Assembly: GCA_964522305.1 (NCBI GenBank)
Contig: CAZFVM010000001.1
Location: forward strand, 1 to 51,814
Direction of reading: 5' to 3'
Length of the DNA stretch: 51,814 nucleotides
DNA from: an uncultured Oscillospiraceae bacterium
GTDB lineage: Bacteria > Bacillota > Clostridia > Oscillospirales > CAG-382
Under the pieces are notes generated by a model. The model was not told the origin of the DNA. It did not search any database and saw only the letters and a program-made list of their open reading frames with translations. The position numbers were made by a program, and so were the translations under genes. Below are positions 1 to 51,814 of this stretch, piece after piece. Numbering within the stretch: position 1 is the first letter of the stretch; each line of letters starts with the position of its first letter.

Positions 1-455
1 GCCAAACCTATATTTAAAGTGGTGTTTATTTGTAACATTATGATTATTGCCATACAGAAAAAGGCAAAGGATGCCAATTTACCGAAGGATAGGGAAGGGG
101 CGACAATGTTTTTGCGTCGAATTATTACCAAAGAGCCGACTATCATTGCTGTTTCTTTCAAGAAAAACAAGGCGGTAAGGATAACGAAAAATATGTTTGA
201 GTCGTTTTCGATAGTCAGACATATCAAAACAACTCCTTGGGTTATCTTGTCCGCCACCGGATCCAGTATCTTGCCCAGAGGTGTTATCCAGTTGTACTTG
301 CGTGCCAGATATCCGTCCAACACATCGGTGGCACCGATAAACGCAAATACCCCGATGGCGTAAGCCCTACACTCCGGCAAAAAGAAGAGATGCACGAACA
401 AGGGTATCAATACAATACGCAGGGTGGATAACATATTTGGGATTTGTTTTTTCAT
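1..455 (-). CDS. pgsA: CDP-alcohol phosphatidyltransferase (phosphatidylglycerophosphate synthase-like); 3' end cut by the window edge
   Basis: Absent from the ORF track because it runs off the window. My translation of the minus strand from ATG at 455 gives MKKQIPNMLSTLRIVLIPLFV...GATDVLDGYLARKYNWITPLGKILDPVADK... This carries the D-x2-DG-x2-AR...G-x3-D-x3-D CDP-alcohol phosphatidyltransferase motif plus hydrophobic helices. No stop codon down to position 1. Confidence 0.8.
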   Translation of the reverse strand, partial: MKKQIPNMLSTLRIVLIPLFVHLFFLPECRAYAIGVFAFIGATDVLDGYLARKYNWITPLGKILDPVADKITQGVVLICLTIENDSNIFFVILTALFFLKETAMIVGSLVIIRRKNIVAPSLSFGKLASFAFFCMAIIIMLQINTTLNIGL

Positions 456-577
456 GATAACTTTTAGTGAGACTTATAAAAATCTCGTCCTTTCCGATCT
501 TGTGGTTGGAACAGCTATCTGTTACAGATAAAAGTTCCGGTTATTTAAAGGAAAATAGTTTTTGAAAAACGGTTATA

Positions 578-1297
578 TCAACTCAAAAAGCTAAACAGAT
601 TAAAGTTGTAGAAGACTTTAAAAAGTAGGGTTGCATCGGGATTGAGGTTCTTTAAAAATTCCACCCCGACGGATTGTCCAAAGGGAAGGATAAGCTTTAC
701 CAACAGGGCAAATAGGTATACCCTGACCCCTGCCAGCAAAATTCCCAACAAAAATCCAAAAAGCTTGTTTGCGGTTTTGAGTACCGGAAGATTGAAGACC
801 TTATCGAGGATAAAAGTCGTAAGCTTTAATATTATCAAAGAGCCAAAGAAAAGCGCTACCACCGCCACCACTGTTATGGTGCCGTTGACAATGGGGGTTG
901 AGACGTAATCCACAAACCGTTGCTTGAGATTGCCGCCGGTCTCTGCCTTCCATTCTTCGAACTTATCTGCCAAGGTGTTGTGGTCGATACCGACTTTGTC
1001 TAATATCATAACTAAGGTGCCGGGGTTTTCTTCTTCTTTTGCCAATTCTTCTATGTCTTGGATGTTGTCGTCTGCAAGCATCCCTTCGATGGATTCTTCT
1101 ACCTTGACCTGCAGGTTATCTGCCCAGTCGGTTTCTTTGATGGCGGTTTTGACCGGAGACAGAAGCAGGGCGGTTATGATTACCGCCAGCAGGAAGGAGG
1201 AAGCGGACAAAAGGGTCTTTATAAACCCGTTTTTGACCGCAAAATATATTGTTGCCACCGCAATAACTACGACGATAATATCAAGCAGGGCGTTCAT
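578..1297 (-). CDS. CvpA-family membrane protein
   Basis: 239-aa ORF. The N-terminus MNALLDIIVVVIAVATIYFAVKNGFIKTLLS and several TM helices resemble the colicin V production (CvpA) family. Confidence 0.6.
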   Translation of the reverse strand: MNALLDIIVVVIAVATIYFAVKNGFIKTLLSASSFLLAVIITALLLSPVKTAIKETDWADNLQVKVEESIEGMLADDNIQDIEELAKEEENPGTLVMILDKVGIDHNTLADKFEEWKAETGGNLKQRFVDYVSTPIVNGTITVVAVVALFFGSLIILKLTTFILDKVFNLPVLKTANKLFGFLLGILLAGVRVYLFALLVKLILPFGQSVGVEFLKNLNPDATLLFKVFYNFNLFSFLS

Positions 1298-1320
1298 AAA
1301 AACAACTCCTTTGATGTAAA

Positions 1321-2571
1321 TTAGTCAGAGGTATCAGCTTTTTGCCTGAGGTCGGAAACAATGTCTCCGGGGAAGTTAACCCGACTCGGCGAGAGCAACA
1401 CTAAGTTGTCTCCGTCTATTAAAAACCCGGTGGTGTCGTTATCAACCTCAAGGACCTTTATATTGTCCTTGTCCCGGGTGTCGGTAACGGTGATAAGACC
1501 GTGGGACAGGGTGTACAAAAACGAATCGGATACATACATGTCCAGCACTGCCCCATCGAACAAAAACACTTCATCCAAGGTCTCGTCTTTGTTGTAAAGA
1601 TACAGCTCGGTACGGGATAAAAGACCCTGGGGAGTGTAGGTTATTATAACATAATCCGAGGTGAATTCATAGCTTAAAAGAGACTTTTCTCTAAACATTA
1701 TTTGCCTTATAACCTGATTGTCAGGGGAGAAAAACCGTAGGGATTTGTCTGTGAACAAGGCATAATACCCGTCGGACATATAGGCTACTTTATAAGGGTG
1801 TTCATCCTTATATACCGCTTCAAAGACTGCTTTTTCCTGCTCTACAGAGTACTTCAAAATTCGGGTCGCTATAGAGCCTGCCTCTGAGTTGTGGAGCAAA
1901 GTCAAGGCTTCTTTGCCGTCTTTTGACAAAGCCACGCTATCGATATATCTGTCCCCGAAGTTGTAGCTGTATATAACCCTGAAGAACTCGTCATATATAT
2001 AAAAAGCGCTTTTGTACCCTTTGGAAGCCGAAGCTACTATGAGCCCTCCGCTCTCCGAGGTTGCTATATCAAAGACAGGATAATCAAAGGTCTCGGTGTA
2101 CACTGTGGAATAGGGGTTGAACACCTTGAGGTTATGCCCGCCGATATCACAGACAATAATGTTTTTGGGGTTGGATATCATCTTGGGGCTGTCGAACTTA
2201 AATGAGGATTGAAGTATCTTGCTGCCGTTGGTGTCATAGACGGTGAGTCCGTCGATATTGAGCACCCCTACATCTCCTCTTAGCAGTCGATATTGGTTTG
2301 TTTGGTCGCTGTCTATAAAAATCTCGGTCTTTGGACCGGTCTCGGATTCGGAAAAGTTGATGAACTTCAGCATATATCTGAAGTTGTCCACACTTAGTTG
2401 GTCCTTGTGGTTTGAAACAGAATACAAGACAAAGCCCATTAGCAGAGCGACTAACATGAACTTAACCAAGCTGACCCTTCTCGCCAAACGGAGGTAATAC
2501 TCCCGGGCTGTGGGACGAACCTTTTTTTTGCTGCGACTTTTTTTTGTGGTAAAAACCGAAAAAGCACCCAA
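1321..2571 (-). CDS. Membrane-anchored hypothetical protein (DUF5711-like, repeat/propeller-like ectodomain)
   Basis: 416-aa ORF with a TTG start preceded by GGAGG. It has a basic N-terminal tail, one TM helix (LVKFMLVALLMGFVLYSV) and a long extracytoplasmic region. The family name is from memory only. Confidence 0.55.
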   Translation of the reverse strand: MGAFSVFTTKKSRSKKKVRPTAREYYLRLARRVSLVKFMLVALLMGFVLYSVSNHKDQLSVDNFRYMLKFINFSESETGPKTEIFIDSDQTNQYRLLRGDVGVLNIDGLTVYDTNGSKILQSSFKFDSPKMISNPKNIIVCDIGGHNLKVFNPYSTVYTETFDYPVFDIATSESGGLIVASASKGYKSAFYIYDEFFRVIYSYNFGDRYIDSVALSKDGKEALTLLHNSEAGSIATRILKYSVEQEKAVFEAVYKDEHPYKVAYMSDGYYALFTDKSLRFFSPDNQVIRQIMFREKSLLSYEFTSDYVIITYTPQGLLSRTELYLYNKDETLDEVFLFDGAVLDMYVSDSFLYTLSHGLITVTDTRDKDNIKVLEVDNDTTGFLIDGDNLVLLSPSRVNFPGDIVSDLRQKADTSD

Positions 2572-2692
2572 GGGTGAAACCTCCTTTGTTGTTGTAGTGT
2601 AGGAATTGTATGGGATAGTTAGAAGAGGGGGTAGGGTGGATATTTTATCTTCTTTGTCTACATAGTGTCGGTGACCGAGTCATGGGGTAAAG

Positions 2693-3448
2693 CTATAACA
2701 CAAGTATATCCGTATTATCATAAAATACTCGATTGAGGTACAGCCCATGGGCTGGCAAGGTTCTCCCGGCTAAACTTCGATCTTTGGAAGCTATTATATC
2801 TGATATATGATGGGATATGGACCCTTCGAGGGTCTGGATAACCGTACCTGCCATTATTCGCACCATGTTGTACAAAAACCCGTCGCCGGCTATCCGAAAC
2901 CTGATAAAATCTCCGTCTCGTTCTACAAAAAAGTAGTGTATATGTCGGACAGTGTCAATAATCTTGCTACCCGCTGCCATAAAGGCGCGAAAGTCCTTTT
3001 TGCCTACAAAACCTTGGGCAATCTCCAAGGCTTTTTCATAGTCGATGTGTCGGGGATAAAATAAAGCCGTGTCGGCATAAAAGGGGTTTTTGATTTTGGA
3101 GTTATGAAAGAGATATATGTATTCTTTAGCTACAGCGTCATATCGAGGATGGAACCCCTCCGGGGCAACCTCGGCTTTTATCACCGAAATATCCGGAGGG
3201 AGATAGGAGTTTAGAGCTAAGGGAATCTTTTTGATAGGTATGTCCGGACCCCCTTTTATCAGGCAGACAAACTCATTGGCATGGACCCCCGAGTCGGTCC
3301 TGGAACAACCGATAACCGGCAATCTGTTTTTGAAAGTCTTTTCCAATCCGTTTTGTAAAACGGTTTGGATACCGCAGGGCTCTTTTTGGACCTGCCAGCC
3401 ACAATAAGCTGTACCCTTAAAGCTTAGGGTCAATATATAGTCTGCCAT
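2693..3448 (-). CDS. truA: tRNA pseudouridine(38-40) synthase
   Basis: 251 aa with the GCSRTDSGVHA catalytic motif and FRIAGDGFLYNMVR. The start overlaps the ecfT stop (TAATG). Confidence 0.9.
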   Translation of the reverse strand: MADYILTLSFKGTAYCGWQVQKEPCGIQTVLQNGLEKTFKNRLPVIGCSRTDSGVHANEFVCLIKGGPDIPIKKIPLALNSYLPPDISVIKAEVAPEGFHPRYDAVAKEYIYLFHNSKIKNPFYADTALFYPRHIDYEKALEIAQGFVGKKDFRAFMAAGSKIIDTVRHIHYFFVERDGDFIRFRIAGDGFLYNMVRIMAGTVIQTLEGSISHHISDIIASKDRSLAGRTLPAHGLYLNRVFYDNTDILVL

Positions 3449-4260
3449 TATATCACGCTCACACCGTTAACAAAATATATCCCCACGCTAAGCCCGACAA
3501 TTACCGCCAAAAAAACATAATCCGCTGGTCGGGATTTCATTTGTTTCATCTTTGTTCGCCCTTCTCCGCCGCGATAACACCGGCTTTCCATGGCTTCTGC
3601 CAGCTCGTCTGCTCGTCGAAAGGCGGATACAAACAAGGGAATTAGGATAGGAATCAAGGCTTTGGCTCTTTTTATTATTCCTCCGCTTTCAAAATCGGCT
3701 CCCCGTGCTTTTTGGGCAGAGATTATTTTGTCGGTCTCATCTATCAAGGTAGGGATAAATCTAAGGGCAATAGTCATCATCATGGCGAATTCATGGACCG
3801 GAACTTTGAGCTTTTTTAGGGGGGCGAAAAGCCGCTCTATGGCGTCGGTCAAGTCTAAGGGGGAGGTGGTGTAGGTAAGTATCACACTGGTCCCCGCGAT
3901 TAAAGAAATCAATCGCACCATCATCAGTGCGGCGTTGATGAGCCCTTCTTTATAGATTGAGATAAATCTCCATTCAAACAACACCGTTTCGCCTTTGACA
4001 AAGAATATATTGATTATGGCGGTAAAAGCGAGTATGAAAATCAAAGGCTTTAGAGACTTTATTATTATCTTAAATTTTATGCCGGAGATTATAACCAGCG
4101 CGACGGTAATCAATGCCACCACCCCGATAGAGATTAACTTATCGGCGGACAGCACCATAACTAAGTAAGCTACCAACATTATTAGTTTTATTCTCGGGTC
4201 TGTCCTGTGAAGCAAGGACGTCCCCGGGAAAAACTGGCCTAACGTTATATCTTTTAACAT
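3448..4260 (-). CDS. ecfT: Energy-coupling factor transporter transmembrane (T) component
   Basis: 270-aa polytopic membrane protein with the ARGADFE... motif region, directly downstream of two ECF ATPase genes. Confidence 0.9.
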   Translation of the reverse strand: MLKDITLGQFFPGTSLLHRTDPRIKLIMLVAYLVMVLSADKLISIGVVALITVALVIISGIKFKIIIKSLKPLIFILAFTAIINIFFVKGETVLFEWRFISIYKEGLINAALMMVRLISLIAGTSVILTYTTSPLDLTDAIERLFAPLKKLKVPVHEFAMMMTIALRFIPTLIDETDKIISAQKARGADFESGGIIKRAKALIPILIPLFVSAFRRADELAEAMESRCYRGGEGRTKMKQMKSRPADYVFLAVIVGLSVGIYFVNGVSVI

Positions 4261-4305
4261 AATTGTATCCTGTAATGTCCCGAGCGTAAAACCCGTACTA
4301 CAAAT

Positions 4306-5187
4306 TTAGCTTTGGGACAGTATTTTTTCGATCTCCCGCTTTGCATACTTTACGGTATAGACATCGGTGTCCTCGGTCATCCCCCGCTTTTTCAGCTCGA
4401 TAAAAAGCTTGGTTATCTGAGGCACATCCAAAGAAGCCCCAAACAAGAGCTCCGCTTGTTTGAAAATCTCGTTTACCGTACCATACAAGTATACTTTGCC
4501 CTCGGTGAGGACCAATATTTTGTCGCAATATCTCGCAATGTCCTCCATGCTGTGGGAAACTAAGACCAACGTGTTGTTCTTGACCTTTTGGTAATCCATA
4601 AGTCCCCCCAGTATGCTTTCTCTGCCTACCGGGTCAAGCCCCGCCGCCGGCTCGTCTAATATGAGCACCTCCGGGTCCATGGCAACCACTCCGGCTATTG
4701 CCGCCCGCCGCTTTTGCCCTCCGGAGAGCTCAAAGGGGGATTTTTGTAACATTTTTTCGCTGATACCACAGAACTTGGCAGCGGTTATCACTCTGTGTTC
4801 TATATCTTCTTCTTTTACACCTATGTTCTTCGGACCGAAGGCGATGTCTTTGTATACAGTTTCTTCGAACAGCTGATACTCGGGGTATTGAAAGGCAACC
4901 CCGACCTTTCGGCGGATATCCTTAATCTTCTTTGGCTCTTCCCAGATATCCTTGCCTTGGACATATATTTTGCCCGAGGTAGGCTTGAGCAAGCCGTTGG
5001 AGAGCATCGCCAGGGTGCTCTTTCCGCTCCCTGTATGGCCTATAATCCCCAGTGTTTCCCCTTCGAGGATGTCTATGGAAATATCCTCCAAAGCAACTTT
5101 GCGAAAGGGGGTGCCCTCACCGTAAACCACGGTTACCCCGTCAAAGCGAAGGGCGCTCTTTTTGTTGTCGAGGGTGTTGTCACTCAT
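4306..5187 (-). CDS. ecfA2: ECF transporter ATPase subunit A2
   Basis: ABC ATPase with Walker A GHTGSGKST, signature LSGGQKRR and Walker B LILDEP. I chose the internal ATG at 5187 (MSDNTLDNKK...). It overlaps the ecfA1 stop by 8 nt, rather than the longer ORF to 5271. Confidence 0.9.
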   Translation of the reverse strand: MSDNTLDNKKSALRFDGVTVVYGEGTPFRKVALEDISIDILEGETLGIIGHTGSGKSTLAMLSNGLLKPTSGKIYVQGKDIWEEPKKIKDIRRKVGVAFQYPEYQLFEETVYKDIAFGPKNIGVKEEDIEHRVITAAKFCGISEKMLQKSPFELSGGQKRRAAIAGVVAMDPEVLILDEPAAGLDPVGRESILGGLMDYQKVKNNTLVLVSHSMEDIARYCDKILVLTEGKVYLYGTVNEIFKQAELLFGASLDVPQITKLFIELKKRGMTEDTDVYTVKYAKREIEKILSQS

Positions 5188-6046
5188 TTGTTTTTTGCAC
5201 CCCCCTCTCTTTGCATTTTTGATAAAGGTCTTCCAAGGTGCCTGCCGCCTCCATGGTGTGTAAAACACCATTGGGCAGTTCGAACCCTTCTTTTTGGAGT
5301 AGATATATCAACTCTGTGACCTGGGGGACGGACAACTTTACTTGCTGGAGCTCTTCTACCTTGGAAAAAATCTCTCGAGGGGTGCCGTCCAGATAAACCT
5401 CACCGTCGTTTAGTACTATTACTCGGTCCGCCTCCACCGCTTCGCTCATGTAGTGGGTTATGGCTATTACGGTGATGTTCTTTTCGTGATTTAGTTGTTT
5501 CATGGCGGCGGCAATATCTTTTCTCCCCGTGGGGTCCAGCATGGCTGTGGCTTCGTCAAAGATAATGCACTCCGGCTCCATTGCCAAAATCCCGGCGATT
5601 GCCACCCGTTGTTTTTGTCCCCCCGAGAGTTTGTAAGTGGAGTGCAAAGCATAGGACTCCATCCCCACGGTCTTTAAGGAGGTGTCTACTATTTTGCGTA
5701 TTTCTTCCGGTGCCATCCCTAAGTTTTCGGGAGCGAAGGCAACATCTTCCTCCACCACGCTGGCAACAATCTGGTTATCCGGGTTTTGGAACACCATACC
5801 GCAGGATTCCCGAATCTTATACATGTCTTCCTTGCTGTCGGTGTAATAACCGCCCACGCTTACCCTACCGGAGGTGGGGAGCAATATCCCGCAAAGTAAC
5901 TTTGCCAAGGTGCTCTTTCCGCTTCCGTTGTGGCCTATGATAACGGTGTAACTGCCTTTTTCTATTTCGAGGGTGATATTGCGCAAAACCTCGGGCTCGG
6001 ACTCTCTGTATTTAAAGGATAGATTTTCGGTCTTTATGAAAGTCAT
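5180..6046 (-). CDS. ecfA1: ECF transporter ATPase subunit A1
   Basis: 288 aa with Walker A GHNGSGKST, signature LSGGQKQR and Walker B IIFDEA. Confidence 0.9.
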   Translation of the reverse strand: MTFIKTENLSFKYRESEPEVLRNITLEIEKGSYTVIIGHNGSGKSTLAKLLCGILLPTSGRVSVGGYYTDSKEDMYKIRESCGMVFQNPDNQIVASVVEEDVAFAPENLGMAPEEIRKIVDTSLKTVGMESYALHSTYKLSGGQKQRVAIAGILAMEPECIIFDEATAMLDPTGRKDIAAAMKQLNHEKNITVIAITHYMSEAVEADRVIVLNDGEVYLDGTPREIFSKVEELQQVKLSVPQVTELIYLLQKEGFELPNGVLHTMEAAGTLEDLYQKCKERGVQKTNE

Positions 6047-6203
6047 TTTCGGTCCTTTTTTGTGTATGTATTAATTGTTCTGAGAGACGCCCATAATCAG
6101 GGAAACTGCCTCTTTATAGTATAGGGGGATCGGGTCGGATATAGCCCTTCCCAATCCTCCGTGTTGTAGCCGCGATCGGCACATGTTTGATTTTGATTGA
6201 TAA

Positions 6204-7277
6204 TTACAGGTCCAACTTTTGCTGGTGGCTATTTGCCTCCGGCGGTTCTATCCCCAAATGACGATAGGCGCCGATGGTGGCAAGCCTGCCACGGGGGGTT
6301 CTGTTCAAAAACCCCAGTTGCAGCAGATAGGGCTCGTATACATCTTCTAATGTAATGGATTCTTCCCCGATAACCGCAGACAAGGTTTCCAGTCCTACCG
6401 GTCCCCCGGCAAAGGAGTTGATTATGGCGGACAGCATTCGGCGGTCAATCATATCCAGCCCCAACTCGTCCACATCCATTGCCTTTAGAGCTAAGTCGGA
6501 TATAGCTTTGTCAATAGTTCCATCCCCTTTTACCGCGGCGAAATCCCGAACCCGCTTTAAAAATCTGTTGGCTATTCTTGGGGTGCCGCGAGAGCGCTTG
6601 GCGATCTCCATCGCTCCTTCGGATACAATGGGGGTGTCCAAAATCCCCGCGCTCCTGGTCACTATGCGGGCTAACTCTTCCGGAGTATAAAGCTCCAGTC
6701 TAAACATCATTCCGAATCTATCTCTCAAAGGGGAGGTGAGTTGTCCCGCCCGGGTGGTGGCTCCGATCAAGGTAAAGGGCTTTAGCGGAATCCGAATAGA
6801 ACGGGCAGAAGGTCCTTTACCCATCATCAAGTCTAAGGCATAGTCCTCCATTGCCGGATACAAAACCTCTTCTACAGCCCTGGGCAGTCGATGTATCTCA
6901 TCTATAAACAATATGTCGTTGCGGTCTAAGGTGGTCAGCAAAGCAGCCAAGTCCCCGGCTTTTTCTATGGCGGGTCCGCTGGTTATCTTGAAGTTCACTC
7001 CGAGCTCTGAAGCTATAATATAGGATAAAGTGGTCTTGCCCAGCCCGGGAGGCCCGTGCAAAAGCACATGGTCAAGGCAATCCTCTCGAAGCTTGGCAGC
7101 TTGTATAAAAACATTAAGGTTGTCCTTTATCTTTTCTTGTCCCACATATTCTACCAGGGTCTTTGGTCGCAAAGACAGCTCGCTGTCGGCGTCTTCGGAC
7201 AGGAATTCTCCCCCGGTTATACGGGATTCAAAATCCAATTCATATTCAAAATCCGAACCTTTTGCATTTATGGGCAT
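6204..7277 (-). CDS. ruvB: Holliday junction branch migration helicase RuvB
   Basis: 357 aa with the AAA+ motif [21 protein letters not shown] and a C-terminal winged helix. Confidence 0.95.
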
Positions 7278-7323
7278 GGGAAAAATCCTTTCGGTATACC
7301 TTTCGGTGTGTTAATCGGTTAAA

Positions 7324-7917
7324 TCAACCGGACCCGAGTATCTTAAGGGTTTCGCGTATAATAACTTCCACCGGTAACTTTGTGTCCACCCGGCTCATGG
7401 CTTGTATAATCTGTGTCCTGGAAAAACCATATACCGTCAATGTGTCTACCACTGCGTTGAGGGAGGTGGAGGCTTCGGGGTGGTCCGGCATTATTTCTGC
7501 CGCACCCATCTCTTTGGCCAATTTATCCTTGAGCTCTATTATAATCTTCTGGGCGGTCTTTAACCCAACTCCCGGGGCACGGGTTATGGACTTGGGATCG
7601 TTGTTTATCAACGCCGAGGTAAAGGATTCGACGGTCATACTGCTAAGCACCGACATGGCAACCTTGGGTCCTACTCCGGAGACGGTGATAAGATGTCGAA
7701 AGAGGCTAAGCTCTCGGTCGTCGGCAAATCCATACAGAGTAAGAGCGTCGTCTTTTACATTAAGGTGGGTATGTAGTTTCGCTTCTTTGTCCAAAAAAGG
7801 AGATAGGGCGCTATGAGTAGTCAGGGAGATAAAAAGTCTATAACCCACTCCTCCCGCTTCCAAAATGGCGTAGTCGTTTCTAAGTTGGGTAAGTCTGCCT
7901 TTGATATATCCATACAT
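7324..7917 (-). CDS. ruvA: Holliday junction DNA-binding protein RuvA
   Basis: 197 aa, MYGYIKGRL...VGYRLFIS...VSGVGPKVA (HhH motifs), immediately upstream of ruvB. Confidence 0.9.
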   Translation of the reverse strand: MYGYIKGRLTQLRNDYAILEAGGVGYRLFISLTTHSALSPFLDKEAKLHTHLNVKDDALTLYGFADDRELSLFRHLITVSGVGPKVAMSVLSSMTVESFTSALINNDPKSITRAPGVGLKTAQKIIIELKDKLAKEMGAAEIMPDHPEASTSLNAVVDTLTVYGFSRTQIIQAMSRVDTKLPVEVIIRETLKILGSG

Positions 7918-7937
7918 AATTTATTATACCTCCGGGT

Positions 7938-8426
7938 CTAATATGAAGACATGCTGCTCATACAGTGGTTGCCGTGACAGATTGCTACTGCCAAAGCATC
8001 GGCGGTATCGTCGGGCTTAGGATCGCTCTTTAGGTTGAGCAATAGTTTTGTCATATACATTATCTGATGCTTTTCCGCTCTGCCGTAGCCTACCAATGAG
8101 CTCTTTATCTGGAGAGGGGTATATTCGTAAGCATCCACATTCTGCTTTGCCGCCGCCAGCAGGATTACCCCCCGTCCCTGAGAAACATCCACGGCGGTCT
8201 TAATGTTCTTGTTGAAGAAAAGCTCTTCTACCGCCATGCAGTCGGGGTGATGTTTTTGTATAATCTCGGTAAGTTTATCGTAGATAATCATCAACCGATG
8301 TTCTAAGAGTTGACGCGGCTTTGTAATGATGGCGCCGTAATCGATAGCGGTGTACCGCCCTCTGTCTGCGCGGATAACGCCGTAACCTACCGTAGCTATG
8401 CCGGGATCGACCCCCATAATAATCAT
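7938..8426 (-). CDS. ruvC: Crossover junction endodeoxyribonuclease RuvC
   Basis: MIIMGVDPGIATVGYGV... is the typical RuvC N-terminus. I chose the internal ATG at 8426 over the ORF-track start at 8495. Confidence 0.88.
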   Translation of the reverse strand: MIIMGVDPGIATVGYGVIRADRGRYTAIDYGAIITKPRQLLEHRLMIIYDKLTEIIQKHHPDCMAVEELFFNKNIKTAVDVSQGRGVILLAAAKQNVDAYEYTPLQIKSSLVGYGRAEKHQIMYMTKLLLNLKSDPKPDDTADALAVAICHGNHCMSSMSSY

Positions 8427-8723
8427 TATAAAACCCTTGTTCCGTGTTGGTTTGACAAAACCAAAACTGTGTTTTTTTAGTTTGTTATTTAACATGGTAT
8501 TTTATCACAAAACACGGTTATAGTCAATATCGCTGGCAGGAATGAGTAAATTCAGAAAATTCTTAAAGTAAATGCAACAGTAGAGTTTAGAGTAGCGTTT
8601 CGTGTAAGAATTCACTTATGAGGAAAAACGGAGCTCTCAAGCAAATACCGGAGTATAAGCCGGTGCAAAAATTGCTTTGGGTATTAACTATCGGTGAAAA
8701 TAAGTGTAAAAACGAAAAAGGTA

Positions 8724-8752
8724 TTGAAAAAATCGACATTATACTTTATTAT
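8724..8752 (+). promoter_or_regulatory. Sigma-A-like promoter upstream of acpP
   Basis: TTGAAA (8724-8729), 17-nt spacer, TATTAT (8747-8752). AAAGGAG SD before the ATG at 8810. Confidence 0.45.
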
Positions 8753-8809
8753 ATCATATAGCTATAAAATGTAAGGTATAGATTATTTTTTTAGAAAGGA
8801 GTTTGCATT

Positions 8810-9037
8810 ATGTTTGAGAGACTTAGACAGATAGTAGCAAAACAACTGAGGATCGACACCGACAACGTTACCATGGAGACTAACATCATTGAGGACCTGG
8901 GAGCGGATTCCCTGGACCTGGTGGAGATGCTTATGTCTATAGAAGACAAGCTGGGTATTAATATCCCGGACGAGGATGTTGCCAAATTCAAGACCGTGGG
9001 GGATTTTGTTCAATACCTGGAAAATATAGCAAAGTGA
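8810..9037 (+). CDS. acpP: Acyl carrier protein
   Basis: 75 aa with the LGADSLDLVEMLM phosphopantetheine-attachment motif. Confidence 0.9.
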   Translation: MFERLRQIVAKQLRIDTDNVTMETNIIEDLGADSLDLVEMLMSIEDKLGINIPDEDVAKFKTVGDFVQYLENIAK

Positions 9038-9714
9038 GCCATAGAGTTTTGTTGTTCGACCTTGACGGCACTTTGATTGATTCGCTTGCGGACTTAACCG
9101 ACAGCGTCAATCATGTGTTGTCAAGGTTTTGTTTTGAGCAAAAATCCCGGGAACAGATAGCCTCTTATTTGGGGGACGGCTTGTATGCTTTGTTTGGTCG
9201 AGCATTGCCCTCGGATTGTCCCGCGCAGACCCGGGACTTGGCTTACCCTGTTTTTGTGGAGCATTATTCCCAAAACATGAACAACAAGACCCTTCCCTTT
9301 GAAGGGGTTGTTCCTTTGCTGACTCAGCTAAAAGAAGAGGGATATAAGATAGGGGTGGTATCCAACAAAGACCACGAGGCGGTACAATCCTTGTGCTTGG
9401 AGTTTTTTCCCGAGGTTTTTGCCGGAGAAGGTATAAAAGCGGTGTTGGGGACCCGAGGAGCTGCGACAAGAAAGCCTAATTCCTATTTGCCTAACAAGGC
9501 GATGGAAATCCTTGGAGGCAACCCCAAAGAAACGGTCCTTATCGGGGACAGTGAAGTGGATATCAAAACCGCACAAAACGCAGGGATTGACATCATCTGT
9601 GTGGGCTGGGGGTACAGAACTCCTCAATATTTAAGAGAAAAGGGAGCAAAGACTATAGTAGACAACCCAAAACAGCTGGGTATTTTGTTGACAAAAGGGC
9701 GGCTTTTGCTATAA
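9034..9714 (+). CDS. HAD-IA family hydrolase (phosphoglycolate phosphatase-like)
   Basis: GTG start overlapping the acpP stop (GTGA). LLFDLDGTLIDS motif I, VSNK motif II and GDSEVD motif IV. Confidence 0.75.
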   Translation: MSHRVLLFDLDGTLIDSLADLTDSVNHVLSRFCFEQKSREQIASYLGDGLYALFGRALPSDCPAQTRDLAYPVFVEHYSQNMNNKTLPFEGVVPLLTQLKEEGYKIGVVSNKDHEAVQSLCLEFFPEVFAGEGIKAVLGTRGAATRKPNSYLPNKAMEILGGNPKETVLIGDSEVDIKTAQNAGIDIICVGWGYRTPQYLREKGAKTIVDNPKQLGILLTKGRLLL

Positions 9715-9736
9715 TGTATATGGGGAGAGATGCTCT

Positions 9737-10630
9737 ATGGAACACCTTATCCGAGAACTGGAAGAACTAAGAAAATCGGTCAGCCGCTGGTATTATATAT
9801 CTGTCGGACTGGCATTTGCGGGACTGCTTTCCATCCCCTTTTTTTTACCGAGATTTGTAGTGTTGTCTTTTTTGATTTTTATCTCGGCTTTTTTGGTTTT
9901 TGCCTTTGGAGGCAGACGGGCAAAACAGGAATACATTCGTCGTTTCAAAAAAGAAATGGTAAAGGGTTTGCTCTCAGAGGTGTTTGACGACTTGACCTTT
10001 GATCCCGATGGAGGGATATCCAGGGAAGTAATTCGCAACACCAAGATGATTTGTATGGGGAATGTATATCGCTCGGAAGACTATGTGAGGGCCAAGTATA
10101 AAGGAATAGGGTTTGAGCAATCGGATGTGGTTATCCAAAACGAAACCACGGACAGCGACGGGAACACCCAAACCACCACTTACTTTAGGGGCAGATGGAT
10201 GGTTTTTGAGTTTAACAAAGAGTTTTTTTCTGATCTGCAGGTACGACAAAAAGGGTTTTCCTATTCCACCAGAAAAAGCGGGTGGTTTGTTAATAAACAA
10301 GACAGGATGAACCCGGTGAAGATGGAGGACATGGAGTTTAACAAGTTATTTGATGTGTATTCCAACAACCCCCACGAAGCATATTATATCCTTACACCCC
10401 ATATAATGGACTCGATAAAGAATATTCAGCGCCACACCAAGGGCAAAATATTGTTTTGCTTTGTAAAGAAAAAACTTCATGTAGCTGTAAACAACAACGA
10501 AGATTCCTTCGAAGCTCCAATCTTTTCAAGGTTGGACACTCGGATGTTAGATAAAATAAAACAAGAAATAAGTATTATAACCAGGTTTGCAGACCAGCTT
10601 AATCTGGATAGAAATATCTACAAGCAATAG
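9737..10630 (+). CDS. DUF3137-like membrane protein
   Basis: 297 aa with two N-terminal TM helices followed by a soluble domain. It sits directly upstream of lemA, a pairing I recall for DUF3137. Confidence 0.5.
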   Translation: MEHLIRELEELRKSVSRWYYISVGLAFAGLLSIPFFLPRFVVLSFLIFISAFLVFAFGGRRAKQEYIRRFKKEMVKGLLSEVFDDLTFDPDGGISREVIRNTKMICMGNVYRSEDYVRAKYKGIGFEQSDVVIQNETTDSDGNTQTTTYFRGRWMVFEFNKEFFSDLQVRQKGFSYSTRKSGWFVNKQDRMNPVKMEDMEFNKLFDVYSNNPHEAYYILTPHIMDSIKNIQRHTKGKILFCFVKKKLHVAVNNNEDSFEAPIFSRLDTRMLDKIKQEISIITRFADQLNLDRNIYKQ

Positions 10631-10661
10631 TATTGATACTAAATATACAGGAGGCAAACAA

Positions 10662-11201
10662 ATGGAGTTTTTTGTTGTTTTCGGCGGGATAATTGTTATC
10701 CTTTTGATATGGTTTGTTTCGGTTCGAAACCGTATCGTCACAGCTGAGGTAAAGATAGAAGAAGCTACCTCCGGAATCGATATTGCCCTTACCAAGAGAT
10801 ACGATGTCTTGACCAAGATGTTAGATGTGGTCAAAGGATATGCAAGTCACGAAAAAGAAACCCTAAAAGAATTAGTAAAGCTTCGGACCGATATGTCCAT
10901 GGGAGAAAAGAACCGAGCTAATGCAGATATGGATGAACTGCGCAGGCAAATCAGGGTCATAGTCGAGAGATACCCGGACTTGAAGGCAAGCGAGAACTTT
11001 AAGACTCTTCAAATCTCCATTACCGATGTCGAAGAGCACCTCCAAGCCGCTCGAAGACTATACAACGGTAATGTCACCCACTTTAATAATTTGATAGTAA
11101 TCTTTCCCTCCAACTTAGTGGCAGGAATGATGGGCAAGACTAAAAAAGAATTTTTTGAGGCGGAGGCAGAAAAAAGAGCCGATGTCAAAATGGAGTTTTA
11201 G
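10662..11201 (+). CDS. lemA: LemA family protein
   Basis: MEFFVVFGGIIVILLIWFVSVRNRIV...IDIALTKRYDVL...RYPDLKASENF. AGGAGG lies 8 nt upstream of the ATG at 10662, so I chose this internal start. Confidence 0.85.
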   Translation: MEFFVVFGGIIVILLIWFVSVRNRIVTAEVKIEEATSGIDIALTKRYDVLTKMLDVVKGYASHEKETLKELVKLRTDMSMGEKNRANADMDELRRQIRVIVERYPDLKASENFKTLQISITDVEEHLQAARRLYNGNVTHFNNLIVIFPSNLVAGMMGKTKKEFFEAEAEKRADVKMEF

Positions 11202-12567
11202 CAAGACCGATCGAAACAAAAAAGCCAGACTCACACCGGGACAGATTATAATAATCGGTTTTGTTGCGGTTATTTTGGTTGGCGGTTTGTTGCTTATGCT
11301 GCCGATATCTTCGGTTGCGGGCAAAAGCACTTCCCCCTCAGATGCGTTTTTTACCGCCACCTCCGCCACCTGTGTGACCGGGTTGACCGTGTTGGATACC
11401 GATACCTATTGGTCCGGGTTTGGCAAAGGGATAATCCTTACCATGATACAGGTAGGGGGCTTGGGGTTTATGTCTCTGGCTATGCTTATGAGCATGTTGT
11501 TAAAACGCAGGGTCTCTCCAAAAGAGAGGGTGGTCTTTGTTCAATCTATGAACCTGTTGACCGGAGAGAGGATGTTTTCTTTTGTAAAGCACATGCTGGT
11601 GTTTACCTTTGCCTTTGAAAGCGTCGGAGCGTTGTTGCTTGCCTTCAAATATGTTCCCCTCTTCGGGTTTTGGCCCGGGTTGGCAAAAAGTGTTTTTCAC
11701 TCTGTATCCGCCTTTTGTAACGCAGGGTTTGACCTGATGGGCGGGTTTTCCGGGGAGTTTTCCGGGTTGTCGTTTTTTGCAGAAGATTATTATACAAACA
11801 TAGTTATAGGGTCTTTGGTTATCTTTGGCGGCCTGGGCTTTGTGGTCTGGCAGGAGATAGTAGAAAAAATAGTTAGCAAAAAAAGACTGTCTTTGTACTC
11901 TAGATTGGTTTTGGTCATATCCGCCCTTTTGGTCTTTGGCGGAGGACTGATATTCTTAATTACCGAAGGGCAAAACCCCCATACCCTGGGTGGTCTTTCA
12001 CCGGGGGGCAAGATTATCGGCAGTTGGTTTATGTCTGTGACCTGTCGTACCGCCGGATTTGCGGCATTGCCTGTGGGTAAGCTCAAGGGAGTAAGCTTGG
12101 GATTGTCCATGTTGCTCATGTTTGTTGGCGGGTCTTCCGGCTCTACTGCGGGAGGGGTCAAGACGGTTACCGTGGGCATAGTAATGATAGCGGTATTCCA
12201 GATAATCAAAGGGAACCGAGAGATAAATATTCGCAAGCGCAGGCTTGATATGAATGTGGTGTCCCGGGCTTTTGCACTAATTATAATTGCCGGTATGACA
12301 CTGTTGGCAGGTAGTTTTATAATAAGTTTCACCGACTCGGTGTTTGGGTTTTCGGACATATTGTTTGAAGCGGTTTCTGCTTTTGGGACAGTAGGGCTAA
12401 CGACGGGGATAACCCCGGAGATATCGGTTTTTGGCAGAATTGTGCTGATGGCGTTGATGTTCTTTGGCAGGATAGGGGTGATAACCATCACCTATACCAT
12501 TATGAAGAGCTTGGACTCTGATACAAAAAGCATAAAATACCCCAGGACAAATGTGTTGTTGGGCTGA
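11182..12567 (+). CDS. ktrB: TrkH/KtrB-family potassium transporter membrane subunit
   Basis: Polytopic protein with repeated pore-loop motifs (CVTGL, CNAGF, CRTAGF, FGTVGLTTG). The ATG at 11182 overlaps the lemA 3' end by 20 nt. The TTG at 11155 is an alternative start. Confidence 0.85.
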   Translation: MSKWSFSKTDRNKKARLTPGQIIIIGFVAVILVGGLLLMLPISSVAGKSTSPSDAFFTATSATCVTGLTVLDTDTYWSGFGKGIILTMIQVGGLGFMSLAMLMSMLLKRRVSPKERVVFVQSMNLLTGERMFSFVKHMLVFTFAFESVGALLLAFKYVPLFGFWPGLAKSVFHSVSAFCNAGFDLMGGFSGEFSGLSFFAEDYYTNIVIGSLVIFGGLGFVVWQEIVEKIVSKKRLSLYSRLVLVISALLVFGGGLIFLITEGQNPHTLGGLSPGGKIIGSWFMSVTCRTAGFAALPVGKLKGVSLGLSMLLMFVGGSSGSTAGGVKTVTVGIVMIAVFQIIKGNREINIRKRRLDMNVVSRAFALIIIAGMTLLAGSFIISFTDSVFGFSDILFEAVSAFGTVGLTTGITPEISVFGRIVLMALMFFGRIGVITITYTIMKSLDSDTKSIKYPRTNVLLG

Positions 12568-12607
12568 TATAACAAAAATACGGGGAAAGGGTTAAAAAGT
12601 AAGGGAA

Positions 12608-13267
12608 ATGAAGAGTTTTTGTATAATTGGGCTGGGCAACTTCGGGACTACCCTCGCCCGAACCCTGACAGATAACGGACATCAAGTGTCGGTTATCGAT
12701 AAGGATGAAGAAAAGATTGACGAAATAGCCGATGATGTGATGTCCGCCATATGCGGGGATGCCACCAACGAAAACGTGTTGAAGGTTGTGGGTATAAACA
12801 ACTATGACGCCTGTATAGTATGTCTGAAGGATAACATGCAGGACTCTATTTTGATTACTCTGCTGTTAAAGGAGATGGGAGCAAGGCGGGTGGTGGCGCG
12901 AGCCATTTCCAACCGACACAAGAAAGTTTTGCTAAAAGTCGGGGCTAACATGGTGGTGTTCCCCGAGCGGGATATGGGGCAAAAACTTGCCTTTACATTG
13001 ACCAAGACCGATGTCTTTGAGTTCTTTAACCTGTCGGAGGACTTTTCCATAGCAGAGATTAAGGTACCCGAATCCTGGACCGGAAAGAGCGCTCGAGAGA
13101 TAGATGCCCGCAGAAACTTCGGGATTAATATCATCGCGACCTGTAACAACGAAGGGGAACACTTCGAAATGTTTGCCGACCCGGAGAGGGTGTTTACAAC
13201 CGAGGAAAGAATAGTTATAATCGGAGATAACAAGGACCTTAATAAATTAACCGAGAAAAAGCTGTAA
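12608..13267 (+). CDS. ktrA: TrkA/KtrA potassium uptake regulatory subunit (RCK)
   Basis: 219 aa with the Rossmann motif IIGLGNFGTTLARTL and a C-terminal RCK_C domain. Confidence 0.85.
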   Translation: MKSFCIIGLGNFGTTLARTLTDNGHQVSVIDKDEEKIDEIADDVMSAICGDATNENVLKVVGINNYDACIVCLKDNMQDSILITLLLKEMGARRVVARAISNRHKKVLLKVGANMVVFPERDMGQKLAFTLTKTDVFEFFNLSEDFSIAEIKVPESWTGKSAREIDARRNFGINIIATCNNEGEHFEMFADPERVFTTEERIVIIGDNKDLNKLTEKKL

Positions 13268-13310
13268 GTATAATCATAAATAACAATAAACATAAAAAAG
13301 GAGCGGTATC

Positions 13311-14450
13311 ATGAAAGCGATAATCAATGGAAAAATTGTGTTAAAAGACCGGATTTTGGAAGGTAGAGCTTTGGTTTATGACCAAAAAATAATAGATTTT
13401 GCCGACCCCGATAACATCCCGGAAGGTGCAGAGATAATCGACGCCGGCGGCAAATATGTCTCCCCCGGATTTTTGGATGTCCATATCCACGGGTTTTTGG
13501 GAGAGGACACCTCGGATGGCAAAGAAGAAGGCTTTAGAATCATGTCTGAGGGATTGTTAAAAAACGGAGTAACCGCTTGGTTGCCAACCACCGTAACCAT
13601 CCCCCGAGAAGACGTGATAAAGGTTGCCGGGATTATTCGTTCTTTGATGGAGGAGTCCAAAACCTGGAAAGGCGCTGCCATTCTTGGGATGAACGCAGAG
13701 GGCCCCTATGTAAACCCAAAGAAAAAAGGAGCACAAAACGAAGCATATATCCAAAAACCGGATTCCGAAGTCCTTATAGACAACTCGGATGTAATAAAAA
13801 TTTCTACCTTGGCGCCTGAGATGGACGAAGGTTTCACCGAGATTAAAAAAATAGTGGCAAATTCGGATGTCATCATCTCCATGGGACACACCGATGCCGA
13901 TTATGACCAGGCGTCAGAATCTATTTTGTCCGGAGTCAAGCTGATAACCCATCTGTTTAATGCTATGACCCCCTTGGCACACCGTAATCCCGGGGTAGTG
14001 GGAGCTGCTTTGACCCACGATGTGTATGTAGAGCTTATTACCGACAAGTTCCATATTCATCCTGCTTTGTTTGAATTGATTTATAAGGTAAAGAAGGATA
14101 AAATGATAGTAATCACCGACTGTATTCGTGCCGGAGGGTTAGAGGACGGAGAATATGACCTGGGAGGACAGCAGGTGACATTAAAGGGTATCGAATGCAG
14201 GCTTGCAGACGGTACAATCGCAGGTAGTGTTTTGACCCTAAACAAGGGGGTTTACAACATGTACAGCGAGACCACCCTTACAGTTCCCGAGGCGGTGGCG
14301 TGTGCCACAATTAACCCGGCTACCATGCTGGGGATACAGGACAAGAAAGGCTCGTTGGAGATAGGCAAGGATGCCGACATCATTATTTTTGACCAAGAAT
14401 TCAATATAAATAAGACAATTATCGGAGGTAGTGTGCGTTATGAAGCTTAA
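13311..14450 (+). CDS. nagA: N-acetylglucosamine-6-phosphate deacetylase
   Basis: 379 aa, GFLDVHIHGF metal-binding motif, ...HLFNAM...; amidohydrolase fold typical of NagA. Confidence 0.85.
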   Translation: MKAIINGKIVLKDRILEGRALVYDQKIIDFADPDNIPEGAEIIDAGGKYVSPGFLDVHIHGFLGEDTSDGKEEGFRIMSEGLLKNGVTAWLPTTVTIPREDVIKVAGIIRSLMEESKTWKGAAILGMNAEGPYVNPKKKGAQNEAYIQKPDSEVLIDNSDVIKISTLAPEMDEGFTEIKKIVANSDVIISMGHTDADYDQASESILSGVKLITHLFNAMTPLAHRNPGVVGAALTHDVYVELITDKFHIHPALFELIYKVKKDKMIVITDCIRAGGLEDGEYDLGGQQVTLKGIECRLADGTIAGSVLTLNKGVYNMYSETTLTVPEAVACATINPATMLGIQDKKGSLEIGKDADIIIFDQEFNINKTIIGGSVRYEA

Positions 14451-15816
14451 GGTACAAGCGGTATTAGATCCGCAATTTAGCCCCTTATCGGTGGTATGCC
14501 GGGAAATGAGGGAGAACACCAAGGACGAAGGCCAGGACCTGATTATCGGTATCGAGAGAAACCATGGATATGTATCGGTATACAAGACCAGAATTTATCT
14601 CGACGGTGTGGGTCGTGACCAAGACAACTTTGAGTTTGTGGAGCGGATTATAAAATCCTTGTTATGGTCCATGGGCGGATATAAAATTATAATCGCCGGC
14701 AGCCGAGTCGTAGGGGAGAAAATAAAAGAGGCTTACAAGGACAAGGGTCTCAGAGACTTCGACTTCCACTTTATGGAGAGGGTTTATGAAGAGTCTTTTG
14801 TGGTAGAACTCAGAGACATCGAGGATGCTCCCGTGGCAAACGAACAATCCGACCCCATCGGCAGACACTTGGACGGTTGCAGGATTGGGTTTGATGCCGG
14901 CGGCAGCGACAGGAAAGTCAGTGCGGTTATAGACGGGGAAGCCGTTTATTCCGAAGAGGTGGTTTGGCATCCCAAGATTAACACCGACCCTTCCTATCAC
15001 TACAAGGGAATCTTGGAGGCAATGAAAACAGCTGCTTCCCACATGCCCAGGGTTGACGGTATCGGGGTTTCCTCCGCTGGGGTTTATGTGGACAACAAGA
15101 TTATGATAGCCTCTTTGTTCCTTAAGGTTCCGGACGAAGAGTTTGACAGACATGTCAAGAACATGTATATAAATGTGGCGAAAGAAATCGGAGAAAATAT
15201 TCCTTTGGAGGTTGCCAACGACGGGGATGTAACCGCTTTGGCAGGTGCCATGGAACTCGACGACACCAATGTGTTGGGGATAGCCATGGGGACCTCTGAG
15301 GCAGGAGGATATGTAGACGGGCAGGGTAACATTACCGGGCGTCTCAACGAGCTTGCCTTTGTGCCCGTGGATTTTTCCAAGGATGCCATGGTGGACGAGT
15401 GGTCCGGCGACTATGGTTGCGGAGTCAAATACTTCTCCCAAGACGGGGTTATCAAGTTAGCTCCCGCAGCGGGAATCGAGCTGGATGAATCCCTTACTCC
15501 GGCGGAAAAACTAAAGGTAGTACAAGGGCTTATGGAACAAGGGGATGAGCGTGCAGCAAAGATATACGAAACCATAGGTGTGTACTTTGGTTATGCTCTG
15601 CCCTATTATGCCGAGTTTTATGACATAAAGCATGTATTGATACTCGGTAGGGTTACCTCCGGCGAGGGCGGTGTTTTGTTGCTCAACAAAGCAAAGGAAG
15701 TATTAAACACCGAGTTTCCGGAGTTTGCCAAGAAGGTAAATCTGCATATACCCGACGAGAATCAACGCAGGGTAGGTCAGTCGGTGGCGGCTGCCAGTTT
15801 GCCCAACATAGGCTAA
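14440..15816 (+). CDS. ROK-family sugar kinase with an N-terminal extension of about 147 aa
   Basis: The ROK core starts near RIGFDAGGSDRKVSAV, followed by ...ANDGDVTALAG... The ATG at 14440 has GGAGG 11 nt upstream and overlaps the nagA stop. Confidence 0.75.
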   Translation: MKLKVQAVLDPQFSPLSVVCREMRENTKDEGQDLIIGIERNHGYVSVYKTRIYLDGVGRDQDNFEFVERIIKSLLWSMGGYKIIIAGSRVVGEKIKEAYKDKGLRDFDFHFMERVYEESFVVELRDIEDAPVANEQSDPIGRHLDGCRIGFDAGGSDRKVSAVIDGEAVYSEEVVWHPKINTDPSYHYKGILEAMKTAASHMPRVDGIGVSSAGVYVDNKIMIASLFLKVPDEEFDRHVKNMYINVAKEIGENIPLEVANDGDVTALAGAMELDDTNVLGIAMGTSEAGGYVDGQGNITGRLNELAFVPVDFSKDAMVDEWSGDYGCGVKYFSQDGVIKLAPAAGIELDESLTPAEKLKVVQGLMEQGDERAAKIYETIGVYFGYALPYYAEFYDIKHVLILGRVTSGEGGVLLLNKAKEVLNTEFPEFAKKVNLHIPDENQRRVGQSVAAASLPNIG

Positions 15817-15831
15817 GGGCTAAAACATAAC

Positions 15832-15873
15832 AAAAAAGCCGGGACGGAAATATCCGCTCCGGCTCTTTTTTTT
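15832..15873. terminator. Bidirectional rho-independent terminator between the ROK gene and the convergent MFS gene
   Basis: A-run, then AGCCGG-GA-CGG / CCG-CT-CCGGCT stem with an AAATAT loop, then a T8 run. Confidence 0.7.
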
Positions 15874-15878
15874 CGTAA

Positions 15879-17210
15879 TTATTCTGCAGTCGGAGAAATC
15901 CTTGGTATCCAACGAAGGACAACATATCCCAGCAGTCCAAACAAAACCCCGGTGCAAAGCATTAATATCTGCACGCTCCCCAAGGGCTTTCCGAGTATGG
16001 TAAAGGTAAAATCCCCCATTAGGGATACAAACCCGGTACCTACGAGCATGGCTAACAGTGCAGAAAAGTTCACGAATACAGAATAAAAGGACATATAATT
16101 GGTCCGGTCTCCGACAGGCAGATTTATGTAGGGGAAGTTGGCATAAGTTATGGCTATCATAACACTCAAAAAATGTTGGCTCAACCTGACTATTAGCATA
16201 ATCCAGGTATAATTGCTTCGGTCAGCGAAGGCATACAGAAAATAGGTAGGGGCTAAGAATATGACTGCCAAAGCGAAGGGTTTGAACCATTCGTATCGGA
16301 ATATCAGTCGTTTTGCCGCCGCTCCGAAGAGTATAAAGAACAAAAAGTAAGATGAGTTTATTGCGGTGACAAAGGTGAAGGACACCCCGATGTTGGAGAG
16401 TAAATGGGCGTTTATAACCGAGGCAGTGAGTTGGGAAGCGAAAGTGTATCCAAACATAATATACATGGTGTGTATGAACTTCTTTTGGGAAAAGGCTAAG
16501 CGGATAACCGAGAACATCCCCAGGCGTTGGTTTTCGCTTTTTTGGTATTCGTACTCCTTTGGCAGGCTAAGGACGACGACCTCGACTATCGCCAGCAAAA
16601 ACCCCACTACATAAAGGGAGTTGATTATACCGATTTTGTTGTCTGCGCTCGCCAGAGAGTCTGCCAGGATGGCGCTTAGCAATGTAAACACCCCGGCGAT
16701 GAAGTTGGCTATGGTACTGGAGGTATTAAAATAATCTGCCCGGATACTCTCGGGCAAAAAGTTTATGTGCCACACCGGGTACCCTGCCGAGAATAGGGAG
16801 TTTATGGAGGAAGATACAAAGATTGTCAACGCAAGTCCTGTATATAGTTGTACCGGATCGGTTAAAATCTTCGGCAATAATATGAGCCCGGGAATCCTAA
16901 TGGCATAATAGGTCAAGCGAGAGAGCGCCAACACCCATTTGCGACGAGGGATGCGCTCTAAGACCAGAGGAGAAAGCAAGGAAAACCCTGAGGCGATAAA
17001 GGGGATAAAAATAAGGATACCTATGTTGACCATATCTATGCCATGGCCGACTAAGTATCCGGTGTAGAATATCCCGCCGATAATATTGGTGATGACAGCA
17101 GAAAGGATGGTAGAGGCAAGCATACTGCTCCGCCCCCTGCCATCCTCGGTTTTTGTATTAAAGAGTCTCTTTATCGAGGAGTTGTGCCTAAGGTTATTGG
17201 GATTAATCAT
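15879..17210 (-). CDS. MFS-type transporter
   Basis: 443 aa with about 12 predicted TM segments, convergent with the nagA/ROK sugar genes. Confidence 0.7.
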   Translation of the reverse strand: MINPNNLRHNSSIKRLFNTKTEDGRGRSSMLASTILSAVITNIIGGIFYTGYLVGHGIDMVNIGILIFIPFIASGFSLLSPLVLERIPRRKWVLALSRLTYYAIRIPGLILLPKILTDPVQLYTGLALTIFVSSSINSLFSAGYPVWHINFLPESIRADYFNTSSTIANFIAGVFTLLSAILADSLASADNKIGIINSLYVVGFLLAIVEVVVLSLPKEYEYQKSENQRLGMFSVIRLAFSQKKFIHTMYIMFGYTFASQLTASVINAHLLSNIGVSFTFVTAINSSYFLFFILFGAAAKRLIFRYEWFKPFALAVIFLAPTYFLYAFADRSNYTWIMLIVRLSQHFLSVMIAITYANFPYINLPVGDRTNYMSFYSVFVNFSALLAMLVGTGFVSLMGDFTFTILGKPLGSVQILMLCTGVLFGLLGYVVLRWIPRISPTAE

Positions 17211-17242
17211 AAGTCACACAACAATATCTATATTTTTGGTCC

Positions 17243-17280
17243 TTACCCTGATTATAAAACAACAAGTCAGGGTAAATCAA
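17243..17280 (-). promoter_or_regulatory. Candidate promoter of the MFS gene embedded in a perfect 9-bp inverted repeat
   Basis: On the minus strand: TTGATT (17280-17275), 18-nt spacer, TATAAT (17256-17251). The arms TTACCCTGA (17243-17251) and TCAGGGTAA (17267-17275) flank the -10 element. Confidence 0.4.
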
Positions 17281-17394
17281 TTGGATGAATACCAGAAAAT
17301 CCCGAGACCAAGTCAAGCTTTTTGACCTATATTGACTGTTTTTAACCCTCGGTGAGGTGCTTATTGCCTGTAAGACATCCTTTGTCGAGGAGAT

Positions 17395-20028
17395 TTACAG
17401 CTCGGTCAATGCCTTGGTGACTTTGTCGTACAAATCCTTGTATTTGTTGTATTTTTCCCGTTGCTCAGCGATTATAGGTTCCGGGGCTTTTGAGGTAAAC
17501 TGAGGGTTGCTCAGCTTTTTGTCTGCCCGCTCCATTTCTTGCTTTGCCACGAGTTGCTCTTTTTGCAGTCTAATGCGCTCTGCCTCGGTGTCTACTATAT
17601 CTGATTGGGGGATAAACACCCGAGCCCCCTCGGTGATGATATGGATATTGTTACCCTCCGGTGGAGAGGATACATATAAAACCTCTTGCGCTCCGGCAAG
17701 CTTAACGAAGAAATTCTCCTTGCCTTCATATACATCGGCCTTTTGGGGAAGGATATATAAGAGTGCCTTTCTTGAGGGGGGAACGTTCATCTCGGCCCTG
17801 CGGTTTCTTATCGCTCTTATGGTATCTATTATAAGTCGAAGGCCCTCTTCCTGTACGGGAAAATCCCAATTCTTTTGGCTCACAGGGTAACTGCCTAACA
17901 TGATGCTGCCCGTTGTGTTAGGCAAAGATTGCCATATCTCTTCGGTGACAAAGGGCATAAAGGGATGCAACAGCAAAAGGATGCCGGTAAGAACATGGGT
18001 TAAGGTGTTTTGTGCCGATTTGTTGGAGGGATCAGACTTATCAGACAGCCTGCCTTTGACCAACTCTATGTACCAATCGCAATATATATCCCAGGTAAAA
18101 TCATATAGCTTAGAAAGCCCGATACCAAGTTCATAACGATCCAAGTTATCTCGGACTTCCGGTATAAGCCGATTGTATTGAGAAATAAGCCACTTATCTT
18201 CGTCTTGCAGTGAATCGATGTCAATCTCCCCGGCACAGTCCTCGTCTATGTTCATCAGAACAAAACGGGCAGCGTTCCATAGCTTGTTGGCAAAGTTCCT
18301 CGCCGCTTCCACCTTTTCGGTGGAAAACCGCATGTCGTTGCCGGGACTGTTGCCGGAGATGAGAGAAAATCTCAAAGCATCGGCACCGTATAGGTCGATT
18401 ATCTCCAAGGGGTCCACCCCGTTGTCTAAGGATTTGGACATTTTTCGACCCAGATGGTCCCTTACAAGGCCGTGGATTAACACATCGGAAAAGGGCTTTT
18501 GCCCGGTGTATTCCAAGGCGGAGAATATCATTCTGGAAACCCAGAAGGTAATTATATCATAGCCGGTCACCAGTACCGTGGTGGGATAGAAATTCTTATA
18601 GTCCTCGGTGTCCTCGGGCCAGCCCAAAGTAGAAAAGGGCCATAATGCCGAGGAAAACCAGGTGTCTAAGGTGTCCGGGTCTTGGCGTAAGGGAGAGCTG
18701 CATTGGTCGCAGACCGGGGATTTTTCTCGAGTTACCACCACGGTGTCGCAATCGTCGCAATAAAAGGCGGGAATCCTGTGGCCCCACCACAGCTGGCGGG
18801 AGATACACCAATCCTTGATGTTTTCCATCCAATGGAGGTAGTTCTTGTCGAACCGCTCGGGTACAAAACGGACATCCCCGTTTTTGACTGCTTTTATGGC
18901 GGGCTTTGCCAAGGGTTGCATCTTTACGAACCACTGCAGTGAAGCGGTGGGTTCTATGGTGGTGTCACAGCGATAACATGCTCCGACATTGTGGTCATGG
19001 TCCTCGGTCATTACAAGAAACCCTTGGGATTCCAGATCCTTGACAATCTGTGCTCGGGCTTCATAACGGTCCATACCTGAATAAGGAGGGTAGTTTTCGG
19101 TTATCTTCGCGTCCTCGGTCATCATAACTTCCAAGGGAAGATTGTGACGCTGGCCCACCTCAAAGTCGTTGGGGTCGTGGGCGGGGGTTATCTTTACCAC
19201 CCCGGTTCCAAAGTCTTTTTCCACATAGTCGTCTGCGACTATGGGAATCTCTCTTCCCACCAAGGGTAATATAACGGTTTTGCCTATAAGGTGCTTGTAG
19301 CGGTCGTCCTCGGGGTTGACCGCCACTGCAGTATCCCCCAGCATGGTCTCGGGACGGGTGGTGGCAAGCTGAACATGTCCGCTTCCGTCGGTCAAGGGGT
19401 ATCTGATATGCCAGAAATGCCCTGCTTTGTCGCTGTATTCCACCTCGGCGTCCGAGATAGAAGTCAAACAGGTGGGGCACCAGTTTATTATCCTGACTCC
19501 GCGATATATAAGTCCCTTCTCATAAAGGCGGATAAAGACTTCTTCCACCGCCTTAGAGCAACCCTCGTCTAAGGTAAATCTTGTCCTGCTCCAGTCGCAG
19601 GAGGTACCTATCTTCTTGAGTTGCTCTATTATTCTTCCGCCATAAACTCGGTTCCATTCCCAGGCTCGGGTCAAAAACCCCTCCCGTCCCAAATCGTCCT
19701 TGGTTAACCCCTCTTTTTTCATGGAGTCTACTATTCGGGATTCGGTGGCTATGGAGGCATGGTCTGTCCCCGGCAACCAAAGGGTGTTGTACCCACACAT
19801 CCGCTTGTATCGGGTGAGGATATCCTGGAGGGCATTATCCAAAGCGTGCCCCATATGCAGTTGTCCCGTGATGTTGGGGGGAGGCATGACTATGGAAAAA
19901 TGAGGGTTTGACGCTTTTGCCGGGTCGGTGTCACTTGCGGGCTTGAAATAACCGCTGCTTTCCCACTCGGCATATATTCTGTCCTCAAACAATGAGGGGT
20001 CGTATTTTTTGTCCAGCTGCTTGCTCAT
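17395..20028 (-). CDS. valS: Valine--tRNA ligase
   Basis: HIGH-type motif PPPNITGQLHMGHA, KMSKS motif and a C-terminal coiled coil. I prefer the start at ATG 20028 (MSKQLDKKYDP). The ORF extends to 20052. Confidence 0.95.
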   Translation of the reverse strand: MSKQLDKKYDPSLFEDRIYAEWESSGYFKPASDTDPAKASNPHFSIVMPPPNITGQLHMGHALDNALQDILTRYKRMCGYNTLWLPGTDHASIATESRIVDSMKKEGLTKDDLGREGFLTRAWEWNRVYGGRIIEQLKKIGTSCDWSRTRFTLDEGCSKAVEEVFIRLYEKGLIYRGVRIINWCPTCLTSISDAEVEYSDKAGHFWHIRYPLTDGSGHVQLATTRPETMLGDTAVAVNPEDDRYKHLIGKTVILPLVGREIPIVADDYVEKDFGTGVVKITPAHDPNDFEVGQRHNLPLEVMMTEDAKITENYPPYSGMDRYEARAQIVKDLESQGFLVMTEDHDHNVGACYRCDTTIEPTASLQWFVKMQPLAKPAIKAVKNGDVRFVPERFDKNYLHWMENIKDWCISRQLWWGHRIPAFYCDDCDTVVVTREKSPVCDQCSSPLRQDPDTLDTWFSSALWPFSTLGWPEDTEDYKNFYPTTVLVTGYDIITFWVSRMIFSALEYTGQKPFSDVLIHGLVRDHLGRKMSKSLDNGVDPLEIIDLYGADALRFSLISGNSPGNDMRFSTEKVEAARNFANKLWNAARFVLMNIDEDCAGEIDIDSLQDEDKWLISQYNRLIPEVRDNLDRYELGIGLSKLYDFTWDIYCDWYIELVKGRLSDKSDPSNKSAQNTLTHVLTGILLLLHPFMPFVTEEIWQSLPNTTGSIMLGSYPVSQKNWDFPVQEEGLRLIIDTIRAIRNRRAEMNVPPSRKALLYILPQKADVYEGKENFFVKLAGAQEVLYVSSPPEGNNIHIITEGARVFIPQSDIVDTEAERIRLQKEQLVAKQEMERADKKLSNPQFTSKAPEPIIAEQREKYNKYKDLYDKVTKALTEL

Positions 20029-20044
20029 CTTTTTATATGTCCCT

Positions 20045-21307
20045 TCAATCAAGCTTGTTGATAATAAGTCCGGATTTTAGTTTTGGATAAAAATAGGTGC
20101 TCTTTTGGGGCATTTTGTCCCCGGCTTGAGCCACATTCTTTATCTCATGTATCTTGGTGGGGTTTATTATAAAGGACAGCACACACTCCCCGGATTTTAC
20201 CTTGTCGATCGCCTCTTGGGCAGATCGGGTATACCGAAGGTTTGTTTGTTTTGCCATGTTTTCTTTATCTATCCCCAGGGCTTTTTCCAGTATAAGGGTA
20301 TGGAGGGTGGTTACATCCAGCCTTGCATAGGCTTCGGACCTGTCTTTGTAGGTTATTTCGTCCACATGCTCTTTTGCAACAAGTAAAGTAAAGCCCTCGC
20401 CGCCATCATACATGGCAAAGGCGTGGCGGTGGGTGTATTGTCCGAGGGTTTCTTCTACCTCTGTAATATCCTTGTGTTCGGTGATGTAGAAGTCAGGCTC
20501 TATCTTTTTTAAGAGTTCTTCTTTGTCCACAGAAAGCCCGGTAATCAGTCGATGGGTGGGGAAAATAACCAACCCCTTGTCGTCCATGTCTACCAAGGTC
20601 ATCATAAGGTAATCCCCGGTAGTGCCTTCCAGAGATCCGGTAGATTCCAAGTGTTTTTTGTAGTTTAGTGCGGTTTCATACCGATGATGACCGTCGGCTA
20701 TGAATAATTGCTTGTCCGAGAAAGCGGCTTGTAGCCCGGAAATCATCTGTTCGTCGGTTATTTTCCACAGGGTGTGGGTAACCTCTTCTTCATCGGTGAA
20801 AGAATACAAAGGCGAGCTTTGGGTACCCTTGGACAATATCGGAGATATCTTGTTGTCCTCATCTAAATAAAGGGAATAAACCGAGGAGAAGTTGCAGTTT
20901 GTAGCGCTCATCAGGTTGAACCTGTCGGTCTTTGCCTTACTTAAGGTCTCCTCGTGGGGCAAAACCACTCTTTCGGAAAATTCATATAACTTTGTAAGGC
21001 AGATAAGTCCGGTAAAGACATATGCTTTGTCCTTGACAAAGAAGCTCTCGCGATAGACAAAAACCCCTTCTTCTTCGTCTCTTTGAAGTATGCCTGAGGA
21101 AATCCACTCTTGTAGCAAGGCACCCGCTTGTGCATATTTGTCTTCTCCCACGGGGAGTTCTAACTGTACATGATTGTAGGGGGAGCGTCGGATAAGAGCG
21201 AGTCGCTCTTCTTCATTTATGATGTCATAAGGAGGACATACATTGTCGGATATGTCCCCCGCTTTATTTGTAAATCTAAGAGCTTTTAAAGGTTTGATTT
21301 TTGCCAT
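20045..21307 (-). CDS. DUF1015 family protein
   Basis: 420 aa, MAKIKPLKALRF...CPPYDII...IADGHHRYETAL, typical of DUF1015. Confidence 0.8.
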   Translation of the reverse strand: MAKIKPLKALRFTNKAGDISDNVCPPYDIINEEERLALIRRSPYNHVQLELPVGEDKYAQAGALLQEWISSGILQRDEEEGVFVYRESFFVKDKAYVFTGLICLTKLYEFSERVVLPHEETLSKAKTDRFNLMSATNCNFSSVYSLYLDEDNKISPILSKGTQSSPLYSFTDEEEVTHTLWKITDEQMISGLQAAFSDKQLFIADGHHRYETALNYKKHLESTGSLEGTTGDYLMMTLVDMDDKGLVIFPTHRLITGLSVDKEELLKKIEPDFYITEHKDITEVEETLGQYTHRHAFAMYDGGEGFTLLVAKEHVDEITYKDRSEAYARLDVTTLHTLILEKALGIDKENMAKQTNLRYTRSAQEAIDKVKSGECVLSFIINPTKIHEIKNVAQAGDKMPQKSTYFYPKLKSGLIINKLD

Positions 21308-21350
21308 AGTTATCCCTCGTAATATATAAAAATTTTGTTAAACAATGTTT

Positions 21351-23720
21351 TTATGCCTTCTCCAGCCTGGCATAGGTCCCCATCAGTCGCTTGACCGAGC
21401 CGTCCGAGAACTCTACTTCGTACAGGATGTCTCCACCCATCTTCTGAGCGGACACAACAACCCCGTCCCCTAACATGGGGTGGGTTACCTTCGCTCCGGC
21501 GTCAAAGAACTCCGAAGAGGATTCTGTCTCTGTGGGCTGGCCCCTCTCTATGTTCTGGATAAAGGAGGCTTTGGATTTGTCAAACTTCTTCTTCGCTTCG
21601 CTGACCGTTCCCGTGGAGGCGATGGGTTTTGCGTCTATAATCTTGTTTTCTGCGGGAATCTCGTTGGCAAACCTGGATAGCCTGTTGGAAGAGGTCCTGC
21701 CATATAAAAGTCGGGTACGGGTGTGAAGTATAATCACCCGTTCTTGCGCTCTGGTGATTGCGACATAAGCCAACCTTCGTTCTTCCTCGATTGACCTTTC
21801 TCCCTCCTCTATAGATTGGGAGGTAGGAAAGAGGTTTTCTTCAAACCCGGTGATAAACACGACCGGAAACTCCAACCCCTTTGCAGAATGTATGGTCATT
21901 AAATTAACGGCATTGGCGTCGCTGTCATAATTATCTATATCGCTCACCAGTGCCACTTCCTCCAAGAAAGCGGAAAGAGAGGGGTCTTCGGCTTGGGTTT
22001 CGTAAGTTACCCCCGAGGATATAAGCTCTTCTACATTATCTGCCCGGTCCGAGTTTTCCTCGGATTCTTCCAGCATTTCTTTGTACTTGGTCCTTATAAT
22101 GGTTTCGGAGATGACCTCGGAAACCTTGGCAGTTGCGGATAGCTCTCGCAACCCTTCGATAAGGCTTGCAAATGCCTTAAGCCTTGCCAGTGCCTTTGAC
22201 AACTCCGGATAATTCTTGGCGTTTGTTACTACATTGAATAACGAGACACCTTCTCTTTGAGCAATCTCGTCGATTAGCGCTAAGGTGGTAGTCCCTATCT
22301 GACGGCGAGGGGTGTTGATAATTCTGCGGAACCTGACATCGTCGTCGGGGTTGTTGACCAAGGATAGATATGCCAAAATATCTTTGATTTCTTTGCGCTC
22401 ATAAAACCTGACCCCGCCAAAGATTCGATAGGGGATACGGTTCTTTGATATAATGGTCTCCAAGGAGTTAGATTGAGAGTTAAGCCTGTACAATACTGCG
22501 AAGTCCTTGTATTTGTTCTTATGAGAATTGACTGCTTTGCGGATATACTCCATTATGTAGGTAGCTTCACCGCTGTGGGTGGACTCTTGCTTTATCAGTA
22601 TGGGTTCGCCCTCTTCTTTATCGCACCACAAGTTCTTCTCTCGCCTGCCGGTGTTGTGCTTGATAAGCCCGTTGGCAGCAGCCAAAATATTGCCGGTAGA
22701 ACGATAGTTTTGTTCCAGACGAATCACTTTGGCAGAGTCGTAGGCTTTGTCAAAATTAAGGATGTTCTCTATGGTTGCCCCTCTGAAGGCATAAATGCTC
22801 TGGTCGTCGTCTCCGACAACACAGACGTTTTGCTTCTTACCGCCCAACAGGTGTATAAGATCGCTTTGGGAGGGGTTGGTATCCTGGAACTCGTCCACCA
22901 ATATATAGTTAAACTGCTGTTGATATCTCTTTAATACCTCCGGGTGCCTCTTGAATAGCAATAATGTCAGCAAAATTATATCATCAAAATCCAGAGCATT
23001 GGCAAGACGCAGCCTTGCCTGGTATTCGTTATATAGCCTCGAAACCCTCAACTTAAGCTGGTCTTTACCCACTGTGTCGGCATAATCCTCCGGAAACAAC
23101 CCTTCTTCTTTTGCCCGGGAGATTCGCTTTAGAGCGTCCACCGGTGATGGGAGACCGTTTTCCATATTAAGGTGCTTGGCGCTCTCGGTAATAAGCTTCT
23201 TTGAGTCATCGGTATCATATATGGTAAAGCTGTTGTTATAACCCAAAAGGTTGATATGTCTTCTCAAAATCCTGACACATATCGAATGGAAGGTACCCGC
23301 CCATATATCCGTCGCTGATTCCCCCAACAAGTTCGCCAGTCGTTCTTTGAACTCGTTGGCAGCCTTGTTGGTAAAGGTTATGCAAAGCACTTCATGGGGC
23401 TTTGCGGGGTTGACGGCGGTCTTTAGTAAAAACTCTTTGACACGGCCCTCGTCGTCGCTGTCCCTTGCCTCTTTTGCCAGCTGCAACAACTCGGGAGAGT
23501 ACATATCGCCACCGCCAAAATAAGCGTCTCCGAAGTTTATTATCTGGGCTATTCTGTTAACCAAAACAGTGGTTTTGCCGCTGCCCGCTCCGGCGATGAC
23601 CAATAAAGGTCCCATAACCGAAAAAACAGCTTTACGCTGCATGGGGTTTAGATGTTGGTAGTGCCGGTCAAACAGTTCTGTCTTGATAATTGCGTACTCT
23701 TCTTTGCTCAAATTTTTCAC
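21351..23720 (-). CDS. pcrA: ATP-dependent DNA helicase PcrA/UvrD family
   Basis: 789 aa with AGAGSGKTTVL Walker A, VDEFQDTN, and other SF1 helicase motifs throughout. Confidence 0.9.
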   Translation of the reverse strand: MKNLSKEEYAIIKTELFDRHYQHLNPMQRKAVFSVMGPLLVIAGAGSGKTTVLVNRIAQIINFGDAYFGGGDMYSPELLQLAKEARDSDDEGRVKEFLLKTAVNPAKPHEVLCITFTNKAANEFKERLANLLGESATDIWAGTFHSICVRILRRHINLLGYNNSFTIYDTDDSKKLITESAKHLNMENGLPSPVDALKRISRAKEEGLFPEDYADTVGKDQLKLRVSRLYNEYQARLRLANALDFDDIILLTLLLFKRHPEVLKRYQQQFNYILVDEFQDTNPSQSDLIHLLGGKKQNVCVVGDDDQSIYAFRGATIENILNFDKAYDSAKVIRLEQNYRSTGNILAAANGLIKHNTGRREKNLWCDKEEGEPILIKQESTHSGEATYIMEYIRKAVNSHKNKYKDFAVLYRLNSQSNSLETIISKNRIPYRIFGGVRFYERKEIKDILAYLSLVNNPDDDVRFRRIINTPRRQIGTTTLALIDEIAQREGVSLFNVVTNAKNYPELSKALARLKAFASLIEGLRELSATAKVSEVISETIIRTKYKEMLEESEENSDRADNVEELISSGVTYETQAEDPSLSAFLEEVALVSDIDNYDSDANAVNLMTIHSAKGLEFPVVFITGFEENLFPTSQSIEEGERSIEEERRLAYVAITRAQERVIILHTRTRLLYGRTSSNRLSRFANEIPAENKIIDAKPIASTGTVSEAKKKFDKSKASFIQNIERGQPTETESSSEFFDAGAKVTHPMLGDGVVVSAQKMGGDILYEVEFSDGSVKRLMGTYARLEKA

Positions 23721-23877
23721 ATCTTTTCTTTTTGATAACTGTCAGTTATTTCTTTTTGTGATCTATTACAGTATACATCAAACCCGAGATAATTGCAAGG
23801 AAAAGACACTTATGTCTCGGTAGCGGCTCTGCAGATTTTTTACCCCTCCGTTCCTTTGTGGTCATATGCCCTTTTTG

Positions 23878-23906
23878 TTGACATATAGGGGAAAATACTA
23901 TAAAAT
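23878..23906 (+). promoter_or_regulatory. Sigma-A-like promoter of the dockerin/SGNH gene
   Basis: TTGACA (23878-23883), 17-nt spacer, TAAAAT (23901-23906). Confidence 0.5.
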
Positions 23907-23952
23907 AAAAATAATGTATTTATCTAAGAGAAAAAGATTAGGGAGAAAAAAC

Positions 23953-26505
23953 ATGTTTAAATTCCGTCCTCTGGCATTGTTGATAGTTCTGGCATTAATC
24001 CTTGCAAACCCCGTGTTTGGTGGTGCATATGGCAGTGAAGACCACAAGCTTACCATAACCCACATAGACACCAATTGCACCGAAGAAGGGGCAGCCATAA
24101 TTCTGACTCCGGATATGGGAGAGACTGTGGGAGCAATTTCATCTTTTGAATGGTGGTTTTTGACAGTGTTCGACTGGGACAGCAACCAAAGCTGTTATAA
24201 GCTGATAGAAAAACATATTGCAGTTCAGACCAATAAGAGCAATGTGGTTATCCCGAAAAACGGTTTTGTATATGCCTCAAACCATGGTAACAATTATCCG
24301 CAGTTATATAAGGACACGGGTAATTCGGCTTTTGCCGACAAACCTAATTACAAGAACAAGCCGGTTTTGGATTCCTTGGATTACCTTGAGTCGGGTGATA
24401 TACCCGTTGGAGCCAAGGCATATCTGTATAACACCGATATAAAAAACAAGAGTATATCCAATAACGGCGCCAATTGGTATGAAGAAGGCTATGTTTCGGA
24501 TTCTTTTATCAAGATAGGCGAACCGGAGGCGACGGGAACCCCTTATAACCCCGAGGAGGCGCAGGAAATATTGTTTAAGATTAACTTAGGAATAACTCAC
24601 AACAATACCGACGGGATTGCCAACAACATGTCCATACTCTTTGATGATACCTACGGAAAAGATATTCAATCAAAGGGTAGCCAACGTTATGGCTGGTGGA
24701 AGACCGCGACCTTTGAGTGGGACGAGAAAGAGGATGTATATGTTGTAACCTCCTTATCGTTAAAGTTAGGTCAAGAAAACAGAAAACAACCCCTTATTCC
24801 GGACAAAGGATTTGTTCTGGCAGTTTGCACCGGAGGCCCGATTGCAGATATGACCTCCAACAACTTAGATAAAGTAAAAATAGGACAAAAGGCATATCTG
24901 TACAAATCTGAGCAAAGCGGAAGTTTTGATGCGATAACTATAAACCTTCCCGAGGAGTCAAGGCAGGAGTATCGACCGGATTTCGGCGCTACACGCTTGG
25001 AAGTTCCGGAGCTTATAGATATGGATTCGGATAGTACAATAGTCGGGGAAAAAGAGATTAAGGTAAGTTGGAACCCGGTTGCGGGAGCAGAGAAATATTA
25101 TGTTGCTTTTAGCGATATTACCTTCAATTCCGACAGCTTGATATTATCCAGAGCACATTCCTCAGCTACCGGTTTTACTATTGATAAGAAAATGGTTTCT
25201 ATAGGCAAGACCTATAATCTTAGCATATATGCCACTGCTCCGGGGAAAGAGTCTTCCAGGATATTGTCCTGCAAAATATCCATAATTAGTCAGGAAGCGG
25301 CTACAAGCAACATTCGAACCAAAAAGATAGTTGCCTTTGGGGATTCTATTACCGCTCGGACCGGATGGGTGGATATGCTGGGAGGCAGGTTTGGTGCCGG
25401 CATTATCAACTCCGGTGTGGGGGGCCAATCCGCCGATGCCGGCAGGGCGAGATTTGATCAGGATGTTCTTGCTCATAATCCGGACATAGTGATAATCAAC
25501 TTTGGGATGAACGACCAAGCCCATGTTATAGCCCAAAACCGTTCCAACAAGTCATTGAAGGACTACACCAATCACTTAGAGTACTTTGCAAAGACCTTGA
25601 CAGACAACAACATCGAGGTTCTCTTTGTTACTCCTAACAAGGTATTGACCCAGACGGGATATTACACCCCCGGGGCTTATGGCCTTGATTATGGAACAGA
25701 CAACATGTTGGATTTCTGCAACGCCATGAGGGAAGTCGCACAAAAATACGGCTGTGGTCTGGTAGATATTAACTATAACAACTCTCTGGGTAATCTGGCG
25801 GAATTTGTCGCCGCCGGAGACGGAATCCATCCGTCGGAGAAGGGTCACGAGGGCTATGCCCAAATGATTGGGGATTATCTTGTTGCTTTGTACGACAACA
25901 AGGATGCATCTTTTGTAGAAATAGAATACAAAGACACAGAGGGCGAAGCCATAACCTCTTCCGTTACCCTCAAAGGAGCAAAAGGCTCAAAAATGTTAAT
26001 CCCGCCTCTGCCTATAGAAGGATATGTTAGTCAAGACGAGACCGTCGCTTACACCTTTGTTGAAGGTGGCGGCAAGGTTACCTTTGTATACTCCCTTACA
26101 TCCAATAGCATTACCTTAAAGCCGGACAGTGAGTACAAAATCCAAGACGGATATCTTCATATCAATAAAGAAAAGACTACAGAGTCCGACTTGTTATCCA
26201 ATATTATAAATACAAATGTCAATCTTCAGGCATTTGTCGGCACTGTAATAGGAACCGGCAGTATACTGACCCTACCCGGCGAACAGGGCTACGAGTTGGA
26301 GGTAGTCCTAAAGGGGGACGCCAACGGAGACGGCAGTGTAGACGCCAAGGACTTTTTGTTTATAAAGCGGCACTTTTTGCAGACCTATGATTTGACAGGT
26401 GGATTTTTTCTTGCCGGGGATGTGGACGATAACGGCAAAATAAACGCCTCGGATTACCTGAGGATTAAGCGTCATTTTCTCCAAACCTTTAATATATACG
26501 AATAA
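23953..26505 (+). CDS. Secreted multidomain SGNH/GDSL hydrolase with C-terminal type I dockerin
   Basis: Signal peptide MFKFRPLALLIVLALILANPVFGG from ATG 23953, with AGGGAG SD. Two tandem related domains (nt 24049-24429 and 24583-24903). FN3-like segment. SGNH blocks FGDSIT...GVGG...FGMND...GDGIHPS (about nt 25324-25860). Dockerin repeats GDANGDGSVDAKDFLFIKRHFLQ and GDVDDNGKINASDYLRIKRHFLQ (26314-26490). Confidence 0.8.
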   Translation: MFKFRPLALLIVLALILANPVFGGAYGSEDHKLTITHIDTNCTEEGAAIILTPDMGETVGAISSFEWWFLTVFDWDSNQSCYKLIEKHIAVQTNKSNVVIPKNGFVYASNHGNNYPQLYKDTGNSAFADKPNYKNKPVLDSLDYLESGDIPVGAKAYLYNTDIKNKSISNNGANWYEEGYVSDSFIKIGEPEATGTPYNPEEAQEILFKINLGITHNNTDGIANNMSILFDDTYGKDIQSKGSQRYGWWKTATFEWDEKEDVYVVTSLSLKLGQENRKQPLIPDKGFVLAVCTGGPIADMTSNNLDKVKIGQKAYLYKSEQSGSFDAITINLPEESRQEYRPDFGATRLEVPELIDMDSDSTIVGEKEIKVSWNPVAGAEKYYVAFSDITFNSDSLILSRAHSSATGFTIDKKMVSIGKTYNLSIYATAPGKESSRILSCKISIISQEAATSNIRTKKIVAFGDSITARTGWVDMLGGRFGAGIINSGVGGQSADAGRARFDQDVLAHNPDIVIINFGMNDQAHVIAQNRSNKSLKDYTNHLEYFAKTLTDNNIEVLFVTPNKVLTQTGYYTPGAYGLDYGTDNMLDFCNAMREVAQKYGCGLVDINYNNSLGNLAEFVAAGDGIHPSEKGHEGYAQMIGDYLVALYDNKDASFVEIEYKDTEGEAITSSVTLKGAKGSKMLIPPLPIEGYVSQDETVAYTFVEGGGKVTFVYSLTSNSITLKPDSEYKIQDGYLHINKEKTTESDLLSNIINTNVNLQAFVGTVIGTGSILTLPGEQGYELEVVLKGDANGDGSVDAKDFLFIKRHFLQTYDLTGGFFLAGDVDDNGKINASDYLRIKRHFLQTFNIYE

Positions 26506-26524
26506 CAGCAAAAAAGGACTCTCT

Positions 26525-27223
26525 ATGGGAAACACAAAGCCCCAAGCCCAGTACATAGGTCACAGGAAAAGACTGAAAGAGCGGTTTTTATCCGACCCCA
26601 TGGGACAAAGCGAAGAGGAATTGTTAGAACTCTTGCTGACTTACGCTCTCCCGAGAAAGGATACTCGGCAGATAGCCGTCGAGTTAATCAAAGCTTTTGG
26701 TGACATATCCGGTGTGCTCCAAGCGTCGGAAAAGGACCTTATAAAACACAGCGGGATAAAAGAGCACTCGGTCGTATTGATAAAACTCGTGTCCGAGGTG
26801 TATGCCAGATTAAGTGCAAAACAAGAGGACAATCCCCCGTCTTTTTATGACTACAAGGTGGCGACGGGTTACTTGACAAAGCTGTTTGAGGGCAAAGAAA
26901 AGGAATATGTAGCAGTGGTCTGTATTGATGAACGAGGTCAACTGCTGGAAGGGAAGATATTGGGGGAGGGGAACATCAACTCGGTGACATTTTCCATAAG
27001 GGGAATAACCGAAGCTGCTATCAAAAACAACTGCAGAAATGTGATAATCTCCCACAATCACCCCCGGGGCAGAGCTATACCCTCCGATGAGGACATCAAC
27101 ACCACCCAACGGATAGCGGCGGCTTTGAGGATGAACGACATAACCCTGCGGGAGCACTATATAGTGGCGGGGGAGGATTGCACCCCTATTGTAAAGAACA
27201 TGCCGGAGCGTTACGGCGTATAA
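26525..27223 (+). CDS. radC: RadC-family JAB-domain protein
   Basis: 232 aa with an HhH-like N-terminus and the JAMM motif HNHPRGRAIPSDED. Confidence 0.9.
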   Translation: MGNTKPQAQYIGHRKRLKERFLSDPMGQSEEELLELLLTYALPRKDTRQIAVELIKAFGDISGVLQASEKDLIKHSGIKEHSVVLIKLVSEVYARLSAKQEDNPPSFYDYKVATGYLTKLFEGKEKEYVAVVCIDERGQLLEGKILGEGNINSVTFSIRGITEAAIKNNCRNVIISHNHPRGRAIPSDEDINTTQRIAAALRMNDITLREHYIVAGEDCTPIVKNMPERYGV

Positions 27224-27275
27224 AACGAGCGAAATAAACAGTAACACAAACAGATTTTTTTAAAAACAAGACTTA

Positions 27276-27327
27276 AAAACACGCTATAAAACGGACTAAA
27301 TAAGTCTGTCTTGGCGTGTTTTTTTGT
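27276..27327. terminator. Bidirectional terminator between radC and the convergent amidohydrolase gene
   Basis: Outer stem CACGC/GCGTG and inner stem ACGGACT/AGTCTGT, flanked by an A-run (27276-27279) and a T-run (27319-27325). Confidence 0.6.
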
Positions 27328-27376
27328 GGTGAAAATTTCTATGTCGAGCTTAGACTACAAAACCCTTTTGCGGTTT

Positions 27377-28183
27377 TTATAGCCCGAACAAACCCTCGGC
27401 GGTCTTGTACAGAATGTTTTGCTTGTCTTCTTCGGACAGGGGAAGGGCTAAAATATCTTTATAAGCGTTTTTTGTTGTCTGTAACGGATAATCCGAACCG
27501 AACATAACTCTGTCCGAGCCGTGGTCGGATATCATACCGCAAAGCTCCTCCTGAGTAAGCCCCACCAGAGCATCGGAAGTATCGGTATACACCGGGGTCC
27601 CAATTAAGACTTCTCGGGCTGCCTCCCAAGATTTATATCCGCACATATGAGCGGCTATCGCCTTTAGGGCAGGGATTTTGTTGATTATGTTGTATATTCG
27701 ATAGGGGGAGGAAAAGTCGCTGTTTTCGTCTCCCGCATGGAACAAAATCGGTAAGTCAAGGTCCAGACAGGCGAAATAAAAATCGAACAAATCCTCTCTG
27801 TCCGCTTCGAAACCCTGAAAATCCGGATGCAGTTTTACCCCCTTTGCTCCTATTGACTTTGCCCGTTGCAGTTCTTTTATCCCCCGGGTTGCTCCCATGT
27901 CGGGATGAAAGGTGCAAAGGGGAATTAAACTTTTTTGTCGGGTTGATACAGAAACCAAAAAGTCGTTGGTGTTGACCACGGTGTCCGGGTTGGTAGCGGC
28001 AGCCGAGATAATATAAGTAATATTATCAAAGCCGTCTCCGCCTTTTATGAGCCCCGATACCGTTCCGTCCCCTTGGCGGGAAAGGTTGTAATATTCCACT
28101 ACTTTGTCCGCCGCTTTGATGGCGATTCGATCGGGAAATACATGGGTGTGGGCGTCTATTATCCTTTGGTTTGTTGTTTTCAT
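27377..28183 (-). CDS. Amidohydrolase-family metal-dependent hydrolase
   Basis: 268 aa with N-terminal IDAHTHVFP metal-binding motif and TIM-barrel amidohydrolase-like spacing of His/Asp residues. Confidence 0.7.
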   Translation of the reverse strand: MKTTNQRIIDAHTHVFPDRIAIKAADKVVEYYNLSRQGDGTVSGLIKGGDGFDNITYIISAAATNPDTVVNTNDFLVSVSTRQKSLIPLCTFHPDMGATRGIKELQRAKSIGAKGVKLHPDFQGFEADREDLFDFYFACLDLDLPILFHAGDENSDFSSPYRIYNIINKIPALKAIAAHMCGYKSWEAAREVLIGTPVYTDTSDALVGLTQEELCGMISDHGSDRVMFGSDYPLQTTKNAYKDILALPLSEEDKQNILYKTAEGLFGL

Positions 28184-28280
28184 GTTGTTCTTTCCATGGA
28201 GTAAATAAATACAAAATATCGGGGCGAGTTGTTACCCACCCCGATAGATTTGTGTCTTGTTGGTGCAAAAACTTTGAGGC

Positions 28281-28697
28281 TTATTCTTCCTCGTCGTCCT
28301 CGTAGTCTTCTTCTTCCTTGGAGACTGTCAGAGTGTTGTCGCAATAGGGGCAGACCACTGTGTCGTTGTCCTCTACTTCGTCGTAATCCAGACAGATAAT
28401 CTCTCCACAAGCGGGGCATTCCAAATCTACGCAGTCGTCACAATCGTCATAGTCATAGTAATCTTCGTCGCCGTCAAAATCATAAACAAATCTTTCTAAT
28501 TCGCCCAAGTCCTCGTCTAACTCTTCTGCATAGTCGGCAAGTCCGGCGGCTTCGTCCTCTAAGTCGAGAACGGACAAGGATAAATCCTCGAGCAGGTCAG
28601 CTATAGCTGCAAAAAGTTTACCTTCCTTTGTAGACTTGTCATAATCCATGCCCTCTAATAATCCTTTGATGAAGGCAGCTTTCTCCGAAATATTCAT
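28281..28697 (-). CDS. Hyper-acidic zinc-ribbon protein (resembles the CD1247 N-terminal domain family)
   Basis: 138 aa. By my count it has 50 D/E against 7 K/R. Cys pattern CDDC...CPAC...CPYC. A stem ATCGGGG/CCCCGAT followed by a T-rich run lies downstream at 28222-28253. Confidence 0.6.
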   Translation of the reverse strand: MNISEKAAFIKGLLEGMDYDKSTKEGKLFAAIADLLEDLSLSVLDLEDEAAGLADYAEELDEDLGELERFVYDFDGDEDYYDYDDCDDCVDLECPACGEIICLDYDEVEDNDTVVCPYCDNTLTVSKEEEDYEDDEEE

Positions 28698-28806
28698 AGC
28701 GTTGCTCCTTGTGTAATGTAGTTAGGTTATTGAGGGAACCTACAAACCTTATATAAAAAATACGTGTAGTGCCATATCTAAGTCATCCGAATGCGGATGC
28801 ACTTTG

Positions 28807-29364
28807 TCATACCCGTTCTAAATATTCTCCCGTACGGGTATCTATCTTAACCACATCCCCCTCATTGATAAAGATGGGAACCTTTATAACAGCCCCTGTC
28901 TCTAAGGTGGCAGGTTTTGTCACATTGGTAGCGGTGTTGCCCCGGACTCCGGGCTCGCTCTCGGTGACTGCCAGCTCTACAAACATGGGAGGTTCTACCG
29001 AAAAAACATTGCCCTTGTGGGATACCAATCTCACCGTGAACCCTTCCTTGACGAACTTGAAGTTCTCGGGCAACAGGTCTTTGTTTATCGGAACTTGGTC
29101 ATAGGTCTCCATATCCATGAAGTAATACAAATCCCCGTCGTTGTAGCTGTATTCCATATCCTTGCGTTCTATCATGGCGGTGGGGAACTTGGCGCTGGGG
29201 TTGAAAGTGGTCTCGGTCACCGAACCTGTAATGACGTTCCTGATCTTTGCCCTTACAAATGCGGCTCCCTTGCCCGGCTTTACATGCTGAAACTCGATAA
29301 CCTGTACAACGTTTCCCTCCATCTCAAAGGTCAAACCGTTCCTAAAATCACCGGCAGAAATCAT
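28807..29364 (-). CDS. efp: Elongation factor P
   Basis: [46 protein letters not shown] at 29364 with AGGAGG upstream. The ORF-track N-terminal extension was rejected. Confidence 0.95.
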
Positions 29365-29473
29365 AACTCCTCCTAACTTATAAAGGAAAATGCCAGAGGT
29401 ATAAAATGCGAATGGAATAAAACACCAAAGAGGCATTTCGTTTTATAAAATAAAATTAAATACTATACAATAT

Positions 29474-29502
29474 ATTCTATATAAGACCCGGGTTTTTGTC
29501 AA
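29474..29502 (-). promoter_or_regulatory. Sigma-A-like promoter upstream of efp
   Basis: On the minus strand: TTGACA (29502-29497), 17-nt spacer, TAGAAT (29479-29474). Confidence 0.5.
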
Positions 29503-29545
29503 GTTTTATTTGTCGCATTAGTCTTTTTTATAAAATCTTGATTTT

Positions 29546-30625
29546 TTAAATCTCGATAAGTTGCTTTGGCGAACCGGTCAAGTTTTTTGACCCTTCCTTT
29601 GTCACCAGCACCATGTCTTCTATCCTGACACCGAACTGCCCGGGCAGATAAATCCCCGGCTCTACGGTCATTACCGCACCGGCGGGTATAGGATGGCTCC
29701 ATCCAGAGGCAAACCTCGGGGATTCGTGAATCTCCAGTCCCAATGAATGACCGGTGGAGTGCCCGAAGTAATCGCCATAGCCCTTGTGGACTATATGGTC
29801 TCGGGCGGCTGCGTCGACTACACTGCCCAAGACTCCCTCTCGAACCGTGTCAATGGCTTTGTTATGGGCGGTCAGTACGGTTTCGTAGACCTGTTTCATC
29901 TCCGGCGTGGCTTTTCCTATTACTATGGTTCGAGTCATATCCGAGCAATAGCCTTTGTACTTTGTGCCAAAATCCATGGTTACAAAGGTGTCGGTTCCAA
30001 GGGGAGAGTCCGAGGGCTCACCGTGGGGGAGGGAACTGTTTTTTCCCGCCACCGCAATAGTGTCAAAAGCCATTTTTTCTCCGCCGTGGCGCTTACAATA
30101 ATATTCTATCTCCGCTGCCAGTTGCAGCTCGGTCATATCTTTGTTGATAATCCCCAGGATATGTTTAAATGCTCCGTCGTTTATCTCTTGGGCGGTCTTG
30201 ATTCTCTTAATCTCTTCCGGGTCTTTGATTTGTCTGAGTTTTGAGGTTATATCCGCGACCCCTTCTACTGTTGCGGGTATCTTACCGGTCAGAGTCTCCG
30301 CCAGGTTGACGGTCAGGAGGTTCTTGTCAAAGGCGAGTTTTTGCAGAGAGTGTTGCTTTATATAGTCACTTAGAGCCTCGACCGCCCTTTTTGTGAGAAG
30401 GTAAGGGGTGACCCCGAGCTTCAAATCCCCGGCGGATTTCGCCCTCGCTGCCGCTTCATAATATCGACTGTCTATCATAAGGGCAGTCTCTGACTCTGTT
30501 ATTACAACAACCCCGTCGGTGGAAAAAAATCCGGTCAGATAATATTGATTTATCGGGTCTAAAAACATAGCCGAATCAAACCCGGAGTCAGACAGGGTTT
30601 TTATTATATTGGCAGAAGGTTCCAT
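29546..30625 (-). CDS. pepP: M24-family Xaa-Pro aminopeptidase
   Basis: 359 aa with a creatinase-like N-domain and pita-bread fold motifs (DFG..YKGYCSD, GHSTGHSLGLEIHE, EPG). The position upstream of efp is the classic one. Confidence 0.85.
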   Translation of the reverse strand: MEPSANIIKTLSDSGFDSAMFLDPINQYYLTGFFSTDGVVVITESETALMIDSRYYEAAARAKSAGDLKLGVTPYLLTKRAVEALSDYIKQHSLQKLAFDKNLLTVNLAETLTGKIPATVEGVADITSKLRQIKDPEEIKRIKTAQEINDGAFKHILGIINKDMTELQLAAEIEYYCKRHGGEKMAFDTIAVAGKNSSLPHGEPSDSPLGTDTFVTMDFGTKYKGYCSDMTRTIVIGKATPEMKQVYETVLTAHNKAIDTVREGVLGSVVDAAARDHIVHKGYGDYFGHSTGHSLGLEIHESPRFASGWSHPIPAGAVMTVEPGIYLPGQFGVRIEDMVLVTKEGSKNLTGSPKQLIEI

Positions 30626-30657
30626 GGGTGCTCCTTTATATTACTAACAAGTATACT

Positions 30658-31539
30658 TTATTGTCCGGCTTTTATCCCGGATATGAGGGACTCCAACTCT
30701 TGCTTTGAGTAGTTATAGACTTTATCGCAAAACTGGCAACCTAAGGAGGTCTCTTCCGGGGAATCCAACAACCCCTGCAACTCTGTCTTACCCAAAGATA
30801 TCAGTGCGTTATCCGTTTTATCCCTGCTACAGTTACAAACATATCCGCATTGTATGGAGTCAAATACATCGTAGTCTATCCCGGTCAGATATGCGTCCAA
30901 AACCTCTAACGGAGTTTTGTCGGTCAACAACGAGGTGATAGGGGGTAAATTGGCGAGGTTCTTCTCGAAGACATCTACTATCGCTTCATCGGCAAAGGGT
31001 AAAAGCTGAAACAGCATTCCCCCCGTGGCTTTGCAGGTGTGGTCCCGGTCTATCAAAACACCTAAAGTGCAAGCGGTGGGGATTTGCTCGCTTAAGGCAT
31101 AGTAATAAACTATATCCTCGGCAATCTCTCCGCTTACAATATCCGAGACCCCCACATAGGGCTCTTTACCTCCGGTATCCCGCAGGACATACAAGTTACC
31201 CTTACCCACACAACCCCCGACATCCAGCTTCCCGGATTGGTTTAGCGGCAGGTCACACAAAGGGTTTTGGATAAACCCTCGCACGTTTCCCATATAGTCG
31301 CTGCTCGCTACTATGGTGCCGCCGGGTCCGTCCCCTTTTATCCTCAAGGTTAAGAGGTCGCTTTGGTTTCCCATCAGCGAACCCATAAGGGAGGCAGCCG
31401 TCAAGGTTCTGCCCAAAGCCGCCGAGGCGGTGGGGGCAGGGGAGTGAATCTCTATTGCCCGATTTATTATATCTATGGAATTAATGACCAATACCCTGGC
31501 AGAGCCGTCCTTGGTCATTGCTCTGATAATTTCTGCCAT
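30658..31539 (-). CDS. hslO: Redox-regulated chaperone Hsp33
   Basis: 293 aa with the C-terminal zinc centre CNCS...CQFC. Confidence 0.9.
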   Translation of the reverse strand: MAEIIRAMTKDGSARVLVINSIDIINRAIEIHSPAPTASAALGRTLTAASLMGSLMGNQSDLLTLRIKGDGPGGTIVASSDYMGNVRGFIQNPLCDLPLNQSGKLDVGGCVGKGNLYVLRDTGGKEPYVGVSDIVSGEIAEDIVYYYALSEQIPTACTLGVLIDRDHTCKATGGMLFQLLPFADEAIVDVFEKNLANLPPITSLLTDKTPLEVLDAYLTGIDYDVFDSIQCGYVCNCSRDKTDNALISLGKTELQGLLDSPEETSLGCQFCDKVYNYSKQELESLISGIKAGQ

Positions 31540-31551
31540 ATATAATCCTTT

Positions 31552-33951
31552 TTATTTAACCACTATATTGAAAATTCGGTTTTTTACATATATTTTTTTG
31601 ATTATTGTTTTGCCCTCCAGCAAGGGAGAGATTTTGTCGCTTTTTGAAACTATATCAAAAGCACTATCCTCATCACAGTCTAAGGGTAAGAGCAACACAT
31701 CCCGGACCCTGCCGTTGATTTGGACAGCTACTTCCACCTCATCGGTCTTTATCTTTTCCTCGTCATAAGTAGGCCAGGGGGCTAAAGAACAAAGTCCGAC
31801 TCCACCCAAGTGCTCCCACATCTCTTCGCTTATATGGGGGGCAAAGGGGGACAGAATAACCGAGAAGGTCTTTAGGGTTTCCGGGTCGGTGCCGCCCTTT
31901 GCATATATTTCGTTGACCAGGCTCATCATAGAAGCAATGGCGGTGTTAAACTTCATCTCTTCTATGTCTTCGGTCACTTTTTTTATGGTTAGATGGAGGG
32001 CTCGCTCTATGTCTTGGTCTTTGTCCGGGACTATCATCTCTGCGAGATGGGCAAAACGGTCCAAAAACCGCTTGCAGCCCTTTACCCCGTTGGTGGACCA
32101 GGACGCAGCTTTTTCAAAATCCCCGATAAACATCTCATACAGGCGCATGGTATCCGCACCGAACTCTTCGACAACATCATCGGGATTGATTACATTGCCC
32201 CGGGATTTGCTCATTTTTTCCCCGTCTTCTCCGAGAATCATTCCGTGGGCAGTCCTCTTGAGATAGGGTTCGGGGCAGGACAAATAACCTTCGTCATACA
32301 AGAACTTTGACCAAAAACGGGAATAAAGCATATGTAGGGTGGCGTGTTCCATCCCGCCGTTGTACCAATCCACCGGCATCCAATAATCCAGTGCCTCCCG
32401 AGCCGCAAAAACTTCTGTGTTGGTCGGGTCGCAGTACCTAAGGAAGTACCAGGAAGACCCTGCCCATTGGGGCATGGTGTCGGTCTCTCTCTTACCCGGT
32501 CCTTTGCACTTCGGGCAGGTGGTATTGACCCAGTCGGTTATGGCAGACAAGGGGCTCTCTCCGCTGTCGGTGGGTTGATAGGACTCCACCTCCGGCAGCA
32601 GTACCGGCAACTCGGACTCCTCCACCGGTTGCCAACCGCAGTGGTCACACCACACAAGGGGAATAGGCTCGCCCCAATATCTTTGGCGGGCAAACACCCA
32701 ATCCCTCAGCTTGTAGTTTACCTTTTTTTGACCCAGATTATTTTCTATCAAATATCGGGTCATTTTTTTCTGGGCTTCCTGTACCTCAAGTCCGTTTATA
32801 AACCCGGAGTTTATAAGAACCCCCGTATCCACATCGGTATAAGCTTCCTTTGATATATCGCCGCCGCCTACCACCTCGACTATAGGCAGGTCGAAGGTCT
32901 TTGCAAACTCATAGTCCCGCTCGTCGTGGGCAGGTACTGCCATTATAGCCCCTGTGCCATAGGTGATAAGGACATAGTCCGAGACAAAAATAGGGATTTC
33001 TTTATTGTTTACCGGATTGATGGCATATACCCCTTCCAGCTTTACACCGGTTTTGTCTTTGACCAACTCGGTACGCTCGAAATCGCTTTTTTTGGCAGCT
33101 TCTTCCTTGTATGCTTGGATTTCGTCGTAGTTGGAAAGCTTATCCCTCCACTCGTCTATATAAGGGTGCTCGGGGGCGATAACCATGTAGGTTGCGCCAA
33201 AGAGAGTGTCGGCTCTGGTGGTAAAGACCTTAAGTTTTTGGTCTGTGGAGGTGGAAAAACTAACCTCGGCACCGTAAGACCTGCCTATCCAGTTGCGTTG
33301 GGCAAGCTTTACTCTGTCTATATAATCCAAGTCCTCCAAGTCATCCAGGAGCTTGTCGGCGTATTCTGTTATCTTGAGCATCCATTGGGTCTTTGCCCGA
33401 CGAACCACTTGGCTGTGGCATCGCTCGCACTCCCCGCTTATTACTTCTTCGTTGGCAAGCACCACCTTACAAGAGGTACACCAGTTGACCGTCATTTCTT
33501 TTTTGTAGGCGAGACCTTTGTTAAAGAGCTTTAAGAAAATCCACTGGGTCCACTTATAATAGCTCGGATCGGTGGTATTAACCTCCCGAGACCAGTCAAA
33601 GGAAAGCCCCAGAGCCTTTAGTTGGCTCTTAAACCGTGCCACGTTGTTTTTTGTTACCGTGGCGGGGTGAATTTTGTGCTCTATGGCATAGTTCTCGGTG
33701 GGTAGTCCGAAGGCGTCCCAACCCATGGGAAAAAGTACATTATAGCCCTGCATCCTGCGTTTTCTTGCCACTATGTCCAAGGCGGTATAAGGGCGGGGGT
33801 GCCCCACATGGAGTCCCATGCCCGAGGGGTAGGGGAACTCTATGAGGGCATAGTACTTTTCTTTGGTGTAGTCGTTGGAGGCGGCAAAGGCTTCACGCTG
33901 CTCCCATATCTTCTGCCATTTTGCTTCAATGGTCTTAAAATCGTGTTTCAT
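31552..33951 (-). CDS. leuS: Leucine--tRNA ligase
   Basis: 799 aa with [13 protein letters not shown] (HIGH region) and the KMSKS motif. Confidence 0.95.
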
Positions 33952-33997
33952 ATTGTAATAAATTCCTTTTGCTCTTTATGATTTACGGGTATTTTGG

Positions 33998-34987
33998 TTA
34001 CTCTTCTTCGTTTATTTTCTCTGCTCGAGGAGGTTGATTCCAGAGTTTTTCCAGCTTATAAAAATCCCTGCCCTCTCCGTTGAAAATATGCACAATGACC
34101 GAGCCGTAGTCCAATAATATCCAAGTGTTGCCGGTATAGCCTTCTATATGGTTTGGTTTGATTTGCAGTTTTTCGAAGGTTAGTTTTTCCACATCATCTG
34201 CCAGGGATTTTACATGGGTGACGGAGGTTCCGCTGCCGATTACAAAATAATCTGCCAGAACCGTTTGTTTCCCCACCTCAATCATGGTCGGGTCTATTCC
34301 TTTTTTATCCTCTAAGATTCCCAGAATAGCGGTTGCCAGTTCCAAGGCTTTTTGGGCCTGTTCCTTTTCTTGGGTCATGTTATCCTTCCTTTCGGTTGTT
34401 ATTTTGTCGTAATACTCTTTGGCTTTTATAGTCATGGGGTCTAAGGTCTTACCCTCTAAGTTTAGATAGTCTATAGTCTGCTCAAAGGAAAAGGCGATCG
34501 CCTTGTTTAGCGCATAGGTTTTGTCCGGGTGGTTTGCGTAAAGGTGTTCGTAATACTCACGGACCGCAACGCAGTAAGGGTCTGTCCTGTTGGGCTCAAT
34601 ATAATCCGCAAAATACAGGCACTTTTCCGGGTCGGTCATATTCGGTCTGCCGGTGGTGTGATAATAAATCGCCGATTGAATGTAGTCGGGCAGTCCATAT
34701 ACCTCCCGGGCGATTGCCGCCGCGGTCTTTGCGTGGTAGAGCTTCTGTAATCCTTGGCTCTCCGGGGGTATTGTAATGGAATAGGTCTCGCAAAGCTCCT
34801 TTTGTCGAGCTAAAGTGTATTCTTTGGTAAAGTCGTGGAGCAATGCCGCGGCAATCATCTCTTCTTTGTCTAACCCGGGGAAATGACGGTCGATTAAAAG
34901 GACCACCGCTTCTGCCACCCCCAAGGTGTGCAAAAACCGCTTTTTTGACAATTTTAGGTCTCTTTGTATCCGTTGGTTTAAGGTCAT
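33998..34987 (-). CDS. Single ORF fusing a YqeK-type HD phosphohydrolase to ribosome silencing factor RsfS
   Basis: Residues 1 to about 200 form an HD domain (LHTLGVAE...AALLHDFTKE...YYHTTG). Residues 204-329 are RsfS-like (ADYFVIGSGTSVTHVKSLADDV...WILLDYGSVIVHIF). There is no stop between the two parts. An internal ATG at 34378 is preceded by GGAAGGA. Confidence 0.8.
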   Translation of the reverse strand: MTLNQRIQRDLKLSKKRFLHTLGVAEAVVLLIDRHFPGLDKEEMIAAALLHDFTKEYTLARQKELCETYSITIPPESQGLQKLYHAKTAAAIAREVYGLPDYIQSAIYYHTTGRPNMTDPEKCLYFADYIEPNRTDPYCVAVREYYEHLYANHPDKTYALNKAIAFSFEQTIDYLNLEGKTLDPMTIKAKEYYDKITTERKDNMTQEKEQAQKALELATAILGILEDKKGIDPTMIEVGKQTVLADYFVIGSGTSVTHVKSLADDVEKLTFEKLQIKPNHIEGYTGNTWILLDYGSVIVHIFNGEGRDFYKLEKLWNQPPRAEKINEEE

Positions 34988-35571
34988 CAGTCTTTGTATA
35001 GCCCTCTTTCTGATATATATTTCGCCACCCCGATCGGCAGATAGTCCTCAGTCGGCGTAACCCTCAGCTGGGTGGATGATATTTTGACAGGGATATATGT
35101 AAGCAGGGTTATATCCGCACAATATTGATTCTTAACCTTGTCCATGACCTCGGTTATGTCGGCACCGGAGCGCAGGGCTATATAAAGGGAAGTGTTGTTT
35201 AATAAATACTTGGGTCTTTTCCACTTATCGAAGATAAGCAGGTTGTCGTCCCCGATTAACAGGCAAAGGGTGGCGTCGGGATAGGTCTTTTTGAAGTGGG
35301 AGACGGTTTTGTAGGTATAACTTACCCCTTTTTGCCGTATCTCGTAATCGTCTACAGTGACCTTTTCCATATCGGCAAAGGCTATCTTTAGCATAGCCAT
35401 CCTGTCGGCAGCCAACGCCCCGACTTTCGCTTGGTTTGCTTTTAGGGGCGGGGAGGAGTTGGGTATAACAAAGAGGCGGTCCAAATCAGCTTCGGCAATA
35501 AAAGCTCGTGCCGCCTCAACATGTCCGATATGTACCGGGTTGAAGGTTCCTCCGTATATACCGATTCTCAT
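34987..35571 (-). CDS. nadD: Nicotinate-nucleotide adenylyltransferase
   Basis: MRIGIYGGTFNPVHIGH, the nucleotidyltransferase (H/T)IGH motif. The stop overlaps the yqeK start (TGATG). Confidence 0.9.
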   Translation of the reverse strand: MRIGIYGGTFNPVHIGHVEAARAFIAEADLDRLFVIPNSSPPLKANQAKVGALAADRMAMLKIAFADMEKVTVDDYEIRQKGVSYTYKTVSHFKKTYPDATLCLLIGDDNLLIFDKWKRPKYLLNNTSLYIALRSGADITEVMDKVKNQYCADITLLTYIPVKISSTQLRVTPTEDYLPIGVAKYISERGLYKD

Positions 35572-35583
35572 AATCTCTTCCTT

Positions 35584-35877
35584 TTATTTTGGCAGGACTA
35601 TCGAGGGGTTTTTTACCGAAGGACGGTATATTACCACCTTTCTGCCTATCACTTGGACCGGCTCACAATCTAACCGGTCGCACAATTCCGACATTGTCTC
35701 CTTTGGGGACAGCGGGCTGGTTTCCAACAAATGTATTTTTATAAGTTCTCTTGCTTCCAGGGCGTCGGATAAGGTCTTTATCAGATTGTCGCTTATTCCA
35801 CCTTTGCCTATCTGGTGAAAGGTATCTAAATTGTTTGCCAAAGAGCGCAGGTATGCGCGTTGTTTTGTGCTAATCAT
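35584..35877 (-). CDS. yhbY: YhbY/CRM-domain RNA-binding ribosome assembly protein
   Basis: 97 aa, LRSLANNLDTFHQIGKGGISDNL...ELIKI, the typical CRS1/YhbY fold signature. Confidence 0.85.
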   Translation of the reverse strand: MISTKQRAYLRSLANNLDTFHQIGKGGISDNLIKTLSDALEARELIKIHLLETSPLSPKETMSELCDRLDCEPVQVIGRKVVIYRPSVKNPSIVLPK

Positions 35878-35890
35878 TTTGTCCTCTTTA

Positions 35891-37567
35891 TTATATGTAT
35901 TGTGTGTTTTTGGATAACATTTCTCTTGCCGTTTTTATGACAGTCTCGGTGAGACTTACTCCACCGATAATCCGCGCCAGCTCTGTCACCCGGTCCTCTC
36001 CCTTTAGGTCTGTTACCTTGGTGGAGGTCCTGCCCTCGGACTCGGATTTTGTGATGAGAAGATGGTTTTGCCCTCGGGAAGCGATCTGGGCTGAGTGGGT
36101 GACACAGATAACTTGACAGTTGTTGATAACCGCAGTCTCGGACAGCTTCATACCTATCTTGTCGCTGGTCTTGCCGGAGATACCGCTGTCTATCTCGTCA
36201 AAGATCATGACCGAATAATCCTTTTCTCCGACAATGCTCTTTAACGCCAACATCAATCGCGAAAGCTCTCCCCCCGAGGCTACTTTTGAGATAGGCTTGG
36301 GTTCTTCCCCTATATTGGCACTGATCAGGAAGTTTGTTGAGGTGTTGCCGGTTGGGGTATATTCGCCATCAATAAAGTCTATGACAAACTTCACCCCCGG
36401 CATATCCAGAAAGGTTAAGGTCTCTTCTACTTTGTTCTCCAAGACCTTGGCGGATGTGTATCTGCTTTGGTTGAGCTTATCGGAGGCGCCTTTTAAGGTT
36501 TGCTCCTGCTTTATTAAGTCTTCTTTTAGTTTTGCCAATATCTCTGCAGAGTATTCTATGGTGTCAAGCTCGGACTTTAAGTCCTCGAGCTCTGTCAGTA
36601 TATCCGGGATATCCTTCTTATACTTACGCTTTAGGGTGTTGATATACTCCAGCCGCTCCTCGATGACATCCAGTCGCTTTGCCGGGTCCCCTTCCTCGGG
36701 GTTGGTATAAGGCATAATCCTGTCGGAAATATCCTCCAGCTCATATTTTATCTCGGTTATCCGCTCGGTCATCTCTGCGGTTTCGGGAATAATGTCGGTC
36801 AGGCTTTGAAGAGCGGAGATGGTGGCTTCCAATCGGTCGGCAATACTGTTGCCGGTCCTGTAAAGGTTGTCAAAGGCGAGGTTGGCGCTTTGGATTATCT
36901 TTTCTGTGTTTATCAGCAAAACCCGTTCCTGCTTTAGTTCTTCCTCTTCTTTTACACTCAGGGCGGCTTTTTCTATTTCGTTTATCTTATGCTTTATTAT
37001 CTCGAGCCGAAAGGTTTTGTCCTCTTCGGCTTGTTTGAGTTTTTGTTGTTTTTTTATTAGGGAGGTGTATTCGTTATACTCCCGTTGGTATTCCTGCAGT
37101 TGGAGGGAGTTTGCAGCGAAGGCATCCAGCAAGGCCAACTGTTTTTTCTCTTCTGCCAACACCTGGGTGTCCTGCTGTCCGTGGAGGGCGATTAGTATGT
37201 CTGCTACTTCTTTAAGCCTAAAGAGGGGGACTTGCCTGCCGTTTATTCGAGCAACAGATCTGCCGTCGGAGCTCAATCGTCGGGAAAGATACACAAACCC
37301 GTCTTCATCGGGGTAGATATCCAGCTCGGCGAGCTGGGTTGAGGCGGTGGGGGATAAGTCAGAAAAAACCCCTTCTACCAAAGCCTGGTCCTCCCCGGTA
37401 CGGATGATGCTTTTGTCCCCTCGGGCACCGCAGAGCAAAGAGATGGAATCGACAAGTATGCTTTTTCCCGCACCGGTCTCCCCGGTAAGAACGGTAAAGC
37501 CCCTGCCGATTTCCAGATTGATATTCTTAATCAAGGCGATGTTTTCGATGTGTACGGATACTAACAT
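35891..37567 (-). CDS. recN: DNA repair protein RecN
   Basis: 558 aa with the SMC-like Walker A GETGAGKS, a long coiled coil, and C-terminal signature ASGGELSR and FDEIDSGISG. Confidence 0.95.
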   Translation of the reverse strand: MLVSVHIENIALIKNINLEIGRGFTVLTGETGAGKSILVDSISLLCGARGDKSIIRTGEDQALVEGVFSDLSPTASTQLAELDIYPDEDGFVYLSRRLSSDGRSVARINGRQVPLFRLKEVADILIALHGQQDTQVLAEEKKQLALLDAFAANSLQLQEYQREYNEYTSLIKKQQKLKQAEEDKTFRLEIIKHKINEIEKAALSVKEEEELKQERVLLINTEKIIQSANLAFDNLYRTGNSIADRLEATISALQSLTDIIPETAEMTERITEIKYELEDISDRIMPYTNPEEGDPAKRLDVIEERLEYINTLKRKYKKDIPDILTELEDLKSELDTIEYSAEILAKLKEDLIKQEQTLKGASDKLNQSRYTSAKVLENKVEETLTFLDMPGVKFVIDFIDGEYTPTGNTSTNFLISANIGEEPKPISKVASGGELSRLMLALKSIVGEKDYSVMIFDEIDSGISGKTSDKIGMKLSETAVINNCQVICVTHSAQIASRGQNHLLITKSESEGRTSTKVTDLKGEDRVTELARIIGGVSLTETVIKTAREMLSKNTQYI

Positions 37568-37569
37568 AA

Positions 37570-38031
37570 TCAGTGACTTTGCTTAATCAGTTTTTTGAAC
37601 TCGTTGTATATATTCAAAGCCGCGCTCGGGTCTCGGGTTATCACCAGCAAAGTGTCGTCTCCGGCAAGGGAGCCTATAACCCCGGGTAAAGTCATTGAGT
37701 CTACGGCTGCCCCGGCGGCGCTCCCCATACCGGTATAGGTCTTTATCACCACCAGGTTCCCGGCATAATCCGCTTCCTTCATGGCTTGACTCAATATGAC
37801 CGAAAAACGCCCGCTTATCATATCTTTTTCTGCCTCGGCGTTCTTGGCATATTTATAGCGGTTTTTCTCCAGGGAGACCTTCACCAACCCCAGTTGGCGT
37901 ATATCCCTGGAAATGGTGGCTTGGGTCGCGGAAAACCCCATCAACTCCAGCTCACGGGAGAGCTCTTGCTGGGTATTTATTTCATGTTTTTCGATGATAT
38001 CAAGGATTGCCTGTCTTCGACTCTTGGTCAT
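37570..38031 (-). CDS. argR: Arginine repressor
   Basis: MTKSRRQAILDIIEKHEINTQQEL...TISRDI winged helix plus a C-terminal oligomerisation domain (GTLAGDDT-like GSLAGDDTLLV). ATG at 38031 has GAGG 8 nt upstream. The GTG at 38040 is an alternative start. Confidence 0.9.
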   Translation of the reverse strand: MTKSRRQAILDIIEKHEINTQQELSRELELMGFSATQATISRDIRQLGLVKVSLEKNRYKYAKNAEAEKDMISGRFSVILSQAMKEADYAGNLVVIKTYTGMGSAAGAAVDSMTLPGVIGSLAGDDTLLVITRDPSAALNIYNEFKKLIKQSH

Positions 38032-38078
38032 TAAAAACACCTCTGCTGCTTTGATTTGGGCTTTTTTTGCCTCACCCT

Positions 38079-38933
38079 TTAACCTAATTTGCGTTTTAAC
38101 GCCGCATAGAAGGCGTCCTGCTTTAACTTTATAAAGGTAATTGCTTTATCGCTTTTTTCTATAACAACTTTGTCGTGGTTTGCCAAGGGAAAAGAGTGCT
38201 TGCCGTCCACCGTGAGTATCAGGTCTCCCCCTTTTTCGGAATAAGGCTCTACCTCAATCAAAGACCCCGGAGAAAAGACCATGGCCTTGGAGTCCGCCAG
38301 AGAATGGGAACAAATGGGGCACACACAAAAGCCCTCTAACTTAGGGTCGATAATGGGACCCCCTGCCGCCATAGAATAGGCGGTGGAACCGGTGGGAGTG
38401 GAAATAATAAGCCCGTCGGCTTTGTATTCGTTAACCGGGGTATGGTCACAGGCGAGCTTGAGGGTTACCATACTCGCCACCGCACCCCTGGAAACAATAG
38501 CTTCGTTAAGGGCGAAAAAATCTATCAGCTTTACTCCTTCCCGATAGACCGAGGTTTTGAGCATCATCCTGTCTATACTCCAAAAACTCCCTTTTAACCC
38601 GTCTAACAGGTGGAGTTCACTTATCTCAAGTTCGCTCATATAACCCAAGGTTCCCAGGTTTATACCCAACAAAGGGGTATCAAAAGAACAAGCCTTATGG
38701 GCTGCCGACAACATGGTGCCGTCTCCGCCCAAAACAATGGCGATGTCGCTTTTTTCAAAGGCTTCTTTTTCCGGCAGATATTTGTCTGCATCAAATACAC
38801 CTTTGTACTCGTCGGAGATAACAACGCTCATATCCAGCTCACGAAGCTTTTCGGTCACCATAGCCACCGCTTCTTGACATCTTTGTTTGTTGTAGTTTGG
38901 GTAAATAAGGACTTTCTTTATGATAAGGGACAT
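38079..38933 (-). CDS. nadK: NAD kinase
   Basis: 284 aa with the GGDGTML motif and STPTGSTAYS. Confidence 0.9.
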   Translation of the reverse strand: MSLIIKKVLIYPNYNKQRCQEAVAMVTEKLRELDMSVVISDEYKGVFDADKYLPEKEAFEKSDIAIVLGGDGTMLSAAHKACSFDTPLLGINLGTLGYMSELEISELHLLDGLKGSFWSIDRMMLKTSVYREGVKLIDFFALNEAIVSRGAVASMVTLKLACDHTPVNEYKADGLIISTPTGSTAYSMAAGGPIIDPKLEGFCVCPICSHSLADSKAMVFSPGSLIEVEPYSEKGGDLILTVDGKHSFPLANHDKVVIEKSDKAITFIKLKQDAFYAALKRKLG

Positions 38934-39048
38934 GGCTTGTTCTCCTTTCTCTTAATATATTTTTGGGTGATTAATATATAATTTTGCTTTTTGTAAGACA
39001 ATCGCATTTATTGGTCTTTGACATTAATAGATATAAAAAATTTTGCCT

Positions 39049-40926
39049 TTAACTATCTTGGTTCTCCGAGTCTTTGTTGAGCAGGCTTAATATCTCCCTG
39101 GTTATTTGGTTAGGAGAAAACCCGCATTGTGCAAACAGCTCGTCGTTGGAGCCGTGCAGGACAAAGTTATCCTCTATTGCCCGCACTGCGTACTTACGCC
39201 CGGGGTCTGAGGGACAAAGGGTCGAGGCTAAGGTTTCTCCTATACCTCCCCGCTTCATGCCTTCTTCTAAGATATACACCAAAGATGTTTGGCCCAAAAA
39301 TAGACTTATCTTTTCGAAATCCAGGGGTTTTATGCAAATAAGCTTTATAACTCGACAGTTAATGCCTTTTTGATAAAGCATCCCGGCGGCTAACAAAGCG
39401 TTTTTTGTAATCCTGCCATAACTGATAATACTGACCGTGGGGTTGGGTCCGAATTCGCAGACCCCGGTGTCCCCCGCCATGTTAAATATGGAGCGGTCGT
39501 ATTCTTCGGGGGAGCCCTTCGGATATCTTATTGCCACGGGCTTGTTTGAGGTCATCGCCCTTTCAAAGGCGAAATCGAAGTCCTCAAAGGACTCGGGGGA
39601 GTATATAACCGTACCGGGTATGGTGTTTAGCAGACTGACATCAAATATACCGTGATGGGTCACTCCGTCTTCTCCCACAAACCCCGCTCGGTCCAACGCC
39701 AATATCACCGGCAGCTTCTGGATGGCAACATCATGCAAGAACTGGTCATAACCCCGCTGGAAAAAGGTGGAATATACGGCAAACACCGCTTTGTTACCCT
39801 GGGTGGCAAGCCCGGCACAAAAGGTGGTGGCATGCCCTTCCGCTATCCCCACATCAAAGAATCTATCGGGGTGCTCGGCGGCAAAGGCTCCGAGTCCGGT
39901 GCCATCGGTCATGGCGGCGGTTATCCCACATATGCTTTTGTCAACCTTTGCATATTCTGTCATCAGGTTGCCAAAGTGGGAGGAGAAGGTGGGACGAGCT
40001 CCCTGAGAGGGTTTGCCGGTTTCGATATCAAAACTGCCTATCGAGTGGAACTTCTCTGCCTTTTCCTCCGCCGGCTTATAGCCCTTGCCCTTGGTGGTAC
40101 AGATATGGACCACGCTGCATTTGTCCGAGAGTTTTGCTTCGTTTAAGAGGATTTCCAGTTGTTTTTGGTTGTTGCCGTCGATGGGACCGAAATAGTTGAG
40201 CCCCATTACCTCAAAGAAATTTTCTTTGACCAAAATCCTCTTGACTCTATTTTTTGCCTTTTTAGAAATTTTTATAAGACCCTTTCCGATAAGGGGAATA
40301 GACCCAAACATTTTGCTTATTGAGTGCTTGAATCTAAAGTAACGGGCACTGTTGCGAAAACGACGAAAATATCGGCTAATACCCCCCACATTCTTTGATA
40401 TAGACATGTCGTTGTCGTTGAGAACTATAATAAGGCGGTCGTAGTCCCCGCAATTGTTTAGCGCTTCGTATACCATCCCTCCGGTAAAAGCGCCGTCACC
40501 TATCACCGCTATGGTGTAGTTGGGGTTGTCCTTTAGTTTGTTGGCGGCAGCTATCCCCAAAGCTGCGGACAAGGCGGTAGAACCATGCCCTGCGCCAAAG
40601 GGGTCATGGGGGCTCTCTGCCCGACAGGTAAACCCGGAAATCCCGTTGTATCGGCGTAAAGTATTAAGAAGATGCTTTCTGCCGGTAATCATCTTGTGAA
40701 TGTAACTCTGGTGTCCCACATCCCAGATGATTTTGTCTTCGGGAGAATCAAAGACCCTGTGTAATGCCAAAGTAAGCTCGGCGACACATAGGTTGGATGC
40801 CAGATGACCGCCGGACTTAGAGACCGTGTTTAGCACTTCGTCTCTCAACTCCTCGGCGAGTATTTCCAGCTGCTCGTAGGATAATTCTTTAATGTCTTCG
40901 GGGGAGTTTGTGTGTTCGATAATCAA
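39049..40926 (-). CDS. dxs: 1-deoxy-D-xylulose-5-phosphate synthase
   Basis: 625 aa with GGHLASNL, the GDG thiamine-diphosphate motif (IGDGAFTGG) and a transketolase-like C-terminus. The TTG start overlaps the stop of the upstream membrane gene (TTGA). Confidence 0.95.
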   Translation of the reverse strand: MIIEHTNSPEDIKELSYEQLEILAEELRDEVLNTVSKSGGHLASNLCVAELTLALHRVFDSPEDKIIWDVGHQSYIHKMITGRKHLLNTLRRYNGISGFTCRAESPHDPFGAGHGSTALSAALGIAAANKLKDNPNYTIAVIGDGAFTGGMVYEALNNCGDYDRLIIVLNDNDMSISKNVGGISRYFRRFRNSARYFRFKHSISKMFGSIPLIGKGLIKISKKAKNRVKRILVKENFFEVMGLNYFGPIDGNNQKQLEILLNEAKLSDKCSVVHICTTKGKGYKPAEEKAEKFHSIGSFDIETGKPSQGARPTFSSHFGNLMTEYAKVDKSICGITAAMTDGTGLGAFAAEHPDRFFDVGIAEGHATTFCAGLATQGNKAVFAVYSTFFQRGYDQFLHDVAIQKLPVILALDRAGFVGEDGVTHHGIFDVSLLNTIPGTVIYSPESFEDFDFAFERAMTSNKPVAIRYPKGSPEEYDRSIFNMAGDTGVCEFGPNPTVSIISYGRITKNALLAAGMLYQKGINCRVIKLICIKPLDFEKISLFLGQTSLVYILEEGMKRGGIGETLASTLCPSDPGRKYAVRAIEDNFVLHGSNDELFAQCGFSPNQITREILSLLNKDSENQDS

Positions 40927-41582
40927 TTAATCTTGTCCTCGTTTTTTGTAGGTTTGCCGGGCTTATCAGAAAAACCGCTCAACACCTTAGCGGCAAACAA
41001 AACTATTCCTTCGCTATGCTTTGTGGCTATAATCTTACCCACTGCTTTAAATCCTACGGTAGCCGCAGCTATCAAAGAGGTAAGCAAAAGAGTAAGCCAA
41101 AGGTTACTGTCAAAGACATTCACCGATATGGCGGCGCCGGTCACACCGCTCATTACCCCGGCGATATCCCCGATAAGGTCGTTACAAAAAGAGGTAACCT
41201 TGTCGGAGTTCGAAATCAGCCAGACCGCTTTCTTGCCGGACTTTAGCTTGCGGGCAGCCATGGAATTAAAGGGCTTTACTTCTGCCACGGCAACCGCCAG
41301 TCCCAGAATGTCAAAAAACACTCCTATGAATATAAAAAACAGCAGCACCGGTATTGCCACCAAAACATTTATCGAGGCAACAACCTCGGTAGAGCCGAGG
41401 GACAGCACCGCCGTTATCAAAAAGGACAGCACAAAGGCAGTTAATACCCAACGCTTCTGGGTCCGCCGTTTTTGTTGTTCTTTCTTTGTTAAACGGGTCT
41501 TATTTTGATTGTGAGTGCGGCTTGGTTTGCCGCCGGATGACTTTGCCTGTTTGATACTTCGATCAGGCTCTTTACTCTCCAT
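40923..41582 (-). CDS. oapA: Small 4-TM membrane protein with a highly basic N-terminal tail; candidate OLE-associated protein A
   Basis: 219 aa. About 15 K/R in the first 45 residues (KQAKSSGGKPSRTHNQNKTRLTKKEQQKRRTQKR), followed by about four TM helices. It lies immediately downstream of the ORF-free RNA-like gap and upstream of dxs. The name rests on synteny, not on a homology search. Confidence 0.6.
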   Translation of the reverse strand: MESKEPDRSIKQAKSSGGKPSRTHNQNKTRLTKKEQQKRRTQKRWVLTAFVLSFLITAVLSLGSTEVVASINVLVAIPVLLFFIFIGVFFDILGLAVAVAEVKPFNSMAARKLKSGKKAVWLISNSDKVTSFCNDLIGDIAGVMSGVTGAAISVNVFDSNLWLTLLLTSLIAAATVGFKAVGKIIATKHSEGIVLFAAKVLSGFSDKPGKPTKNEDKIN

Positions 41583-41676
41583 ACAGATCCTTTCAAGAGA
41601 GGTGTAGTTTGTGTTTGAAATGCGCTATATATATCCTAAGACTTAGTGTATAACTCGGTCTTTTATAAAAAACTTT

Positions 41677-42300
41677 AAAGATGGCGGCACAATATGTAAA
41701 CTTTGCGGCATACGGTCAAGTAGGTTTTCCCCGGCAGCTGCTTCCTTGTCGCCAATGGAGCGGTTTCCCTTTAAAACTGCCGACGGTATGTTGCCATATC
41801 CGTGACTTGATTGCCTTAAAGTCCGCACTGCAATCCAAATTGTGCCCGATGCAAAACAATAGTGTCTTGCATGTAATTCAGCCTAGGAGTTTTCCTCAAT
41901 AACCCGTCACCGTTGCCTAATCCTCTTTTGCAGCGATGATTTCAAGGAGCAGTATTCCCGACTTCGGTAGCTAATCTCCGCCGGTTTAAACCCCTATCCG
42001 CCATAACCACTCAAGGCAGGCTACATCTATCCGCAGCATCAAAAAACAATACCGCCTGATAGGTCTAATCCCAATCCAAGAAAACAAGGTCATCCTCGTC
42101 CCTTGGGGTCGGGCCTCAAAGGAGAGTGGGACAAGATCCGCATGCCATTGCGGGTTGCCCACAATCCCATTCTCTCAGCACTCACCCTAAACTGGGCGTA
42201 TAAAGCAAGCACCAAAAGCTTCATCGATTTGCCTTTACGCGTATTTTTAGGCACGCTTTCAGCAACAACGGGCTAACTAGGATACTGCGCCATCTTTGGC
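41677..42300 (-). ncRNA. ole: Large structured non-coding RNA, probably OLE (ornate, large, extremophilic) RNA
   Basis: The region has no credible ORF. A 10-bp closing helix pairs 42297-42288 with 41686-41677. A GNRA (GCAA) hairpin lies at 41802-41784. A nested hairpin at 42176-42122 has a G-U pair valid only on the minus strand. The approximately 620-nt size and the ispA-RNA-membrane protein-dxs context match published OLE loci. The ends are approximate. Confidence 0.6.
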
Positions 42301-42302
42301 AT

Positions 42303-42331
42303 ATAATATCATATTTTAATTATAAATACAA
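42303..42331 (-). promoter_or_regulatory. Candidate sigma-A-like promoter just upstream of the RNA domain
   Basis: On the minus strand: TTGTAT (42331-42326), 17-nt spacer, TATTAT (42308-42303). This would place a TSS a few nt before the 5' strand of the closing helix. Confidence 0.35.
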
Positions 42332-42343
42332 TTATTTTTACCA

Positions 42344-42369
42344 CCGAAACAAAACCCCTTTTGTCTCGG
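42344..42369 (-). promoter_or_regulatory. Stem-loop directly after the ispA stop codon
   Basis: Minus-strand CCGAGACAAAA-GGGG-UUUUGUUUCGG, 11 bp including one G-U. There is no following U-tract, so it is not a canonical terminator. It could be a 3' stability or processing hairpin. Confidence 0.3.
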
Positions 42370-43266
42370 TTAACTTTCCCTATCCAGCAAATAATCGCAG
42401 AGTTGCAAAAGTCGACGGGCAGGGCCCGAATTCGGGTAGGATTTTATCACGCTTTTGGCTTTGTTTGTGTGTTCTTTTGCCAGCTCTTCGCTGCGGGTTT
42501 GTCCCAGCAAAGCCGGGTAGGTGTTCTTTCCTTTTTGCGCGTCTGCCCCCGGGGTTTTGCCCATCTTGTCTTTGTCTCCCCGGATATCCAGAAGATCATC
42601 TATAATCTGAAACGCCAACCCCAGGTGTCTGCCAAACTCGGCAGAACTCTCCATGTCAGAGGGGCTCCCCCCGCCAGCGATACATCCCAGCACACAGGAA
42701 CACGAGATAAGGGCTGCCGTCTTTTTGGCAACTAAGTCTTCCAAGACCTCCGCAGAAATACTCGCATGCTCGCTTTGCAGGTCTATCTGTTGCCCCCCCA
42801 TCATCCCGTCCTTCCCACCATAGGCGGCAAGGGCGATTACCGCTTGCAAGTTTTGCTCCGGAGAGCAAAGGGGGTTCTCGGCTGCGACTCTAAAAGCCTC
42901 GGTAAGCAGTGCATCCCCCGCCAATATAGCCGTGGCTTCACCGAAGACTATGTGGTTTGAGGGTTTGTTGCGCCTGAGGTCGTCGTTGTCCATGGCGGGT
43001 AGGTCATCGTGGACCAAGGACATGACATGCAGCATCTCCACCGATGCACCGTACATAACTCCTTTGTCTTCTGACCCGCTAAAGAGTCGGCAAAACTCCA
43101 GCACCAGATAAGGGCGTATCCTCTTTCCCGGCAGGGTGACAGAATAGCGCATGGCGTCAATAAGGATAGCGTGATTGCTTCGGGTGGAAGCCAACAGCTT
43201 TGTTATGGTTTTGTCGGTAATCTCCTTTGCCTCGTTTAAGGCAAGGCTTAAGTCATAAAAGGGCAT
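42370..43266 (-). CDS. ispA: Farnesyl/geranylgeranyl diphosphate synthase (polyprenyl synthetase)
   Basis: 298 aa with the first DDxxD-type motif LVHDDLPAMDNDDLRR and the second motif FQIIDDLLD. Confidence 0.9.
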   Translation of the reverse strand: MPFYDLSLALNEAKEITDKTITKLLASTRSNHAILIDAMRYSVTLPGKRIRPYLVLEFCRLFSGSEDKGVMYGASVEMLHVMSLVHDDLPAMDNDDLRRNKPSNHIVFGEATAILAGDALLTEAFRVAAENPLCSPEQNLQAVIALAAYGGKDGMMGGQQIDLQSEHASISAEVLEDLVAKKTAALISCSCVLGCIAGGGSPSDMESSAEFGRHLGLAFQIIDDLLDIRGDKDKMGKTPGADAQKGKNTYPALLGQTRSEELAKEHTNKAKSVIKSYPNSGPARRLLQLCDYLLDRES

Positions 43267-43298
43267 GTTTACCCCTTTCGATAATTATAGTGATGGGG

Positions 43299-43523
43299 TT
43301 ATTCGGCGGTAAAGTCCTGCTCTATAGCCATGCCTTCTGCCTCGGTTATGAGCTTGACCTTTTTTTCTGCCGTCGATATTTTCTCGTTGCAGAATTTAAC
43401 CAATTTGCTTCCTTCTTCAAACAAAGAAAGGGATTCGTCCAAAGGGGTGTTCGCCGCCTCCAGAGCCTTGACTATCTCTTCTAACCTTGCCAAAGCCTTT
43501 TCAAAAGTCAATTCTTTTTCCAT
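43299..43523 (-). CDS. xseB: Exodeoxyribonuclease VII small subunit
   Basis: 74 aa, FEKALARLEEIVKALE...PLDESLSLFEEG. Confidence 0.9.
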   Translation of the reverse strand: MEKELTFEKALARLEEIVKALEAANTPLDESLSLFEEGSKLVKFCNEKISTAEKKVKLITEAEGMAIEQDFTAE

Positions 43524-43535
43524 TTGTTTATCCTT

Positions 43536-44822
43536 TTACTTTAGTGTTTTATTGTCGTTTTTTGTTGTTTGTGTAGCCGTTGCCGTAACCTTTCCGTCGG
43601 CGAGCAGTATATCCAGGGTATCCCGGGCACTTACATCCTCCACCGAAGCGATGGCTTTGCCCCGGGAGTCATAGACCACCGCATACCCTCTGGACAAAAT
43701 CGCCAAGGGGTTTAGGCTTTGGAGCTTTTCTCTTTGAAGACGCAGGTTGCTGCGACTTTGCTCCAAGAATCTGGCAGGGGCGAGGGCAAGAAGCTTTTGG
43801 TGACGGTCTATGGTGCTCTTTATCAGCTCGAAGTTTAGCACTCCATACAGCCGCTCCTCTAACCGTCCCAGAGTCATCTTTCGCTCGTCAAAGGTGGTCA
43901 AGGGAGATTGCAACACCCTTCTTTGTGCCAGCAGTTGCAAACGATTGTCCAGCTCGGTTATCTGTCGCATCAGGTTATTTGTTATTATCGCCTTTACATT
44001 ATCGAACTTTTGCATAAGCTCCAGAGAATCCGGTACCGCCAGCTCTGCGGCAACAGACGGGGTGGGGGCACGCAGATCCGCCACAAAGTCCGAGATGGTG
44101 GTGTCGGTCTCATGGCCGACGGCGGAAATAACCGGAGTATGGCAATCAAATATTGCCCGGGCGAGCTCTTCGTTGTTAAATGCCCACAGGTCCTCTATAG
44201 ACCCTCCGCCTCTGCCGATTATAATAACATCGTACATCCGACTTTGGTCAAGATATTTTAGCCCCTTTATAATCTGGGCAGGGGCACCTTCTCCTTGGAC
44301 TAAGGAGGGGTAAATGGTTATCTTTGCCGCAGGAAATCGTCGGCTTATTACATGTATCATATCCCGAACCGCGGCTCCCGTGGGGGCGGTGACTATCCCT
44401 ACGCTAAAGGGGATTTTGGGAATCTTTTTCTTATGCTCCGGAGAGAAAAGACCTTCTTTGCGGAGCTTTTCTTTGAGTTGTTCGAAGGCGATATACAGCG
44501 CGCCGATCCCGTCTTGCTCCATACTGTCTATATACAGCTGACAGGTCCCGTCTTTGATATAGGTGGAAATCCGCCCGCGACACAACACTTTCATACCGTC
44601 TTTGGGTAAAAAACTCAATTTTGTTCTTCCTCCGAACATAACCGCCTTGAGGGTGGACTGCTCGTCTTTTAGAGTCAGATATACATGACCGGAGGCAGTA
44701 TGCATGACAAAGTTAGATATCTCCCCCCGCAGATGCACGTTTTTTAAGGTTGGAAGGTTATCTAAGTAGTCTTTTATAAGTTTGTTTACCTGGGAAACGG
44801 TTAGGGTGTTTTCTCCGCTCAT
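43536..44822 (-). CDS. xseA: Exodeoxyribonuclease VII large subunit
   Basis: 428 aa with an N-terminal OB fold (VHLRGEISNF...SGHVYLTLKD) and a catalytic core (GRGGGS). Confidence 0.9.
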   Translation of the reverse strand: MSGENTLTVSQVNKLIKDYLDNLPTLKNVHLRGEISNFVMHTASGHVYLTLKDEQSTLKAVMFGGRTKLSFLPKDGMKVLCRGRISTYIKDGTCQLYIDSMEQDGIGALYIAFEQLKEKLRKEGLFSPEHKKKIPKIPFSVGIVTAPTGAAVRDMIHVISRRFPAAKITIYPSLVQGEGAPAQIIKGLKYLDQSRMYDVIIIGRGGGSIEDLWAFNNEELARAIFDCHTPVISAVGHETDTTISDFVADLRAPTPSVAAELAVPDSLELMQKFDNVKAIITNNLMRQITELDNRLQLLAQRRVLQSPLTTFDERKMTLGRLEERLYGVLNFELIKSTIDRHQKLLALAPARFLEQSRSNLRLQREKLQSLNPLAILSRGYAVVYDSRGKAIASVEDVSARDTLDILLADGKVTATATQTTKNDNKTLK

Positions 44823-45211
44823 TTGTTAACTATCCTGCCTATTACTCCGTTGATGAAAGGGACTGCCTTTTCGTCATCGTACTCCTTCGCCAGTTCCAAA
44901 GCTTCGTTTATTATCACCGGGATATCGGTTTCGGCGATATAAACAATCTCGTAGACACACATTCTGAGTATGCCCAAGGTGATTTTGTTGATTCTGTTTA
45001 GTTTCCAGTTGTCCGCTGCTTTTTCTATCATTTCGTCCAACTCGAGCTTGTGTTGACTCACTCCAAAGAAAAGCTCCTTTGTAAAGTCGTCGTAGCTCTC
45101 CTCGCGATAGAGCGTTGCGTGTTCCAACAGCTCCTCGGGAGCAAGGTCGTTATAAAACTCCTGTTCGTATATCAGTTCAAGGGCTTTTGTTCGGGATTTT
45201 CGTCTGCTCAT
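44819..45211 (-). CDS. nusB: Transcription antitermination factor NusB
   Basis: MSRRKSRTKALELIYEQEF... I chose ATG at 45211 over 45238. The stop overlaps the xseA start. Confidence 0.9.
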   Translation of the reverse strand: MSRRKSRTKALELIYEQEFYNDLAPEELLEHATLYREESYDDFTKELFFGVSQHKLELDEMIEKAADNWKLNRINKITLGILRMCVYEIVYIAETDIPVIINEALELAKEYDDEKAVPFINGVIGRIVNK

Positions 45212-45269
45212 TATAGTAGTTTCCCTGTTCTTTATCATTAAAATATGGGTGTCAAAAATATATCATTAT

Positions 45270-45298
45270 ATTATAACAATCCCCCCTTGCTTTGTCAA
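45270..45298 (-). promoter_or_regulatory. Consensus sigma-A promoter heading the nusB-xseAB-ispA... gene run
   Basis: On the minus strand: TTGACA (45298-45293), 17-nt spacer, TATAAT (45275-45270). Confidence 0.6.
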
Positions 45299-45423
45299 AC
45301 CGTAATAGTGGATAAGACACCGGTATATTCGGGGTCGGCAAAGGGGAAAATATGGGATAAAACCATGGATAACATGCACACATATACCGGCTATCCCGAG
45401 GATTGTCTATTATATATTAGCTA

Positions 45424-45452
45424 TTGAAAAACCTGCTCGAACCATGTATAAT
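45424..45452 (+). promoter_or_regulatory. Sigma-A-like promoter of gpmI
   Basis: TTGAAA (45424-45429), 17-nt spacer, TATAAT (45447-45452). Confidence 0.55.
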
Positions 45453-45518
45453 ATTAAGAAGAGAAAGATTAATTATTTTGGTATATTTTGATATATATAG
45501 AAGAGAGGTCAAGAATTT

Positions 45519-47159
45519 ATGACAAAAAACCAAGGCATTTTTTCCGGCGAAAAGCGTCCGGTTGTAATGATAATCATGGATGGTGTCGGTATATCCGAGG
45601 GCACAGAAGGTAACGCGGTCAAGTCCGCCTACACTCCCACTCTGGATATGCTGGAGAAAAACTATCCTCTAAACAAGCTCAAAGCCCATGGTACCGCTGT
45701 AGGTCTGCCCTCGGATGAAGATATGGGCAATTCCGAGGTGGGGCACAACGCCTTGGGAGCGGGGCAGGTATACGCCCAGGGTTCTAAGCTGGTAAGCAGT
45801 GCCATTGAGAGCAAAAGGATTTTTGCTTCCGACACCTGGAAGGGGCTTGTATCCCATTGCAAGGACCGAGGGGCTTTGCATTTTATCGGGTTGTTTTCTG
45901 ACGGTAATGTTCATTCTCATATAGATCATCTAAAGGCGCTTATAGCAAAGGCGAAAGAAGAAGGGGTAAAGAAGGTCAGAATCCATATCCTGCTGGACGG
46001 CAGGGATGTGGGGGAGACCAGTGCCCTTGATTATGTGGAGCCCTTCGAGGAGTTCTTGGCATCCCTCAACGGGGAAGGGTTTGATTCGAAAATCGCTTCC
46101 GGCGGGGGTAGGATGGTAATAACCATGGACCGCTATGAGGCGGACTGGAGTATGGTGGAGCGAGGCTGGAAGACCCATGTATTGGGTGAAGGCAGGATGT
46201 TTGCAAGTGCCTCGGAAGCCATCACCACCTACAGGGAAGAAACCGGCAAGATAGACCAAGACCTGCCGGCTTTTGTAGTATCCGAAGACGGGCAGCCCGT
46301 CGGAAGGATAACAGATGGGGACAGCGTGGTGCTCTTTAACTTCCGAGGGGACCGTTCCATAGAGATTTCCCGAGCTTTTGAAGAGCCGGATTTCGATATA
46401 TTCGACAGGGGCGGTGTACCCGACATTAAGTTTGCCGGGATGTTGGAATATGACGGTGACGCCCATATCCCCAAGAGCTATCTCGTATCTCCGCCGGAGA
46501 TAAAGAACACCTTGGGGGAATACATGGCACAAAGGGGCATTTATCAATTAGCCATGAGTGAGACCCAAAAGTTCGGGCATGTGACCTACTTCTGGAACGG
46601 CAACAGGAGCGGTAAGTTCTCGGAAGAGACCGAGGAGTATATTCTTATACCTTCGGATTTGGTTCCCTTCGAGGAGCGTCCCTGGATGCAGTCGGCACTG
46701 ATCGCCGACAAGCTTATCGAGAAGATAGAAGAAGGCAGGTTTGACTTTTTGCGGGTTAACTTCCCCAACGGTGATATGGTGGGACATACCGGGAACTTCT
46801 TTGCCACCAAGATTGCCGTTGAGGCATTGGACTTGGCGTTGGAGAGGGTTTTGAAGGCAGTGGACAAAGCTAAGGGCATCGCTATAATCACGGCGGACCA
46901 CGGCAACGCCGACGAGATGTACGAGACAGACAAGTCCGGCAACCCCAAGAAAGACGAAAAGGGCAAGTTCAAGGCAAAGACCAGCCACACCCTAAACCCC
47001 GTGCCCTGTTTCTTTTATGATAATTATTATTCTGACAAATATACTGTCAAAGACGGGGACTTCGGTTTGTCCAACGTCGCTTCTACCGTAGCCACCCTTA
47101 TGGGGCTCACCCCTCTGGATATGTGGGACAAGTCCATGGTAGAACTCAAAAAGGATTAA
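45519..47159 (+). CDS. gpmI: 2,3-bisphosphoglycerate-independent phosphoglycerate mutase
   Basis: 546 aa, MDGVGISE..., NSEVGHNALGAG, ...TADHGNADEM, the alkaline-phosphatase-superfamily iPGM motifs. Confidence 0.9.
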   Translation: MTKNQGIFSGEKRPVVMIIMDGVGISEGTEGNAVKSAYTPTLDMLEKNYPLNKLKAHGTAVGLPSDEDMGNSEVGHNALGAGQVYAQGSKLVSSAIESKRIFASDTWKGLVSHCKDRGALHFIGLFSDGNVHSHIDHLKALIAKAKEEGVKKVRIHILLDGRDVGETSALDYVEPFEEFLASLNGEGFDSKIASGGGRMVITMDRYEADWSMVERGWKTHVLGEGRMFASASEAITTYREETGKIDQDLPAFVVSEDGQPVGRITDGDSVVLFNFRGDRSIEISRAFEEPDFDIFDRGGVPDIKFAGMLEYDGDAHIPKSYLVSPPEIKNTLGEYMAQRGIYQLAMSETQKFGHVTYFWNGNRSGKFSEETEEYILIPSDLVPFEERPWMQSALIADKLIEKIEEGRFDFLRVNFPNGDMVGHTGNFFATKIAVEALDLALERVLKAVDKAKGIAIITADHGNADEMYETDKSGNPKKDEKGKFKAKTSHTLNPVPCFFYDNYYSDKYTVKDGDFGLSNVASTVATLMGLTPLDMWDKSMVELKKD

Positions 47160-47162
47160 TAT

Positions 47163-47837
47163 ATGCTATCTACTATTATAAACAACCCTATTATCGGGAT
47201 TTTGTTAATACCCTCTATTCTTATTGCGTTGACAGTCCACGAGCTTGCCCACGGTTATGTGGCATACAAGTGTGGGGACGACACCGCCAAGATGATGGGA
47301 AGGCTTACCCTCAACCCCATAAAGCACATGGACCTTATCGGAACATTGATGTTGTTTGTAGTTGGGTTTGGTTGGGCAAAGCCGGTACCGGTGAACACCC
47401 GTAACCTAAGAAAACCTCGACGGGATATCGCTCTGGTGTCCGTAGCCGGTGCGGTTGCCAATTTGATAATGGCGTTTTTTGGAGTGTTTTTGTTTTTTGT
47501 GGTGGACAAGTTTTTGTATGGAGTTATTCCGGATAACTTTTTTGAGACTATTTTAGATTTCTTTGGTTATTTTGTAATGATTAATACCGGGTTGGCGGTG
47601 TTCAACCTTTTGCCCATTCCCCCTTTGGACGGGTCAAAGGTACTCGCCACAATCCTACCACACAATATCGCGGCGAGATATCTGCAAGCGGAGTATTACA
47701 TCAGATATATCATCATGGGGCTGTTTATCGCATCCTATGTGATACCTCAGGTAAGCGATATAATCTTTTTCCCGATAATTTACTTTAGAGATTCGATTAT
47801 CTCCGGTTTTGTATGGGTTATGGAGCTGATTTTTTAA
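47163..47837 (+). CDS. Site-2 protease family (M50) membrane metalloprotease
   Basis: 224 aa with the HELAHG zinc motif in a TM helix and NLLPIPPLDG. Confidence 0.8.
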   Translation: MLSTIINNPIIGILLIPSILIALTVHELAHGYVAYKCGDDTAKMMGRLTLNPIKHMDLIGTLMLFVVGFGWAKPVPVNTRNLRKPRRDIALVSVAGAVANLIMAFFGVFLFFVVDKFLYGVIPDNFFETILDFFGYFVMINTGLAVFNLLPIPPLDGSKVLATILPHNIAARYLQAEYYIRYIIMGLFIASYVIPQVSDIIFFPIIYFRDSIISGFVWVMELIF

Positions 47838-47841
47838 CACC

Positions 47842-48573
47842 ATGGATAATATAAACCTCAAGATAGAGCAATACGAAGGACCACTGGATTTGCTTTTGTC
47901 CTTGATTGCAAAACACAAGATTAATATTTTTGATATCCCCATCTCCGAGATAACCGAGCAATACATGGAACATATTAACAGTATGGTTGTTCTTAATATG
48001 GAGGTAACCGGAGAGTTTATAGCCATGGCGGCAGAGCTCATGCTCATAAAGTCCAAGTTGCTCTTGCCAAAGCAGGAGGGGGAAGAGGACCCGAGGCAAC
48101 CTTTGGTAGACGCTTTGTTGGAGCATCAAAGGGCGAAGCTGGCGGCAGAGTTTTTAAAAAAGCAAAGCGAAGAGTATTACGACCGCTATACAAAGGAGCC
48201 GGACACCTTAGACGGAGTTTATACCCGGTTGCATGCCGTTTCTTTGTTACAAGAGGCCTTTTTGCATATAGCCGAGAGGGCTCAGTTTGAGACTAAGAAG
48301 GTAGAAGAACAGCTTTTTACAAAGATAGAGAACGAGAGATATTACACCGTCGGCGAAAAGGTAGTGTTCTTGCTGAGACTGCTGACCCGAAGACAGGGGC
48401 GGCTGCCCTTTGAAGATGTCTTTGAGGGTTCCCAAAGTCGGGGAGAGTTAGTGGCAGTCTTTCTGGCGGTATTAGAGGCGGTAAGCAAGGGCAGAGTGGA
48501 TGTAGAAAAAGAAAAGGGGCAGTTGTTCCTTCTACTTATAAAGAAACCTAAGGAGGAACGCGTTTTAGCATAA
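47842..48573 (+). CDS. scpA: Segregation and condensation protein A
   Basis: 243 aa, FEGPLDLLLSLIAKHKINIFDIPISEIT. Confidence 0.9.
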   Translation: MDNINLKIEQYEGPLDLLLSLIAKHKINIFDIPISEITEQYMEHINSMVVLNMEVTGEFIAMAAELMLIKSKLLLPKQEGEEDPRQPLVDALLEHQRAKLAAEFLKKQSEEYYDRYTKEPDTLDGVYTRLHAVSLLQEAFLHIAERAQFETKKVEEQLFTKIENERYYTVGEKVVFLLRLLTRRQGRLPFEDVFEGSQSRGELVAVFLAVLEAVSKGRVDVEKEKGQLFLLLIKKPKEERVLA

Positions 48574-49241
48574 TGGCTGTAAAAAGAGAGATTCTTGCCG
48601 CGGCGGAGGCTATATTGTTCGCCTGCGGCAGCCCGGTACAACGGGAAAAGTTAACCGACATACTTAATATTTCGAACCGGGAGTTAAACGAGGTCATAGA
48701 TATATTGACCGAGCGATACGAAGAATACGACAGAGGAATTGCCCTGATTTCTATAGAAGACTCCTATCAGCTTTGCACCAAGCCCTTTGTTGCGGAGCAG
48801 GTAAAGATGGCTTTGGAATTACGAAAGGCACCTCCCTTGTCAAAGGCGGCATTGGAAGTACTCGCCATTGTTGCCTACAACCAGCCGGTCACCAGGTCCT
48901 TTGTGGAAATGGTGAGAGGGGTGGACTCCACCTACATCCTATCCGGATTATCGGATAAGGGGCTAATCTCCGAGCAGGGAACCTTAGATGCCCCGGGCAG
49001 ACCTATACTTTATGGTACCACCGATAACTTCCTTAGGTGTTTTGGGTTGGAGAGCCTAAAGGAGTTACCCAAGGCGGACTTGGAATCCGGAGACAATCAG
49101 ATGTCCTTTGACCTGCATGGGGAGGACGGCGAGGAAGAGACTTCCTTGACCGAGGCTCCGACTTCCCCCGATGAGGGCGAAGTATCTGCCGATGACCGGG
49201 TACCGGACCGGGACCCACATTCCCCTTTGGACCAAGAATAA
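48573..49241 (+). CDS. scpB: Segregation and condensation protein B
   Basis: 222 aa, EAILFACGSPV...LEVLAIVAYNQPVTRSFVEMVRGV. The start overlaps the scpA stop (TAATG). Confidence 0.9.
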   Translation: MAVKREILAAAEAILFACGSPVQREKLTDILNISNRELNEVIDILTERYEEYDRGIALISIEDSYQLCTKPFVAEQVKMALELRKAPPLSKAALEVLAIVAYNQPVTRSFVEMVRGVDSTYILSGLSDKGLISEQGTLDAPGRPILYGTTDNFLRCFGLESLKELPKADLESGDNQMSFDLHGEDGEEETSLTEAPTSPDEGEVSADDRVPDRDPHSPLDQE

Positions 49242-49281
49242 TTACACCGCGGGGATATAGCAACAGAGAGGGGGAGAGATA

Positions 49282-49887
49282 TTGACCTGGCTTTATATAT
49301 TGATAGGTATTGCACTCCTGACTTTGTTGTTCTTATGGACAAAAGCTACGGTACATGTATCCTATAAACAGGAAGAAATAGGGGTTAAACTCAAGTTTGG
49401 GTTGTTTCGGTTCAATCTTTATCCTCCTAAGGAAGAAGAAAAGATAGAGAAAAAGCCTAAGGTCAAGAAGAAAAAACCGCCAAAGAAAAAGCCAAAGGAT
49501 AAGGTAAAACCTCCGTTAAAAGAAGTAATCCATCTGGTAAAGGACTTAGTTGTCGAAACCATACACAAGTTTGGCAAATATCTCAGGTTAGAAGAGTACC
49601 GGGTAAAGATATTGGTGGCGACCGAGGACCCGGCGATGACCGGGGTAATATACGGAGTAGTGAGCGGAGTGCTGGGCAGTATTGCGGTATATGTGCAAAA
49701 CCTACCGCGAAAGACTAACAATAAAAAACTAATATATACCGAGGTAAAACCGGATTTTATCGCCACCGATTATGAACTGTTCGTCTCCTTTGCCGTTTCG
49801 CTCAGGGTTTGGCAGTTGATGTCCTTGGGGGTGACGGGGGGAAGAGGATTGCTCAGGTACACAGCTTTGACAAAGAAAGAAGATTGA
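49282..49887 (+). CDS. DUF2953-like (YtfI-like) sporulation-associated membrane protein
   Basis: 201 aa with a TTG start after a GGGGGAGAG purine tract, an N-terminal TM helix and a lysine-rich linker (KKPKVKKKKPPKKKPKDK). It lies upstream of a ytfJ-like gene. Confidence 0.5.
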   Translation: MTWLYILIGIALLTLLFLWTKATVHVSYKQEEIGVKLKFGLFRFNLYPPKEEEKIEKKPKVKKKKPPKKKPKDKVKPPLKEVIHLVKDLVVETIHKFGKYLRLEEYRVKILVATEDPAMTGVIYGVVSGVLGSIAVYVQNLPRKTNNKKLIYTEVKPDFIATDYELFVSFAVSLRVWQLMSLGVTGGRGLLRYTALTKKED

Positions 49888-49902
49888 TTTTTTGACAAAT
49901 AT

Positions 49903-50436
49903 ATGGAAAAAGCCCGGCAGTTCCGGGGAAAGGATGATTTTGACGTGAACAAAGAGATACCCCTAAAACAAATAATAGACGCAGCCTTGTCTAAGATAGG
50001 CAGCGTGGCAGATGTCAACACAGTTATCGGCGACCCCATCAAGCTCCCCGAAGGAGTAACCGTCATACCGTTTTCCAAGGTAAGTGTAGGGTTTGCTTCC
50101 GGAGGCGCGGAGTACGGAGGACTAAAGCCGGACGAAAAAACTCCGTCGATACCCCATTCCCCCAACTTTGCAGGGGGCAACGGCGCCGGAGTAAGCGTAA
50201 CCCCCATGGGGTTTTTGGTGATAGACAAAACCGGGGTCAGGATGTTAGACCTAAAGCGGGGGGATGCTTATACCCCGGACCCGGTAGCCAAGGTTATGAA
50301 CTCCATAGATTCACTGATTGACCGAGCACCTGACCTGGCGAAGAAGGTCAAAAACACTTTTAAGAAAGATAAAAAAGAAAGCACCTTAGATGAAGATATC
50401 GAAGAAGCGGTAACCAAGGCTGTAGAAGAGGAATAA
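49903..50436 (+). CDS. ytfJ: GerW/YtfJ-family sporulation protein
   Basis: 177 aa, DVNTVIGDPIKLPEGVTVIPFSKVSVGFASGGAEYGG, characteristic of YtfJ/GerW. Confidence 0.75.
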   Translation: MEKARQFRGKDDFDVNKEIPLKQIIDAALSKIGSVADVNTVIGDPIKLPEGVTVIPFSKVSVGFASGGAEYGGLKPDEKTPSIPHSPNFAGGNGAGVSVTPMGFLVIDKTGVRMLDLKRGDAYTPDPVAKVMNSIDSLIDRAPDLAKKVKNTFKKDKKESTLDEDIEEAVTKAVEEE

Positions 50437-50527
50437 AATTTTTTTGTGTCTTTGAGTGCCGACAAAACAATTGATAGCTTCCAAGCAACCAAAAAGATGC
50501 ATTTGCAAAAAACGAGGTTAACACACC

Positions 50528-51277
50528 ATAAATAGCGAAACTGTAAAACTACAAAAATATGTTTCTGCCTGCGGGCTTATGTCCCGCCGCTCCGCCGAGG
50601 CAGAGATAGTCAAAGGGTATTTTGAGATAAACGGCGAAAAAGCGAAAATCGGGGACAGGGTAGACCCAAAGAAAGACCGGGTAAGTTACAAAGGAAAACC
50701 CATAAAACCTGTAACCCAGAAGGTATATATATGCCTAAATAAGCCAAAAGGGTATGTGACAACCTTAAAAGACGATCGGGGCAGGAAAGACATAACCCAG
50801 CTCGTCGAAGAGGTCAACACCAGGGTCTATCCCGTGGGAAGGTTGGATATAGATAGCGAAGGGCTGGTCATACTCACCAATGACGGTGAGTTTGCCAATC
50901 GTCTGATGCATCCCAGCGGAGGCATACAGAAGGTTTATTTGGTCACTGTAAAAGGCAAAATCGAAAACCAAGTCATTGATGGCTTAAGGGAAATGAGGAT
51001 GTTGGAAGACCAACCCATAGCCCCGGTGTCCGTGGAACTGATGTTTAGAGAACAGGAAAGAAGTCGGATAAAGATGACCCTTATCGAAGGTAAGAATCGA
51101 CAGATACGCCGTATGTGTGAGGCTTTTGGGTTGGAAGTAACAGATTTGGTGCGTATAAAAATCGGAGGAGTTTTGTTGAGCTCCCTGCCAACCGGGAAAT
51201 GGAGAACCCTGACAAAATGGGAGATACAATCCTTGACCCCAAAGTCGGCGGGAGGTCGAAAAAATGAAAAAACATAA
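50528..51277 (+). CDS. rluB: rRNA pseudouridine synthase (RluB/RsuA family); the 5' end probably uses a non-canonical start
   Basis: Catalytic GRLDIDSEGLVILTNDG motif. The S4 domain consensus (KLQKYVSACGLMSRRSAE...) begins 33 nt upstream of the first ATG (50579). The only near-cognate in-frame start after the stop at 50519-50521 is ATA at 50528, with GAGG 11 nt upstream. Confidence 0.7.
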   Translation: MNSETVKLQKYVSACGLMSRRSAEAEIVKGYFEINGEKAKIGDRVDPKKDRVSYKGKPIKPVTQKVYICLNKPKGYVTTLKDDRGRKDITQLVEEVNTRVYPVGRLDIDSEGLVILTNDGEFANRLMHPSGGIQKVYLVTVKGKIENQVIDGLREMRMLEDQPIAPVSVELMFREQERSRIKMTLIEGKNRQIRRMCEAFGLEVTDLVRIKIGGVLLSSLPTGKWRTLTKWEIQSLTPKSAGGRKNEKT

Positions 51278-51752
51278 GAAAACCAAAGTTTATATCACGA
51301 CGATTCTTTTGTTACTTACCTTAGCCATGACCGGATTTATCTTTTCTAACTCCCTAAAGGATGGGGCAACTTCCTCAGCACAAAGCGGAAAGGTGGTTGA
51401 GGTTGTCGAGAATTTGGCTGATAAAGTCGGGGTGGAAATAAACAAAGAAAAACTTCCCCATAAAGTGCGCAAAACCGCACATTTTACAGAGTTTGCACTC
51501 CTTGGTATATTGGGGTTTTTGACCTTACTTAGCCTCGGAGCTGCGGATTGGGTTTTGTTTTTTGCTCCCCTGGGATACAGCGGGGTGATTGCGGCGATGG
51601 ACGAATATCTGCAGACCTTTTCCCCGGGCAGAGCGGGCCAGCTGCAGGATGTGGCACTGGATGTTTCCGGAGCAGCCATCGGGATTGCACTTAGTTTTGC
51701 GGTGTTTTGGCTGATAAGGTATAAAACAACAAAAAAACAAAGCCGGGGTTAA
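51264..51752 (+). CDS. VanZ-family membrane protein
   Basis: 162 aa with four TM segments, ...RKTAHFTEFALLG...DEYLQTFSPGRAGQLQDVALD. GGAGG SD. Overlaps the rluB 3' end. Confidence 0.7.
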   Translation: MKKHKKTKVYITTILLLLTLAMTGFIFSNSLKDGATSSAQSGKVVEVVENLADKVGVEINKEKLPHKVRKTAHFTEFALLGILGFLTLLSLGAADWVLFFAPLGYSGVIAAMDEYLQTFSPGRAGQLQDVALDVSGAAIGIALSFAVFWLIRYKTTKKQSRG

Positions 51753-51814
51753 AACTTCGGGTTTTTGCAAATACAATATTTTGACATAAATTTATGGTAA
51801 GAATTATCTAAGAC

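Follow-up and report, generated by a model that had tools for sequence, protein, structure and literature searches.

A copy of the OLE RNA gene and its partner gene oapA in the genome of an uncultured Clostridia-like bacterium

OLE is a large structured bacterial RNA that was described in 2006 and is among the largest and best conserved of the bacterial non-coding RNAs. Published surveys have counted 2,822 OLE hits within GTDB Bacillota, and 8,585 non-redundant sequences have been listed. The family acts as a stable, abundant, trans-acting component of an RNP (PMC3413148, PMC12265935), and the partner protein OapA binds the RNA and is required for its localization to the membrane (Block et al. 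2011, as described in PMC12265935). Recent cryo-EM work led to the proposal that OLE is a dimer with P3 stems crossing the membrane. Two reduced types are known: variant 1, with short P7-P9 and often without the OapB site at the end of P13, and variant 2, in which P7 and P8 are entirely missing (PMC11332333). ROOL, GOLLD, and the raiA motif are, like OLE, large and highly structured non-coding RNAs, and ROOL, GOLLD, and OLE all form homo-oligomers (PMC12286853). Unlike OLE, these other RNAs are not linked to a membrane protein gene or to the OLE gene neighborhood.

We analyzed a locus in a 51,814-nt stretch of DNA (the window) and found that it resembles the full-length OLE RNAs of Halalkalibacterium halodurans, Clostridium acetobutylicum, and C. 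botulinum. The RNA is likewise approximately 620 nt long and has all of the Rfam helices. It shares with the full-length RNAs P1-, P2-, and P3-like helices, a proximal promoter, an A-rich L4, the k-turn strand, a GNRA-capped P13 together with P14.1, and a palindromic L9.3, and it has oapA immediately downstream in a neighborhood of isoprenoid, DNA repair, and NAD genes. Among the differences, L9.3 carries AGCU, a published variant, where GGCC is the common sequence; the -10 box reads TATTAT; and one variable hairpin has grown to 10 bp (41872-41849). The host also differs, being an uncultured Clostridia-like bacterium found only in metagenomes. P9 is also about 20 nt shorter than in ten more distant loci. 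The reduced variants belong to the same family and have the same conserved core nucleotides, but the RNA in the window retains P7 (17 pairs), P8 (13 pairs), and an intact P13 with its tetraloop and bulge. Because P7, P8, and P13 are retained, we conclude that this RNA is of the full-length type.

The OLE match and its gene neighborhood

The locus is a 787-nt gap in a run of closely packed genes. The ispA-like ORF (42370..43266, minus strand) stops at 42370 and the next minus-strand ORF (40923..41582) starts at 41582, leaving 41583-42369 between them. An initial annotation of this DNA, made from its letters, had described this gap as free of any ORF longer than 73 codons and the remaining junctions as about 115 nt or less, and the ORF coordinates bear out both points. 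The longest start-to-stop ORF in the gap is 73 aa (41681..41902, plus strand), and all other junctions in the co-directional run from 27377 to 45238 are ≤115 nt, the largest being 38933->39049. Every sequence quoted in that annotation was found where it had been placed, and the 787-nt sequence was identical in three independent sequencing runs. SRR8925768 is among the samples in which this contig occurs.

The gap had been proposed to encode an OLE-class RNA, and Infernal with the Rfam OLE model gave a full-length match on the minus strand. The match to RF01071 extends from 41665 to 42309, covers model positions 1-616 of 616 without truncation, and scores 400.4 bits (E 3e-114; the gathering threshold is 50 bits). 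It is the sole Rfam match in the window: there was no second family at gathering thresholds anywhere in the 51.8 kb, and there were zero matches to ROOL, GOLLD, or the raiA motif. Of the 153 pairs in the Rfam structure, 134 are standard pairs in this sequence, and most of the 19 non-standard ones fall in the variable tips of P7 and P9. At 400 bits, the match scores lowest among the loci compared, below the 455-487 bits of more distant relatives. We conclude that the gap almost certainly holds an ole gene encoding a minus-strand OLE RNA of about 621 nt with the architecture of the family. The element is a known one, a copy of OLE RNA in an uncultured Clostridia-like genome and no new kind of element, since thousands of OLE RNAs have been catalogued.

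The gene order around the match is that of other OLE loci. NusB, XseA, XseB, a polyprenyl synthase, Dxs, NAD kinase, ArgR, and RecN were named with Pfam and NCBIfam, giving the order nusB-xseA-xseB-ispA-OLE-oapA-dxs-nadK-argR-recN. This agrees with the neighborhood claimed in the initial annotation, and the order xseB-ispA-OLE-oapA-dxs-nadK is kept across related loci. Elsewhere, the window also encodes the sporulation protein YtfJ and a dockerin protein. The related loci are all from metagenome-assembled Bacillota/Clostridia genomes, labeled as uncultured Oscillospiraceae, Firmicutes, or Bacillota. The host thus belongs with the Bacillota and has the isoprenoid, DNA repair, and NAD genes that surround OLE; we infer for it the typically anaerobic or extremophilic lifestyle of OLE carriers.

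Structure and ends of the predicted RNA

The OLE structure is conserved by compensatory changes in related loci. We aligned the sequence from the window with those of 12 relatives (13 sequences, MAFFT). The Rfam structure was paired in 81.9% of the cells, compared to 43-46% with slid partners, and 70 pairs had changes on both sides. For four of five measures, the observed values were reached by none of 500 shuffles. The MAFFT alignment is unreliable at the tips of P9 and P14, which are variable, and weak pairing values were confined to these tips. The covariation that the initial annotation had suggested looking for in related loci therefore backs the family structure. Orientation on the minus strand likewise stands: the Rfam match is on that strand, and the minus strand folds better (-228.8 kcal/mol, z -4.7) than the plus strand (-182.1 kcal/mol, z -3.5). 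A U-G wobble had been offered as proof of orientation, but it belongs to a nested hairpin that we found to be unsupported (see below). All of the RNA features that follow are on the minus strand.

Three co-varying long-range helices that Rfam leaves unpaired, P1 and the P2-like and P3-like helices, join the two ends of the RNA. The terminal helix is 9 bp in the window (42297-42289 with 41685-41677); its columns are 93.7% paired in the 13 sequences and 7 of 11 have compensatory changes. It had been annotated as a 10-bp helix. The helix is real and co-varies, but the tenth pair, G42288-C41686, competes with G41846-C41686 of the Rfam structure. The second helix, with 5' strands CAG and CCUAG (42277..42287) pairing with CUAGG CUG (41886-41879), is without Rfam annotation and forms 8 of 8 pairs in all 13 sequences. 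Two of its columns exchange C-G for U-A, and one relative, L010, has the U-G intermediate. The third is an uninterrupted stem of 13 bp, including five G-U pairs, in which 42263..42275 pairs with 41912-41900 and which encloses P4-P9. We judged this stem by duplex prediction in each sequence in place of counting pairs in the MAFFT alignment, because a one-column gap shifts the register there. In each of the 13 sequences, RNAduplex paired these two segments in a stem of about 10-13 bp, and the sequence of the stem varied from one to the next. Going by text descriptions, the terminal helix would correspond to the published P1, and the second helix is probably the published P2. The 13-bp stem is probably P3/P3.1 as described in PMC12265935, the stem proposed there to cross the membrane.

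The sites described in the literature as functional are all intact in the window, several of them in the 5' domain. The P4 hairpin (42238..42257, Rfam structure) has the A-rich loop CCUAAAAAU. All 13 sequences share an invariant CCUAAAAA in this loop, and L015 alone deviates at the final loop base. The A-rich L4 is dimer bridge B1 in cryo-EM structures (PMC12286853). The J4a/5 strand AUCGAUGAAG (42219..42228) is invariant in the 13 sequences; the corresponding strand forms a k-turn bound by OapC (PMC9723947, PMC12286853), and by homology AUCGAUGAAG should be able to do the same. P7 (42070..42113) and P8 (42027..42062) are placed by the Rfam structure and the alignment, and beyond them is the long P9 arm (42017 to 41921), with a palindromic AGCU in the tip loop (41972-41969). 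The loop is UAGCUA in the window and in two relatives, L001 and L002, and GGCC in the other ten loci. Covariation of L9.3 has been published as GGCC/GAUC/AGCU (PMC12286853), and by homology the AGCU at the P9 tip would be L9.3, through which the OLE dimer makes a symmetric kissing contact. The sequences of both dimerization elements, A-rich L4 and self-complementary L9.3, are thus present.

Two features of the 5' domain in the initial annotation did not hold up. A nested hairpin had been drawn from GAGAG/CUCUC, UGGGA/UCCCA, and UUGUGGG/CCCGCAA, but better-supported helices of the family compete with it. In the P5/P5.1 hairpin (42172..42218; 20 pairs, loop GCCCA), GAGAG pairs upstream with CUUUU, and this helix is 98.5% paired with 7 compensatory pairs in the 13 sequences. 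The inner part of the proposed hairpin has zero compensatory changes, in contrast to the inner stem CCGCA/UGCGG of P6/P6.1 (42121..42167; loop AUGGCA), which is 100% paired; the two helices of P6/P6.1, numbers 4 and 5, are 89.7% and 100% paired. The other feature was an 8-nt motif said to occur twice. GCGGAUAG does occur twice, the first copy being in the 3' strand of P8, but we rejected it as a functional repeat: its three copies in the window, compared to 1.05 expected, were reached by 10 of 100 shuffles, and the repeat is not kept beyond the closest relatives.

The 3' domain (41686..41846), which includes P13, P14, and P14.1, is enclosed by helices 16-18, which are 95.8-100% paired with compensatory changes. 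P13 (41803-41783) has a GCAA tetraloop and one bulged base, and P14 is an 8-bp helix (41782-41775 with 41739-41732); the GNRA-capped hairpin and the CGGCAG/CUGCCG pairing of the initial annotation agree with these two elements of the Rfam structure. P14.1 (41761-41740) has a GCGA tetraloop. Based on the requirements for OapB at P13 (PMC7936274), the GNRA loop and bulge make P13 a putative OapB site by homology. Preceding the domain are a small conserved hairpin, GAGGAAAACUC (41887..41897; Rfam structure, 100% paired with one compensatory change), and the 10-bp hairpin AUGCAAGACA/UGUUUUGCAU (41849..41872), found by folding the segment where the Rfam alignment skips 32 nt compared to 13 in the model. 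When the equivalent segment was folded in the 13 sequences, only the window and L012 reached 10 bp; the remaining eleven formed 0-5 bp. This hairpin is a lineage-specific expansion of the variable hairpin.

A conserved promoter box is located directly upstream of P1. The extended -10 box TG-A-TATTAT (42303..42311) is conserved in the aligned loci: a TGnTATAAT box is directly upstream of OLE in 13 of 13, and TNTGNTATAAT, the extended -10 region, is invariant or nearly so. A -35-like hexamer, TTGTAT (42326..42331), can be read 17 nt upstream of the -10 box; at this distance, TTGATA is present in L001 and L002. The box is positioned as in the proximal ole promoter of H. halodurans, which is active and gives 5' ends near the start of P1 (PMC3413148). 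Transcription is predicted to begin at about 42297-42295, in the first bases of P1, and the predicted mature RNA, from the 5' strand to the 3' strand of P1, is 621 nt (41677..42297). A generic sigma-70 promoter scan missed the extended -10 box and gave only chance-level sites inside OLE. There is a U-tract after P1 (UUUUUU at 41672-41667), and this stretch is also U-rich in the Rfam consensus and most of the relatives.

The partner protein OapA

The gene downstream of the OLE match is oapA. The 219-aa ORF (40923..41582) begins 94 nt past the end of P1 on the same strand as OLE, and the initial annotation had taken its product, a small membrane protein, to be OapA. Our results support that identification. 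In 14 of 15 related loci, a relative of the protein comes directly after an OLE match; the fifteenth has just 29 upstream bases. The DxxxD motif and a CNNM-like fold have been published for OapA (PMC11332333). In the window the motif is D135-LIG-D139, and none of 62 homologues varies at D135, G138, or D139. An identical OapA protein is present, without a name, in NCBI, ENA, and Logan data.

A fold search was needed because profile searches and a sequence search of the PDB did not identify the protein. At the default thresholds of Pfam and NCBIfam, it passed no family's curated cut-off; at a relaxed E-value, Pfam CNNM scored 17.3 bits, below its cut-off of 28.4. The sequence search of the PDB gave nothing meaningful. 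The AF2 model (pLDDT 81) has long helices at residues 28-70, 73-99, 126-156, and 161-188, of which a hydropathy scan was clear for the first two alone. With Foldseek, the top five matches in the PDB were all CNNM/CorB/CorC transmembrane domains (probability 1.00; target-normalized TM-score up to 0.63), with weak E-values of 0.018-0.29. CNNM transmembrane domains (7m1t, 7m1u, 7cfg) were the only convincing PDB matches of the predicted fold. In contrast to the CNNM/CorB/CorC/MpfA proteins, the protein is without CBS or CorC_HlyC cytosolic domains. The first 45 residues form a disordered, basic N-terminal tail with 15 K/R. Based on position, motif, and the modeled fold, we conclude that the product is OapA, a membrane protein of about 200 aa with four predicted transmembrane helices and a predicted CNNM-like fold. 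Neither oapB, the ybzG gene whose product has a KOW/SBB fold, nor oapC, the ybxF gene of the L7Ae family, is among the annotated genes of the 51.8-kb window, in which ORFs of at least 90 aa were scanned systematically.

Proposed function and alternative explanations

By analogy with work in H. halodurans and Clostridium, we infer expression, dimerization, protein binding, membrane localization, and a role in stress for this RNA. A minus-strand RNA of about 621 nt would be made from the extended -10 promoter, which stops about 6 nt short of the first helix, and read-through from the upstream nusB-xseAB-ispA genes may contribute. The three nested long-range helices (P1, P2, and P3-like) would join the ends and enclose the 5' domain (P4-P9), with the 3' domain (P10-P15) after it. 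Two copies could dimerize through A-rich L4, contacts of L5/L6/L7, and the self-complementary AGCU at the P9 tip, and the dimer would be anchored at the membrane by the CNNM-like OapA that is encoded directly downstream and probably co-transcribed. OapB would dock onto the GNRA-capped, bulged P13 hairpin and OapC onto the k-turn made by AUCGAUGAAG. The RNP would help cells cope with short-chain alcohols, cold, excess Mg2+, and poor carbon sources.

The absence of separation from oapA is what a leader of the downstream mRNA would look like. A terminator scan gave nothing relevant, and neither a terminator nor a stable structured element was detected between OLE and oapA; because of this, the two are probably on one transcript. 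On this view the region would be no separate functional RNA but just an extended, structured 5' leader in front of oapA-dxs-nadK on their mRNA, a cis-regulatory element of the riboswitch or attenuator kind. However, there were zero Rfam matches to riboswitch or leader families. The match is instead to full-length OLE, whose family acts in trans as an RNP component, and P1 closes the element as a self-contained unit. We consider the leader explanation very improbable. The several ORFs of 46-73 aa in the gap, including the 73-aa plus-strand ORF and minus-strand ORFs of 54-61 aa, could in principle encode one or more small proteins. However, from one to another of the 13 homologous regions the longest open frames change position, frame, and strand, and what is conserved is paired columns with compensatory changes, not codons. 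We rejected the coding hypothesis and give it next to no weight.

The low score of the match, at the bottom of the range of the loci compared, and its 19 non-standard pairs would fit a decaying, non-functional ole remnant. In contrast to what such decay would leave, the highly conserved single-stranded motifs and the protein-binding sites are all intact, oapA is intact with its invariant motif, and helices are maintained by compensatory changes inside the proposed sub-lineage (below). The lower score is also common to L001 and L002 (66-67% OapA identity), and because they share it, we attribute it to divergence of a lineage under constraint. Decay is in our view highly unlikely. A functional OLE RNA, which nothing in the sequence contradicts, remains our preferred explanation.

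We speculate that the window, L001, and L002 make up a distinct OLE sub-lineage and that P1 and the U-tract, found across the family, are a long-range terminator-like element, a proposal that we regard as improbable as it stands. The features of the sub-lineage would be the AGCU kissing loop, the uninterrupted 13-bp P3-like stem, the short P9, and the basic OapA tail of 45 residues; within it, the hairpin expanded to 10 bp is a feature of the window itself.

The practical value of these findings is in annotation: protein-centered pipelines leave a 787-nt hole at this locus, and the partner gene is nameless or a "hypothetical protein" in public sources. For the family, the locus supplies an additional divergent OLE sequence, whose AGCU kissing loop and P3-like stem of 13 bp fit the dimer model in the literature as well as the proposal of a transmembrane stem. 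If the terminator-like element is real, P1 and the U-tract could determine where OLE ends and how much transcription continues into oapA-dxs.

An OLE RNA gene between ispA and oapA

The region downstream of ispA contains a match to the entire length of the OLE RNA family model. We scanned the whole window with Rfam 15 at gathering thresholds and found one match, RF01071, which scored 400.4 bits (gathering score 50, E 3e-114) at 42309-41665 of the minus strand and spanned model positions 1-616 of 616 without truncation. The initial annotation had suggested an OLE-class RNA here and proposed this search; its observation was confirmed and the OLE interpretation is supported. The ORF-poor gap that it described is 787 nt (41583-42369), between an ispA-like minus-strand ORF (42370..43266) and the following ORF of that strand (40923..41582). 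The longest internal ORF is 73 aa (41681..41902, plus strand), all other junctions in the co-directional run 27377-45238 (ORF coordinates) are 115 nt or less, and the quoted motifs were all where it had placed them. The Rfam structure line projected onto this sequence gave 153 pairs, 134 of them standard, and the minus strand folded at -228.8 kcal/mol (z -4.7) versus -182.1 (z -3.5) for the plus strand.

Pfam and NCBIfam identified the neighbors as had been read: NusB, XseA, XseB, polyprenyl synthase (IspA), Dxs, NAD kinase, ArgR, and RecN, followed farther downstream by YhbY, NadD, a YqeK-RsfS fusion, LeuS, Hsp33, PepQ, and EF-P. The fusion is one 329-aa ORF (33998-34987, minus strand) with an N-terminal YqeK-type HD phosphohydrolase and a C-terminal ribosome silencing factor RsfS, two separate families in NCBIfam models. 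A 138-aa ORF (28281-28697, minus strand), flanked by an amidohydrolase gene and efp, had no family match, just weak zinc-ribbon matches near the C-terminus. Elsewhere in the window, an 879-aa protein (23866-26505, plus strand) combines a GDSL lipase/esterase and a MucBP domain with a type I dockerin at its C-terminus, pointing to a cellulosome-forming anaerobe as the host. Two ECF-transporter ATPase ORFs at 4306-6046 on the minus strand (4306..5271 and 5180..6046) overlap by 92 nt as listed; the downstream gene therefore probably uses a start codon internal to its listed ORF.

The gene arrangement recurs in related genomes. Using the 219-aa downstream protein as query against one genome per GTDB species, we found 15 loci, every one in metagenome-assembled genomes: uncultured Oscillospiraceae (67% identity), Firmicutes HGW-21 (66%), and various Bacillota including Candidatus Darwinibacter (35-45%). 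In 14 of these loci, an Rfam match to OLE lies immediately upstream of the protein match; the 15th has just 29 upstream bases. The order xseB-ispA-OLE-oapA-dxs-nadK is conserved wherever the flank suffices. Several public assemblies contain the identical 219-aa protein, and the ispA-oapA intergenic sequence is base-for-base identical in three independent public runs (L016, L017, and L018: SRR8925768, SRR11702770, and SRR30309621), in full (787 nt) in one run and over the 621 and 585 nt available in the two others. The gap is therefore not an assembly artefact, and the organism recurs across samples.

Secondary structure and covariation

The OLE structure is conserved among the relatives. In an alignment of the window RNA and 12 full-length relatives (13 sequences, alignment A1), we counted pairs in the Rfam structure and in an added terminal helix of 11 columns. 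Standard pairs filled 81.9% of cells, compared with 43-46% when the 3' partners were slid by 1-3 columns, and double-sided changes occurred in 70 pairs versus 23-33 in the slid controls. None of 500 shuffles attained the observed percent paired, double-change pairs, double-change cells, or covariation score. Low pairing was restricted to the variable tips of P9 and the P14 region, where sequence-only alignment is unreliable.

The helices in the initial annotation fared differently. The long-range helix is real as 9 bp, AAAGAUGGC (42297-42289) with GCCAUCUUU (41685-41677); its columns, unpaired in the Rfam structure, were 93.7% paired, and 7 of the 11 carried compensatory changes. The claimed tenth pair, G42288-C41686, competes with G41846-C41686 of the Rfam structure. 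A P1 stem at the ends of OLE RNA has been described, and 5' RACE ends lie close to where it begins (PMC3413148, PMC12265935). The GNRA hairpin held (41803-41783, GCAA loop, one bulged base) and is P13, the predicted OapB site. The CGGCAG/CUGCCG pairing belongs to an 8-bp helix (41782-41775 with 41739-41732). The nested hairpin was unsupported: its GAGAG (42176-42172) pairs upstream with CUUUU to form the base of P5, whose helix was 98.5% paired and had 7 compensatory pairs, and the inner hairpin is instead CCGCA/UGCGG, 100% paired. The inner stem UUGUGGG/CCCGCAA was rejected, having zero compensatory changes and several pairs found only in the three closest sequences. The GCGGAUAG repeat is a chance occurrence (3 copies in the window versus 1.05 expected; at least 3 in 10 of 100 shuffles) and is not conserved in the alignment of relatives.

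Two additional long-range helices are absent from the Rfam structure line. One pairs CAG...CCUAG (42287-42277) with CUAGG-CUG (41886-41879) on the minus strand, with 8/8 pairs in 13/13 sequences and a C-G to U-A switch in two columns. The other, also on the minus strand, is an uninterrupted 13-bp stem (42275-42263 with 41912-41900) that encloses P4-P9; all 13 RNAs have an equivalent of ~10-13 bp, each with a different sequence. Judged by the published text description, this stem fits P3/P3.1, which is "typically 12 bp" and a proposed membrane-spanning stem (PMC12265935).

The P9 tip loop is UAGCUA in the window and two related loci (L001 and L002) and GGCC in the remaining ten. Kretsch et al. 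took covariation among the palindromes GGCC, GAUC, and AGCU as evidence for a symmetric kissing loop in an OLE dimer (PMC12286853), and the loci here show exactly that covariation. The 13 sequences share a conserved A-rich L4 loop (CCUAAAAAU) and a conserved k-turn strand (AUCGAUGAAG), and the P14.1 cap is GCGA. In the window, a variable hairpin (41849-41872, minus strand) has an expanded stem of 10 bp, as in one relative (L012), compared with 0-5 bp in the eleven others; because of this expansion, the Rfam alignment skips a 32-nt stretch.

With P7, P8, and the OapB site all present, the RNA is not reduced variant 1 or 2 (described in PMC11332333), and the sequence evidence shows an ole-oapA module of the full-length type. 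We weighed three other readings: that the region is purely a 5' leader of oapA-dxs, that it is a decaying relic, or that it encodes small ORFs. The family match is full length, conserved motifs and the partner gene are intact, compensatory changes occur inside the sub-lineage, and no open frame in the gap is conserved among homologous regions; because of this, we regard each of the three as extremely improbable.

Predicted promoter, transcript ends, and OapA

The OLE RNA would have its own promoter. An extended -10 box, TG-A-TATTAT (42311-42303, minus strand), is invariant or nearly so in 13/13 loci, and a weak -35, TTGTAT (42331-42326, minus strand), is TTGATA in L001 and L002. From its position, the -10 box predicts transcription beginning with the first bases of P1, as at the proximal promoter of H. 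halodurans ole, whose activity has been shown experimentally (PMC3413148). UUUUUU (41667-41672, minus strand) follows the P1 3' strand, a U-rich tract is also there in most of the relatives (L001-L015) and in the tail of the Rfam consensus, and the long-range helix and U-run together resemble a terminator that may set the OLE 3' end. The 94-nt stretch separating P1 from the start of oapA lacks structure (z +0.84) and no terminator was found in it, so that oapA is probably co-transcribed with OLE.

Upstream, a 12-bp hairpin, CCGAGACAAAA-GGGG-UUUUGUUUCGG plus one extra closing A-U pair (42343-42370, minus strand; dG -15.3 kcal/mol, z -5.6), begins at the final base of the ispA stop codon. It has no U-tract after it and no equivalent in L001 or L002, and may be the 3' end or a stabiliser of the upstream operon transcript.

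The 219-aa protein passed no Pfam or NCBIfam threshold (Pfam CNNM, 17.3 bits, below threshold), and its homologues are unnamed, "hypothetical protein", or now and then "CNNM domain-containing". Across 62 aligned homologues, D135, G138, and D139 never vary. D135 and D139 are the aspartates of the DxxxD motif that separates OapA from CNNM domains (PMC11332333). The AlphaFold2 model has four long helices (pLDDT 81, pTM 0.67), and the top five Foldseek matches in the PDB were all CNNM/CorB/CorC transmembrane domains (7m1t, 7m1u, 7cfg), with probability 1.00, target-normalised TM-scores of at most 0.63, and weak E-values (0.018-0.29). Residues 1-45 are disordered with 15 Lys/Arg; this tail varies in length among homologues and could be an extra RNA-binding segment.

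Proposed function

The steps proposed here come from studied OLE systems, not from the window sequence. The ole gene would be transcribed from the proximal promoter into a stable RNA that would dimerise via L4, L5/L6/L7, and L9.3. OapA would anchor it to the membrane, OapB would bind P13, and OapC the k-turn, and its role would be in stress adaptation to alcohols, cold, Mg2+, and carbon source.

OLE was described in 2006 and has an Rfam entry, and the present copy is typical. Published surveys count 2,822 hits among GTDB Bacillota (PMC11332333) and 8,585 non-redundant sequences (PMC12286853). The value of this copy lies in annotation, and in being a further divergent sequence that agrees with the published dimer model and with the proposed transmembrane stem.
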